A stretch of DNA of 64,000 bases. Origin: Amphiscolops sp. MND2022 (taxonomy: Eukaryota). Where the stretch lies: positions 49,664,001 through 49,728,000 of the forward strand of contig OZ076409.1 of NCBI GenBank assembly GCA_964187785.1. Direction: 5' to 3'. The position numbers were made by a program, and so were the translations under genes. Shown here piece after piece: positions 1 to 64,000 of this stretch; position 1 is the stretch's first letter; each line of letters starts with the position of its first letter. The notes under the pieces were generated by a model, which did no database searches, was not told where the DNA came from, and saw only the letters and a program-made list of their open reading frames with translations.

Positions 1-450
1 AGGAAGGGGTGAAGAAAGAAGTTTGGAGATATTCACCTGAAATAGATTAGTTTGTTTACATTTAAATTTCTTTTTAAGTTAGATTTTTATTGTTGACATT
101 TTTTTGATGTACTTTATTGTGTTATATCTTTTTAATTTTAGGATTCAAGTTAATGTGTTTTGGAAATCTTTTGAAGAGTTTTTAAATATCTTTCATTTGA
201 GGTCTTATTTGTTAAAATTGGGTAATTAAAAGGAGGAGCATTTGAAGAATTTTGTTAAAAATTTTTATGTTCATAGTAAAAATTTTTGTATTATTCTAAA
301 TTAAAGGTGTATTTTATTGGTTAGAATAGACTATAATTGTGCTCAGCAAGCATAATTAAGTAAGTACAAGTTGATTTGACAGGTTACAGGTTATTAAAGA
401 ATTGAGAGTCAAGTGTGAAAATTATTAAAGCTATTATCCATAATAACCAG

Positions 451-1402
451 TTAAGATTGTTGGAGTTTTTTAAAGGTGTAGTTGATTTCATCAAAGGATG
501 TGCGTATGCACGAAGCTGATTGGCTAACTCTCGTCGTATCCAATGCTATATTTTGCAATAGGTCTCGGGCTTGTTCGAGTGTATTAACTATATCAGAAAT
601 AGTAATAAGTATAACCTTTTTGGGGTTATGATATGGTTTTAAAATGTCCAATAATTGTTTATAGTTTTGTATTTTTTCGGTAGGAGGAAAACTTTCTGGT
701 TGAGGAATGTCATATGTTGGTTTCTTTAAAGGTTCTTGATTTGTTCTTTTATGTTCTTTCATATTTCCTTTTGTAAGGATTGAAATGAGATGAGAAATAA
801 TGAATCATAATTCATTATTGGAATATCCCTTTTTTGCGATAGCGTAACAATAAGATTTTTTCACAGTCTCCAAGAGGTTGGGAGGCAATGGGTTGAATTG
901 GAGGAATTTTGAGGAAGAGGGTCTGATATACCTTTGTGTATATCTTCTTGTAATAGCGAATCATCATTCAAAATGAGATATTCTTGTGGTACTATAATTG
1001 GTCTTTTTGGATTATCATTTAGAAGGAAAAGAAAACTTTGTTTCAATGGGTCGTAATTCCTTGTTTTTTTTTAGTGTGATCTATTAGGTAGTCTCAGTTT
1101 AAAGTGAAAGGCGATGTATACTTCGAATTGAAGAAAATATAATTTTCAGGTTCTTTGTATTTGAGAAATTTTTGGTACGTAATTTGATGAGATTTCTTTA
1201 TCTGGTATGGCAAAAAATTAGCATCATTCTCTTCAGTTCTGATATCATACGGAAATAGTCTGAGGAAATTATATTGAAGAGAGAAATTTTTCACTTTGTT
1301 ATTTAACCACCAATCATATGGGGTAATTAATTTTGAAGCAATTGAAGTATGATAATCGTTTTTAAATTCTCTGATGATAAATTTGCATTTTGTTGGAATC
1401 AT
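451..1402 (-). pseudogene. Probable single accessory ORF broken into fragments 1402-1094, 1046-861 and 762-451
   Basis: ATG at 1402, 33 bp after the preceding stop. The fragments are colinear and can be joined through a premature stop and a frameshift in an A-run (~1063-1072). Confidence 0.35.
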
Positions 1403-1435
1403 ATATTAGGAAGGTAAATGAAATTGGAATGTGAA

Positions 1436-1747
1436 TTATTTTAAAGATAAAATGGGAATTAAATCACAATCTCGATCTTCATCTTGTTTTGATGGTTTTG
1501 TGAAAGGAGGACAAGCGCCAGATTCCATAAAAGGTTTATCGGCGATTATATCTGGGTATTTTCGTTTTTGAGATTTTGCGTTTATATGATCAATTTGTTC
1601 AACTGGAATGGTTTCCATGGGTTCTTGAATTTGTGAAGATGAATTATCATTTTCGTTAACATTTTGTTGAATGGTTATATTCAAAGGGGATGCAAGCAAT
1701 TCAGAGGGACTAAAGTTAACTACATCAATTTCAGGCAAGGATTCCAT
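1436..1747 (-). CDS. Small ORF downstream of env, unknown function (103 aa, acidic/disordered, KRK basic patch)
   Basis: ATG-initiated, same strand, closely spaced with neighbours. Confidence 0.4.
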   Translation of the reverse strand: MESLPEIDVVNFSPSELLASPLNITIQQNVNENDNSSSQIQEPMETIPVEQIDHINAKSQKRKYPDIIADKPFMESGACPPFTKPSKQDEDRDCDLIPILSLK

Positions 1748-1854
1748 TATTTTAACTTGCGTGATTTTGTAGCGCTAAAATAATAATTTTACTTAACGTA
1801 TGAAGTTTGAACACATAAAATAGTTAGTGTTTAAAGTTTAATTTATTCATTCGT

Positions 1855-2127
1855 TCAAATTTTTGTTTGTAAAAACAGAGTTAAAATACTTACAGTTTTG
1901 CAATACTTGTTGATCAGTTGTGAGTTCAAAACATCAACAATCACAGTGGCATCTATTCCAGGAATAGAGACTTCTGTAATTTTGCGGTTTAGAGGGAGCC
2001 AAGAATCTTTCCAAGTGGAGAGTGATGAACCAAGTGAAGTTGTTCGGGTTGAATCGAGGTGGGCAACTGTCCAAGTGAGAAGTTTTGGGTAGAATGAAAG
2101 TAATTTTGTGAGGTTATTTGTTGTCAT
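1855..2127 (-). CDS. Small ORF downstream of env, unknown function (90 aa)
   Basis: ATG-initiated, same strand as the element, starts ~73 bp after the env stop; no recognisable motif. Confidence 0.4.
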   Translation of the reverse strand: MTTNNLTKLLSFYPKLLTWTVAHLDSTRTTSLGSSLSTWKDSWLPLNRKITEVSIPGIDATVIVDVLNSQLINKYCKTVSILTLFLQTKI

Positions 2128-2200
2128 TTTTGTGAACTTTTTTCAGCTTGATTTGTTTTATTTGGTTATTATCCTTTCCTTTTGGTTATTATTCTTCTTG

Positions 2201-5200
2201 TTAGGAGGAATTAAATTTTATGAAAACTTTTGCGGGGCTTTCCGGTGAAGCTATTGCATTTTGTACTAAGGCGTCATAATCCTGGGAACTTTGTGGTGTT
2301 TTAATATCAATAATTTTGTTTGGGTGTGTCTTTTTTGGTGATTGAAAGGTTGAATTTTTACTTGTATATTTAGGAGGTAAAGAAGGGGAGTCATTATCAG
2401 AGTATCTTTTCATTGGATTGTGTGTTTCTTTTTCGGATAACAGGATATGATCATTTTCACTAGTGATAATTTTGTGTTTAGTATATAGCCGTTTACGTTT
2501 TCCTGTATTATTTGAATCGGTAACCATTTCCAATGTGACTATATTAAAGAATCCATGGGCTATTGAACTCAAAATGGAAATGTTGCTTTGGAGATTATAT
2601 TTTATACTAATTGTCCTGTAGAATCTGAGTAGGAAAGTTAAAACTTTTCTTATAAAAAGAAAGGTAGAGAAATAAATTCAACATTATGTTAAAATATAAC
2701 ATGGGTATCCGAATAAATTAATGAACGCTTGACTAAACCAGTTAGGGTTGAAGAGTAGTAAAAGGTTTAACAAATGATCATGTAATCAAATCCTTAAATG
2801 ATTATGAGGATTTGATCCTGTGTGGGAGTGTTGTTCACTATGCATTGTAATGAAATCGTAATTTAATGATTTTTCAAGTATTTGGAGAGTTGTATCTGAG
2901 TGTTTTGCGGATAATTTTCTATTCCAGAATTGATCTAATTCTGCATTTGAGTGAAAACCGGCATCTTGAGCTGTGAATGTATTGGGTGTTATTGTTGTCT
3001 TAATTTGAGTGGGTTTAAACATTTGTGGTGGTTCCCTTTTTAGCGGGTCTGGTGTTAACACAAAAAAATCTCCGTCATCTGCATGTGGGTCTAATTCAAT
3101 AATATTTTGTGGGTTATTTCCACATTCTATTGGTGTGGCATAATTAAAAGTTTGTCTCGTTATGGGGTCTACATACATGATAGTTTCTCTATAGTGTATG
3201 GGAATTCTATCAAAGCATTTGTCTGCTTTGTATAGTGGTGATATGAAATGAGGGCAATCATACAGCCATGCTGTAGATCCGTCGACAGAAAAGAAGTTAC
3301 TGCGATTTCCAGTTAGAAGGAAACCGGCTAATTGAAGGTTCTTAACTGACATAGCTAAGATTGTTAACAGTTGTGTTCTTTCTAGTTCACATACTGCGTG
3401 GAGAGTGTTTAGTTCTTGTACTGTCATTGATTTGAATACGTGATTTATTGTGAAGTCAATTTTTATATTGATATGAGCATCGTAATCTATGGTAGCGAAA
3501 TTATTTGATATATTTAATGCAGGGAATATATACTTTTGATTAGAATTATCAAATTGTATTTTTCCACTAATATTTTGGTCAATTATTGAATGTGGTTTTG
3601 GCTTTCCAGTATTCATATCCAAACCATATAAATAAGTAACGAAAATGTCGTCGTATTGTGTTGAATATAGTGGTTCTGGTTTTCCACAAAAGGTTTGAGC
3701 AATGGGATATATTTCAAATCGAGAAAGATTTGGATTGTCTACAGTTGATTGTGGTGTTTTGACATTGGGGTATTTTGTTCCTTTTATTCCTTCGGTCTGA
3801 AGGTGTTTTGTGATATTTGAGGAATCGATAAAGTTATCTGTTTCTATTCAATAACGGTCTTTAATTCTTGTCATTCTTCCAATGAATTCCTGTAATCGAA
3901 AGATGAGGCAAAATTTTTCATCAAACCATGTTAATATGTATGGAGTTCTTGTAGTGGGTTTACAAAATCCATCTGAATGATAACATGGTAATATATACCC
4001 ATCATGAATTATTTGATTATTTTTATTGTCATAGGTTATTTCAGCATTAGTTATTCTGAGTTTCCAGCTTTGTCGGGTTATTAAATGTTCTTTGTCGCTT
4101 CTATATCTTGAATAATGATTTTGTGTAAAATTAACTAAGCAGTCTCGGTAATGTTCATCATATACGAATGTTCCAATATGCCAAGCATTTAATTTGTTGA
4201 CTCTAAATGGTTGTTGAACTCGTTCAATTTTGTTTTGATAATCACTGTCGTCAAAAAATGAGAAGGAACTTTGTATGTTGTAATTGTTTAATTCATTACT
4301 ATCGGTTGCGTTTAAACATCTTATCATGTTTTTACATTCAATAGGGTCAAGTACTTTCAGAAGTTCTAATGTATTTTGTCCCCATTGTAAATGATCATAT
4401 CGTCTACTGGATGAAAATGTTTGGGAACACCAAACCTTTTCTGTTTTTATATATGCTTCACATTTGAAGGCTTCGATTCTTTTTGCTTTTGCTCCAACAT
4501 ATACTGTTGCTTGAGTTTTCGTATGTTGTGTGTCTGAGGGTGCTTGTTTACATGGTTCAACATTTATTAAGCTGAATTGTCTTAAGTTGTTTTGTTTTGC
4601 ACAGTCATAACGGGATACCAGAAGGTTTATTACGTTTGGGTCTTGTGGTGAAATATGGTTTTCTGGGTTTGTTGTATCAACTTTAGGAACTGATGTAGAG
4701 TTAACAATGTGTAATATATACAATTTGTGTTGAAAGGTATATTTTGCATTGTTAAAACATAGTTCTATAGTTAGGTCCTGAGAAGGGGTTAAAGAAGTTT
4801 ATTTGACCTGTTCTAAGTTCTGGTAATTCAGCGTCACAAAGATAAGATTTTGATGTGACTAAAAATGGTGAGGGAGTTGTTTTATGTGCTACTCTTGTTG
4901 AAAGAGAGAATGGATGGGGCTTTAAAGAGTTGAATGTAACTTCGACTTCACATTTTAATGTTAATTGAGTTTCTTGTAATCTTCGTAGTTCTCTTTGTTT
5001 TCTTGAGTTTGAGAGAGAGCTATTATTTTTAAATCTAATAGGGAGTACTGTGTATCGAGGATCTTCGTTAAGACTACGAATAACCGTTGAATTAACACGG
5101 ATGGGATATTCGTGTGGGTTTGGTGTAGGAGGTCTCGAATATTCTTCTAAAGTGTATTCAGGTAATTGTATCGATGAATCAGATAGTATTGAACTAGGTG

Positions 5201-6150
5201 AATAAACTCGTGAAAAGTTTGCGGCGCTATCTGATATAGTGTGAGGGTCTTCCAAAATAAGAGATGCTGATTCAAATCCTGATGTGACTTGAGATGGTAA
5301 TGATAAGGAAGATTCTATTGTGGGATGAGATGAGGAAAGAGAAGGGGTGTCTGGTCGGGGTTGTGCTTGTTGTCTGACTAGTCTTGAGTTTGTACTAGAA
5401 CTAGTTAAAAATGATAATTCTTGAGAAAATCTTAGTTGTTGAGTTGAAGGTTATAACTATGTCTTGGTACTCGGGTACTAGCTGTCGAATCAGAGTCTTT
5501 ATCTTTATGGTATAAGTCTGTTAAGGAAGAGGTTGTGGTTGATTTTAGACGTTCTAATTTTGGATATAAATGAGAGAATGTAAATGAACTTATATCAGAT
5601 GGTGAATTAGTTGTATGTTCTCGTATAGTTTTAATTGGAGTTTGACTTGTTGATGGTATAGGAGTATTCTTTGGTAATGTTGGTATCGGAGTTTTTCTAA
5701 TTGTTTTCGTTGCGGTTGGTATTCTGTGTGAACAGGAGCTAATGTATTGAAGAACTGAATCAGGATCAGGGATATGAAGAGTACGGATAGTAGGAATAGG
5801 TGGAAAGGGGGTCTATTTATGATACTTGAAGTATCTTGCACATTAAAGGTAAATGATTCATCACACGAGTCACTTACAGGTGAATTTGTTTCTAAAAATG
5901 GCAAATTTTGTGATTGATTTGTTGTAGTTGTTGTTTGAGTTTAGAGTATTGGAGTATTATGAGGCGTTGCTGTTATTCTATCGGGAGAATATGGAGCGGA
6001 TGGACTAGGGTTTGAGGGCGAGGAATCCAGTATGTCTGTATCTGAATTTAGATATGCTGTATATTCAGGTAGTGTTTGGAATGAATGGGTTGAACTAGAT
6101 GATAAATTGTTTCTAACTGATGAAGGTGAAGGTCTATGGCTATCAATCTT
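2201..6150 (-). pseudogene. env: env-like ORF: Ser/Pro/Thr-rich N-terminal part, Cys-rich class III-like glycoprotein ectodomain, TM segment and cytoplasmic tail (disrupted)
   Basis: ORFs 4723-3848 and 3622-2786 carry YDC, CEAY..VWCSQTF, ECKNM, LPC....GFC, WF...FC, CELERTQ, WLYDCP, KCFDRIPI, YVDPITRQ, IEC. A hydrophobic stretch LFGYPCYILT*C*IYFSTFLFI (~2650-2720) is in frame with the 2572-2201 tail. Start is uncertain. Confidence 0.75.
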
Positions 6151-6475
6151 GAAGTATTATATTGTAATTTGCAGTTCTTTTTCTAATCATAAGTTTCACT
6201 AATATTCTCAATTTTTTAGCTATCTTAAATAAAGCTATCTTATGTTCTCAAATGCTATCTTCTTTTTAGTGTTCCTTTTTCAGGTTACTACTTATCTTTA
6301 TTTGTTTCGAGCTTCTTCATTCAACTTTCATTCAGCAGGATTTTAGAGAAAATGAAATCAGGTCCTTTTCACCAAGGAAAAGTCGATAATCTTTTCGTGG
6401 TTGTGGGCGGAAATCGTATCTGTCATGGGTGTGTCTTCGGGGATTAATATAATTGTCATAGTCGTGAATATTTGA

Positions 6476-7900
6476 TTAGTTTTCTGGGTTGGTGTAACTG
6501 ATTTGTTGTTTATTTTGTTGATACGGAAATGAAGAGTATTGGGTAATTGATTCCGGTTGGAAGTCAACTGTGGATGGTATTTCCGTTTCTTTATTGGAAT
6601 TATTAATTTCGTCTTCAACTAATTCTTCTTCATCTGAAAAAGACACAAAAGGAATTATTGAGTCGTTTGTACTTGAGTTATTATTATCAGTATTATTATC
6701 AGTAGAATGTGGGTTATATTTTTGAAAGGAAGGGAAAACGATTGGTTCTTTTGGGTAGTAAGGAACTAATTGGTTTCTATGTATAAGAGAAGTATAACCA
6801 TCTTGATTAACAATTTCATTTGTAATGTCAGAAATTTTATTAATGATTTTAAATGGTCCAATTCTGAGTGGCCTTAGTTTATCTGAAAAATGAACATGGA
6901 GAAAATTTCTTTTTAATACAAAGGTATCGATGTCTAATGGTCTTAATGAAATAAGCAAATGAATTTATTTTTCTTTTTGTATTTTCATATACTGTAAGGT
7001 AAATTTGTATCATAGCTGTTTCCGTAGCCAGAATCCATTGTGGAATTGGTTTTGATAAGATTTTATGGAAGAAGGGGTTTAAGTTTGATATGTCATAGTG
7101 TGTATGAAGTGGTAATTTCTGACAAAGTTGAGATGTACAGTTTCTATAAGTATCTCGTTGGAGATTGAGTTCAAAATTGATTGAGATTCTTGGTATAGTG
7201 TGAAATACTATTTCGTATGGCGAAAGATTTAATTCAGAGAGTGGTTGTGAAGTATGTGCATAGTCGTACATATGGACTTGGGTGGACCAGTTTACAGGTG
7301 TATTATGTAAGAAAAGTCGAAGATGGGTTCCAAGATTTTTATTTTGATTTTCTACTAAACCATTTGTCCATGGTGGGTAAAGTGTTCTTGGTGAACGTTC
7401 CCATTGTAGTGCAAAGGTTTGCAAGTTCAGAATTAATATATTCTGAACCACGATCTGCAACTAAATACACGGGGGGTCCAAATTTAGTAGTCCAATGATT
7501 TAGTAGAGAGTTGACAGCGTTTTGGGCATTGTTTTGTTTAACAGGTACTGTTACTACAAAGTGGCTAAAGCGTCTAATATCACATGATTATATGAACTTT
7601 GATCAGATGGTGGATTTACAGGGCCTTTTGTATCCATTGATATTCGATAGTTGAAATATGAAGCATTTTCTGAAAATTTTTGTATTGTTGCAGTTTGAAT
7701 TTTTTGGTTAATGTGTTTGTTTTGTTGACATTCAATGCAATCATGAATGAATGTCGATATCCATTTATTATAAATGGTATAAAATAAAATTGATTAAAAG
7801 CTTTTATGGAAATTTTAATTCCTGAATGTCCATGTGCATGGAGTTTATTAAAAGCTGCATAAAGAGTTTAATTGGTAGACATATTTTGTCGTTTTGATTT
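6476..7900 (-). pseudogene. pol: Integrase (HHCC, DDE core, GPF module), frameshifted
   Basis: HAHGHSG...CIECQQNK (~7730-7840), RISMDTKGP (~7620-7650), VADRGSEY (~7435-7465), NGLVENQNK (~7340-7370), LRIGPFKII (~6840-6870). Confidence 0.9.
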
Positions 7901-8462
7901 GGGTTTGAATCATGTATATTAGGATAACATATGTGGATGATTTTTGTTTCATGATTTATGTACAATTGGTGGAAGAGTTTGTAGTAAACTGATAGGAAAG
8001 AGTTACTTGCTATTGTTGGATCTTTTTGTAAAGGTCTTTCGTTAATTTGTAACCAATGATAAACTTTTTGTAGAACGGGATTGTGTGTTTGTTGTGATTT
8101 TATAGTTCCAATTGTTATTGGGGTATCTTCTGGGAGGAAGAAATAATGAAAATATTTTTTATACTTAGTGAAGGATGGATCAAAAAATGGAACTTGTCGA
8201 TTGTAATAATCAGATTTAGTGGGATATTGTATTGCAAAGGTTTATTCTTTTAATGTATTTGTGTTCTGATCTTTTATATCTTGTGGTTGATTTGGTTTGT
8301 CTTCATGGCTAAGAATATCAGTATCATTAAGGATAGTTGATTGTTGTAGAAGTGATTTTGCTTTATTCTTTGTGGGTCTCTTGTATTTAGATTCAAATGG
8401 AACAATGGATTGAAATGAAAATTAATCTGAAGGTTTTATATGAATATCTTCTCCTTTGTTGT

Positions 8463-9080
8463 TTATGCGAATGGAAAATTGATCTTCTCCATAGTCAGCG
8501 AGAATAGGGTGGCAATCATTTTTTTATTGTATTTGATTTCTTCATGTTTCACTAAGTAGTGTACAGGTTTGAGTTGGTTGTCTTTCATAATAGAGAAATT
8601 GATTTGAGGTGGCAATTGTTTGTGTCGTAATCGATGTATTTGAAGTTGTTTTTTGGTAAAGGTTTTTGAAAGCATATCTGCTACAGTTAAGTTTTTTCCA
8701 CGGGTGTGAATAATTTTGAGTTTTGAAAACTTTGTGAGTTGCATTTGTTCTCTATAAAATCTTGGGCTAAGGTTTCCCTTTTCGGCAAAACAGTGTAATA
8801 AAGGTTTGTGATCTGTAAAGATGTATATTGGATGAGGAGATCCAAAAATGAGAAATTCGTATATTTGTAAGGCATAGACTATTGCAAGAAATTCTCGGTC
8901 TAATGTTGAAAGTTTTTGTTCGTGGGTGTTGAGGATTCGTGAGTTCTGAGAAATAACTTTCATTTTATTTTCTTCGTTCATTTGGAATAGAACTGCGCCT
9001 ATGCCAACTGAGGAAGCATCAACTGTTATGAAAAATGGATGTTTGGTATTGGGTATGGTTTTTTCGGTGTCTGCCGTCAA
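8463..9080 (-). pseudogene. pol: RNase H domain of Gypsy pol
   Basis: ITVDASSVGIGAVLFQ...DREFLAIVYAL...IFTDHKPL...GKNLTVADMLS are typical Ty3/Gypsy RNase H motifs. Confidence 0.93.
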
Positions 9081-9084
9081 CGAA

Positions 9085-10020
9085 TTTTTAACATCTTGGA
9101 ATATTTTTTAAAATTGAGGTGTTTATTGGAAATTTACGTCGTCGTTTAAAAATGTATATAGCGGTTTGAGATTTATATGAAGTTTTTCAATGAATTTGGA
9201 TTGGAAATTTACGCTTCCTGAAAACTGCATAACATCTTTCTTATATTTGGTGATCGGATTCTTTTTATGGCTTCAATTTTTGATGGGATTGGTTTAATTG
9301 TGTTATTTCCTTTTTCATGTCCAAAAAATTTTACTTTAAGTAACATGTAAAATGATTTTCCAGGTGAATATATATCATCAATTTATACTAGTGCAGAACG
9401 TTTATCTGTGAGTGATCGAAAGAAGGTTGACATCTGTTTTGTGAAAAAGTTTGGGAGCCCTTTTAATCCATAGAATCCATGGATAAAGGTATATATTGTG
9501 TCTCTGAAAATCCCGTGAGTTTGATTGTTTCTTCATCTAATGGAGTATGCGCATATGCGTACATTAAATCAATGGTTTGTTTGTATTTCTTGTTAGCTCT
9601 GGCTAATTGGGGCGCTAAAGGTTCAATGGGCCAAGATTCAAGTTCTTGATTAGTGTTTGAATTTAAGTGTCTTGCATCTAGAACAACTTTTATTGAGTCT
9701 CCTTTAGGAATAACAATTAAAGGGTTTTAAAATGTTGTTCCAATTGTGTGTTTTTCATCTTACAAAGAGCCAATTTGTTTTATTGTATTATATTTCTCAA
9801 GTTCTGTTAAGAGTTTGTTTAATCTATCTCGATAGTGAATTGGTACCTTAGAGGGTCTTTGCGTTTGCAGTTTACAATTTTCTTTAATTCTAGTTCTGAA
9901 AGGAATAGAAATTTTTCCTGCAATCGTTTTGTGTTTAGCGTAACAATGTTGGTTGTTTATAAGAGTATTGCAGAGGTTTACATATCCAGTATCAGTCAAA
10001 TCTGAGTATTCGAATTAAAG
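9085..10020 (-). pseudogene. pol: Reverse transcriptase (inactivated)
   Basis: Manual translation gives PLIVIPKGDSIKVVLDARHLN, IDLMYAYAHTPL, GFYGLKGLPNFF and LV*IDD (YIDD with Tyr codon turned to TAA, 9374-9385), then KVKFFGHE. There are frameshifts and an apparent deletion after IDD. Confidence 0.9.
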
Positions 10021-10599
10021 TTTTTTATAAACTGCTGATTTTCTGCAGTATATGGTAGGGAAGGAAAGTCTTTTCTAATTTTATCTGAAGGTCGAAGATT
10101 TCCTGTGACAGAAGGTATAGGTCATTGAAGTGTTTTGTGATTGATTTCTATTTTATTAGTTTCTAATAAGGATTGTGGAATTACTCGAGTACATAAATTC
10201 ATATCTGTATAATCATTTTGTTTAATTGGATTAGTAGTATCAGCATGATAGGTATGTATTACTGATTGAATGAGTGAGTTTACGTCTTGAACTCTATAAT
10301 GAGGAGGTGTTGTTTGAATGATAGGAATCTCTGTGTATCCAATAATTCCTCGTGGTAGTGTAGCTGGATGAGAAGTGAATTTTTGAATTACTGTAGAGCA
10401 TGAGTCTTTATTTTCATCATTATGATCATGTCTAATAGATGAAAACATCTTTAAATTTTTGAAAAAAGTATGTATATGGAATTGATGGGTAGAAATTAGT
10501 ATTATCTTCTAGTTCAATGTGTAAGTTGAGATAATTTTTGATTGGGAAATCTATAGTTTTTCCTGACCTCGGTTTAAAGTGAATTGGTTCTTTACATTT

Positions 10600-11050
10600 A
10601 ATGGTATAAATGGATGGATATATGGGTAATCTTTTTCTGTGAATGTCGAAAAATTTTGAATGTTGTTCTTTATAAGTCATAATGTTTTGTTGAGAGTCTA
10701 AATTTTGAAAATTTATCTTGAAGAAAGGTGCTCCAAGATTATTGTACTTAATGTTTGCTACTGCAAATTCAATATTGAAAGATCTATTTTGATGATTTAC
10801 TTCGGTAAAGCATGTCATTGAAACCTAATGTACTATTGGTACTTCAGTTTGGTTGGCAACTGTAAGAGTTTTTGCTCGTTTATTTTCAATCTCCCTTGGA
10901 ACATTAAGGTTTAATTGTTTTGCAATTACAAGAAATGTTGGTAGGTTTAAAACTGAAATAGAAGCTCCAGTATCTAAGAGAAATAGAATTTCTAATTTTG
11001 AAGGTAATATGTTGTCTTTTCTTTCAGAAGCATGTATATATAGTGGATAA
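10600..11050 (-). pseudogene. Retropepsin-like aspartic protease (disrupted)
   Basis: Minus-strand translation FLLDTGASISVLN at ~10950-10985; downstream IEFAVANIKYNNLGAPFF is the ILG.F-type motif. Confidence 0.85.
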
Positions 11051-11189
11051 AACTACCTATAAGGAGTAATTGTGTTTGCAATTTCAGTGATTTGACATGT
11101 GTGAACTTCAAATTTAGTACTATCTTTGTCATTAGTAGATTTAACATCTTCTTGATTGATTCTGTTTTGTTGTCTGTTCTGTGAAGGCG

Positions 11190-14100
11190 TTCTAGATCGT
11201 GATCTGTAATCTCTTGGTTTGGATGGAGTCTATATGGGTAATTATATCGTCTAAAGGAGTTTCCTTGTGATTGAGAGCGAGATCTATATCTTGATCGAGA
11301 ATTATATCTGTAATTAGAGTTGTTCCGGTATGGTCATCTATATGGAGATTTGGATGGAGTTCTTCTTTGATATTGGTTGTCATATCTAGATCTAGATGAG
11401 TATGGACTTTGGGATCTATTGTAGTATCTTTGTCGAGAATCAGATCGATAGTTGTTTTGTGAATAATCTCTACTGTTACTTCGGTATCTATCATTATTTC
11501 TATATCTATCACTATGGTAGGAGCAGTTTTGACTATATATATTACGGTCATTATCTCTATACGAATATTCAGTTTTATTTTCAATCCGGTTTTCTTGAGA
11601 ATTGCTGGGTTTACTGAGTAATGTACAAAAGATTGTTGGGGAGTTCTTGGTCTCGGATTTCTATATTTTTGGTGTTCTTCGTCACGTTGTTTTTGATAAC
11701 AATTTGAAACACCGTAATTGTTTTTATGACAATAAGAGCAATATTTCTTGTAAGCTGGTTTACTTTTGTTGTTTGGGTCTCGAGGCTGAGTAACCATTAT
11801 ATGGTCAGGTTCTAATTCCTTCTCATTATTGTCATTTTCAATGAATATTTTGTTCATGTCTAAGGATAGATCATTGGTTCTTGTTTTTTCGTTAGCAATA
11901 TCTTCAGAATCAACATGTCGAACAAGTGTGTGAAATGGTATTGACGGTTCAAGTAACGTTGATACGTGTTTAACTTGTCTTTTGTGTGCAAAATGCTCTA
12001 ACTTTTTAGGTAGTCCTTTTGTAAAAATTTCATTGTTTTTAAGGTTTTTAGTGGCTGCAATTTCGTTGCACCATCCTTTTTAAACTACTTGTTGTACTCT
12101 GAGAGCGAACTGGCGTAGTGTTTCATTATCTTTTTTCATGAGTGACATAGCTTCTAATTGTGCGTAATAAGCTGTTTTTTGAGATGAAAATTGTTTTTTA
12201 AATAACTGTACAAATGAATTCCATTGTTGTTTATATGATATATGGAGGTTAGTGTACCAATCAAGGGCTGTTCCTATTAAAGAACATTGTATATATGCCA
12301 TGCGTCTATTATGCCATGATCTGTATTTTACAGGATTATTTTGAGGTTCTTCACCTATGGCAAAGGTTAATCTTGCTTCAACTTGTTGTGAATATTCTTC
12401 TGGGATGTAAAAGTGATCTAACCCGTCAAAAGGTTTCATTGATTCTGGTATTGGAGCTGAAGTATTTATGAATGTATATTGTTGTATTGGTAAATTAGAG
12501 GTGGAGGAACTACAGAGTGTGCCATGTTTACAGTTGGTGAATTTTGAGTGGGATTGTAAGTCGTATGTTGATTCATTTGATATAAGGGGTCGATTGATAT
12601 ATACGAAAGTGGAGGATTTTGGGATCGTCTTTGAGAAGATTGTACAATATTAGAAGATGGTATCCTTTGATTTTGTGAAGGAGAATTTGTTTGTGCGGAT
12701 TTTGTTGATTGCGGATGTGCGTATGGGTAATGTGCTAGCAAATTAGGATTACTGTTAGGTTGAGAAGTATTTTGATTATTATTCGTTTGAATATTTGTAT
12801 TAGAGTGTGGATAAAATGAGTAATTGAATGGGTCATAATATCGGCTGGAAGTTTGCTGGTTATTATTGTCTTCAGATCGAATTGTTTTGTTTGGATATTT
12901 AAATGTAGAAGGGAGTGATGGAGGATCGTATTTAGATCGAGTAATATTTTGTGTAGTATTGAGAATAGTTCTTGTAGGTGACGAAACATTAACAAAGTAT
13001 TACGGAGTGAAGTTATTTTTTGAGTTTCATCTTGTATTTCATCATCTGAATTAGAGGGAAAGTTGAAAGTAATGTTGCGTCGTGGAGATGTATCTGAGTA
13101 TGATTGTGGATCATATGTATTTGGTCTTGGACTAACAACCTTAGTTGGAACTCTAACAAATTGGTTGTTTGTTGATGTCCCAATTTGTGATGCATCATGT
13201 GCTGAAGTTGTAGATTCTGGGGTGGTATATTCACTTGTATGTACAATTTTTTGATTGCGATTTTCATGTTGATTTTCAAGAGTGTATTCTTCATTATTCT
13301 TATCATTTTCATTGTAGTTCTCATTGGTAGTAAAAACACTTTGTTGTTCTTGAAATTTTTGTTCATAACGGTAAGGTCTATTGTCATCAAGAAGATTGTT
13401 TTCTGTAATTAAACGAGGATCAAAAGATATAAAATCAATGGTTTGTTTTGTTATTTTATCTGGTTTGAAAAAATAAGGATGTTCATTCGTTTTATTTATG
13501 ATGAATGGTAGACATTCATCAGCTGTAAAATGAGTTGTGAATACTGTGAAAGCAGATTGATCCTGTTCTGACAACAGTAGTTGATATTTGAATCTGAAAC
13601 ATTTTCTAAGGAATAAAGAAATTAGTTTAATTTGAGGTATTGATTGTTCGTTCAATGTTATATGTTTGAAATAGTGATATAAGAAACTTTGTATCCGTAT
13701 TATATCTGTTTGTAACCAATGATGAGGATTATCTTGAGTTATAACTATTCTTTCTATATCTTCTATTTCGAAGTTGTGTATATATTGTTCAAATTCGTGA
13801 AGTGCATTTGGGCTATATTTTGGATTTTCAAGTGCTACATTGTATTCTTTTACTTGGTTTAAGAAAAGTTATGGAAAACGTCTTTAATATGGATTTGGAG
13901 ATTAATTGGGTTAATTGTTCTTTTATATGTTTGGGTTGAGGAAGTTTCTTGTTGAGGGAAAGTAATTTGAAAAGATGGATATTCTGTAGAAGCAGTTGTA
14001 GATCTATGTCTAGTATAGAAGAGGTATGTATCCAGATGTTCTCTAATAAGAGGAATTGTTTCAAGACTGTAGGATTCACTTTCAAATGAAAGTGGTTTTG

Positions 14101-14740
14101 TATAATTATAAACAATGTTGTGTAGAAATGGTTTTATTTCTGTTTTTATTTTTTGGAATTTTGAATGTTAGGTATCTCAAAAGGTGAAGGGGGAAGATTT
14201 TGAAGACTTCATGTAAGAGATTATTTATTGATGTAAGTAACTTTTCCAACAAGATGCAAAATAGGAAAAGAACGCGAAATGTATATGTGGTGATAAGGAT
14301 TATTGTGGTATTTTTTCCCACATGGTATGTTGTCTAAGTATCACAATTTTCTAAAATGAAATTGTAAAAGTGTTTAAGAAGAGTTGAAAGGCAAAAATGT
14401 AGTAATAAGGGACGTTTTTAATTGAAGTTGTCTTTAAGTTCGTGATCTTGGGTAAATTTGTTGTTGGTTCAGAAGATAGAAAAAATATGGTTCGTATTGT
14501 GGAATTAATCTCTCAAAGTCTACAATTGTAGGGTTATAAATAGGGTTGATTATATGAGGAATTTTATGGGTATAAACAGATATTGAAGTAAAAAGTTGAA
14601 TTTTTCGAGGATTGATTATGTGTGTTTGAGTTCATAGATTTTATCTTGTATCCGATATAATTTGTTTAAGGTTTTATTATTAAGGATAGAGAAGAGAGAA
14701 GCGGATGCAAAGGAATCTGTATTCAACCTCAAGGATTGTT
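11190..14740 (-). pseudogene. gag: gag-like region with long N-terminal extension, capsid-like segment and zinc knuckle (disrupted)
   Basis: ORF 12439-12080 (MKPFDG...GTALDWY...W..FVQLFKKQF...ETLRQFALRVQ) matches the retrotransposon gag pattern. CSYCHKNNYGVSNC near 11740 is a CX2CX4(H>Y)X4C knuckle. Upstream fragments (13655-12735 and others) continue as a stop-interrupted frame to ~14740. Confidence 0.8.
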
Positions 14741-14999
14741 AACAGAATCACTTTATGAGTTTAGTCTGGAATAAATGAAAGTGTCTGACATAAGGCCACT
14801 GACACGTCCAGTGAGAGTTGTATTTTTGAGCTGGACTTCAATTAATGTGTCTAACATAAGGTTATTGACACGTCCAGAAAAGCTAAGGGGGTTTTAATTT
14901 TAAGTGGGTTGTGTTTTTTTTAGGATTAAGGGAGTGGAGCTCTGAACAATCAACGTCCACTATCCAAAGTCGGATCAATACTGATCAAGATCAAAAGTT

Positions 15000-15913
15000 G
15001 ATCTTTTGTGTCTTTTACCTTTACTTTTACTTCCTGAGAATTTCGAAGATTCGAACGTAGTTCGGTGTCCTCTAGATTTTCCTTAATGACGTTTAAACTT
15101 AGCTAAGGTGTTTAGTCAGTCTTAAAATCAGATTATGAAGCTGAAAGCTAGAGTCTGATTGTTTAAGTCTTACGGGAGGGAATAGGAATTGCGGGTACCT
15201 GAAAGTATAAAACTACCTTTACAGTGTCTGTTTTATTTGCATGTCCTATTTTTGATTTTAGGGCAAAAGAGATGTGTTAAAATTATATGCGTAGTTTTGT
15301 TAAATAAAATGTTTTGTGAATTGTTAAATATATTGGATAGATTGAAGATGTTGTTGACAGAAGAATGTTACGAATGAGGTAGCGGAAGACTTGGTTTCTT
15401 TTTATGATTTTCAGAGTCTACTTCTGAATATAAGTTTTTTTGACGATTTTATTAGAAAATGGATCCGAAACGTAAGAGTAGAAAATCCAGGATTTCTGCC
15501 AACACGAAGTTGATCTTGAAACGTATGTGCTTATAGGTGAGGTGAGTCTGGCATGCACTCAGTCAATTATTACACCAGGAGTCCACCTGACGTTCAAGAT
15601 AGCAGGATTGAAGAATTTATTGCCGTGTCAAAGGTGTTAGAAAACCTTGATAAACCGGACAGAAGACAAACTGTTTCAACAAGCTTCCGGATGGCTGTGA
15701 TAAATCAGTAAGGAGAACAGAACTGTGTCACTGTGGATAATTCAGTCTGAAAAGAAGAGCAGAACTGTGTCACTGTGGACAAATCAGTCTGAAAATGTAC
15801 CGTGTCAACGTGTTAGAAAACGTGATAAACCGGCAAACAAGAGAACAGAAGAAGAACCGTGCGACGTTTATAGAAAAACGTGATAAACCCGCATTGGAGA
15901 AAATTTGTTATAC
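15000..15913 (-). repeat. Putative 5' LTR (U3 with tandem enhancer-like repeats; boundaries approximate)
   Basis: Non-coding region upstream of gag. Two ~42-bp direct repeats (cagaactgtgtcactgtgga...tcagtctgaaaa, 15718-15795), three copies of gtt..agaaaa..tgataaacc (~15625, ~15802, ~15865), a TATA-like TATAAG on the minus strand near 15530 and minus-strand AATAAA hexamers. The second LTR is not in the window, so the ends cannot be confirmed. Confidence 0.5.
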
Positions 15914-16119
15914 TTCAAATGGAGAAATTTTTTGTCTAATGATAATGTATTTTTTGAAGAAATTCAGAAAGTTACAGACTATATTTTCTAGAAAATCTAG
16001 AAAAATATCACTGCAATCGAAAAGAATTTCAAAGAGGAGGAGTGGTAGTTTTCTTGAACATTCTATAAACATCTAAATACTATTGGTTATTAATGAAGGT
16101 CAGTACAGTAATACTTTGC

Positions 16120-16812
16120 AACAATGGATTTTTAAAAATTCCAAAGGGCCCCCGTTCACACTTTATCGGCACTATGAGTTTCAGACTGTTCAGTTTTTTC
16201 ATTTTTCGTCTAATTTTAGGTTTTCTCAGAATATGTGCATGGTAAAGATGGATCTCAAGGCTGACTTCTATTCTCTGGATGATGTCTGACGACGAGTCAA
16301 AAGACGATAGTTGACAATAATTGTTTTAACTGTTTTCTACCAAGACCTTGGGGCAAATGATGTTATGTATTTGCTGTCTTGATATATTTATGTTTGTCAA
16401 CAACTATTCTTTCTAATTAAGTCAAGGTGAGTTCAAGAGTATAGCTCTCTCACAGTGCACCAATAACTTCAATAAATTTTTACAATAAAATCCAAAATTT
16501 TGACGTTTTATCCAAACTAAATTGTGTTCCAATAAAGAGAAAGTGGATGTTAAAAAATATTCCGCTCTATCCGAATTTTTGACGCTATATCCGAACTATT
16601 ATGCTTTTCACTAAGGAGGAGGCGGGGGTTTGAAAACAAGCGCTCCCATCTGTCCCAGCAGGTTATAACCAAACATTTGACGTTATATCCGACGTAAACT
16701 GCGTTTTCCTAAGAAGGAAGTGGAGGTTCGAAGATATTGTGCTATGTACGGATTTTGACGTTATATCCGGAATAAATTGCGTTTTTGTTTTCTATTTAGC
16801 GCGGACTAAAAA
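16120..16812. repeat. Partial copy or relic of the intronic Helentron-like family with a degenerate ~80-100 bp tandem unit
   Basis: aaagggcccccg..ttcggcactatgag core at ~16143-16180; tgacgttatatccga-type units at 16501, 16580, 16678 and 16756; gcgcggactaaaa terminus at ~16799-16812. Confidence 0.55.
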
Positions 16813-16900
16813 TATTTTCCATCTTCAATGTTGATTTTTATTCTGTAGTTCTCCATTTCCTGCATGTTTAACTGAAATACACCTCAGCTACGAACTTTTA

Positions 16901-16915
16901 GTAGCGACTGGTAAC
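16901..16915. promoter_or_regulatory. Candidate RFX X-box (GTAGCG-ACT-GGTAAC)
   Basis: Fits GTNRCN-N(0-3)-RGYAAC, ~530 bp upstream of the dynein ATG. X-boxes are established regulators of ciliary genes. Confidence 0.35.
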
Positions 16916-17249
16916 AAAATTTGGTATTTGTGGTAATAAAAATTGCTTTAAAAACATTTATACTCAAAAGTTGACCAAGAAGAAAATATAGTTTGGAAAC
17001 ACGCCGACTATCAATTGAATATGAAAACAAGTTTTTTGAAAGCATAGCTTCATTTGATACATTTTTCATCACTTTTCTTTAATTAGTCTACGCATGTATA
17101 TTTTTGATTTGTCTACAAGTCAATGAGAGCTGAATGAAAAATGTGTTCATGAAGCGTGCTCCGTTTTGGTTTTTATTGAATTCATCATCTCAGATATACT
17201 CTTACTTAATTTTAGTTTTTGAAAATAATTGTTCACGCCATATTAACCA

Positions 17250-17262
17250 GTTGCTAAGTAAA
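17250..17262. promoter_or_regulatory. Candidate RFX X-box (GTTGCT-A-AGTAAA)
   Basis: Strong GTTGCT half-site, one mismatch in the second half; ~180 bp upstream of the ATG. Confidence 0.35.
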
Positions 17263-17442
17263 GTCAGACGTGCACAGAAACCAGAAGAAAGATCGTGCGT
17301 TTTTGTTCATAATTTAATCTGTCTCATTTTAATCTCTTACACGTGCGGTTTTGGATTGTTCAAAAGCACAGTAGATACAGTGTTTGTTGTTTTGAATAAG
17401 TTACCATTTTGAGGTGAAGAGAAAAGAAGAAAGAGGAGAAAG

Positions 17443-20400
17443 ATGACAGAACCCGAGAAGGGTTCCCAAGATGTCACCAAGACGGAGGACGGTGACAACA
17501 CGAAGGGGGGAGCCTCCGATGATGTTTCACCCCCTTTAATCACATTGGAACCTCCAGCCGGTATGTTTTTCTTAAACTAGAAAAATTTAATAAAATGAAT
17601 GCTGAAAAAAGACGCATCCGTTTTCTGGCTGAAAAAGAAACAGAAATCATATATGAATGGAATCTATAGAAACTCTATCCGGAATCGCACCCCAGGAATG
17701 ATGTTATTTAACGGAATCAATTAATGCCTTCGAGCCTTCCAGTAAATGAGTTTTTGCCTATTCGAAGTAGGTAAAATCCGAGCAATAATTCATTGATTCG
17801 AATATGATATTCCAAAATCAAAAAAATATATTAATTTTTCATTTAGCTCAAGTATATAAACTGATTATTTATTTGGAAAAAAATGAACTACATTCAAAAA
17901 TCTATCATAAATATCGTTAATGGTTAATATGTTTTTGAAATGTGCAATCTGATAACAATTTAAAGTAAGCGTATGCGTATTTTCTATTTCAAACATTACT
18001 AATTTAGCATTTTCAAGAATACAGTGATGTGATTTTCCCCTAAAAGATGCAGCATCTCTGAATTTTTTGTTACACCAAATTTCATCATGCATGGATTAAA
18101 GTGATGTCCAAAACCTCCCAATACATCCTTCTATGCTAATTTCCGAGGTATTTCTTTCCTTTTTTTAGACGACTCAGGAGCGGTTCCTAAGACGCCTGAC
18201 GATTCGAAACCAGCCGAGGATGACAAGAAAACGAGACGAAAAGGAAAGAAAAATTTGCAGGCCGAGGATGTTAAAATCAACAGGGAGAGACTAAAGCAAC
18301 TGAAAGAAGAGCGCAGAGGCCAGGTGTGAATTTTTCCACTTTTCAGTTTGTTCATTCATCCAAAAAAGGAAATAAAAAGGAATTGAATAAAAGCAGCTGT
18401 CGAGTATCATAAAGTACTTTGCATCACATTTCACCAAAATGCACTATTGAACAGATCGTTGATTTATTCCAAGTCTACCATTTTCTTATCAAAAGAATGG
18501 GTTGATTTGAATTTATTTGGAAGAAAAGTCGAGCCGATTCAATTCAACAATGAGGCGCAGTTTCGCGGCTCAACGCAAAAATCGAACCGTAAGTTTTTCA
18601 TCGTTTCAAATTGTTTTTCCCATCCTAAGCTAGAAATGTGTGGAAGAGAGGAAAAGGAGCTTTTATTAAGAACTTTTGTTTCTTCTGGCATTGTTCAGTC
18701 GTTTCTCAGAAATCTGGAATTTAAAGCAACAAAAATTAGTATTGGAGCATGAATGTAAGAAAGTTTATTTAATTTTTGATCCGTAAAATGCTTCCACGCA
18801 CACATGTAGTGTTGAATCACTGGACCGACGTTGGTATGGACCGACTGTGCAATTGATTGACAAAATAATTTCAGTGATTTCGAATAGCGGAATTAGCACT
18901 GAAACGCAGTTTATAATTTAAAAAAAATAGGATTTCATAGGATCAAGTAATTCAGCTGATCTTGCTTCCAAATCATTTCACTTTTGTATTATCCTTTAAA
19001 TGACAAATAGTAAAGGCGTTGAATATTTTTCGCAAACAAATTTTTGATGCATATCTGACCTTTGTTTCGATGCGAATAATAATTGCGTAACAAAATTCTC
19101 TTTTTCCTGATATTCAATCATATTCGATCGGCCAGTTGATCGGTCGACGAATTGTACGGTCGCCAGAACAGTATCATTTTGGTAACTGATGCGTAATACT
19201 CGAAGCAGTCAGCAGAAGTGAAAGTGGAGTGTTAGCTCTAAAACTATGAACTTGTTCCTTTTTTGTTTTCTTCCTCTAAGGTGAACTGCAAAATATTTTA
19301 CTTTGGAAGGTGTAGTGCATTGCTAGTAATTTGCTGTTAAATCTTTGAAACATCTACAGGATTTAGTCATTGATGAGTTTTTTGAACCACTGTATGCAGT
19401 GAAATTGCTCGAAAAATATCCAAAAAAACTGCATAAAATGTCAAAAACTTGAAAAGTTAGTTTTTTGCTAATTTTAGATCTTTCTGAGGTAAGTTTCTTA
19501 CGAAAAACTTCAAGTTTTCCTCTATAAGTCGTGCTGGGAACCTAGTTATATCAAAGGGTGTTTTTGAGTTTTTATTTTATCGAATGTTTCTATTCTCAAA
19601 TATAAAATCACCTAAAAAGTCAAAAATTGGCAAAGGTTTTGACATTTTTGACTTTTTGCTGTCGATTTGACGCATTTTCCTACAGAAGCCTGCGAATATG
19701 TCTTCGAAAAAGCTACTGGATAACGAGTTCAACCGTCGTTCAACGTTTTCTATATTCTACCTACAAAACATTTCTGAAGTACACATAATTTACATGAAAA
19801 CGTGAAGATGTTGAAGTTTTTCGTTTTTTTTTTGAGTCTCATTTATTGTCATTCTGAAGTGTTTTCGAAGCAAACGCTGCAACGTTCGCTTCAAAAGGCG
19901 TACTGCAGAGGTCAAGCTAACAATTTGCCCTTTTGCTGTACGTGAGGGTTCTGTCCTCACTGAGTTAGCCTTGTAACTAGTTCTTTGATTTTCGAAAAAT
20001 TTGGACCTTCTAACCCATCGAAAATTAGTCAAAAACTGCATAAAAACCATAAACATAGAAACCACAAACCATAAAACCATAATGTTGGAATTTTTATCAT
20101 TTTAGGGGTCATTCTGGGGTCATTTTGATCATACCCAAAAAAACTGACAATCTCTACAAATACATATCGCACGAAGCTAAATTTATGAGTTGAATTTTGT
20201 GGGTGATACCCTTTTATTCGAATATGAATTTGGAACATGGCATATTTTGAAAAAAAGTGTTTATATTTTCCTTTCTCATGTGGAATATGGGCGGGAAATA
20301 ATAATTTGTTTGTTTGTTCAGACCGATGAGAGGCACAGATATTTGTGGCACAAGTTGGCAGAGGCCATCGGGTCGGACGAGAATGCAGTGGAAGACCAGC

Positions 20401-23400
20401 TGCTCACAGATGACAGATGGGACTACATTGAAAAGTTCTTCCAGGTACGGAAAAGCGTCACGTTGTTTCATTTGTTTCAAATAAACTCAAGTACTGTGAT
20501 GAAAAATGGGTCCCAAAATATTTTGCAATAATATATGCAATAAAAAATAGGCCCAATTGACTATCAAGTTTTTCAATGATCATAAAGCATCAATATTTTG
20601 GTTCGAACCAATCGGAATATTGGTCCGATCGGAATATTTAATTCGAGACTGTACTAATTTGGTTTAAAATTTTTCACATAGTGTTTTTCTTGTGAATTGT
20701 TTTTTTAATTAAGTGTTTTTCTAGACAGTCAAATTGGTCTCTAAAGTAATCCATCTGGCTGTAACTTATTGAATAGGTTAGCCTCATTTTCAATTTATTT
20801 CATTTCACTACTGTATCTTTTTTTCCAGGCGAAGGGATCCAAGTCGCTGATGTTCTTCTTCCAAGAGGTGGCGAAGGAGAACCAGCAACATAGGACGGAC
20901 GCAGCCAGCACCATTGGAACAGGCCCCGCCCCCAAGAAGCTGTTCATCACCAACGGCAGCCAGGAACCCCTGCTGGGTCTGTGTCTCTTCTTCGTGAGAA
21001 ACAGCAACGAGAAAGAAATCACAAACCAGACCATCGTAAATGTGAGACAAAAACATGTCTTCTTTAGACGTTTAAAGTTGACCTTACATTTGACATTATT
21101 TCCTCCGCTTAGTAACTTTAGTAGTTTGATTAAGTCGTGTAACTTTTAATATCCCCAAAAAAAAGAATAATTCACGGGGATTGAGGAAGTTTTCTGGATT
21201 CGTTGTTGGAAAACATGAACTATTGCAAAGTTTTTCAAAGAAAGACAGGGCATCGAAGTATGGAGAAATACGTTACTACTGGAGAAACAATCACTACGTG
21301 TTTAATTCTTGAAGAAAATAAACAAACTTAAAGCAGGTTTGACATAAACGAAAAAAAAGCGTTTTTAACGTAGCGAAAAAAATTAAATCAAATTCAAAAA
21401 TTATATATTTCTTGACTTTTTGTGGATGCTGTGAGAATTCTCAAAGCATCCACAAAAAGTCAAGAAATGATTAATTTTTGAATTTGATTTTAATTTTTTC
21501 GCTATCTTTTCGAAGTCTTACAGTATTTCAAACATTTGATGATATGATTTGCCCCGACAGAAGAACTTGAGTTTGGGATGACTTTAATGAATTTCAATGG
21601 CGGACTACCAATTTCTCGACTAGGTAAATGACGTACCGAACTCCAAAACTCAGGAAAACTACTATTTTTGTATTGCCAACTAAAAAAGGCGAATTGTTGA
21701 TTTTGAATGGAAAGATGAAAAATAATCAAAACAAAAAAAACGTTTTCTCATCCCGGATTAACGAAAATGTTACCTGAAAGAAAGCGTATTTGGTTCTGTT
21801 CGATTGTGAACGTTTGTTTGCTGTTCAGGAAGTAAATTTTGGAATGATGGATGCAACCGGTGGCAAAGTGTTGGAGGCTCTGGAAACCTACCTTTCCTCA
21901 ACTTTGATCCCCGCACTCAAGGCACAATCACCCGACGTTAGATTAACTTGTCATATCTCCAAATTGAAAAATATTTTTTTGAATAGTACCAATCAAGTTA
22001 CCTATTGGACGCATTGAGCACTGTAGTAGAAATGTAGAATTTGCTATAAAGACATGGAGGAAGTCTGCGTTGTGTTTAAGTATTCAAGACTGAACAAATT
22101 CCTTGGTCAGACGAGGATGATTACTGCAAATTTTGATATTTTTAGTTTCCTCGTGATTAAACGTATCTCTCGGTTCACTGTGAGATTGAAATATATCGAA
22201 CTCGAAATATTGCTGAGTATTAATCATCGTAATGTTTATCGATACCACCTATTTAAGCCACCGTCTAAACTGCTGAGAACAGATCGGTTACTTCTTTGAA
22301 TTCAATTTCAGGCCTGGGGAGTTCTCAAAAGTTACAAAACCGGTCACGTGCGTGATTTCCTGGACTCTCTGGATAAGTTCGTGTCTACTCTGGCAGCAGC
22401 CAGGACTTCTCTGGAAGGGCAAATCCAATTGCACGAGTACGAATATTCCGCTATCGTGGACATGCTGGAGACACCTAGCGGTTATCAGGTAGATTTGATG
22501 TTTCAAACTTGATCACATTAGAATTGGATTTGATTTTTCTTCAAAAGCGGAGTTGGCGAAAATTTTCGGAGATGAAACACAAATATTGTTCAACAATACT
22601 TCCAAAGTTGGACAAATCTGGGGCCCTGTCAATTACTGCAGATAACAAGTATCAATTGAAGGACCGCCTAATATTTCAATTTTAGAAGAAAAGTATGGTT
22701 TTCTTGAAAGAAGTATTTCATACATTTTGTATGCTGTTTTTTTAGAGTTTCGCATTAGCCATGAAATTTTGCAAGCCTTTATAATCTATAAACGGTAGTT
22801 AATATTTCTACTTTCTTTCAACCATTGCCAATAAGTGATAAAATATTAGGTGACCAGGGGAGTAGCAACATCTAAGGATCCGATATAACAATTTGACCAT
22901 CAATTCCAATTAATAGCCAATCGAAATCAAAATGAAATATTTGTCAGATTTTTTAATATAATCTATTTTAGGACGCAGCTGCTAGCAGTGAGACAACTGA
23001 GAAGCTGGAAACGCTTTTGGGTCACTGGTGCAAGCAGATCGAGACAGTTCTGGCGGAGAGTGAACAGATAAGAAGAGAGGCCGATGACGTAGGTCCCTCT
23101 GCTGAGTTGGAACACTGGAAGAAACGAATGGCCACTTTCAACAGGTAATGACGACAAATAAAAAAAATACTTTTCCAAAAAAAGTCGGATATCAACAAGA
23201 CTCAAGTTTAAGCGATTTTTACTCGAACCAAATTTGAATATGATGAGTTTTCTTCACTAATATTTCAAAATTTTGTTTTTGTATTACCGTTTTCCGTTGA
23301 TCTGTTTATGCAAATGTGAAAATTGGCAAGCTAATCCACGTACTTTCTTTAAAAGGTGAATGTGAGACTTTATTCTGACAAAGTTGGCGAACGCCTTGAA

Positions 23401-26400
23401 AGACTAACAAAAAATGCCTGAAAGCTTTCATTAGGCTATTTGAAGCAAAAATACTATGCAATAAAAATTAAAAAGAAGCATGTTGAAGGTATCATTCTAT
23501 TTTTGTCGGTTGCCATTAAGTTACAATAGGGCCCATTTATGCCATATGGCATTGAAACATTTTGTGTTGAAGCCTGCTGGACCAGATCAAGAACCCTAGA
23601 TGCAAGTCAGTGGTTGCAGCCTTGCAATACGCCAAATCCAGGGCAGTAAAGAGATGGCGAGAACTAGACATGCGAATAACAGATGCCGCCAACGAGGCCA
23701 AGGACAACGTAAAGTACCTCTACACCCTGGATAAATTCTTCGGACCCCTCGGAATCTGTGACCCGGTAAACCCCACTCGAGTTTCTAAAGTGCACCACGT
23801 TTCAGGCTTCGAAAAATTAAAATGATTAGATTCGTTGGAAGTTTTATCATGATTTGATTCCCAGACTTGGCTGAGATCGCTGATTATGTAATATCATTCG
23901 GTTCTTTCTAATATCATATCATTATGTAATAACTTCGATTCTGGAACTATTTCTCATTGTTTCGCAGAGGCACTGCGAAAAATGATATCCCTATAGATAA
24001 GACGCATGAAAACGCATGGGATGGGATTCTTTAATGAAAGATGTCGGGTCTATTTCAATCTAGATTTGTCATTTGTCTTCACTTTCAGTCAGGAATACCA
24101 AAGCAGCATGAAGATATACCAAATAAGTGGATTTCATATGATATTGTCAACTTCCATACTTCCGAAGTTCTGAGTCAGTAATAAGTCGACCTTGTTCTTT
24201 ACTTCATATTTTTGTGTTGTAGAAAAGCATGGTGGAATTATTGCCAAGTCTGCTCACAGCAGTGAAGATGATTCATAGCATCAGTCAGTACTACAATACG
24301 TCAGAGAGAATGACGTCATTGTTCGTGAAAGTGACCAATCAAATGATCACAACATGCAAGGCCTACATCAAAGAAGGAGTATCCAACATTCGAGAGATGG
24401 ATCGGTTAGATAATGCATTACATAACATGCATGACGACTGCTCATAAGAAAACCTCTTATATATAACATAAGAAAACACTTATATAACAAATATGCCCTG
24501 GGTTTCCAAAAATGGATTCCTTCAAAAACTTTTTGAAGATCAATGCATACAATAAATTCCTTCGAAGGTCCTTTAAAATACAGGTATTTGTTTGAAGGTC
24601 TTCCATACGAACTTATTCCTAATGGAACATTTTCCGAAATGAATATAATTCTCCAAGAATTCGCGCGATATTCATGGCCCAATGTACGGTGAAGCGTTTG
24701 TTACATTGATTTCAATATCGGAACCAGAGAATACAACAAGTTCATAGTTTATAATGGTCATTGACTTATGTCGTTCAGAAGTTTTTCGAATGCGACCCAT
24801 GGTGTTGTAATGCTTCACATTTCAGAGATGACCCAAATTTTGACTTATATGAAACCTAGTAAGTGATCATGACCCAATTTGTTCCACTTGCAAAATCATT
24901 TGAACACTGCAAAAAGCAAACTTTTGCAAAATTTTAGAAACTCTACATGGAATTTTCGCACGTTCAATTCATTACCATTGTTCCAAACTTTCATACCTGC
25001 ACTACTCATTAAAACCTAATCTGAAAATTTGCCCTTCATGGTTTCCATTTCATGCCCGAAGGGATGAAATAGGTCGTAATTTAGGATTTTGGGCGTAAAC
25101 GAAAAGCGTAGGCAATGTTCCATTCAAACCTGACTTCAGATAACAGGGTTTATCCAGTTATCATGTTTTTCTACTCAACAACCAATAATTTTGAACATTT
25201 CGTTGTGCAAAGCTCGGAACCCAGGTAAAATTTTATCTCCAACCATTTGAATCATTTTCATCATAGCATTCAATCGAACGTTCCATACTTCCCCAAATCG
25301 GTATCCCCAGAAAAATGAAAACGTGGTTATAGTAATTTCATTCCAATGACCATTTCGCGGTTGATTTCAGAGAACTTCTTTTGGGCCGAATAGCAGACTG
25401 TCTTCTGCTGAGAGACGAGTACAAAAACGAGTTCAGACGAGTGAAGGAAAAAGCGGAAGAAAAAGGAGAGAAAAGTTTCGACTTCAGGTTATTTTCACTC
25501 TAATTTTATTCTAACTCTTCTTCTTCACTCGTCACCTTTGAAAATCACTTTTTCAAGTTCGTCATTTTTTTACGTAACGGGAAAACATTTATTACATCAT
25601 GTTGACTTGAAATTACATCATGAAAAAAAGGCCTGGAAAATGTCCCAAGGTGATATGAGTTCACAAAAATTGCATAATTATTCACATTCACTTGTAATGT
25701 TTGTTTCCCAGTGAAAACTACATTTTCGGCAAGTTCGACGCATTCTGTCGAAGACTTGAGAAGATCAAAAACATGATGGAAACCATTGACAATTTATCTG
25801 GACTGACAGACGTGCGAGTGGAAGGAATTGATGTTTTGGCAATCAAGTTCCAGAACATTGTGATGGCCACAAAGAAGAAGAGCTATGATTTGCTCGATCA
25901 TCGTAAAAATGATTTCGACACCGATTACGACGATTTCAAAACGCAAATTGATGCACTGATGAGTCAATTACAGACCTTCGTTGATCAACAGTTCGAGAAA
26001 AGCGCTTCTGTAAGTAATTTGAGTTCGGATGCAGTAAATTACAGGGTATTCATCTTTTTTGAAATTTTTTAGCATCTGGAAATTTTCCCCAAAAATTGAT
26101 GATGAGAAACCATTTCATCACAACTTGAACAAAAAAGAACTTCAAAGTAATCGTTTTTATACATTACTGCTAATACTTACACTTTCTGATACAGATTCTG
26201 AAAGACACACAAGTTATGAATATTGGAGCAGTAAGTATGTCGAAATTCGAGGTTCTTCAAGCAACACTTTAGCAACCTCATTATCATCATCATCATCATC
26301 GCTTATAGATAATATCACCGCTTTTTCGTGGTTGTTGCTGCTTCAAAACTTTATCAACTTTGCGTACCATTGCATGGTTAGATTCATTAGCGTCAAAAAC

Positions 26401-29400
26401 CACTTGATAATTCAATTGCAGTCTCATGAAAGTAAAAAACAGCTACTTTTCTGAGAACCATAACACCAGATCCATGTGACCTTTAGAGGCTAACTCCACT
26501 TGAGGATGACCTCTGTTCAATCTTTTCCAGACAACGAGGTCGCTGACTCTCCTGGAGAAGTTTGAGAGGATCACTTTGCCGAAAGATGTGAAGCTTGATC
26601 TGTTTGACAAATACCAGCTGGTGTTTTTCAAGTACGGCAAAGATGTGGACCTCTGTCGAAAGACTTACATGAAGCAGCGAGTCGATCCCCCTGTTCCGAG
26701 AAACCATCCACCGGTATCAAAATCTGCTTTTTAATTTTGCAAAACTCATATTCTTTACTAGTAAAGACTACCACATGGAATTTAAGCAAATTATGACGAA
26801 CAAAGTAAAGTTCTAAGTTCTATAAATCATTTCATGAGTGAAATAGTGCTAATAATATAAGGAGTTAAATATGTAACATGCATAAAGAATCTACCTGATG
26901 AAAATGGCCTCTCTCTCTCTCTCCCATTTACTTTACTACTCAAAATTTCAATTGACAACTAATTGGAGACTGACTCTTATTTTCATTTCATGAAATGAAA
27001 TAAGAGTCAATTTCCAATTTGCAACCAAGCACTACTGTCTGTAACAATTTGTGATCGCATATTTTTAGCTCAATTCATGAAAGTTTCTAAATTTTTGCAA
27101 GCAAATCATCTTTTAATTGGATAGAACCCTTTTCCTGAAATTCACACGATTTGAATGATGAAATATTTCAGATCTCGGGCAAGATCTACTGGTCTCGCCA
27201 GTTGTTCCGCAAGATCGATGAACCCATGCAGATCTTCAAGAGCAAGAATGATCTCCTTAAATCGAACGAGGCCAAAAGAATTGTGAAAAACTACAACAGG
27301 ATGGCTTCGGCTCTTCTGGAGTTCGAACTGACTTATCACAAAACGTGGTTCAAAGCTGTCGAAATAGCCCGATCTGGAATGAACTCTTCTCTACTAATCA
27401 GACACCCTGAAAGCAACAAGTTCATCCTGAATTTCGACACACAAATCTACGAGTTGATCGATGAAACCAAAAATTTCATCAAACTCGAGTTAGAGATCCC
27501 AGAGGCTGCTAGAAACATGATGCTGAACGAAGAAATTATCAAAGGTAATTTCAGCACGTCGAACATGGTTCATGACTTTTAAAACTTACAGTTCTTTAAT
27601 AAAATAAAATAAGTTTTCAAAATTTCAAAACAGCAAATTCCTGGGTATTTTTTCGATTATGTACTATCATCATGTATTTTGGACAACAGTTAAATTCTCG
27701 GTTAAAATGACCAATATATTTAGAAATACATATTGAAATATTAAACTTCATGAACAAAGTGAAAGATTTTATCTTTTTTTTGCTAGATTCAAATTTGCAC
27801 ACCTCTTTTGCAAGAAAATAGGGCTTCCTAACTTAGTCTCGATTCCTGGCATTTTTTCACGTTGTTTATCACACAACTCACTGGAGGTGTGTTGCAGGGA
27901 TCAACCGAGACGTATCTTCTGCTGTGAAGAGATACTACAACGTGGTCGACTCCATCCCTCCCCTTTTGGTGCCTTTGATGAGACCCTTCTGTGAGAAGGT
28001 GGAGAAGGTGATGGAGAGGGGTGTCTTCCAATTATCCTGGAACTCCGCCAGTCTGGGGACATGTCAGTACAGTTCCTCAATTTGACACCTATAATGTTGT
28101 CGCAGAAATGCTCATCGTATTCTACCAACAATGTAGAATGGATTGAATTTTGCTGAAGTCATTTAAGCCAATGTTCGAGTAAATTTTACTTCAAAACTGA
28201 GAACTCTTTTTTCCAAAAAGTTAATACTGTCGACATCAATTGATGATTTTTTTAGCAAGCTTGCTCATTAAAAATTCTCGACCGCCTTTTTTGAAACATA
28301 AAGTATTCCATCTACGGATTCCAATTACTCAAGTCTAAAAATGTTATGGAGACGAACTTATGTATACGACAAGGTATGCCAACGAGCTTATGTAGAGTTT
28401 GATTGTACCAATGATCATACTTCTTATTAGAACCTTTTCTTTGCTAATTAAACACGGAAGAATAATTTTCCCTGATCTAAATAATGTAATTGCAGACATC
28501 GAAGACTGCGAGAGTGAGATCACGGAACTTGAAATCCTAAACAAGCATGTTTCCGATATCCTTGAGTGCCGAATCGAGGCTACTCTAAACGAGATGGAGC
28601 GAACTCCTCTGTGTGAGGTGCCTGAACATGACACTATGACTCCTAAGGAGTTCCTCAAACTGACCGAATCCACTTGTGCCAAAGCCTTCGAGACACTCAA
28701 GAACCAAAGTCTGAAGGTGGAAGCTTCAGTCGACGAACTGATCAATACACTCAAGTCTCAGGTGAGAGGAGCAAAACTGTTGTTTTACTTTTTAAAAAAT
28801 AACAAGACGCCCGCTGACCAGCAGGATATTTTCCGTCCCAACTGTTCTAGCAATGACATATTTTTGAGGCTCAAGAGTAGCCATTGCACTATGAAAACGC
28901 ACAGAGGCTTGATGAAAACAGGTTTGCCACTTTTTGAATAATGTCATGCCATTTCAGAAGGGAACATTTCAAGAAGACACCAAACACATATTTGATTTTT
29001 TGTCAGATTGTGTTTATTCCAAAACCTAACCAATTGATTTTTCTTTAAATTTACGCGAAATCAGCAAAAACGTCAAAATTTCTACAATTTTGCGCTTTTT
29101 CGACAACTTTGCGGTCATTTGAGGAACCCCTATAAGAAACTGTAGATTTAAAAAAACGCCTATTGGATAACGGGTCCAGTTGTTCTTGAATAACAAAATT
29201 GCTCGAAACGTTCACAAAAAAGTCTATCAACATTTCAAAAATAAAAAATTGATTTTCACTAAATTTCAAGTCGTTTTGCATATACAATTGTGGATTTCGT
29301 ATATAAAAATTCTGCATGCCTAAAAATTCTGGACTATTAAGAAGTTTTGGTAATTTTTGATAGAAATTCACTAATTTGTCGAACAACTACCAAAACTTGC

Positions 29401-32400
29401 TTTTTTCCGACTATTTTGAGGACATTTCGAAGCTCTTTTCTAACGTGAAACTGCAATTCATCTTCAAAAAACCTACTGAATAACGCATTTGTTCGTTGTT
29501 GAGGGTTTTCTTTCTTCCAACGATGGAAACTTCTCAAAAAGTTCAGAACTTTGCATAAGAAACTTAATTGAATTTAGACTATTTATTTTCGACTCGTCAG
29601 GGGTACTTTTGAAGTACTTTTGAAGCAACATACTGCAATTTTCTTCGAGTTTTTGAGTGTTTAAAACTTTCCTAGTCACAAAACCTTTCAAAATTTAAAC
29701 ACAAACTGCAGGAAAAACTATAATTTCGAAGTATTTTTGATGTGAAGCACTGTAATTTTCTCATCAAGAAGGAAAACTACATACCTGATTCTATCGCCTT
29801 TGATTGTTTTGAACCATCTAATTCAATAAATTCTTAGAATTTGTAGTCGAATAACATGAAGAATCTACATAAACTAGAAATTTTTGGAGTTTTCGACAAC
29901 TTTTGAGTCAAATTAAAGCACGTTTGGTATCAGAAATTGGCAATTATTCCATCAAAAAGCCCACCGGGCAACGCCTTCAGTTTTTCTTGAATCATTTCAA
30001 AGTTTTATTCCATGAAAAGGTTGACACTTTACAAAAAATGCGTTGCAAAATACAAAAACGTAAAAAATGTAAGATTTTTATACTATTTTGGGTTCCTTGT
30101 GGCAATTCTTTTTTTTTACAAAACTGCATTTATCTCCGCAAACAACCCTATTGGACAACGAAATCATTAGTGGTTGAAGGTATTTAAAGTTCCGATCAAT
30201 GAAATCTTTAGAAATTTGACAAAAGTTGCATGAAAACGTGAAAAGTCGGTACATTTTGAAGTTTTTGTCATTTTTGGTCGCAAATTGTGCGTTTTTTTTT
30301 CATTCCAAAACTTCCTTTTTTTCCTTGAAAAAGCCTTCCTGACAACCAATTGGTTCCTTGTTGAACGTCCCTGAAGTTCAAAGCCACCAACGGTTTCCAC
30401 AGTTACACAAAATCTGCATAAAAGTTTCAAAATTTGATTTTATTTTGTGTTTTTGTCAATTTCGGTCAGAATTTGATGCATTTTTTCAACACCAAGTGCT
30501 TTTATCTCTTCAAAGAAACAACCACGACAACGAATTTGTTCCTTATTGAACGTCTTCAACTTTATAAAATACCAAGTCTTTCGAAAAGTACACAAAAATT
30601 GCATAAAAAATTCAAAAAGCTGAATTTTCAAGTATTTTGTTAATTTCGGTCCGAATTTGATGCATTTTTTCATTAAAAAATTGCATTTTTTTCTTTGGAA
30701 AAGCCTCTTGGTTAACAATTTTTTTCTCTTTGGATTGTTTTCAACATTCAAAGCCAAGAAATTTATCGATAATTTGACAAAAATTGCACAAAATTGGAAA
30801 ATTTTGCAGTTTTTACTATTTTTGAGGTCATTTTTCGGTCGTTCTGGGGTCTTTGGGGTCAACCAAAAAAGTCTAAAAATCTCGACAAATACATACCGCA
30901 TGCTACTAATTTTACATCAGTTGAATTCTATGGGTGAAACCCTTTAGCTAGGATATAAATTTAATTCATGGCAAATATTGTATAAAAAACCGTTTGATTT
31001 AAATGTTATCCCTTTCCATATGAAATATGGACTGAAATTAACAAAGGTCTTGGCGTTCCAGGAATTTTGTCACGATACGGTATTATGGCTGTAAATCTTA
31101 CCTGGTTTGAGTCAAAACTGGTCTAGAAACCCGCATCTAGTATTGTCAGAGCGATTACTTTGAATCATTAAGCATTCAGACAACCCGGGAACGGCCCAAG
31201 TTCACGCTTCGCTCAAGGTTCACAAAAACCAGTTTTTGAAAAATATGCAGATACACATAATGAGAATGTTAACGAATTTACATTGCCGGAAGATACCAAA
31301 AAGGAATACCATAATACTCAAAATTTGCTTTTTTCCCCACTGCAAAAATCAAAATCCGATTTTTATAAATTTTATTTTTTGAATTTTTTTCGGAAATAGT
31401 CTCCTGTGCCAAAACGTAGCTTTAAGCTCGCCAAATGCTCTTTTCAGGCCGATAACATTTATGAGAGTGACGGGGGTTATCTTTGACCAAATGAAAATTT
31501 TTTTCGAAGAAAAGCAGCACAGTGCCGAAAAAAACCGCAGGTCATTTCCGCAATTATTGAAAGACTATCATCCGTTCCACGGGACCAAAAAAATTAAATC
31601 ACCCTTAAGACTCGGAGTTTTATTTTCAGAAACCTCAAAAAACCTGAAATTTTGTGGAAAAAACTTTTTGGATTTTAAAAAAATATGTGTTGTTCTTCGG
31701 GAAGTCGTATAGAGCCGAAAAATCTGAAGTGGCCTTCTCTGCTCGCAAAACGCTTTGTTTCTGATAAAAATAGAGGGAGGGGATTCCGGTCAACGGTAGG
31801 AAATTCGCGTTAACCACTAGGCCAAGCGGCAGTGATACTAACTAACTTGAATTCTAACTTATAGAATTGCTCATAGAAATCTGTCAGTTTGCCGGTCTTT
31901 AAAAAGTCGGTTTTTTCTTTGAAAAGCGCCAGCTAAAAAAAAAACAAAGAAAAACATAGCGCGAAACCTTGAATGTTACAGATGATATTTTTCTTTATAA
32001 ATCTCCTGAAAAACAATTAACAAAAATAAAGTCTTCGCCAATTGAAAAATTATTGACCTCACAGAACAAACGACACCATAGAACGAACAATCGGCATAGT
32101 TCATGTTTGGATCCTTTCATAATCTTTCTTTTTGTTTCTCGAATGTATTTTTTTCTTTTATGCACCATTCATTGTGTATCGAGCGAACGTAAACGGTGGG
32201 TTTTTGTAGCTATGGGATGACTCGCAAAAGGTGGGCCTGGACGAGGACCATTACCCGTGCACAAATCCAGAGGGCAAACACAAGACTCGCTGCCAGGACT
32301 GTCTCTCATGCGCTTTTTACAACACTCTCAACACATTCACCCAGCGCAACACTGAGTCACTGATCAAATGTAAGATCATAGACTTTCATCTTTAAAAACA

Positions 32401-35400
32401 AAAAGCTTCAATTTTGAAATTGAAATTAGTCAGCTGATTGTTGACAACATTTGAATAAGCTGCTTTGAAAAACTTTTTCAGACAGAAGAGTTGGCACGTC
32501 TTTCAAAAACTCGAGCTTCCTTTTTTTGTGAACGTTGCTCACTACGTTAGGACGGGAGACTGCAAAAACTTAATTTCCACGAAAAAATTCTTTAAAAAAT
32601 CAACTTGTTTGATTTCTAGGCACCAAGCTATCCCTGGACCTGATTCGACGTCGCCTGCAAGTGTCGACAGTGTATGGCAAGAACAAGGATGCGGAGGAAG
32701 CCAAAGTGCCTCTGTTCAAGACTGACATCGTGCTGGCCATTCCTCTGATCCAGATCAAACCCAGTTTGGAGAATATCCAAAAGTACCTGACTGACTCAGT
32801 CCAGACCATCCTCAAGATGACCATGGAGTTCCCAACCTGGAGACACTCTAAGGTGCAGCAGCAACAGCAGCAGAAGGTGAATATATTCTATGGCCTTTGA
32901 TTTGAAACGTTGACGTCCCCGGTTGAGAAAAAATGCTTTCCTTGCATGGATCTCGAATTTTCTGTGGATTCCTTGAAAGAATCTTGCAAGATCCTTGTTT
33001 CAAATGCGTTCCACACAAGATACTTGCTAGTCTTTCTTTGTATTATTTGGAAGATTCTTGCAAGGAACTAATTTCTATGCAAGATCTTGCAAAGTAAGTG
33101 TAAGTAGATGTCTTCTCGGAAAACTTAACCAGGATTACACTTCCTTGTGAAATTCTTCCAAGGAGTACCTTTGCATTTTTTCAACACCACGGTTTTCTCA
33201 AATTTTTGCATGTTTTATACATATCTGGGGAAAGTTTTAATGCCTTATATCAAAAAACTAAGCACCATCAAAATCCTGGTGATCTTCAAAGTTCCGGATC
33301 CATTCAACCTAGAACACAAGGGAGACAATTTCATCACTTTCAGTTCTGTTCATAGAAATGAGCATTTGATCCAAAACTTACAGCTAACAGATTAACAAAC
33401 GTGGCTTAATTAAATGTATGATTAATCAATTTCAATCAACTTGATTAATCGTATGATATGTATTTGTTTACATATAATTTGGAATGGATTGTTAGACTTT
33501 CAAAATCCATTTTATTTTTCAATGAAACTTTTAGCAGAAAGCTGATCAAGTAAATATTTTCCGAGTCTTATTGTTCTTTTTTTGTTTTGTTGTGTTTGTT
33601 AATCGTTTTTTACTTGTTTGTTTGTTCATTTGTCTGGTTGCTCGTTCACTGTTTATGCTTAGGAAGCCTTGATAGATCGACAAGGAGCTACAAGTGTGAA
33701 CAAGGCATGGGGTGTTTGTTATAAAATTTGTTACATGACCTATCACATCATAGATGTTCATCATTACCCCTTCCCCTTCAAAAAATCTGTTTAAACTGCA
33801 ATCAACGATGTTGATAAAATTCAATAGTGGTGCATTTTTTTGAATTTGGATGATTTTTATCTGTCGGGGTTTCATATATTTTTCATGGTTTCAATTCGGA
33901 AGTTGAAGCAACATATCTATATTTGTATCACTCTGGTATGGCGAACCTTGAAAGCCTTTTCTTCATTTCTACGTACTTACTAGATCGTGTAACAAAATTG
34001 CCGAAAATGGTTGATCATCATAGACTGTCCTTTTAGAATGAATAAATTATTTAAACAAGTCCACAAATTTGAAGATAAATTTGGGTCATTTTATAGGAAT
34101 GGGAGATGCAACAAGATCAGAGCAAGGATGACAAAGTCGTCCAACAATTCACTGTGAAACCTCTGCACAAAATCATTTCTGACCACAAGGATGTTATCAA
34201 GGTTGTTATTCCTTTACAATCTGTGATTTCTTCCAACAAAGTCGAGGTGGAGGAACAACTCAAAGAGTTTGACCGCTTTTCTGAGCTCTGGAAGGAAGAC
34301 TCGAGTCAGAAAGTAAAAGAATTCCAAGAAGAGGAACCGCTGATGTCCGATTATGGAATTCAAATTCGAAAGTACCAGAACTTGGAGAACGATATCAATG
34401 CCCTTCAAGCTGCGTACCAAGTTGGATCCCTGTTGCTGGTTACTGAACCTTTGCAACTGGCTCTGATCCAAGAAACCAGAAACTGGAAATGGTCTTACGG
34501 AAAGGCCCTGAACGAAGTTGGCTCCACCAAGATGCAAGAAATCTTCGACTTCATTGAAAACCTGACCAAAAAACTGTCTCGACCAATCAAAGATTTGGAT
34601 GATATTCGTACAGCTATGGCTGCGTTGATGGAAATGCGAGAGAAGTTCATTTCCATTGAGATGACGATTGCGCCAATCGAGGAAGCGTACCTGATTCTCA
34701 ACAGGTTTGAACTCGTTTTCAATGACGGCAACGCTGAGCGAGTTGATAGTTTGACTTACGCATGGAAAAAGCTGATTGCTCAAGCCAAAGAGGTTCAAGA
34801 CAACCTCTTGGAAGTCCAACCCGGATTCAAGGGTGGACTTTTGGATGGTATTACCCAATTCAAATGCGATTTGGATGGTTTCGACGAAGAATATGGATCT
34901 AAGGGTCCTATGGAAGAGGGAATCAAGCCACGAGAAGCTTCAGACAGGTTGGTCGTGTTCCAAGCTAAGTTTGATGAGCTCTGGCGCAAATACCAGACCT
35001 ACTCCGGAGGGGAAGAGTTGTTTGGTCTGAATGTGACTGATTACCCGAATCTGCAGAAAGTGAAGAAGGAGCTGAACTTGCTGCAGAAGCTGTACTCACT
35101 GTACAATGACGTCATTGACACTGTGAACGGGTATTATGACATACCCTGGACTGACGTAGACATCGAGAAAATCAACCAAGAGTTGACTGACTTCCAAAAC
35201 AAGTTTGTACCCATGTATAACTGTTTTTAAAGAAAAGAACTGTTTTCCTGGAAGAGATCCTATCACAAAGAAAAAAGAAAACGATATTTAAAATACTTCA
35301 AACTGAGTAAACTGCTTGAATTTACTTCGGTTTACATCAAATGGTCTTTTGCGAAAAGAGCTAAATCACTTTTCATTTATGCGTTATATGTGCGTTATAG

Positions 35401-38400
35401 ATGCCGAAAGCTTCCAAAAGCCCTCAAAGATTGGCAAGCCTTTGAGGAGTTGAAGAAGACGATTGATGACTTCAACGAGACTTGTCCCCTGTTGGAAATG
35501 ATGGCCAACAAGTCAATGAAGACAAGACACTGGGACCGTATCGCAACTCTCACGGGGCACACTTTCGACATAGAGAGCGAAAACTTCCTGCTGAAGAACA
35601 TCATGGAAGCCCCTCTGCTGCAATACAAAGAGGATATTGAGGTTAGAAAATTCAAAAAAAAATGAAGAAAAACGAACTGCTGTCCTTTTAGAAGGAAGAT
35701 ATATGAAGTGCTTCAGGAATTATTGTGTCAGAAAAATTCTGCTCAATTAAGGAGCTTAATGTTTTCAGCCAGTAAAATGTTTGAGTTTCTATGAATTAAA
35801 TTTAGTAGGTGTCATATCTGATTAGATGGAAAAATAGCTTTTTTTGGCCAAATTCGTGAGCAGAATGAGATGAACCTTCGAAGGAATGTAAGCCTACGAT
35901 AATTTTACTGACTAAAATAAATATCTCAAATGATATCTTTTGAGATATTTAATTTAGTCAGCAAAATTATTATAGATTCGTTCGAATGTTCATATCATTC
36001 TGTTCACGAGTTTGGTCCAAAAAAGCTAGTTTTCCAGCTAATGAAATGTGACAGCTTTTGAACTTGATTTCATAGACTCAAACATAAAACGTCTCGTGAA
36101 AATGTCTAAATAACAAATGCTATATGAAACATTTCATTCATTTGCTATTTAGACATTTTCACAATACGTTTAATTCAACGTGCTGGACACATGATTCTTC
36201 GGTTGACGAAACTGCTTGCATGCAATGCTTACTGGTGTTTCTAGGATATCTGTATCGCGGCCGTAAAAGAGAAGGATATTGAAGCTAAGCTGAAGCAGGT
36301 TGTTACTGACTGGAGTGTGCAGAGCTTCTCATTCGGAAACTTCAAAACCAGAGGAGAGCTACTTCTCAAAGGACAAGAAACGAGCGAGATTGTGGCACTC
36401 ATGGAAGACTCGCTTATGATACTGGGGTCTCTAATGAGCAACAGGTAAGGACAAAAGAATCTTAGAAACATTGTGGGTTTCCGTAGGAAATTGTTATGTA
36501 TGTTGAAAATGAGCTCTTGGCTATGAAATGCGATTGTAAACATTAGTATCTCATCAATGCATGACTTTATGATGACATTTTTTAGCATGCCAATCTTGTG
36601 ATACCTTTTCCCAATATTTGCTTGAAGCTGAATATTTACTTCAGATACAACGCACCCTTCAAAGCTGATATCCAAAAATGGGTTCAGAAACTGTCGACCA
36701 CGACTGAAATCATTGAAAACTGGATGACTGTTCAAAACTTGTGGGTCTATCTTGAGGCTGTGTTTGTTGGTGGTGACATTGCCAAACAGCTGCCCCAAGA
36801 GGCCAAACGATTCTCCAACATTGACAAATCCTGGGTCAAAATCATGACCCATGCCCACGAAAACCCCAATGTCGTGACGTGCTGTGTGGGAGATGACATG
36901 CTGGGTCAACTTTTGCCGCATCTTCTGGAACAGCTGGAGCTTTGCCAGAAGTCATTGACTGGATACCTTGAGAAGAAGCGTCTAATCTTCCCCCGATTCT
37001 TCTTCGTGTCAGATCCCAGTTTGCTGGAAATTCTGGGTCAAGCCAGCGATTCGCACACAATCCAAGCGCACTTGCTGAATATCTTCGACAACTTGGCTAC
37101 TGTTACTTTCCACGAAAAGGAATACGACAAAATGATGGCGTTCAATTCCTCAGAAGGAGAGAGCATTGACTTCGAAAGACCAGTTCTGGCCCAAGGAAAC
37201 GTGGAGATCTGGTTGGGCACATTGCTTCAAGAGCAGCAAAAATCCCTCCATGGGGTTATCAGAAGAGCCAACGTGGCGTTGGGAGATGCTGGATTCAAAA
37301 TGATTGAGTTCCAGAATCAGTTTGCAGCTCAAGTTGGTTTGCTGGCCTTGCAAATCATCTGGACTAGAGATTCCGAAGTGGCGCTCCAGAATGCGAGAAC
37401 TGATCGAAAGGTAAACCCACTTATTTTGAACTTTCTTAACCTAAATGTTAAAGCATAATACATAATTACATACAACTTGATGGCGCTGGATTTCACAGAA
37501 CAATGGTGTCAGGACATTTCGTCCTATGCAATTTCATTCAACCTATGCAATTTCAACCGCTGCCAGATCAATACCGAATTTCCGAATAGAACAATGGTTT
37601 TATTAACCAAACAGCTAAATTTGGCATGTTTTAGACGACTTATTCAATAAAGAATACGACCAGACTGCAATTTTAGCTAGCTTACGGGCAACAATTCGTT
37701 TTTTTTTCGAAGAAAAGCAATACAGTATTTCTCATCTATCATTTTTTCAACCAGATCATGGCGAACACAAACCAGATGTTCTTGGATATTCTAAACGAGC
37801 TCATTGACCAAACAACTCACGAGTTGACAAAAATGGAGAGAACCAAATTCGAAACCCTCATTACCATCCACGTGCATCAGAAAGATATCTTTGATGACCT
37901 GGTGAGATTCAACATTAAGTCTCCCGGTGACTTCGAGTGGCTCAAACAGAGCAGATTCTACTTCAAAGAGGAGACGGATGAGTGTCTTGTCTCCATCACT
38001 GATGTCAGCTTCAACTACATGAACGAGTACCTCGGATGCACAGACAGACTTGTGATCACGCCTCTTACTGACAGGTTTATTAGTCAACAAGTTTTTGCTG
38101 ATTCTAATCTTATGTGGCAACATTTGTAGCTTCTGACAAGGTTTAATGTTTTTGATATACATGCAAAAGGATCATGCAAAGGGACCATCAAAGCGTTATG
38201 GCATTCTGCATTTATGAATGAAAAAGAAAGATTTAAGATTCAATTTATGTAATTTAAACACCATTGGGGCCTTCCGAAACCTTTGATATAGAGAAAATGA
38301 ACAATACTTTTGAACATTTTTTCAAAAAATCCAGACAAGACTTTTTCAGATGCTACATCACACTGGCCCAAGCCCTGGGTATGTCTCTTGGAGGTGCCCC

Positions 38401-41400
38401 AGCAGGACCCGCCGGAACCGGGAAAACAGAAACAACTAAAGACATGGCTCGATGTCTTGGCAAATACGTCGTTGTGTTTAACTGCTCTGATCAAATGGAT
38501 TTCAGAGGTTTGGGTCGTATTTACAAAGGTCTGGCTCAGTCTGGATCTTGGGGATGTTTCGACGAGTTCAACCGAATCGACTTGCCCGTATTGTCTGTGG
38601 CCGCGCAGCAGATTTACGTCGTCTTGCAATGTAAGAAGGACAAAAAGTCACAGTTCATTTTCACTGACGGTGACATTGTGGATTGCGACCCTGAGTTTGG
38701 TTTGTTCATTACTATGAACCCCGGTTACGCTGGTCGTCAAGAATTGCCTGAAAATTTGAAGATCCAGTTCCGATCTGTGGCTATGATGGTGCCGGATCGT
38801 ATGATCATCATGAGAGTGAAACTCGCCAGTTGCGGTTTCCAACAAAATATTATCTTGTCCCGGAAGTTCTTCACTCTGTACAAACTTTGCGAACTGCAGT
38901 TGACGAAACAAGTTCACTACGATTTTGGGTTGCGAAACATTCTCTCCGTGCTTCGAACTCTCGGAGGTGAAAAGAGGTTGAATCCTCAAGATGCTGAAAA
39001 TATCACCGTGATGAGAGTCTTGCGTGACATGAACTTGTCCAAACTTGTAGACGAAGATGAGCCGTTGTTCTTGTCTCTCATTGATGACTTGTTCCCTGGA
39101 ATCGAGCTCGATAAGAAAGGATACCCAGAAATCGAAGCTGCTATAAAGCGAGAGATTGAGGAAGTTCAGCTGATTCATCATGCACCTTGGGTGTTAAAAT
39201 TGATTCAGCTCTACGAGACCCAGAGAGTCCGATGGGGTATGATGACATTGGGTCCCTCAGGAGCAGGTAAAACCAAATGCATCCATGTTTTGATGAAGGC
39301 TATGACAGAATGTGGAGCGCCTCACAAAGAAATGAGAATGAACCCCAAAGCCATCACTGCGCCTCAGATGTTTGGCAGACTTGATGCTGCAACTAATGAT
39401 TGGACGGACGGAATCTTCTCAACTCTGTGGCGTCGAACTCACAAAGTGAAGAAAACAGACAACGTCTGGATTGTTCTGGATGGTCCTGTTGATGCCATCT
39501 GGATCGAAAACTTGAACTCTGTGTTGGACGATAACAAGACTTTGACTCTTGCGAACGGTGATCGAATTGTAATGGCTCCGAACTGTAAAGTAGTCTTCGA
39601 GCCCCACAACATTGATAACGCATCACCAGCTACCGTGTCCCGAAACGGCATGGTGTTCATGTCCAGTTCTATTCTAGACTGGGAACCCCTAGTCAAAGCA
39701 TGGTGTCTCCGACAACAAGCCGGTATTGCCGATACAATGTACCCGCTGTACGAAAAAGTGTTCCCAAAATTGTACACTTTCATTGTGCAGAGTTTGGTTC
39801 CCAAAATGCCGCTTCTGGAAGCTATGTACGTGCGGCAAAGTTTGGACATGATGGACGGTCTCTTGCCTAGCGAAGAAAACGCGAAAATGCCAAGCGACAA
39901 ACACCTGGAAAGGTTATTCGTTTTCGCAATCATGTGGTCGCTTGGAGCCGTCTTGGAGCTGGGAGATCGTCTGAAAATGGAGGAGGAATTACGAAGCATG
40001 AAGGTCAGTTAACAAAACTCCATTCTAGTAGCAAACCAATTCTAAACTAAACTGAAGCAACATTTAACTTGATCACTTTCTTTTTTCAACAAGAGAAGAT
40101 TTTCAAGCTGTTGAACCCATATTCATGTTTTTAGTCGGCGCATTTCGATTTAGGAAAAGTGACCGATTATTACAGGGACTAGTTTTTGTCAGTCTCACTC
40201 TAATTGGTCCACTTTTTGTGCTCGGTGCACTTTTACGATAAGTACTTAGTACTTGATTATGAACGCATCCGAAGCCTCTAATATGGAATACAGAACCATT
40301 CGAAAGTAGAAGGGTCCCCTTTTCCACTTTTTTCGGCACCATGAGACTTTGAAAAGTTTTTGATTTCGCCAAAGGGTCCCCCTTCAACATTTTGACTGTT
40401 TCAAGTTGGGAAAGAAGTTTTTGCAAGTCCACAAGGTCCCTCCTTTGGTTTTTTCGGATTTTCGAGGTATTGAAAATTTTCCTAAAAACATGTTTTAGCA
40501 TATAAAAATGTGTTACACTTTTGTGCCATTAGCGGGGTGCCGACTTGGGCCGTTCCCGGCTTGATTTAAATAACTCCCTCATATTTCATAAATGCGAAAG
40601 CAAAATGCAGCTGGCGTTTTCCTACCGATTTTTCTTTTTTCTAATTTCATACTCCGGAAGCAGTTCTTCGACTGAATTCAGAGACGAAAACATTAGGTTC
40701 GTAGAAGATGTAGTTATGGAGATATCTGAGGCCAACGACGACACAATTAATTCCTTGGCATGCGTTTTTTAAAAGAAACTAAAAGCAAAATCAAAGAAAA
40801 CGATTCGAAGAAATTTTTTTCAAAAAAATATAAAACAAACCAAAAAAGCCAAAACGTGTCATAGTTTTCAAATAGTTGAACTGATCCAAGTTTTGAACAT
40901 TTTCGTTGGCATAAACTAATTGTCTGCCTTAAATTATGATATTGCAAAAATAATTCAGACAGAAAATATCCCAGTGCTCAATAGGTTTTTTAGTCGGCGC
41001 TTTTCTAGTGAAAAGTGCCCGACTATTACAGTGGCTAGGTTTTTTCGTCAGACCAAATAGCTCACCCTGTATGTACCACTTTTTCTGCATTATGCACTTT
41101 TACCAAAAGTACTCAGTACTTGATTTCAAACGCATCCAAAAGCCTCTAACTTGGAATACAAAACCCAGAAGGGCCCCTCTTTCCAATTTTGGGCACTATT
41201 TTCGACACTATGTCTCCAAAGGGTCCCCCTTGATTTTTTGTAAATGGATGGATGTTGAAAAAGCCCAAAGTGCCCCTTTTACATTTTTTGGCACTATGAG
41301 ACTGTTCAAAATTCTCATTTTTCGTTTTTTTTTCGAAAATTTTTGCCGAAGGGTCCCTCCTTCAATTTTTTTTGATATTTTGCAACAAACTGGATTTTCA

Positions 41401-44400
41401 AAAAGCCAAAAGGGTCCCCCTTTTACAATTTTAAAAACTGCGCTTTTTGAGCCTTGGATATAGCGCCGACTTTAGACGTTTCCGTCTTGTTTATCTCCAG
41501 ACTGCTTTTTGATCAGATTCTCTCATTAGTCAGCGCTGAAGTTTTTCTTCATCTTTTATCCTTGTGTATTTAGGTCGTGGATCTACCGAAGCCGATGTTT
41601 GAAGGAGACACAATCTTCGAGTTCTTTGTCGCTGATAATGGAGAGTGGGATCACTGGAGCAAGAAGGTGGCTGAATTCGAGTACCCCAAAGACCACATAC
41701 CTGATTACTCCGCCATCTTGGTGCCCAATGTCGACAACACCAGAACTGATTTCTTGATCCAAGTCATTGCCAAGCAAGAGAAGGGAGTGCTTCTTATCGG
41801 TTAGGACATGTTTTGTTCAATATAAACAGGATTTTTCGCATTGCTATGAAATGTTGACTGGTCTTTCACGCTACACTGGCATGCAGAGATGAAGAACGAT
41901 AATTTTACTTTTTTCTTACTTAAAACATTTTCACGAGGGTGAAAAGTCTCTGGACTTATGATACAAAAAACGTTCACATGCGTCATCAACATTACTTAGG
42001 CATTTACATTTTTAGTAGACTCTTTCAAAAATTAGTTTTATTGTGGGAAACCTTTCTTGTTCGTTTCAGGAGAACAAGGTACCGCCAAAACTGTCATGAT
42101 CAAGGGTTTCTGTGGCCGGTATGACGCCGAGTACCATTTGAACAAGAGCATGAACTTCTCTTCGGCCACTGAACCAATCATGTTCCAGCGAACAGTTGAA
42201 AGCTATGTGGACAAACGAGTGGGTACGACTTACGGACCACCAGCAAACAAGAAAATGACAGTGTTCGTCGATGACATCAACATGCCAGTCATTAACGACT
42301 GGGGAGATCAGGTTCGTCTTCAATTCCTATTGGCTCGCAAGGGGAAGAAGCCCCATTACGTCATTGTACAATATTTCCAGAAAACGGAGCTGACTTTTCG
42401 ACAGAATTTGAACTCTTCTCCTTTTAAAAACATTGGATTCTGTGTTCATTTACAAATGTACATATTATCAAAGTTCCGGAAGTCAAAAGGTCCACAAGCT
42501 CACTCAATTTGTTTACGCAATATAAACTCGAAAGACATCCCAGTTGCACTTTAGAATCTGAGAGGCAAGATGCTTTTTTTCTTTCTGGGTGTTAATCTTG
42601 ACAATTTGAGGGTCAATTTTTTTCAGATCACAAACGAGATTGTGCGTCAAACGATGGAAAACAAGGGTTTCTACAATCTAGAGAAACCAGGAGAGTTCAC
42701 CTACATTGTGGACATCCAGTTTATGGCTGCAATGATCCACCCGGGAGGAGGACGAAACGACATCCCCCAACGTCTGAAGAGACAGTTCAACGTGTTCAAC
42801 TCCACTCTGCCCTCAAATGCTTCCATCGATAAAATCTTCAGCACCATCGGAAAGGGACACTATGTGGCGGAACGTGGTTAGTAGTTGTTAACGGTTGTCT
42901 TTTAAGTGTATCGCGCGCTTAGGAAAAACTTACTCTGGTTCATATTCAAATATTCGTTTTAATTTTCAGAGTTAATGGTCACTTCAAAAAATATAACTGA
43001 ACCCGTTTTCACAAAATTCCGCTACACTCAACCAATGTTACAAATTTGTTTTTTTGGCGGGTATATCGAAATATCGAATCAAAAAAATAGCAAGAAGGGT
43101 GGGTGGGCATATCGCAGGATATTAGGTGCGGAAAATCCCAAGGCCTAATTCCGGAATATCATTATTTAGAACTTTTTCAGCCTCTTAATCATGAGCCTCG
43201 TAAAGCGATAACGTTTATTAACCTGAGCTGGTATTACAGGGTTCTCCGAAGAAACTAACGACTTGATTGGCAGACTGGTTCCCTTGACTCGAATCATCTG
43301 GCAGAGAACCAAAAAGAAGATGTTGCCGACACCAGCCAAGTTCCATTACATCTTCAACTTGAGAGATCTTTCCAGGATCTGGCAAGGAATGATCAACACC
43401 ACATCGGAAGTGGTCAACGACACAAAGACTCTCATTGAGTTGTACAGACATGAGTGCACGAGAGTAATCGCCGACAGATTCATCAACTATGACGACTTGA
43501 ACTGGTTCGACAAGTCTATCAAAGCGGTGAGGAGCTCTTTAAATTGACATCAAATTTGTTCAATGGAAGATGAAGATATTAAGGCTAAAAATTGGTAAAT
43601 AAAAATAATGAGCACCTTGATGAGATGAATCTATTTTACGGGGGCAGCACATTGTAGTGAATTGCTTGTAGTTTGAATTGCTTGAACTTTTCACATGCTC
43701 GTCAAAGTTGACCTGCAACTTTTATTAAGAGTTTTCAAAACTCTTACCTGAACTTCCATGCAAAAGTAGTCACTGATACAATTGAACTTTATCAAGTTGC
43801 CTGAAAAAATCTTTAAAAAGTTGGCGACAATTTTAAACCGTCAAGTTCGCAAGTTTCATTATGCATCAGTACTTTATTAAAAGCAACTGAGAAGACTCCA
43901 AATTCACCGCCATTTTAATTCGAAGTAGCTTCAGGCACGTCATAAGCTGGAAACTTAGCGTCATCTTCAGCGCGCTACTTGAGCATCAGATTGTTAGTGG
44001 AGAAATCAAGGTGTGATTTCAACTTGATCGTGTTGACAATGATATGGAAATATTTAAATTGCAATAGTGTCAAATGCAGTGTGAATCCACAAGGTTTACC
44101 AGCAGACGTTTACTGATTTTTTAGTCGGCGCTTCATGAAGTGAAACGCGACTATTATAGTGACTCTTTTTTTCTATCCACACGAACTGACCAAAATAGTT
44201 CTTAAAAGTTCTACAAAATATTATTGCACCAAATTGCACCATTTGGCAGAGCGAAATGAACCAAAAAGGATTTTCCTGTTTTTCCGCGTAACATACCATA
44301 CCGGGTGAGACCAAAGGGTCCCCCTTTCAATTTTTTTCGGCACTGCGAGACTTTTTTTCGGAATTTTTTTTCCCTAAAGAGTCCCCCCTTCATTTTTTTG

Positions 44401-47400
44401 CTGTTTTCGTCAGAATGGATGTTGGAAAATCCCAAAGGATCCCCCCTTTCAGTTTTTTTGGCATTGTGAGACTTTTTTAAAAAATTTTTCACCAAAGGGT
44501 CCCCCTTCAATTTCTTTGATATTTTACAACAAATTGGGCGTTTAAAAATCCCAAAGGGCCCCCTATCAGTTTTTCGGCATTGTGAGACTTTTTTTCGAAA
44601 ATTTGTTTTTTCTCCAAAGGGTCCCCCTTCAACTGCGACAAAAATGTTGACCATTTCGGAAGTGTCCCCCTTTTAGCGCGCCAGGGGCTCGCGCTAGTGG
44701 GCCCCGGCGCGCCACTCGGTCCATTGTTTTGCTTTTTCGATTTTCGAGTACTGTAAATTGACACTATGGAAGTCCTTTTGCTATTTTTGAGCCTTGGATA
44801 TGGCGCCGACTTGGGCCGGTGCCGGCTTGTTAAGCTTTTATGAAATGTAACCTACATGCAGGATTATAGCATGTAAAAATTCTTACAGTCTCAATTAGAG
44901 TCCGGTTTGAATATCACAAAACTCGCCCTTGTTGGGTCTCAAGCAAGTCTTTCATCCGTAGTTTAGTGACATGAGCAGCGATAAAAAATTATCAATTTAG
45001 CGGAGAAAAGCTAAATAAAACGAGCAACACCAAGCAGTCAGACTTTTGTGAACTCAAGCAAGCTATTTCAAAGCACCGCTTAAAAGATGCAACCCTAGTC
45101 GACGTTGCCGCGAAGTTTTACAGGCACCTTCATAAAATGCTGGCTAATTTTTTATAAAACATGGAAAGTTCAGGGATTATGCATGGAAACATTTTGTAGG
45201 ATTACTATGCAGCTTTCGCTATTTGAGTTAAAACTGAAAACATTTCCACTTCACCACCGCGATCACGTTGTTTTCACGCGTAAGTTTCTCAAGCAACTAC
45301 TTTATGGAAATACCCTTAGTCAAATAGCACGCTGAATAGACGCTAAATTGAAACTTATAATATGACTGAAAATTATTTGCATTGAAATCGCGGTAAATGT
45401 GATGAAGGTCTCAGCTGCTTTCAAAATTAGAACGGCGTCATCATGGACCCTGCAAAACTTCGCGGCTTTGAATTGCCGCCAAATTTAAGATGCATCTTTT
45501 AGGCAACTTGATAAATTTAAAATGCATCAGTGACGTTTTAATGCATAGAAGTTTCCTTGAGAATTTTATAAAATCATGAAAAATTAGCTTGGTAGCCTAC
45601 AAAAATTTGTAAAAAGTTCAAGCAGTTCCAACCAGGGAAGCCGAACGTTGCTTGACCACTTGGCTGCAAATTTGGTACCGCAAATGTGGTGTCCACAGGA
45701 ATCAATTTTTTCACGGCAAGTTAAACTACTTACCATATTTTTAGCTAAGCATTAAAAATTGTCGACTAGAAGCCGTGGTTTACAAATAGCTTGTTTCAGG
45801 GTTCAAAAGTCTGATTGCTCACCGCTGGTTTTTATGATTTTTCCAATTGCGTTCTTTTTAAAACTTCGCTCAGTACCAAAAGGCGATTTGCCAGGTACTT
45901 GAACTTCGCACCGCCCAAATAAGGCACCACGATTTTGTCACTTTTGACTTGACTTGCACTTGTTGAGTTTCATTTTTTCAGCTGGTAGTGGAAGAACTGG
46001 GGGCTGAGTATCAACAATACATCGAGGTCGAACCCTACTTTGTGGATTTCTTGAGAGAAGCCCCTGAGCCGACAGGTTAGTAACTTTTCTTGAAAGTAAT
46101 GAGCGTCGTAATTATGTTTTAGAGTCAACTTCCAAACAGTTTGTGTAGAATATAGGCTAGAAGATAGAAAAGTAGAAGGAATGCTAGAATGCACTGAAGG
46201 TTGCTGTGAGATCTACTTAGTGTGAATGATTGAATATATTGAATCTGGACAATTTTATCCAATGTAACAACAGAAACTAAGTTTTTCACCAAGGTTTGAC
46301 ATGTGAACAGCATTTTGTGAAAATTCTGAAAACTCAAAAAAATCGTCCAGAAAACAATGACTGTAAGTTGTCACTCAGCATTAATCCAAAGTTTTTTGGA
46401 AATTGAAATTTTCTGATTTTTAGATCTATGATATTCTGCCAAAACTGAACTCTTAAAAGTTTTGGAAAAAGTCATTCACTGGGCAACTTTTGCACTTTTG
46501 GTTTTGACTCCTACTTAGTGACCTCTTGCTTGTATCAGGCGAAGAGTCAGACAGACTTGCACGAAGCAGCCGTAAGTTCAGGAGAATTGCGTCAATCTGA
46601 CGTCATATCTCGGTTCTAGTTCGCCATTTAGTACCACTATACACTTCTTTATTGCGGCTCTTCTCACGTCAAATCAAATATTGGCAGTTCATCGAATTTT
46701 TCATTTCCTAAGTAAGGATCACAAAGAGCCCAAAATGGGTGTGACGTTATAGATGACCCTTTTCTTGTATTTTGGTCGATTCGTTACTAACAACTTCAAA
46801 ACTTTAAATATTCATTTCTGAACATTTAAACTTCATGAAAACAAGCAGCTTCATTTCTTAGATTTAGTTCTTTTGTTCATATTCTTCAGAAACCGAACCA
46901 GGTAAATGAGAAAATTACCATATGGCTTTCAAGCGGCTGATATCTTAGAATTTTTAGCAAGAAAATGAAAAACTGTCGAGAAAAATTTTCTCAAAATCAT
47001 GCCAAGAAATCTGGAAAGCGGGATCATGTGAAGCCGGGAATTTTGGCCAGATTTCCAGAATTCATCAGAATTTTGCCAGGATCTTGTCGAGAATTCCAAG
47101 ATGTCAAACGCTGGATTTGTCAATAGTATAATTCAACTCTATATTTTGATGTCAACTTGTCAATAACATCAAAATACATCTCACATCATTCCGTACAACT
47201 ACCATTTTTTGTTTCGTAGTTAGCCGGTGAAATCTTCCAGTGCTTTTTCCTGGAAATATTCCTTCCACTTCTGTTTCCGGGCATATTTGTCATGCAAGTC
47301 ATACGTTCCAATGACAATCAACATTTGAAACATATCCGGAAGTGTTACCATAACTGAAATCAATTCTCTCGTCATGACAAAGCTTTCATGTTTTCCATAT

Positions 47401-50400
47401 ATGATCATAACACGCATTCCATGTTTCCATATTTTGTCATAGATTGACTCCGATGATTTCGTGGCGGACAATTTGAAACCGCCGTAAATAAGGAGTTTTT
47501 ATTTGTTGATAAAATGTATGCTGAGCAGCCATTGGTTTTTGTCGTTCGATTGATGATCATGACATCAAAAATATCGAAAAAGACTTTCAAAAGGTTTTTT
47601 TAAAACTCCTTGAACTTTTTGGTACCTTTGGGGGCTTTTGTCTCATTTTGAGAGCATTTTAGGGCGCAATTTTAGTCGGCGCTGTATAGTTGTGGCTTTT
47701 CTTCTTTTAAGATCGACGAACTGACGAACTTTATTAGTTTTATAAGCTGTTGCTTTCACAGTCTACTGCCACAGTGAACTTGTAACTTCTACTGCCTTTT
47801 GACACAGAAGTTAATCAGGAATTTTGAGGTCTGCGAAGCAGAAGGACATGGGTTCGAGTCTCGCACTTGACTAATTTTTTTGTGCTTGTTAATTCGGCTT
47901 TGTGAGACTTTTTTTGTGTCTCTAAAGGATTACCCCTTTAATTTTTCAATATTTTGCAACAGAATGAATATTTAAAAAATCCCAAAGGGTCCCCCCTTTT
48001 ATATTTTTCGACACTTTGAGACTGTTCCAAAGTCGCATTTTTTTCGAAAAAATTGTCTCCAAAGGGCTCCCAATTTTCTTTTCGAGGGGCTTCTTCATTT
48101 TTTTTATAATTCGCATCAAATTGGGTTTTTTAAAAGCCCAAAGCCCCCTCCCCTTTTGCAATTTTTGGCATTGTGAGATTTTTTCAAATGAATTTCTGTC
48201 TTAAAGTTAGGTTTTCTCAGCACGCTTAATCCGAATTTTGTTTTTTGAAGACCGGCGTTTTTTCCATGCAAATTTTTCCAGTTTGTTTTTATCGAAACGC
48301 TTCTCAATTTTTGCTAGAAACGAAAAGTTCTGCGAGCATAGAGGACTCCTTAGAGGTTTCGGCACTATGCGACTTACCGGAGACTTCAATAAAAAATGTT
48401 TCCAATTTTTAGTTTTTTGAGAGGTTTTGTTGTCTCCAGTTGGGGAAAAGTGGTTTTCGAGTCTTATTCATATCCCTTGAGGTATATTTTGACGCTGTAA
48501 AATTGATGAAATTATAACAAAGTGTACTTTTGCATATGAAAAAAAAATTTTTTTGAACCTTGAGCGGGACGCCGACTTGGGCTGTTCCGGGCTTGTTAGA
48601 AGAAACTCTATCTTTCGACTATGGCAAAGTTAGAGAAAAAGCCGGTTGGGAAAGTTAATTTCTTTCCTATATTATGATAAATGGGCGCAAAATATTTCCC
48701 ATATTGTGAAATACGGGTAGAAAATGAAAATTATTTCCCTCTGCAGAGCAAAACAGAAATATTCCACCGCAATCAACCGAAGTGTTAAATTGGTTGAGCA
48801 GTCCACAATATGTATGGTTCAAAGTCAAGATAATAAAACAAATAACACAAAGCTTATTTTTGATTTGCTGCGGTATTTTTGAAAACTCGGAAAATGATTA
48901 TAGAAAAGAATGGTACATCGTTTCAACAATAATGGTTTTTGAAAGCCAAAACAACGTCAAATTCGACTAAACTAAAGGTTTCTTTATCACTAAGGTCTAC
49001 TGAATCAGTATACCGGCCCCAATCTGAAAATAATGGGCACAAACTTCCAAAAGTTTGGAAAGGAAAACTTTTTCTCTAAAAATTGAATTATTTACCGGTT
49101 CAACGCTTTCTAGTCAAGCTCTTCAGAATTATTCCATATAAATAAAACAAGTACTATTGTTGTATATTCATGCCTAAAAATATCGCGACTTTTTAGTCGA
49201 TATTTTTTGAAAATTAATTTTAAACCATGGAAAAAATTAAACTAAACATTTTTATCGCATTCTGTCCAAAACAAGATGCTTGACTCAAGGAACGAGTGTG
49301 TTGGTTACTAGGAGACAAACTTCTCCGTCAGTTATATAAAATGTAAAATTCGAACGTGTTGAAAACAGCAATGAGGCAACAGTCTTTGAAACAACAGTAT
49401 TCCAAAAAAAATCTGAAGATTATATAAAAAATGTTTCCGCGACACTTTAAAAAACTTGGTTTTGGAATGTTCCTACAGAATCGGAGTGCATTATAATGAA
49501 TCAGCGAAAAATCTATCTCAGTTTTTATTCATAAGTTGTGTACTTTATTCATCAGTATTTTCAATATGACCTTTTTCTGATGTTAGTCTTTGTTTGTTTG
49601 TTTGTTTGTACAGGAGAAGAAGCGGACGATGCCGTGTTCGAGGCTCCCAAAATCTACGAGCCCATCGAGAGCTTCGACCAGCTGAAACACAAACTCACTG
49701 AGCTGCAAGTGCAGTACAACGAGGCTGTCAGAGGAAGTTCTATGGATCTTGTGTTCTTCAAGGTTTGCTTAAATCATCATCACTTTGTTTCGCATGCAAG
49801 AACCCAACCATTGCACTGATTTGATTAGATGGGCTCGCCTCATGAAAAACTGCTTCTGCTGGAAGTTGAACTTTGGTAAATTTAGTTTTTTTGCAAACAA
49901 GTTTGAAAACACAAAACGGTTTGATATTTAAGTTTGATTCTAGTTTGCTTCATATAATCACCTAGGGAAACAGTTCTACAACACGGAAATATGTTTTTGG
50001 AAAAGTTTTTCCGTAGTTTTTGAGAAATGTCAACTGATATCTATGGTGAGGTGAGAAACCTTTGTGACGGTAGATTTGTTTTTAGGACTGTATGATTCAC
50101 TTGACGAAGATTTCGCGAATCATTCGAACCCCGAGAGGAAACGCCCTGTTGGTGGGTGTCGGAGGTTCCGGAAAACAGAGTTTGACAAGACTGGCTTCTT
50201 TCATCGCTGGATATAAGAGTTTCCAGATTACTCTCACTCGGTATGTTTCCCTCAAAATTCCACGACTAGTCAGTGCTTTTGGACAAATCTAGTTTTTCAA
50301 AACGTGAAGTATTTCAATTTTGCAGTCATCTAACTCATGTTACCAAGAGCTTGGTTCATTTTCAATTCTGAGCTATTCATTTGACGTATTATTTCGCAGA

Positions 50401-53400
50401 TCCCTATAAAGATTTTTTGATCTCATTCCAAGTTCATCATAACCATCTCATAACCTCTTTTTTCAGTAAACTATTTAATGGGCTCCAAAAATGTGTTTTG
50501 AGCCATTTTAATTTGAACTTCACCAAGTGATATAATTTTGAATTTATTTAATTATTCAACGTTCCTTTTTCAATAATTGTCGATGATGTGAAACTTATGG
50601 GAAGTTTTCCCACTCCCTGAGCTTGACCTCATTGAAAACATCGTTTGCAGTTCGTACAACTCCTCGAATTTGTTGGATGACCTGAAAGTGTTGTACCGAA
50701 TGTCCGGCTTCCAAGGTCTCGGAGTAACTTTCATTTTCACTGACAACGAGATCAAGGACGAAGGGTTCCTCGAGTTCATGAACAATGTCCTCGCCTCCGG
50801 TGAAGTAAGGGCTCTCGATCTCTTGTGAAATCTCATCTGTGACTACTTCACACTGCTGGCCGCTCTCTTTTTGTCATTTATCTTCTTTCTTTTCTGTTTC
50901 TCGTCTTTTCTGTTTCTCAAGTTATAACTAATTTGGTTTGCAAAACAAATAACTGAATTGTAAAATTCATGGCGTATTAAAATTTTGCAACATTTGTCTG
51001 AACATTTGTCTTCAAATACCGTGGATGCACCCTAATTGAAAGGTCTTGGATTTTAATACATTGTTCCGACGAGTGACTTGAAAGGTCTTGGTAACTACTT
51101 GGTTAAAAGTTGAAACTTTTGTCTGATCTTGTGAGTTTTTGGTAGTGTCTGTTTGATCTAGCAAAATCTTGTAGTTTTGTTCTGGTCTCCAAGAATTTTG
51201 CAAAATATGAATGATCTTGCATTTTCTGATTCACTAGATAATTGCATGTTTCGTCTGAGTTTTGAAGGCATACAATAAAATTGCAGAAATATATTTTTAC
51301 TAGGGCAGCAGAAGCTGCGTTCTAATTACTTTCAGCTTATTTAGTCTTCTCGCAAGACATTGTTTAAAAAACTATGCGAAAACATTGTTTTCTCCCCGAT
51401 CATTGTGCATGCTATAGATTTTTCATACAACAGGAACAAACCATTCATCTTACAGAGTCTGGTTCAATTTTTTCACGTAGAAATATATATTTTTTGGTTT
51501 CAGACAATACTCACATGCAAACTTATTGCAAGATTTGCAAACTCTGTACCGTTCTGCGGGTGCTGATGGAAGAGGAACCGTGTTTTTATTCACGGATAAT
51601 GAAATTAAAGAAGAAAACTTCTTGGAGTATATGAACAACGTGTTGAGCTCTGGAGAAGTAAAAATGCCATCACGCCCTTTTCACACCCTTTAGTTTTCGA
51701 GACACAACGAAAAACGGAAAACGGCAAAAGAATTTGTGATTTGTTCAGATCAGATTTCTTCATCTGATATTCTACATTTTGAAAAAAATGATCACAAGGT
51801 GGATATTAGGCTTTCGTGAATTGTATTGCAACAATCATCTATTTTTTCGAACAGAAAAAAACATTTTGTATATAAATTTCAAAAATTTATTTGTTTTAAA
51901 GAGGCCATTTGACTGCACAGTGTCATCACTAGAATAAAACTGCAGAAAAACATTTTTACTAGGGCAGCAAAAGCTGCGTTCTAATTATTTTCATCTTATT
52001 TAGTCTATAGTAGTTTTGTTCAATGCTTTTACATAAAGCTCGGCTTTCACGACTTAAGTGATCAAAGATACTCTATATTACCAATCACTTGATTCTCTTG
52101 ACGGATATTCCCAACAATCATATCATTAACATCTTCGGTTTTTAAACTTGTCTTGAGATGCACCGTTCTTATTTGTCCAATTCTATGCAAACTTTTCCTG
52201 CAAACTTTTCCCAAGTTTCTTCATACCGCTTTCTAATCCACTTTCAATATCATAACTAAGCTTTCTCACCTTCCAGTGAGATCAATTCCTGTCCACAAAC
52301 ATTTGTTGTTGCATTTGGCAGGTGTCAAATCTGTTTGCTCGTGATGAGTTGGATGAAATCACAGGGGAGTTGGTGCCTGTAATGAAGAAGGAGTACCCCC
52401 GTAGACCCCCCACAAACGAGAATCTCTACGACTATTTCCTCACTCGTGTCAAAAACAACCTCCATGTTGTTCTCTGCTTCTCACCCGTGAGTGCCATGCT
52501 CATGTTATATTTTTTATACAAAATTACCGTTAAAAGGACAAAATCTTAACAAAATCATTACTTATAATCAGAGTAAAAAAGATCTAAATCACATACATCA
52601 TATACTGACAAAAAACGTGCGTATGAAAAACTGTAGATCATTTTGTCTGAAACAGGGAGTTACTATGTAGCTGGTTTAACTGATAGGTTGGTGAGAAATT
52701 CCGAAACCGATCACTGAAGTTCCCTGGTCTCGTGTCCGGATGTACAATGGACTGGTTCCACAAATGGCCCAGAGAGGCCCTGGTGGCTGTGTCGGGACAC
52801 TTCCTGACACCATTCGAAATTGTGGCGCAAGATGCCGTCAAGACCTCCCTCATCAACGTCATGGGTGAGATTCACGACGGGGTCGCGGAGACTTGCAGCG
52901 AGTACTTCAACAGGTAAATATGGTTCTTTCCCAGTGAAGAAAAACAATGCACATCTGTATGCGAGATGTACAATGAAAAAATGTAATCATATGTTGATAT
53001 AAATTTTGAAATATTTTGAAATACAGCCTTTCTAAGACTCCAAAAAAAACAAACATTTGAACCACAGTAGTGTTAGTTTCATCCTCTCTCAATATTTTGT
53101 GCTATTAATGTGTTTTTTGTCCTGTGTCTGTTTGGAATGCAATACTTTGCAATGATTGTGCTACAAGCTAAACGATTGAAAATCGCGTTGATTTTCAAGT
53201 ATTCAAACTCATTGGCAGGTTCCGACGTCAAACGCACGTGACCCCAAAATCGTACTTGTCTTTCTTGGACGGTTACAAGACAATCTACTCTGAGAAGAAG
53301 GAGAGACTGAAGACTCTGGCTGAGAGAATGCAGACTGGTCTGGACAAACTGGTTGAGGCCACAGAGAGTGTCAACCAGCTGAGCAAAGAGCTGGCTGTCA

Positions 53401-56400
53401 AGGAAAAGGAATTAGCTGTCGCCTCCAAAGAGGCTGACGAAGTGAGACATCACTTTTTTAACACTAAATTGAATGAACACGACTACCGCTAAGCACTGGG
53501 ATATTTTCCACCCGAACTATTTTACCACCAAACACTGGAAAAATTGTTCAAAGTTCGCACCAAAGCTGCTCCAAAATTAAACTTTGCAACTTTTAAAAAA
53601 ATTTCAAGCTCTGCTTTTGAAAAAGAAGATACTTTCAGTTCATATGCTGCGAACCTTGTTTCTTCATTGTTGAATTCTGTAGATGAAGCTTGTTTCTGGG
53701 TATAAATTTGGAATATCTCAAAATTTGTGAAAAAAAAAGAAGCGACTGAGAGATTACTTTTTCCCATATGAAAAGCATGTCTTATGAAATCTCCTGTTTT
53801 CCTTACGTTGCCATAATTTAGCAAACCAGTTGTAATTTTGTTTCCACAAGCGATGCAATTTTTTCTTCTGATTTTTGTCAGATATTTCATTGCTTAAATA
53901 CTTAATATTACCAATTTAGACAAGTTTCAACTAATTCTTTTTCAGTGACTTCTATACCTTTGATTTGCAATAGCACTTTTTGTAATCCTGTGTATTTTGT
54001 TTAACAGGTGTTGAAAGAAGTGACGTCGAAGCAGGTGTCGGCTGAGGCAGTGAAGGCACAGGTGCAGACTGTGAAAGACAGGGCCCAGGCACTTGTGGAG
54101 GAGATTGAGGCTGACAAGGCTGTGGCCGAAGAGAAGTTGTCTGCGGCTGCTCCCGCTCTGGCAGAGGCCGAGGCTGCTCTGCAAGTCAGTTCTAACTACA
54201 TAACATCAATCTGATATGATTTGACATTGCATGACATGACATGACATGACATGACATGACATGACATGACATGACATGACATGACATGACATGACATGAC
54301 ATTGCATGACATGACATGACATGACATGAGATGAGATAAGATGACTTGAGTGCAACTCCTTCGAGATGTCCAAATACATTCGAAACATTTTGACATTATC
54401 TAAATTTGGAGGGGTCGGATTAGCCCTCATTTCTCAATATTCCTCATAAAAACAAAAAAAGGTTTTAAAAATATGTTTTCATTTCAAAACTGGCAAACTG
54501 AATAAAAAACACTCTTGCATCTCATTTTGTGATCTGAACGATTTGTTTCAATAAAATAAACTTCATAAAATGTTTACAGACAATCAAAGCGGCGGATATT
54601 GCAACTGTGCGTAAATTGGGAAAGCCTCCCCACTTGGTCATGAGGATCATGGACTCTGTGCTGATCCTCTTCCAAAAGAAGATTGACACGGTGACCAAAG
54701 ACCCCGAAAGAGAGTGCGTGAAACCATCCTGGACTGAATCCCTCAAGCTGATGGGTAACACTGCGTTCTTGTCCATGTTGCAGTCATTCCCTAAGGTCAG
54801 TTCATTTCCTATACAATGCATCTAAAAAGCTTTCGGATTTTTTTCGGACGTAAAATTTCTTTAAAAAACTCAACTTAATTACTTGTAATAATAAATTTTT
54901 ATGGCTTTTAGAGCAAATTTTGTACTCTAAATTTTATTGACAATTTCGAAGAAAAGAATTTAATCGGCTTTCGGATATGAAACCGTGACTTCTGGATACG
55001 AAAGCACTTGAAATGAACTTTAAGGTCGAGCCCGGGACCAGTTGGGTTAAGACCGTTAAAACTGAGCCACATTTGTTGTGCTGATTGACTTGACTACAGT
55101 TCAATATATAAAATAATGGTCACCAAAGTTTTGAACTTTCTGAATGGTTCATGAAGCCTCAAATGGCAATTTCTTACTAGAAAAATGTAAGGTTTCTATT
55201 TCTCATAAATGAAAAATTTGCGTGAAAAAAAATAAACCAAATTTGAACGTCAAAATGCTTCAGGATACCATTAACGAAGAAATGGTAGAGTTGTTGGCTC
55301 CTTACCTAGAACAAGAGGACTACAACCTGGAAACAGCCAAAAAAGTGTCTGGCAACGTGGCTGGTCTGCTTTCCTGGACCCAGGCTATGAGTTTCTTCTA
55401 CGGTGTGAACAAAGAAGTATTGCCTCTGAAAGCTAACTTGGTTATCCAGAGTTCCAGATTAGCGGCCGCCCAAGCTGAGTTGGCAGAAGCTCAGGAACAA
55501 CTGGACCAGAAAGAGGCCGAATTGAAAGAGGTGCAGAAAATGTACGACGCTGCGATCCAGAAGAAACAAGATTTGCTGGACGACGCCGAGTCTTGCAGAC
55601 GAAAAATGCAAAACGCCACGACTCTTATTGACGGTCTATCCGGTGAGAAAATACGATGGACTGAAGCCAGTAAGTCTTTCGAGGACCAAACAATCAGGCT
55701 AGTCGGAGACGTACTTTTGGCGACAGGATTCTTGTCATACTCCGGACCCTTCAATCAAGAGTTCCGTAACCTGTTGCTGAAGTCTTGGAGAAAACTAATG
55801 GCAAACAACAAGATTCCATACAGCGACGATTTGGATTTGATTCAAATGTTGGTTGACAATGCCACAATTGGTGAGTGGAATCTGCAAGGACTGCCAAACG
55901 ATGATTTGTCTGTGCAAAATGGTATTATCACAACCAAGGCGGCAAGATACCCTCTGATTATTGACCCACAATTGCAGGCCAAGTCCTGGATTAAAAACAA
56001 AGAACGCGATAATGAACTTCAGGTGGGTTTTGGTAACTTTTTTGAAACCACTTTTCATGAAAAACTTTGCCGGAATTTTTGTAGATAACACTAGTAAGGC
56101 CCTTCGAGTCCATTCTAATATCAACAAATTTTAGTTTTGCATTTAAATATTTGCATTTACTTAATGCGTCTTTTTTCTAATTGAGACATTTACTTCCAGG
56201 CGACATCGCTGAACCACAAATACTTCCGAAACCACTTGGAAGATGCTTTGTCTCTTGGTCGACCCCTCTTGATCGAAGATATCAACGAAGAACTTGACCC
56301 CGCTCTGGATAACATCTTCGAAAAGAACTTCATCAGGTCAGGTCGTCAACTGAAAGTCAAGGTGGGAGACAAAGAGTGTGACGTCATGCAGGGATTCAAG

Positions 56401-59400
56401 ATGTATGTGACAACCAAACTGGGTAACCCCAGCTACACCCCTGAGATTTATGCCCGGACTTCCATAATTGACTTCACTGTCACAATGAAGGGTCTCGAGG
56501 ACCAGCTGCTTGGAATTGTAATAGTCAAAGAGAAAGCGGTAAGTTCTGACCTTCTACTCTTCATCATCGATATTTTTAAATCCTCATCAACTTCGGGAGT
56601 TTAGGTTTCATTTTCACAATTTAGGGTGCTGGTGATTCGCGAATGTTACTCTAATTTCGTGTAAAGTGTTCGACGGTTGCACATTGTTGAGTTGGCATTA
56701 TCAACACCAGAAGTTTTACCAACAAACTTTACTGCAGAGGAGCAAAAGCTCAGACAACATTAAAAACATCAACGATTTAGTTATGTAAACTTCTCGTCGG
56801 CTTCTAGTCAATGATTGTCAAAACGTGTACCTAAAAGTGGTAAAAATTTGGGATACAAGTTCCATATATTAAGTTTCAACTTCATGCGTGTATGTTATAG
56901 GAGCTTGAGCAGGAGCGAGTGAGTTTGATGGAAGAGGTCACCGCCAATAAGAGGAAGACACAAGAGTTGGAGGACAACTTGCTATACAGGTTGACCTCGA
57001 CTCAAGGGTCACTGGTAGAAGACGAGTCACTTATTGCGGTGCTACAGACAACCAAGGTCACAGCAGCCGAGGTCAAGGAGAAGCTCAAGGTCGCCGCTGA
57101 GACTGAGATCAAGATCAACACAGCTCGTGAAGAGTACCGACCAGGTGATGATGAATTTCGAAATCTTAGCTGAATAGATGAAGTGTGCCTTAATGAAGTG
57201 ATGTGCTATTGTTCTTTTTAAATCAACTGATCAAATGTTCATTTTTTATTCAAAAATGTTGATGAATAGTAGAGATCATTGAAAAACATGCAAAATCTTG
57301 AAAAACCAACGCCAACAATGAGTTAAACAAGAAATACTTCAAGGATATTCCTTGTTTAATTCATTGTTCGCGTGAGTTTTCATTTTTGAATCTGGAACTT
57401 TCATTTTAGTTATTCGGAATGAAGTATAGCTATATCACAAACGGTTTTAACAAAAATGCTGAAGGTTTTGAGTTTTTAATAAATCATAATTTATTTTTCA
57501 GTCGCGAACCGAGGTAGCATTTTGTACTTCTTGATTGTGGAGATGAGCATGGTCAATGTCATGTACCAGACTTCTCTGAAACAATTCTTGGGCATTTTCG
57601 ACCTTTCCATGGAATTGGCGGTCAAATCGCCAATCACGAGCAAGAGGATCTCCAATGTGATTGACACTTTGACCTATGAGAGTTTCCGCTATACGATCAG
57701 AGGTCTTTATGAGGAGCACAAGTTCATGTTCACTCTGTTGTTGACCCTGAAGATTGACCTCAACACCAAGAGGATCAAGCCGGACGAGTTCAATGTTTTG
57801 ATCAAGGGTCAGTTCTTCACAATTTTGTAAACTATTGTTGCTTTTTAGGAAAAAGTTGGTTTGATTGAAAATCGTAATCACCCAAAGTTTGAAATGGTTA
57901 GATAGAACACAAAAAGTTTTGGTCTTGATCACTTTGAATTTGTGTTCTATGAAGGAACAGGTGAATAAATTCTCTTTCCGTGAAGAATTCTCTTTCTGTT
58001 AAATTTTGTAATAAGTTGCGATTATTGAAAAAGCGCGTTTCAATGATTCCTTTTCCAAATTGCAGGAGGTGCTGCTCTAAACTTGAACGCCGTTGATCCC
58101 AAACCCAAGAAGTGGATTCTGGATATGGCGTGGCTGAATTTGTGCGAGCTGTCAAAGCTGCCTCAATTCAACCAAATCTTGCAGCAAGTGAGTTATTGCA
58201 TTTGTTATTTTGAAAAGATTAGCAATTTCATGCATTGATCTGTAAGATCATCACATTTCTGTGCCATTCGATGCATGGAACCAATCCACACATGTCTTCA
58301 ATACTATTTCATTTGATCAGTGGAAAAAGTGGTAAAATAGCTGACGATGTTGGGAAAATGAGAAAAAATTGCTGAACCCTTCCTTGTCCGATAGATATAA
58401 AAAAAATTGGAATAAAAGCATGAATGTGAAACTAACATGAGCAACACTAAAATTTCCTAACTTGCGCAAAAGTAAAGTCACAACACAACAGAATTCTCAA
58501 TTAAGTAGAATTGATCCACCGTGAATGTCTTCAGGTGTCGAGAAACGACAAGGCTTGGAAGCAGTGGTTCGACGAAGATGCTCCAGAGGAGGCCATGATT
58601 CCGGATGGATACAACACTCTGGACCCGTTCCGCAAACTGCTTCTCATCAGAAGCTGGTGTCCGGACAGAACTCTGGCTCAAGCCCGTCATTACATTGTGG
58701 ACTCCATGGGAACCAAGGTATGCTAAACTGGGTCATTTTCACAGCGCATTATAGTCTTACGTAAAAACAATCTATTTAATAATTCTTCTGAATGAAGTTC
58801 CAGCATGTTGAATGGTTTCAAATTTTGCAAATCACATTTTCCATTATCTAGATTTGGTCTGATGAGAAAACAATAAATCAAAAGTATATCCGTCGATTTT
58901 ACTGTATCAAGTGCCTCTTCAAACAATACTGCAGAAATACTGCTATAATAGCCTTTTGAAAGACGAGGTATCTCATCTGATAAAACTCACCATAATCGAA
59001 ATTTGAACTTTAAACCGTTGCCTTTCAGTTTGCCGAGGCGCAAATCTTGAATTTGGAAGCCCTCTGGGAGGAATCGGACAACAGGACACCCATGATCTGC
59101 TTCCTGAGTATGGGCTCGGACCCGACAGAGAGCATCGAGAAGCTGGCTAAAAAACATGGACTAGTGTGCAAAGCCATCTCCATGGGTCAAGGTCAAGAGA
59201 TACACGCCAGAAAACTACTGTCGACCGCTATGGCGGAAGGTTCGATAAGTTCGAATGCACTTTAGGTCAAACAAGACGGGAACGTCTAAAGTCGGCGCTA
59301 TATCTAAGGCTCAAAAAAACGCTAAGTTTTTAAACTTGTAAAAGGGGGACCCTTTCGGCTTTTTGAAAATCCAGTCTGTTGCAAAATATCAAAAAAAATT

Positions 59401-62400
59401 GAAGGAGACAATAGAAAAATTCGGATTTTTTTTGAAAAAACTTTCGAAAAAACGAAAAATGAAAATTTTGAAACAGTCTCACAGTGCCGAAAAACTAGAA
59501 AGGGGGACCCTTTGGGCTTTTTGAAACTTCAGTTTGCTACAAAATATCAAAAAACTTGAAGGGGGACCGTTTGGCGACAAAAGAAAATTCTAAAAAAAAG
59601 TCGCACAGTGCCGAACAAAAATCAAAGGGGGGACCCTGTAGTCCCGTCCGGTTTTGTATCTTACGTTAAAAATTGAGTACACGAAAAGGGGGACCCTTTG
59701 CAGTAACTCAGATGTGATTCCGCTTGCCGGTTCAGTACTTTTAGTAGTTCTGTAAAAAGTGTCCACTACGCATACATTCTGTGGTCTGACGAAAAAAAAG
59801 AAAAAAAAACTTGCCACTGTAATAGTCGGGCTCATTTTCTTCTAAAATGCGCCGACTAAAAATAGGCTTCACAAAATAAAACTGAAAAACCAACTTGACC
59901 AAAACAGAGCCTGCAAAACATCAAGCTAATTAGTCAGACTAATGCTTCATTTAACCCGGAATAGAGGTGGAATTTTCTGGATCCATCGTAAAATCGGTTG
60001 CTTAAACTTTGAACCGCAATATCTCCTTAACTATTCAAGTCCGATTTATACAGCGTTCGAAAGAGGAGCATCAGGGCTTTCAAATCAATTTTTAAACTGC
60101 TGGGCTGGGGGCACTGGCTCCGGACTTTGCGCCAAAACTTTGCACGCGTCGTGTCTCTGCTTGCTTTTTAGCATGTTTCAAAACATTCTGAGGCCGCTTT
60201 GACCCAATGTTGACACCAGTGGGTTAAAAGGGCCAGAAACGAAAAATGGGAAAATGGAAAATCTGCAGTTATTTTTTTTGAATTTTTTGTCTCATTTTCT
60301 GGATTTCGGAGACATCACGTCAATATTCCGTGAAAAGGCGCCGAATGCTATGCAATATTGTCTGAAAATCTTATTCAAGAGTTTGCTTTACCATACGGTG
60401 GGCAGGTGCCTTTAGAAGTTCGCAGATCTTAAGTGGTGCAAATACGTACCGCGATGCTAAATAGGGTTAAAGATAATGTCACATATAGTCTAGCACATAT
60501 ACATGAAACCAGTCAAACTCGAGGCGGTTTTCTGCTTTCAAAGTATCCGCAAAAGACGTGATTTGTTACTTATTGCAATACGCCAAACTCTCAAAATAGT
60601 TTTTGAAGTTTTAGCTAACGTTTTTTTGCAACTTTTCAGATTATTCAGGAGTATAGTCGAATGAAACCTAAAACTAACCCATTTTAATAATACTTGAGTT
60701 TACTCAACCCATTTCAAGTATTTCAACTTTCTTTGCTTTGCAGGTGGCTGGGTGCTGTTCCAGAACTGTCACTTGGGTCTGGACTACATGGACGAGATGT
60801 TGGACAACGTGGTTTCGGCTGAGAACCCCCACGAAAAGATGCGCGTGTGGATAACCAGTGAGGCTCATCCCAAGTTCCCCATCACTGTCCTCCAGAGCTC
60901 CATCAAGTTCACCTTTGATCCCCCACAGGGAGTCAAGGCCGGTCTGAAGCGAACATTCGCAGGTGTCACCCAAGACCAACTGGAAATTTCCAACCTTCCC
61001 GAGTGGAAACCATTGTTGTACGCTGTTGCATTCTTGCATACCTGTGTACAGGAGAGAAGGAAGTTCGGGCCTCTGGGATGGAATATTCCTTATGAGTTCA
61101 ACTCGGCTGATTACACGAGCACTGTCCAGTTCTGTCAGAACCATTTAGACGAAGTGGATCCAAAGAAGGTGGGTAGAGTTTCGAAAAGGTGGTTAAGGCT
61201 TTCGAGAAGGAGTCATAAGTGATATCTCATCTAAAGTGGAGGTTTTTTCCTAGGACTTCAAGAACAATTTTGATAATTTTCATTGATAAGTCTTAGATTT
61301 TTTGCAATGTATACTTGAAAATACTTTGCTGCATGAATTCTTGTTTTTATTTTTGACAAAGTTAATCAGATAACAGGAGAAAAATTGTCTGATAATGCCT
61401 TGGACACTGATAACTTACCAAGAAAAATTACCTGAGACTCCTTAAGTGAAAATTACCAGATGGAAAAAAGTTCTTCTAGTAAATAGTCCCCGATTTCTTC
61501 GAGCCGCAGGCCATTAAAAAGTGATGGCCTTGCTATGTGTTCCTGAACCAAAGCGCCATGTTAGACCTCAAAACTGCATTTATCTCAATTGCTTATTGTT
61601 GTCAATTTGTCCCAATACATGCATGATCTGAAGGAAGAAATTGAGTTTTGCGGGAAGACCAAAGTTACAGAATTTTCCCATGTCTAGAAGAAAAATCATC
61701 ATCAATCAGACTTTAGTTTAAAAAAGATTATGCCTTCTAAACAATTTGCTTCTTGTTCGTAGGCAACTTTGACCATATTTGTCACTTCTGATTCTAAACA
61801 TCATTCATTGCATAATGAACATTTGCAGGGTATTTCGTGGGCGACAGTGAGATACATGATCGGAGAGGTTCAGTACGGAGGGAGAGTCACTGACGACTTC
61901 GATAAAATTCTACTGAACTGCTTTGCCAGGAGCTGGTTCGGAAACCACATGTTTGAGGAAAACTTCTGCTTCTACAAAGGTAATTAACCCAGATTCAATC
62001 TTTGGTTCATGTGTTTAATAGCTTTGGCCTGAGCAAAACTGCTCGGAACGTATTTGTTTTGAAAAACGGTAAGCGCTCCAAAATATTACTTGTAATCTGG
62101 GTCATATCGAAATTCCAACAAGATCATCATAAGAAAAATCACCTGAGGGATTTACTTAGAGAAGTTTCAAGTAGCAATGACAGGTTTAATAACAAATAAT
62201 TCGTTTCGAGTTCTGTATAAAACAACATCCTTGTCTGTTTCCAGGCTACTCTATCCCCAAATGCAAGACTGTGGAGGAGTACAGGAACCTTATCGAGGGT
62301 ATGCCTAACGTGGACTCGCCTCAGGTGTTCGGTCTGCACTCTAACGCGGACATCACCTACCAGACGAACACGGCCACCATGTGTCTGGAGACCATCCTCA

Positions 62401-64000
62401 ACATCCAGCCCAAGGAGTCCGGAGGCGGCGGAGGAGAGTCACGTGAACAAGTCGTGTACCGACAAGCACAGGAGTTCTTGGATAAACTTCCCCCTGACTA
62501 TGTACCCCACGAGGTAAGTTACATTTGATGGTGTAACTTCTTGGTGCAATACTGATAAACAACAAGTTGACAGAAAAAGTTGGTAGATATAGTTCTCGGT
62601 GATTTTTTTCTGAATTTTTTCAGAAAGGAAATGGGGGCATTTTCATTTACCTCGCATCCAACTTTTCTGTCAAATTGTTGAACTTGAATTGAATAAATTG
62701 TTCAAAACAATTGATGGTTCATTTGTTGTTTTAAATTGCGCAACACTTTCATGACCTTATATGCACTCAAATTTGCACCCAATTTTTGCAAAAATTCCTC
62801 ATAGTTTGTTTCCTCTGAAAGCAGCAACAATGCTTGTATATGTCTTCCCTAGTTAAAAAATGCAATCTTAGCCAGGATTTTACAACAAGGATTTGTTCCG
62901 TTCGAAAATTGGGTGTATTCATAGCTCGGATAGCCGCTTGTAACAATTTTTGTATTTGGGGTCAATGCGGTGTTTTGTTAGTTGCATACTTATTGCACAA
63001 TTCCGTTGCACAATTGGTTTCATAACTTTCAGCTCGTTCCAAAATCGGGTTCTGTGAGTAACAATCCCGCTTCATAAATACACACAACTGAAATGGCATC
63101 GGCGGAAAACATTATTCGACCAGTCCAGAAGAAATCAGCTATATGAGGTGACTTTTTCTGCCAAAACTGTGAGAGGTTCATTAATGGAATTAAACATAGC
63201 AGTGTTTACAAATAACAAAAAATATGTTTTTCCTGAAAACGCCGATGCCATTCGTCATTTTTATTTCACGATTATTTCATTTTCTCTTCATTTGTTCCCT
63301 AGACGGCCCCCAATATTTTTTAAAAATGAAACAAGTATTTGACTGTTATTTCCGTTTCATTAATTAATTCATTTGGTCCAGTTCAAATTTTTGGTTGCTT
63401 TATTAGATAAATATTATCATTTTTCAGTTTTGGCTTTTTGGCATTCAATCGACCTTGATCTAAAGTTCAATTAATCATTTTCTCCAGGTGCGTGACCGAC
63501 TGAAGAAAATGGGAAGCTTACAGCCTCTGAACATTTTCCTGAAGCAGGAAATAGACAGAATGCAGAAAGTGATCAAAACAGTGAGAACAACTTGTAAAGA
63601 CCTGAAACTGGCCATTGATGGTACAATCATTATGAACGACAATCTAAGAGATGCCCTGGATGAATTGTACGACGCAAGAGTGCCCAACTTCTGGAAAAAG
63701 GCAAGAATATTGAATACCTCATTCAAATTGAAATTAAGGTTGTTTAAGTCCAAAATTCATTCGTTTCAATGAACGAGTCTTGAAAAGCACATGCACAAAA
63801 ATTCCCATCCAAACTTACAAGATTCAATCTAATAAAATGCATTATAATTACTATAGTAATAAATTTTGTAACTGTAAATGACCCTGTTAATTTTACAGTG
63901 CTATGCTATTACAACTTTTGATCTTATTTCTTATTTGAACTTGCTTCTCATTTCCCTTCTGTTGGGTTAGATTTCGTGGGGCAGTGCGACCATTGGGTTC
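17443..64000 (+). CDS. DNAH5: Axonemal outer-arm dynein heavy chain, DNAH5/DNAH8-like (gamma-type), multi-exon, 3' end beyond window
   Basis: Phase-consistent exons: 17443-17560, 18169-18323, 20322-20444, 20829-21041, 21829-21936, 22312-22488, 22972-23144, 23573-23765, 24223-24404, 25371-25487, 25712-26009, 26531-26713, 27172-27544, 27898-28062, 28496-28761, 32210-32369, 32620-32876, 34097-35202, 35401-35641, 36245-36444, 36645-37410, 37755-38074, 38350-40003, 41574-41799, 42070-42311, 42627-42876, 43240-43526, 45982-46075, 49614-49762, 50086-50240, [50651-50804 or 51504-51657], 52322-52486, 52687-52913, 53219-53441, 54008-54184, 54580-54795, 55264-56022, 56200-56538, 56901-57144, 57502-57807, 58066-58187, 58535-58717, 59029-59239, 60744-61168, 61829-61979, 62245-62513, 63488-63700, 63971->64000. 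P-loops GPAGTGKT (AAA1), GPSGAGKT (AAA2), GEQGTAKT (AAA3, DNAH5/8 signature), GVGGSGKQ (AAA4). Exact paralog not resolved. Confidence 0.96.
19350..20300. repeat. Interspersed repeat, same family as 28830-31042
   Basis: 20095-20300 aligns by eye with 30820-31042 (ggtcatt..tctggggtc..aaatct..acaaatacata.cgca..agttgaatt...tgggtga.acccttt...aatatgg). Left boundary approximate. Confidence 0.55.
21371..21504. mobile_element. ~134-bp near-perfect palindromic MITE flanked by TA
   Basis: tagcgaaaaaaattaaatcaaattcaaaaatt...gagaattctc...aatttttgaatttgattttaattttttcgcta; TA at both ends suggests a Tc1/mariner-type target. Confidence 0.75.
26961..27019. repeat. ~59-bp palindrome
   Basis: aattggaga.tgactcttattttcatttca-tgaaatgaaataagagtca.tttccaatt. 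Confidence 0.7.
28830..31042. mobile_element. Old AT-rich non-autonomous repeat with internal sub-repeats (probable DNA transposon relic)
   Basis: Repeated ~180-bp internal units (30240-30790); right end shared with 20095-20300; no credible coding content. Confidence 0.5.
31180..31940 (-). mobile_element. Helentron/DINE-1-like non-autonomous element, diverged copy
   Basis: caacccgggaacggcccaagt is the reverse complement of the family 3' hairpin end; aaaagcgccagctaaaaa is a degenerate 5' subterminal repeat. Confidence 0.6.
34097..35202 (+). CDS. DNAH5: Dynein heavy chain exon 18 (tail region)
   Basis: Long open exon with [32 protein letters not shown] and [12 protein letters not shown]; ag/gt boundaries. 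Confidence 0.93.
35777..36172. mobile_element. Two adjacent palindromic MITE-like elements (35777-36085 and 36086-36172)
   Basis: atgtttgagt...aaatatctcaaa-tgatatct-tttgagatattt...actcaaacat; then aaacgt...tgaaaatgtctaaata.caaatg...catttg.tatttagacattttca...acgttt. Confidence 0.7.
36645..37410 (+). CDS. DNAH5: Dynein heavy chain exon 21 (linker, DHC_N2)
   Basis: [31 protein letters not shown]...[17 protein letters not shown]. Confidence 0.95.
38350..40003 (+). CDS. DNAH5: Dynein heavy chain exon 23 (AAA1-AAA2)
   Basis: [56 protein letters not shown]. Confidence 0.97.
40128..40563 (+). mobile_element. Helentron/DINE-1-like non-autonomous element
   Basis: 5' ttttagtcggcgc; 3' gtgccgactt followed by hairpin gggccg-ttcc-cggctt; internal aagggtccccct units. 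Confidence 0.75.
40986..41491 (+). mobile_element. Helentron/DINE-1-like non-autonomous element
   Basis: 5' ttttttagtcggcgc; 3' gcgccgacttt plus hairpin agacg-tttc-cgtct-tgtt. Confidence 0.78.
43670..45630. mobile_element. Long-TIR foldback-type element (~350-bp diverged arms) with nested Helentron-like insertion
   Basis: Colinear inverted matches: gaattgcttgaactttt / aaaagttcaagcagttc, ttatcaagttgcct / aggcaacttgataa, tcactgat / atcagtga, cagcgcgcta / tagcacgctg. Confidence 0.65.
44117..44831 (+). mobile_element. Helentron/DINE-1-like non-autonomous element
   Basis: 5' ttttttagtcggcgc; 3' gcgccgacttgggccggtgccggcttgtt; three internal ~120-bp tandem units. Confidence 0.8.
46539..46571 (+). 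CDS. Candidate 33-nt cassette micro-exon of the dynein gene ([11 protein letters not shown])
   Basis: tatcag acceptor and consensus gtaagt donor, phase 1/1, open in the dynein frame. Confidence 0.55.
47670..48597 (+). mobile_element. Helentron/DINE-1-like non-autonomous element carrying a tRNA-like segment
   Basis: 5' ttttagtcggcgc; 3' acgccgacttgggctgttccgggcttgtt; B-box-like gggttcgagtc at ~47850. Confidence 0.75.
50651..50804 (+). CDS. DNAH5: Mutually exclusive exon A (AAA4)
   Basis: 154 nt, tgcag/gtaagg, phase 2 to 0; [51 protein letters not shown]. Confidence 0.93.
51504..51657 (+). CDS. DNAH5: Mutually exclusive exon B (AAA4)
   Basis: 154 nt, ttcag/gtaaaa, same phases; [51 protein letters not shown]. 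Confidence 0.85.
54222..54345. repeat. (CATGA)n pentanucleotide microsatellite
   Basis: About 20 mostly perfect catga units in intron 35. Confidence 0.95.
55264..56022 (+). CDS. DNAH5: Dynein heavy chain exon 37 (MTBD end, stalk CC2, start of AAA5)
   Basis: [10 protein letters not shown]...[12 protein letters not shown]...[12 protein letters not shown]...[16 protein letters not shown]...YPLIIDPQ. Confidence 0.95.
59269..59862 (-). mobile_element. Helentron/DINE-1-like non-autonomous element
   Basis: aacaagacgggaacgtctaaagtcggcgc (3' end, reverse) ... gcgccgactaaaaa (5' end, reverse); agggggaccctt units. Confidence 0.8.
60744..61168 (+). CDS. DNAH5: Dynein heavy chain exon 44 (AAA6)
   Basis: [11 protein letters not shown]...[19 protein letters not shown]. 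Confidence 0.95.
62560..62680. repeat. Short TIR element
   Basis: caacaa.ttgacagaaaaagttgg ... ccaacttttctgtcaa.ttgttg. Confidence 0.6.

Follow-up and report, generated by a model that had tools for sequence, protein, structure and literature searches.

The stretch of DNA analyzed here (64,000 nucleotides, hereafter the window) raises the question of how a virus-like envelope gene came to lie behind the pol gene of a Gypsy retrotransposon, and of what kind of element joins the two. A sequence-only reading had proposed an env gene of the chuvirus-G/gB type, situated directly downstream of a Gypsy pol and captured independently by this lineage.

A decayed element and its young relatives

The window contains a decayed copy of an 18-kb Ty3/Gypsy LTR element on the minus strand. 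A strong strand skew over roughly the first 16 kb of the window corresponds to its extent, and comparison with a young copy gave 68-84% identity from a 5′ LTR remnant at 16107-16055 through a 3′ LTR that lies some 1.6 kb to the left of the window. The remnant (16055..16107, minus strand) represents the first 53 bp of the LTR and is 90.6% identical to LTR positions 1-53. The rest of the 5′ LTR and the primer-binding site are gone, the next match after LTR position 53 being position 306, and the primer-site sequence TGGTGCG was not found in the window copy. A long 5′ leader (14150..16050, minus strand; 68-84% identity to young-copy positions 306-1977) precedes gag-pol (6335..14150, minus strand), in which Pfam and tblastn located gag, protease, RT, RNase H (8463-9107) and an integrase with its GPF motif near 6850. 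This gene is interrupted by many stops and frameshifts; the 2653-aa gag-pol of the young copy aligned to it in 14 minus-strand tblastn pieces, and its pol fragments matched the Pfam families RT_RNaseH, rve and SH3_Tf2-1.

The env gene had been placed directly downstream of pol, but pol stops near 6335, leaving about 1.6 kb in between with a separate ORF. This ORF2 (4752..6147, minus strand), delimited by tblastn, a four-subfamily alignment and start context, lacks an AUG, is Ser/Thr/Pro-rich and ends in a C-terminal domain of about 130 aa. In the window copy it is broken into three tblastn pieces (6147-5803, 5809-5444 and 5444-4755), with a candidate AUU start at 6147-6145. Behind env lies a conserved accessory ORF, ORF4 (454..1747, minus strand), which is also broken here and was recognized by tblastn (1747-827 and 894-454), alignment and dN/dS. 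A spacer (1..453, minus strand; placed by comparing the neighboring stretch L031 with the young copy) leads towards ORF5. ORF5 itself (some 110-520 bases to the left of the window start) is outside the window, as are the polypurine tract and the 3′ LTR, which starts about 1620 bases to the left. ORF2, ORF4 and ORF5 had all been missed by the sequence-only reading. To the right of the element there is a spliced gene which, from its motifs, we take to be axonemal-dynein-like. Insertion of the element into an intron of this gene was considered; the dynein-like exons begin near 18,100, to the right of the element.

A search of the rest of the genome, which is of animal type and 1.07 Gb in size, located intact copies with LTRs at both ends. 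Of the 8,686 first-look candidates from the env search, 115 were scored (neither figure is a copy number), and by hand count an open, stop-free frame of 863-873 codons was present in about 54 of the 115. All five subfamily A loci fetched measured 18.30-18.34 kb and had paired 237-bp TG..CA LTRs (99.6-100% identical), 4-bp target duplications, the TGGTGCGAC primer site and a purine-rich tract; gag-pol was unbroken (2653 aa) in two of them. Three further subfamilies, B, C and D, have env proteins 53-59% identical to that of A over the full alignment, env identity across subfamilies being only 53-66%. Within each of the three, 50/50 scored matches were 90-100% identical. The same set of five ORFs recurs in all six B-D copies fetched, which are 17.7-18.7 kb long; their LTRs measure 338-421 bp and in B end in TG..TA. 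The family layout of gag-pol, ORF2, env, ORF4 and ORF5 is kept in all four subfamilies, together with short LTRs, 99.5-100% identical within pairs, and target duplications of 4 bp. The young copies were inserted recently. Linkage of env to pol also held beyond the window, at 10/10 env loci of A, 6/6 of B-D and 5/5 of the sister lineages E-H described below (loci sampled from the env side).

The primer site equals the last 7 bases of tRNA-Gly ends in supplement 1 of PMC13524379, with no match at 8 or 9. Because the match covers 7 bases, assignment of tRNA-Gly as the primer is tentative. A search for tRNA genes within the window found none.

Pol, the envelope protein and their association

Assignment of the pol to Gypsy was upheld by Pfam, by PDB searches and by RT-RNase H comparisons. 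The Pfam domains are, in order, Retrotrans_gag, RT_RNaseH, RT_RNaseH_2, Integrase_H2C2 and rve, with SH3_Tf2-1 and Integrase_p58_C also matched, and the best PDB match is Ty3 Gag-Pol (E 1.2e-49). The RT-RNase H of the window matched 8/8 other Gypsy sequences of the genome (E 1e-12 to 1e-16) and 0/6 BEL sequences below E 2.9, and the BEL Peptidase_A17 domain (PF05380) was not matched in the pol of A or E. The integrase C-terminus of both window and young copy carries IGPFKI, an instance of the GPF/Y motif that is a hallmark of Ty3/Gypsy (PMC12440569). TG..CA LTRs, a 4-bp target duplication (the Gypsy range being 4-6 bp), a primer-binding site and a polypurine tract, all structural traits of Gypsy, were present in 5/5 A copies. 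By its TG..CA termini, its 4-bp duplication and the presence of env and GPF, the element differs from Troyka, which has CG..CG termini, a 3-bp duplication, no env and no GPF/Y (PMC12440569). A tree of 20 RT sequences, all from this one genome and including no named references (6 env-bearing, 8 other Gypsy and 6 BEL; three env copies with no extractable RT were left out), grouped the six env-bearing elements with a support of 0.943 on a long branch of their own, nearer Gypsy than BEL. About 290 aa separate RNase H from the integrase zinc finger. The gB-type ancient errantiviruses carry a "mini" domain after RNase H in this bridge region and have been divided into clades A1-A11 and into cysteine-bridge types (PMC13524379).

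The env-like gene is present as described, at 2201..4750 on the minus strand, and can be read in a single frame from about 4717 to its natural stop at 2203-2201. It is indeed damaged, although mainly by four in-frame stops (3850-3848, 2788-2786, 2686-2684 and 2680-2678) and not by the frameshifts that had been suspected. Residues 26-854 of the young copy's 856-aa env are covered by a single alignment block with 82.9% identity; homology breaks only in the first 25 residues, the signal-peptide region, where the 5′ end is disrupted. The Cys-rich ectodomain, the transmembrane segment and the tail, which is of low complexity, are all there. So are the motifs that had been quoted, with small differences in spacing (YDC, LPCYHSDGFC, CELER, WLYDC, CFDRIP and YVDPITRQ); YDC, LPC, CE.ER, W[LI]Y.C, C..[KR]IP and VDPI[TS]RQ are found as well in relatives at 26-37% identity. 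The predicted transmembrane segment (2627..2683, minus strand) is a hydrophobic stretch at residues 706-724 of the X-read protein (hydropathy peak 1.59) and forms a helix in a first, low-confidence full-length model. The young env has the topology of a type I membrane protein, with its transmembrane peak at 704-722, 14 ectodomain cysteines and 5 ectodomain sequons; its signal peptide was judged by eye, with a hydropathy below 1.5, and a search of env for an R-x-[KR]-R furin site was negative.

Membership of env in the chuvirus-G/gB class III type was supported by both profile and structure. The X-read protein of the window matched PF24664 (Monjiviricetes_fusion) with E 3.5e-18 and 65 bits (cut-off 27); this family was also matched by all 7 other env types tested. 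A profile search returned 2,385 relatives at E <= 0.001 among 1.84 billion proteins, and a sequence search against PDB gave nothing significant. The first full-length fold, built from 16 close rows, reached a pLDDT of only 35.7, yet xinmovirus and chuvirus G already ranked first. A second fold, of the young-copy ectodomain as a monomer with a 62-row alignment, had pLDDT 74.2 and pTM 0.56. Foldseek then ranked chuvirus, chu-like and xinmovirus G best among viral proteins (E 1e-27, TM 0.39-0.49, identity 11-16%) and, against PDB, listed herpesvirus gB in all top matches (E 2e-12, TM about 0.3). In VIA the model scored Z 11.5 with gB (rmsd 12.8, 421 aligned) and Z 7.5 with rhabdovirus G. Global TM-scores are low throughout (0.3 to gB, 0.4-0.5 to chu-like G). 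These models predict a class III fusogen fold of the gB/chuvirus-G kind; env would likely let young copies move between cells. Its dN/dS is 0.06-0.12. The class III type of env and the Gypsy assignment of pol are both well supported, and we see very little room for doubt in either.

A combination of this sort is known. Class III envs had been taken to occur mainly in BEL/Pao elements, and the element kind to be possibly undescribed. Neither view is supported, since Chary and Hayashi (eLife 2026, PMC13524379) report an HSV/gB-type env in Ty3/gypsy elements of many animal phyla, which they call ancient errantiviruses. They found 114 such elements with chuvirus-like BEL glycoproteins as baits, their first filter allowing a pol-env gap of 500-1000 nt and an LTR spacing of at most 14,000 nt. 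Anakin, a BEL/Pao element (Dezordi et al., 2020; PMC7642597), similarly carries a chuvirus-type glycoprotein within an LTR retrotransposon, whereas the pol described here is of the Gypsy type and lacks the BEL Peptidase_A17 signature.

The PF24664 search of the genome also revealed further env types, 26-30% identical to that of A and assigned to lineages E-H. The five loci fetched from these lineages were all Gypsy and had the same primer site as A. A pattern search of metagenomes yielded env relatives in 11/96 matches, and in 0/51 pattern matches from IMG/VR; one metagenome contig (L220) holds a gag-pol-env element whose pol is 46-50% identical to that of E and whose primer site is the same. 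These relatives bear on the proposal that this lineage captured its env recently and independently from a chuvirus-like RNA virus. Such an event could explain why chuvirus and xinmovirus G are the best structural matches, far above herpes gB, and why the small RT tree sets the env-bearing elements apart on a branch of their own. However, identity to viral G is only 11-16%, compared with 26-37% to the env of Gypsy lineages E-H and environmental contigs; the same linkage of gag, pol and env recurs in other DNA (L220), and an ancient association is argued for in PMC13524379. We therefore regard recent capture as improbable. An env common to distant Gypsy lineages and to a metagenome contig fits old co-inheritance.

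The reading frame between pol and env

In young copies, 1.27-1.69 kb separate the pol stop from the env AUG, and this interval contains an open frame of 418-496 codons, ORF2 being put at 410-480. The frame has no Met in any of the 11 young copies examined from four subfamilies, and internal Met amounts to 33 of 39,902 residues (0.08%) in the 120 database copies listed, as against 1.49% in each of env and ORF4. Low-complexity Ser/Thr/Pro proteins are Met-poor in any case. The protein has conserved HIP, LYP, R-x-x-YNLR, L-x-R-x-HAQ and TSG motifs; Pfam gave nothing over the cut-off for ORF2, and a PDB sequence search with its C-terminal domain gave nothing significant.

One might suppose that the stretch devoid of AUGs serves chiefly as the 5′ leader of an RNA for env, or as an internal entry site, and that the ORF2 frame makes no protein, being a by-product or a relic of an integrase tail. 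The true 5′ leader shows a similar depletion of AUG (5-8 versus 12-20 expected), and the C-terminal tail of pol is itself rich in Ser and Pro and contains an RYN[FL]R motif. This account is very improbable given that ORF2 has a dN/dS of 0.23 among A copies and 0.18 in the comparison of C with D, falling to 0.09 in the C-terminal domain, that 41/130 positions of this domain are invariant across the four subfamilies, and that the frame is open at 412-435 codons in most of the 150 scored C copies. ORF2, env and ORF4 are under purifying selection. Fusion of ORF2 to pol or to env by frameshift or readthrough was rejected, as spacing and frame relative to both neighbors differ between copies.

The candidate start of ORF2 reads ATC CTG GAT in B and C, AAT CTG GAT in D and AAG/AAA ATT GAT in A. 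Among 12 A loci, 11 have ATT and one GTT, and the window copy has ATT at 6147. An A at -3 and GAT after the start codon are found in 12/12 A loci, 2/2 B, 32/32 C hits and 2/2 D. Only 2-3% of Leu codons are CTG, and among 3,600-4,500 other codons in-frame R-n-n-CTG-G turned up once at most, which gives a chance of about 0.01 per subfamily; for A taken by itself, a near-cognate codon in good context would arise somewhere within 35 codons with a probability of 0.31. This pattern was seen first and tested afterwards, and independent observations number about four because C copies are near-identical; the subfamilies are also related to one another. In A, gap-free conservation begins at the candidate start codon and many indels lie upstream of it, and C/D-like proteins vary freely upstream of theirs. 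From the ORF2 start to the env AUG, the four subfamilies contain 1, 1, 2 and 3 AUGs versus 9.0, 8.0, 8.2 and 11.5 expected, a depletion of about 5-fold; those that remain are all out of frame and open for 1-17 codons.

A conserved near-cognate codon combined with AUG depletion is the pattern of rice tungro bacilliform virus, in which AUU is used as a start by about 10% of ribosomes, the others scanning onward through ORFs free of AUG (PMC5902531). Non-AUG (CUG/AUU) initiation of ORF2 with leaky scanning to the env AUG on a subgenomic RNA is therefore favored, and appears likely from the sequence comparisons. The two systems would have in common a non-AUG first ORF, about 1 kb of AUG-free coding sequence and leaky scanning, demonstrated by experiment in the virus and inferred here. 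They differ in that the virus is a plant pararetrovirus that uses its full-length RNA and ribosome shunting (PMC5902531).

In A, B and C, the sequence from the pol stop to the ORF2 start contains two or three AUGs, so either the RNA begins or is spliced downstream of them, or ribosomes reinitiate. The same element and env could operate with an ORF2 AUG supplied by a spliced upstream exon, and with env translated from its own RNA or by stop-restart reinitiation. A subgenomic RNA is required anyway, the env of Drosophila gypsy is spliced, and AG|T after pyrimidine-rich runs can be seen by eye between the pol stop and ORF2 in A-D. Furthermore, the ORF2 stop sits -58 to +30 bases from the env AUG in all four subfamilies, as in stop-restart coupling. 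On the other hand, the conserved codon of B, C and D is not preceded by an AG, the AG of A is missing in 4/12 loci, and a strict donor pattern was found in the leader of A only. Splicing would also leave unexplained why the rare CTG is kept in three subfamilies and why AUG is avoided in all frames. We consider this alternative rather unlikely.

Our preferred reading, held with moderate confidence, is that of an 18-kb five-ORF Gypsy element with a predicted class III env, in which ORF2 is likely started at CUG or AUU and most ribosomes scan on to the env AUG. In such an element, gag-pol would be made from the full-length RNA, reverse transcription would start from a primer, likely tRNA-Gly, at the conserved TGGTGCGAC site, and a subgenomic RNA starting near the pol end would serve both ORF2 and env. 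Env trimers on enveloped particles would then fuse with target cells, probably of the germline, while ORF2, ORF4 and ORF5 would provide accessory proteins. The R-x-x-Y-N-L-R motif of ORF2 resembles the Tyr537/Arg540 anchor of foamy virus Gag, whose two residues bind the nucleosome acidic patch (PMC12125541). As a lead from this motif, ORF2 might possibly tether to chromatin.

Accessory genes, related systems and significance

ORF4 has 435-495 aa in young copies, with a conserved core and a dN/dS of 0.11-0.15. ORF5 has 150-212 aa and can be aligned between C and D and weakly to A. Neither gave a Pfam match over the cut-off or a match in PDB, where a sequence search with ORF4 yielded nothing significant. 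The matches listed for ORF2 and for ORF4 (120 each) look like members of their own clade, which may have crowded out remote relatives.

The sister lineages are built differently. The element fetched from lineage E is 12.2 kb long and has an env that overlaps pol, those of F, F2 and G are 19-19.5 kb with LTRs of about 2 kb, and that of H is 17.9 kb. In F, G and H, a TRAF-C/MATH ORF lies behind env and inside the LTRs (Pfam E 7e-22, 8e-22 and 4e-10; TRAF5 E 1e-14); a RING domain sought in this ORF was not matched. An env was present within 1.5 kb in 28/30 top TRAF loci fetched. No TRAF domain was found in the clade of the window, and ORF2 and ORF4 had no detectable relation to the TRAF ORF (hhalign probability 0.1-0.2%), to the ORFs of lineages E-H or to those of 11 metagenome loci. 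A viral TRAF has been reported from an iridovirus (PMC3352826). The TRAF genes of the sister lineages suggest repeated capture of immune-signaling modules.

With the gB-type errantiviruses, the elements described here share a Ty3/gypsy pol, the order gag-pol-env, a gB-like env with signal peptide and transmembrane segment, no requirement for a furin site, many near-identical copies, paired LTRs and a tRNA primer site. They are unlike them in their length of 17.7-18.7 kb, their five ORFs, the ORF-bearing gap of 1.27-1.69 kb between pol and env, and the two ORFs after env (PMC13524379). The terms "accessory ORF" and "splic" do not occur in the main text of that paper, and four motif strings had no match among the supplement text listed. 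Extra ORFs can sit between pol and env or behind env (reviewed in PMC6431247). Burro, a giant gypsy element of planarians, likewise combines a mononegavirus-like fusion env with accessory ORFs and has a MATH/TRAF-C domain, as do F, G and H. However, Burro exceeds 30 kb and its env forms part of a polyprotein of about 4,900 aa, in frame and flanked by gag and pol (PMC6431247), whereas env here has an ORF of its own downstream of pol, and in F, G and H the TRAF ORF follows env. Literature searches for Gypsy elements in which a non-AUG or accessory ORF separates pol from env, or for TRAF in retrotransposons, turned up no such layout apart from Burro (Repbase, subscription papers and bioRxiv supplements lay outside their scope). 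The pairing of a gB-type env with Gypsy is known; the short-LTR, 18-kb layout of five ORFs, including a conserved AUG-less one with a probable non-AUG start, did not come up within that scope.

The known gB-env Gypsy elements are described as three-gene elements, and this clade keeps five ORFs under selection. As a conserved non-AUG ORF before env would be missed by gene callers, and by surveys that restrict the pol-env gap or the element length, similar elements may be under-counted. Five selected ORFs and a very high copy number with near-identical young insertions make these elements a natural system in which to ask whether env serves cell-to-cell spread and what the accessory genes contribute. 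A bolder proposal, tentative and on balance doubtful, is that the lineage still spreads by infection, producing a CUG- or AUU-initiated accessory protein and a fusogen from one RNA, and that the RING-less TRAFs captured by its sisters blunt host TNF/Toll signaling. If this is true, these Gypsy elements would be invertebrate counterparts of the complex retroviruses with accessory genes.

Additional reading frames of the env-bearing Gypsy lineages

In lineages F, G and H, which are env-bearing Gypsy sisters of the element, an intronless ORF encoding a TRAF-C/MATH domain lies downstream of env and within the LTRs (L100:7656-8405 in lineage F, L103:7577-8551 in lineage G and L109:7118-8119 in lineage H). 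At least 150 TRAF-domain matches are present in the genome, and env adjoined the match in 28 of the 30 loci that were fetched. The same three lineages have a pol-env spacer of 4.2-5 kb (upstream of env in L100 and L103; L108-L109), within which several small ORFs of 110-230 aa each are found. Three of these ORFs in lineage G look like tandem paralogues sharing an FNCP[WF]KI-like motif, which is echoed in lineage F.

An env of the same type was also found on a metagenome contig (L224:361-5738; PF24664, E = 1.7e-31), where it is preceded by two ORFs. Because neither of these matched pol or Pfam, the contig possibly represents a different mobile element or a virus.

The gag-pol of a young subfamily A copy has a long N-terminal region (L042:5162-7000), in which approximately 600 aa precede the Retrotrans_gag domain. 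The N-terminal 300 aa had no match in a Pfam search. This gag-pol also carries a CX2CX4HX4C knuckle followed by a long Arg/Ser-rich stretch.

Neighboring gene and other repeats of the window

A spliced gene on the plus strand (window 18100-61300), which its motifs mark as probably axonemal dynein heavy chain-like, starts about 2 kb from the 5' end of the element, on the opposite strand to it. Scattered through its introns, in both orientations, are several members of a dispersed family of repeats that bear CCAAAGGGTCCCCC and GCCGACTTGGGCCG motifs (window 31175-59620). These repeats are probably non-autonomous DNA transposons, and lineage H likewise has an inserted copy. The window also holds two MITE-like, near-perfect palindromes without spacer (21371-21504 and 35894-35975, with arms of 67 nt and 41 nt, respectively) and a tandem array of the five-base unit TGACA (54192-54369).

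Insertion sites of young copies

Two young copies are hosted by satellite arrays, namely a TATAG array and a 124-bp satellite (L051:4029, L053, L045-L047), and both have intact LTR pairs. Elsewhere (L050:2906-9998; L041), a subfamily A copy begins just past the 3' LTR of a subfamily B copy, and a D-type copy adjoins a subfamily A copy. That copies of different subfamilies directly adjoin each other suggests that insertions occur in clusters.

Follow-up and report, generated by a model that had tools for sequence, protein, structure and literature searches.

A gene for an axonemal outer-arm gamma dynein heavy chain runs to the end of the window (the whole stretch of 64,000 nt from Amphiscolops sp. 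MND2022 that was analysed), and carries two neighbouring versions of one exon, here called A and B. To judge from the genomic sequence, A and B very probably are a functional mutually exclusive pair, spliced one at a time, from which two versions of the gamma motor would be made. Only 19 residues, all within a single regulatory AAA module, would set these motors apart; the rest of the chain of 4,600 residues would be identical. The splicing principle is already well known, with a precedent in cytoplasmic dynein; the A/B pair would be a natural minimal experiment on the role of AAA4 in axonemal dynein. The features discussed are the following.

20316..64000, plus strand: host gene of the pair, encoding an axonemal outer-arm gamma dynein heavy chain of class DHC3, recognised by tblastn, trees and PDB comparisons
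50086..50240, plus strand: upstream constitutive exon, 155 nt, with the AAA4 P-loop (Walker A), in phase 2 at its end
50651..50804, plus strand: exon A, 154 nt, AAA4 helix, presumed Walker-B strand and helix, GC3 about 0.7
51271..51347, no strand assigned: first copy of a 77-nt intronic element, located 467 nt downstream of exon A
51504..51657, plus strand: exon B, 154 nt, the second form of the module coded by exon A
51930..52006, no strand assigned: second copy of the 77-nt intronic element, located 273 nt downstream of exon B
52322..52486, plus strand: downstream constitutive exon, 165 nt, phase 0, AAA4 continued

Anatomy of the exon pair

Both exons are preceded by AG and followed by GT, run from phase 2 to phase 0, and are read in the same frame without stops. 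All this had been predicted along with the length of 154 nt, and holds at the positions given above. The two exons are identical at 32 of 51 residues and at 84 of 154 nucleotides, with matches at 30, 39 and 15 of the 51 first, second and third codon positions, respectively. The original prediction had set the same residue count beside diverged silent sites, and had proposed a dN/dS comparison of the two copies. The comparison supports it: pN is 0.30 and pS 0.97, four-fold silent sites differ at 7 of 8 and two-fold sites at 9 of 18, and the 95% lower bound of dS is about 1.1. Silent sites are thus saturated, and the duplication must be old.

In a spliced model covering positions 34151-57794, inclusion of A alone, or of B alone, gives 8433 nt with zero stops. 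Joining both exons brings 53 stops, skipping both brings 48, and the claim that only either/or inclusion keeps the frame is thereby confirmed. When A is joined to B, the first stop is met 19 codons into B. Messages carrying both exons, or neither, would terminate early, and plausibly be cleared by nonsense-mediated decay. Both exons match the Pfam profile AAA_8 (dynein AAA4) at positions 60/61-110, B with 41.9 bits and A with 34.0 bits, and the neighbour exons match the same profile at positions 10-58 and 112-163; the segment sits in the AAA4 module after the P-loop, as anticipated. Exon B is covered by a stop-to-stop frame of 70 aa, and is of a kind that gene annotation would likely overlook.

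A and B are adjacent, homologous, similar in length, provided with compatible splice sites, tied by an either/or frame and under purifying selection, as mutually exclusive clusters are. Self-comparisons of the window gene revealed no second duplicated exon besides A/B. The same search in the paralogous gamma chain gene of this genome, hereafter the C5 paralogue, revealed no duplicated exons in the part compared (residues about 1579-3778).

Each exon is followed by one copy of a 77-nt element. The two copies form a direct repeat, 70/77 identical (91%), with a short hairpin inside, and genome searches, one of them tolerating three mismatches, retrieved these two copies only. The order A-element-B-element is the expected remnant of a tandem duplication. 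If the elements were duplicated along with the exons, an identity of 91% beside saturated silent sites would require strong selection. Several results speak against a function of the element: local direct repeats are common in the genome (13 in 164 kb, the 77-nt repeat counted). The element gave no Rfam match near threshold and no unusual folding (z 0.1 and -0.4); pairing between the two copies did not go beyond shuffles, and no significant intron partner was found either. The element may be a conserved splicing element, or alternatively a young local duplication. Another intronic repeat family, with several copies in both orientations, occurs at 41150-41500, 44270-44840, 47920-48170 and 59240-59700.

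Selection, splice signals and rival readings

Family consensus and invariant columns (n=27) were taken from 178 distinct homologous exons. B departs from the consensus at 17 residues, 15 of which lie within residues 1-28, and changes 1 of the 27 invariant columns, where 9 changes are expected (p = 1.4e-6). A shows 10 departures, and changes 1 of 27 invariant columns as well, with 5.3 expected (p = 0.003). In neutral simulations with d = 1, the open frame and both splice sites survive in 0.4% of the runs.

A HMMER search with B as query against 1.84 billion representatives identified P0456, encoded by an ENA contig of 320,636 bp from another genome, which matches B at 50/51 residues; the runner-up stands at 72%. 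P0456 retains 16 of the 17 departures of B, along with the residues at both exon boundaries. The chance of finding one change or none under 10% neutral divergence is 5e-5. Intron-derived flanks of P0456 and B, compared over 51 bases only (36 nt before and 15 nt after, back-translated from the protein), score no higher than shuffled sequences (p 0.51 and 0.89), and controls at 20% divergence score far above them. Since B is kept while the flanks differ, B appears to be conserved in a genome with diverged introns, which most simply would belong to a related species. For A, the stored proteins yield a match of 43/51 at best. Protein-level purifying selection is shown for both copies by the residues that they have kept. 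The view of an old exon pair under selection, put forward in the original prediction, gains from these data: 26 of 27 invariant columns are kept by each copy, and B is found in P0456.

Sequence identity of B is 64% with A, 60% with the C5 paralogue and 42-61% with other dyneins, and its best PDB match is a gamma chain. A tree of the 51-residue exon does not settle whether A and B are sisters, and pulls B toward other dynein classes (support 0.92), possibly as a result of long-branch attraction.

Splice sites were compared to 21 constitutive sites of the same gene. Exon A has a donor of 5.6 bits and an acceptor of 4.2 bits, exon B a donor of 3.0 bits and an acceptor of 8.0 bits, and all four fall inside the range of the constitutive sites. 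The donor of B is weak, being third lowest against the 21, and 12.5% of decoy GTs score as high. B is richer in A/T-ending codons, as had been noticed earlier: its GC3 is 0.41 (21/51), versus 0.51-0.72 in the 23 exons of the A-isoform model (p = 0.008 against 0.59). This value is indistinguishable (p = 0.16) from the GC content of the three adjacent introns (0.33-0.34). The low GC3 fits a less expressed form, without amounting to proof, and B is probably the regulated, cell-type-restricted form of the module.

Mechanisms ensuring mutually exclusive splicing are enumerated in PMC5740500. Given that the A-to-B intron measures 699 nt and the donors are ordinary GT sites, steric hindrance or U2/U12 incompatibility are unlikely. 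A frame shift followed by decay would be the safeguard on hand for either/or use. RNA pairing of the Dscam type was sought, and docking/selector pairing in the introns did not go beyond shuffles (best p 0.06-0.58); sub-windows of the 77-nt elements gave p 0.04-0.92 in four tests.

Low GC3 and a weak donor could also be the marks of an exon formerly used, and now a dead or dying duplicate, with splicing taking A alone. In line with this, five residues of B are absent from all the 178 homologous exons, and a lysine conserved at 99% is changed. Decay is very unlikely, though, since the 26 invariant columns kept leave room for no more than about 0.08 substitutions per site of neutral decay, and the unusual residues of B are also found in P0456, whose flanks do not align. 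It is likewise highly improbable that B is the main exon and A a minor or fading one, or that the relative uses B alone. The acceptor of B is the stronger one (8.0 versus 4.2 bits), and B has a near-identical homologue elsewhere, the best stored-protein match of A being 43/51; yet A is nearer the consensus, has the GC3 usual for the gene and also keeps 26/27 invariant columns, and an A orthologue could escape a representative search in which B was the query.

The stop found 19 codons into B in A+B messages would suit a role of B mainly as poison exon, joined to A in order to shift the frame and down-regulate the gene by nonsense-mediated decay, and joined reads occur in some human clusters, as reported in PMC5740500. 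Such a role is scarcely credible, because it needs no conservation of amino acids in the dynein frame, and B is conserved both within the genome and across genomes. An origin of B as an assembly artefact, or as a piece copied out of a different dynein gene, would agree with the frequency of local repeats (13 in 164 kb) and with the tree drawing B to other dynein classes with support 0.92. But the 70/154 bases at which A and B disagree far exceed what haplotypes would show, B is closest to A (64%) and has a gamma chain as best PDB match, an independent contig encodes B in P0456, and a tree this short is open to long-branch attraction; artefact or copy are thus extremely unlikely. A mutually exclusive pair is the preferred reading, and the pair would have arisen in the lineage of this animal, when an old exon unit was duplicated in tandem.

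The AAA4 module of the proposed swap, and known systems

According to the AlphaFold model of a homologue, which is of low confidence (mean pLDDT 53.8) and was used for secondary structure only, the exon codes for a helix, a strand and a helix after the AAA4 P-loop. We take the strand to be the AAA4 Walker B. Differences between A and B amount to 19 residues, 15 of which are located within residues 1-28, and there is little difference in the Walker-B core or in the last helix. B has Q in place of the acidic residue 9 and of K12, and further changes at 1-5 and 17-28. K12 is found in 99% of homologues; its charge is lost in B, as is the charge at position 9. The swap would mainly resurface the helix before the Walker-B strand, leaving the strand and the next helix almost unchanged. 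Contacts of AAA4 within the ring, with neighbouring AAA modules, or with partners, may be tuned in this way, rather than the catalytic site in AAA1. Nucleotide binding at AAA2-AAA4 is described to modify the dynein cycle, and the stalk to arise from AAA4 (PMC10835030); in Tetrahymena arrays the gamma linker is placed towards AAA3-AAA4 (PMC8500839).

B has a five-residue loop in common with the bovine sperm chain. The same loop residues are present in 9-16% of homologues, and are not diagnostic. B matches DNAH8-type exons at 34 and 33 of 51 residues, within the general range of 30-35 spanned by 120 full-length homologues. The hypothesis that B is a DNAH8-like exon was rejected on these grounds.

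A mutually exclusive exon has been predicted in SmDHC1 of Schistosoma mansoni (Pillmann et al. 2011, PMC3228551). As in the window gene, an equal-length homologous exon pair resides in a dynein heavy-chain gene, and either/or use was predicted from the sequence. In contrast, SmDHC1 is a cytoplasmic DHC1 with codons split at both ends of the exon, whereas the window gene encodes an axonemal gamma chain and its exons run from phase 2 to 0; the domain hosting the SmDHC1 pair goes unnamed in the available part of PMC3228551. Splice variants of the motor domain have also been mentioned for dynein heavy chains in general, with SmDHC1 as the one gene named in the text covered. Homologous exons of equal length within a folded domain, as A and B are, are found in the muscle myosin heavy chain of arthropods and in human clusters (PMC5740500). 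In the latter study, exon length is not a multiple of three in 60% of the human clusters, and a cluster usually includes one ubiquitous and one regulated exon. Those clusters were validated by junction reads, whereas the A/B pair is known here from genomic sequence. In the supplements of PMC5740500 that were searched, the sole axonemal heavy chain is DNAH14, with a dissimilar candidate; neither DNAH5 nor DNAH8 is listed there. No published report of an exon pair in an axonemal gamma chain was found among the literature records searched.

Two outer-arm gamma motors within a single animal also result from the switch between the paralogues DNAH5 and DNAH8, in epithelial cilia and sperm, respectively (PMC11779644; for sea urchin sperm, PMC11785096). 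Whole genes are exchanged in this switch, as is usual when animals vary their outer-arm motors, whereas the A/B swap concerns 19 residues of one module; in addition, the window gene belongs to a third subtype, and B is no nearer to DNAH8-type exons than to other exons. Sperm of sea urchin and mammals use DNAH8, and none was found here, which lends some appeal to a sperm-versus-cilia partition of A and B, though B is not DNAH8-like overall. That the animal, devoid of DNAH8, makes a sperm- or cell-type-specific motor by the AAA4 exon swap, possibly steered by the 77-nt elements, is a rather doubtful proposition. If true, the 19 swapped residues would directly mark the sites through which an axonemal motor has its beat type tuned.

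Host gene, class and distribution of the pair

The host gene probably starts further upstream of 20316, and extends past the window by about 3.4 kb (into L016), as judged by tblastn with full-length homologues. Its closest structural relatives are human DNAH5, the bovine sperm gamma chain and the Chlamydomonas gamma chain, and DNAH5, DNAH8 and Chlamydomonas gamma are closest across the motor, as is proper of the outer-arm gamma (DHC3) class. According to Kollmar 2016 (PMC5100056), the DHC3 class split twice in early animals, DHC3A being DNAH8 and DHC3B DNAH5. In gamma-chain trees of about 1350 columns, the C5 paralogue falls in the clade of vertebrate DNAH5, and the window gene in the sister clade, both with 100% bootstrap. 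A third group, the '8-like' chains of Diadema and Glandiceps, falls outside both clades. Diadema P0280 prefers the bovine sperm gamma chain 9fqr_I3 (7124 versus 6777 bits); P0227 and P0290, members of the clade of the window gene, prefer DNAH5. Orthology to DNAH5 (DHC3B) was rejected because the C5 paralogue holds that clade, and orthology to DNAH8 (DHC3A) because clade members prefer DNAH5, not 9fqr_I3. Tree position and PDB preferences make the window gene a third animal subtype of the gamma chain, presumably DHC3C. The chain 9fqr_I3, a gamma dynein of 4730 residues, is probably DNAH8; the sequence file names it 'Cilia and flagella associated protein 57'.

Among the best candidates scored, two gamma dynein genes were found in the genome, the window gene (C1) and the DNAH5-type gene on C5, and no DNAH8-type gene. 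The genome likely lacks the latter, short of proof. The C5 gene has a single copy of the AAA4 exon, with no intron after it. The C5 paralogue (L003, L017-L025) has a much longer branch (0.61 versus 0.35), fewer introns within the motor, and several introns that measure 15-34 kb. The source animal itself has a long branch, and its position among bilaterians varies from tree to tree.

In 148 of 170 homologues the family sequence is left right after the same codon, so that the donor position and the exon unit are old. Alternatives of the exon within a species were searched in 19 clusters of annotated proteins from molluscs, corals, echinoderms, a hemichordate, amphioxus, a tunicate, fish, salamanders, a flatworm, a nemertean and a brachiopod. 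None was found in the 139/163 listed members containing the region, in a type of survey in which annotation can miss alternative exons. Two copies of the exon are present in none of the 120 full-length homologues, and no second copy was seen at four metagenome loci (L012-L015), which are short enough to miss one. The suggestion that the cluster may be ancient across animals finds no support here, as no annotated isoform surveyed differs in this region, B has one close homologue, and the published case is cytoplasmic. The A/B pair looks restricted in distribution, on the sequences surveyed.

Two observations concern other sequences. The AAA4 exon of a beta-type dynein occurs twice in the genome, at L010 and L011 (G000:C6:66111110, 66164135), 53 kb apart. 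The repeat unit is about 2 kb long, with 97.6% identity; it lies within a dynein gene, and reflects either a recent segmental duplication or a duplication in the assembly. The region spanning about 1-14500 of the window, minus strand, resembles a decayed LTR-retroelement, with a strong GC skew of about +0.3; the frame 8466-9107 matches RT_RNaseH, and five other frames tested have no Pfam match.
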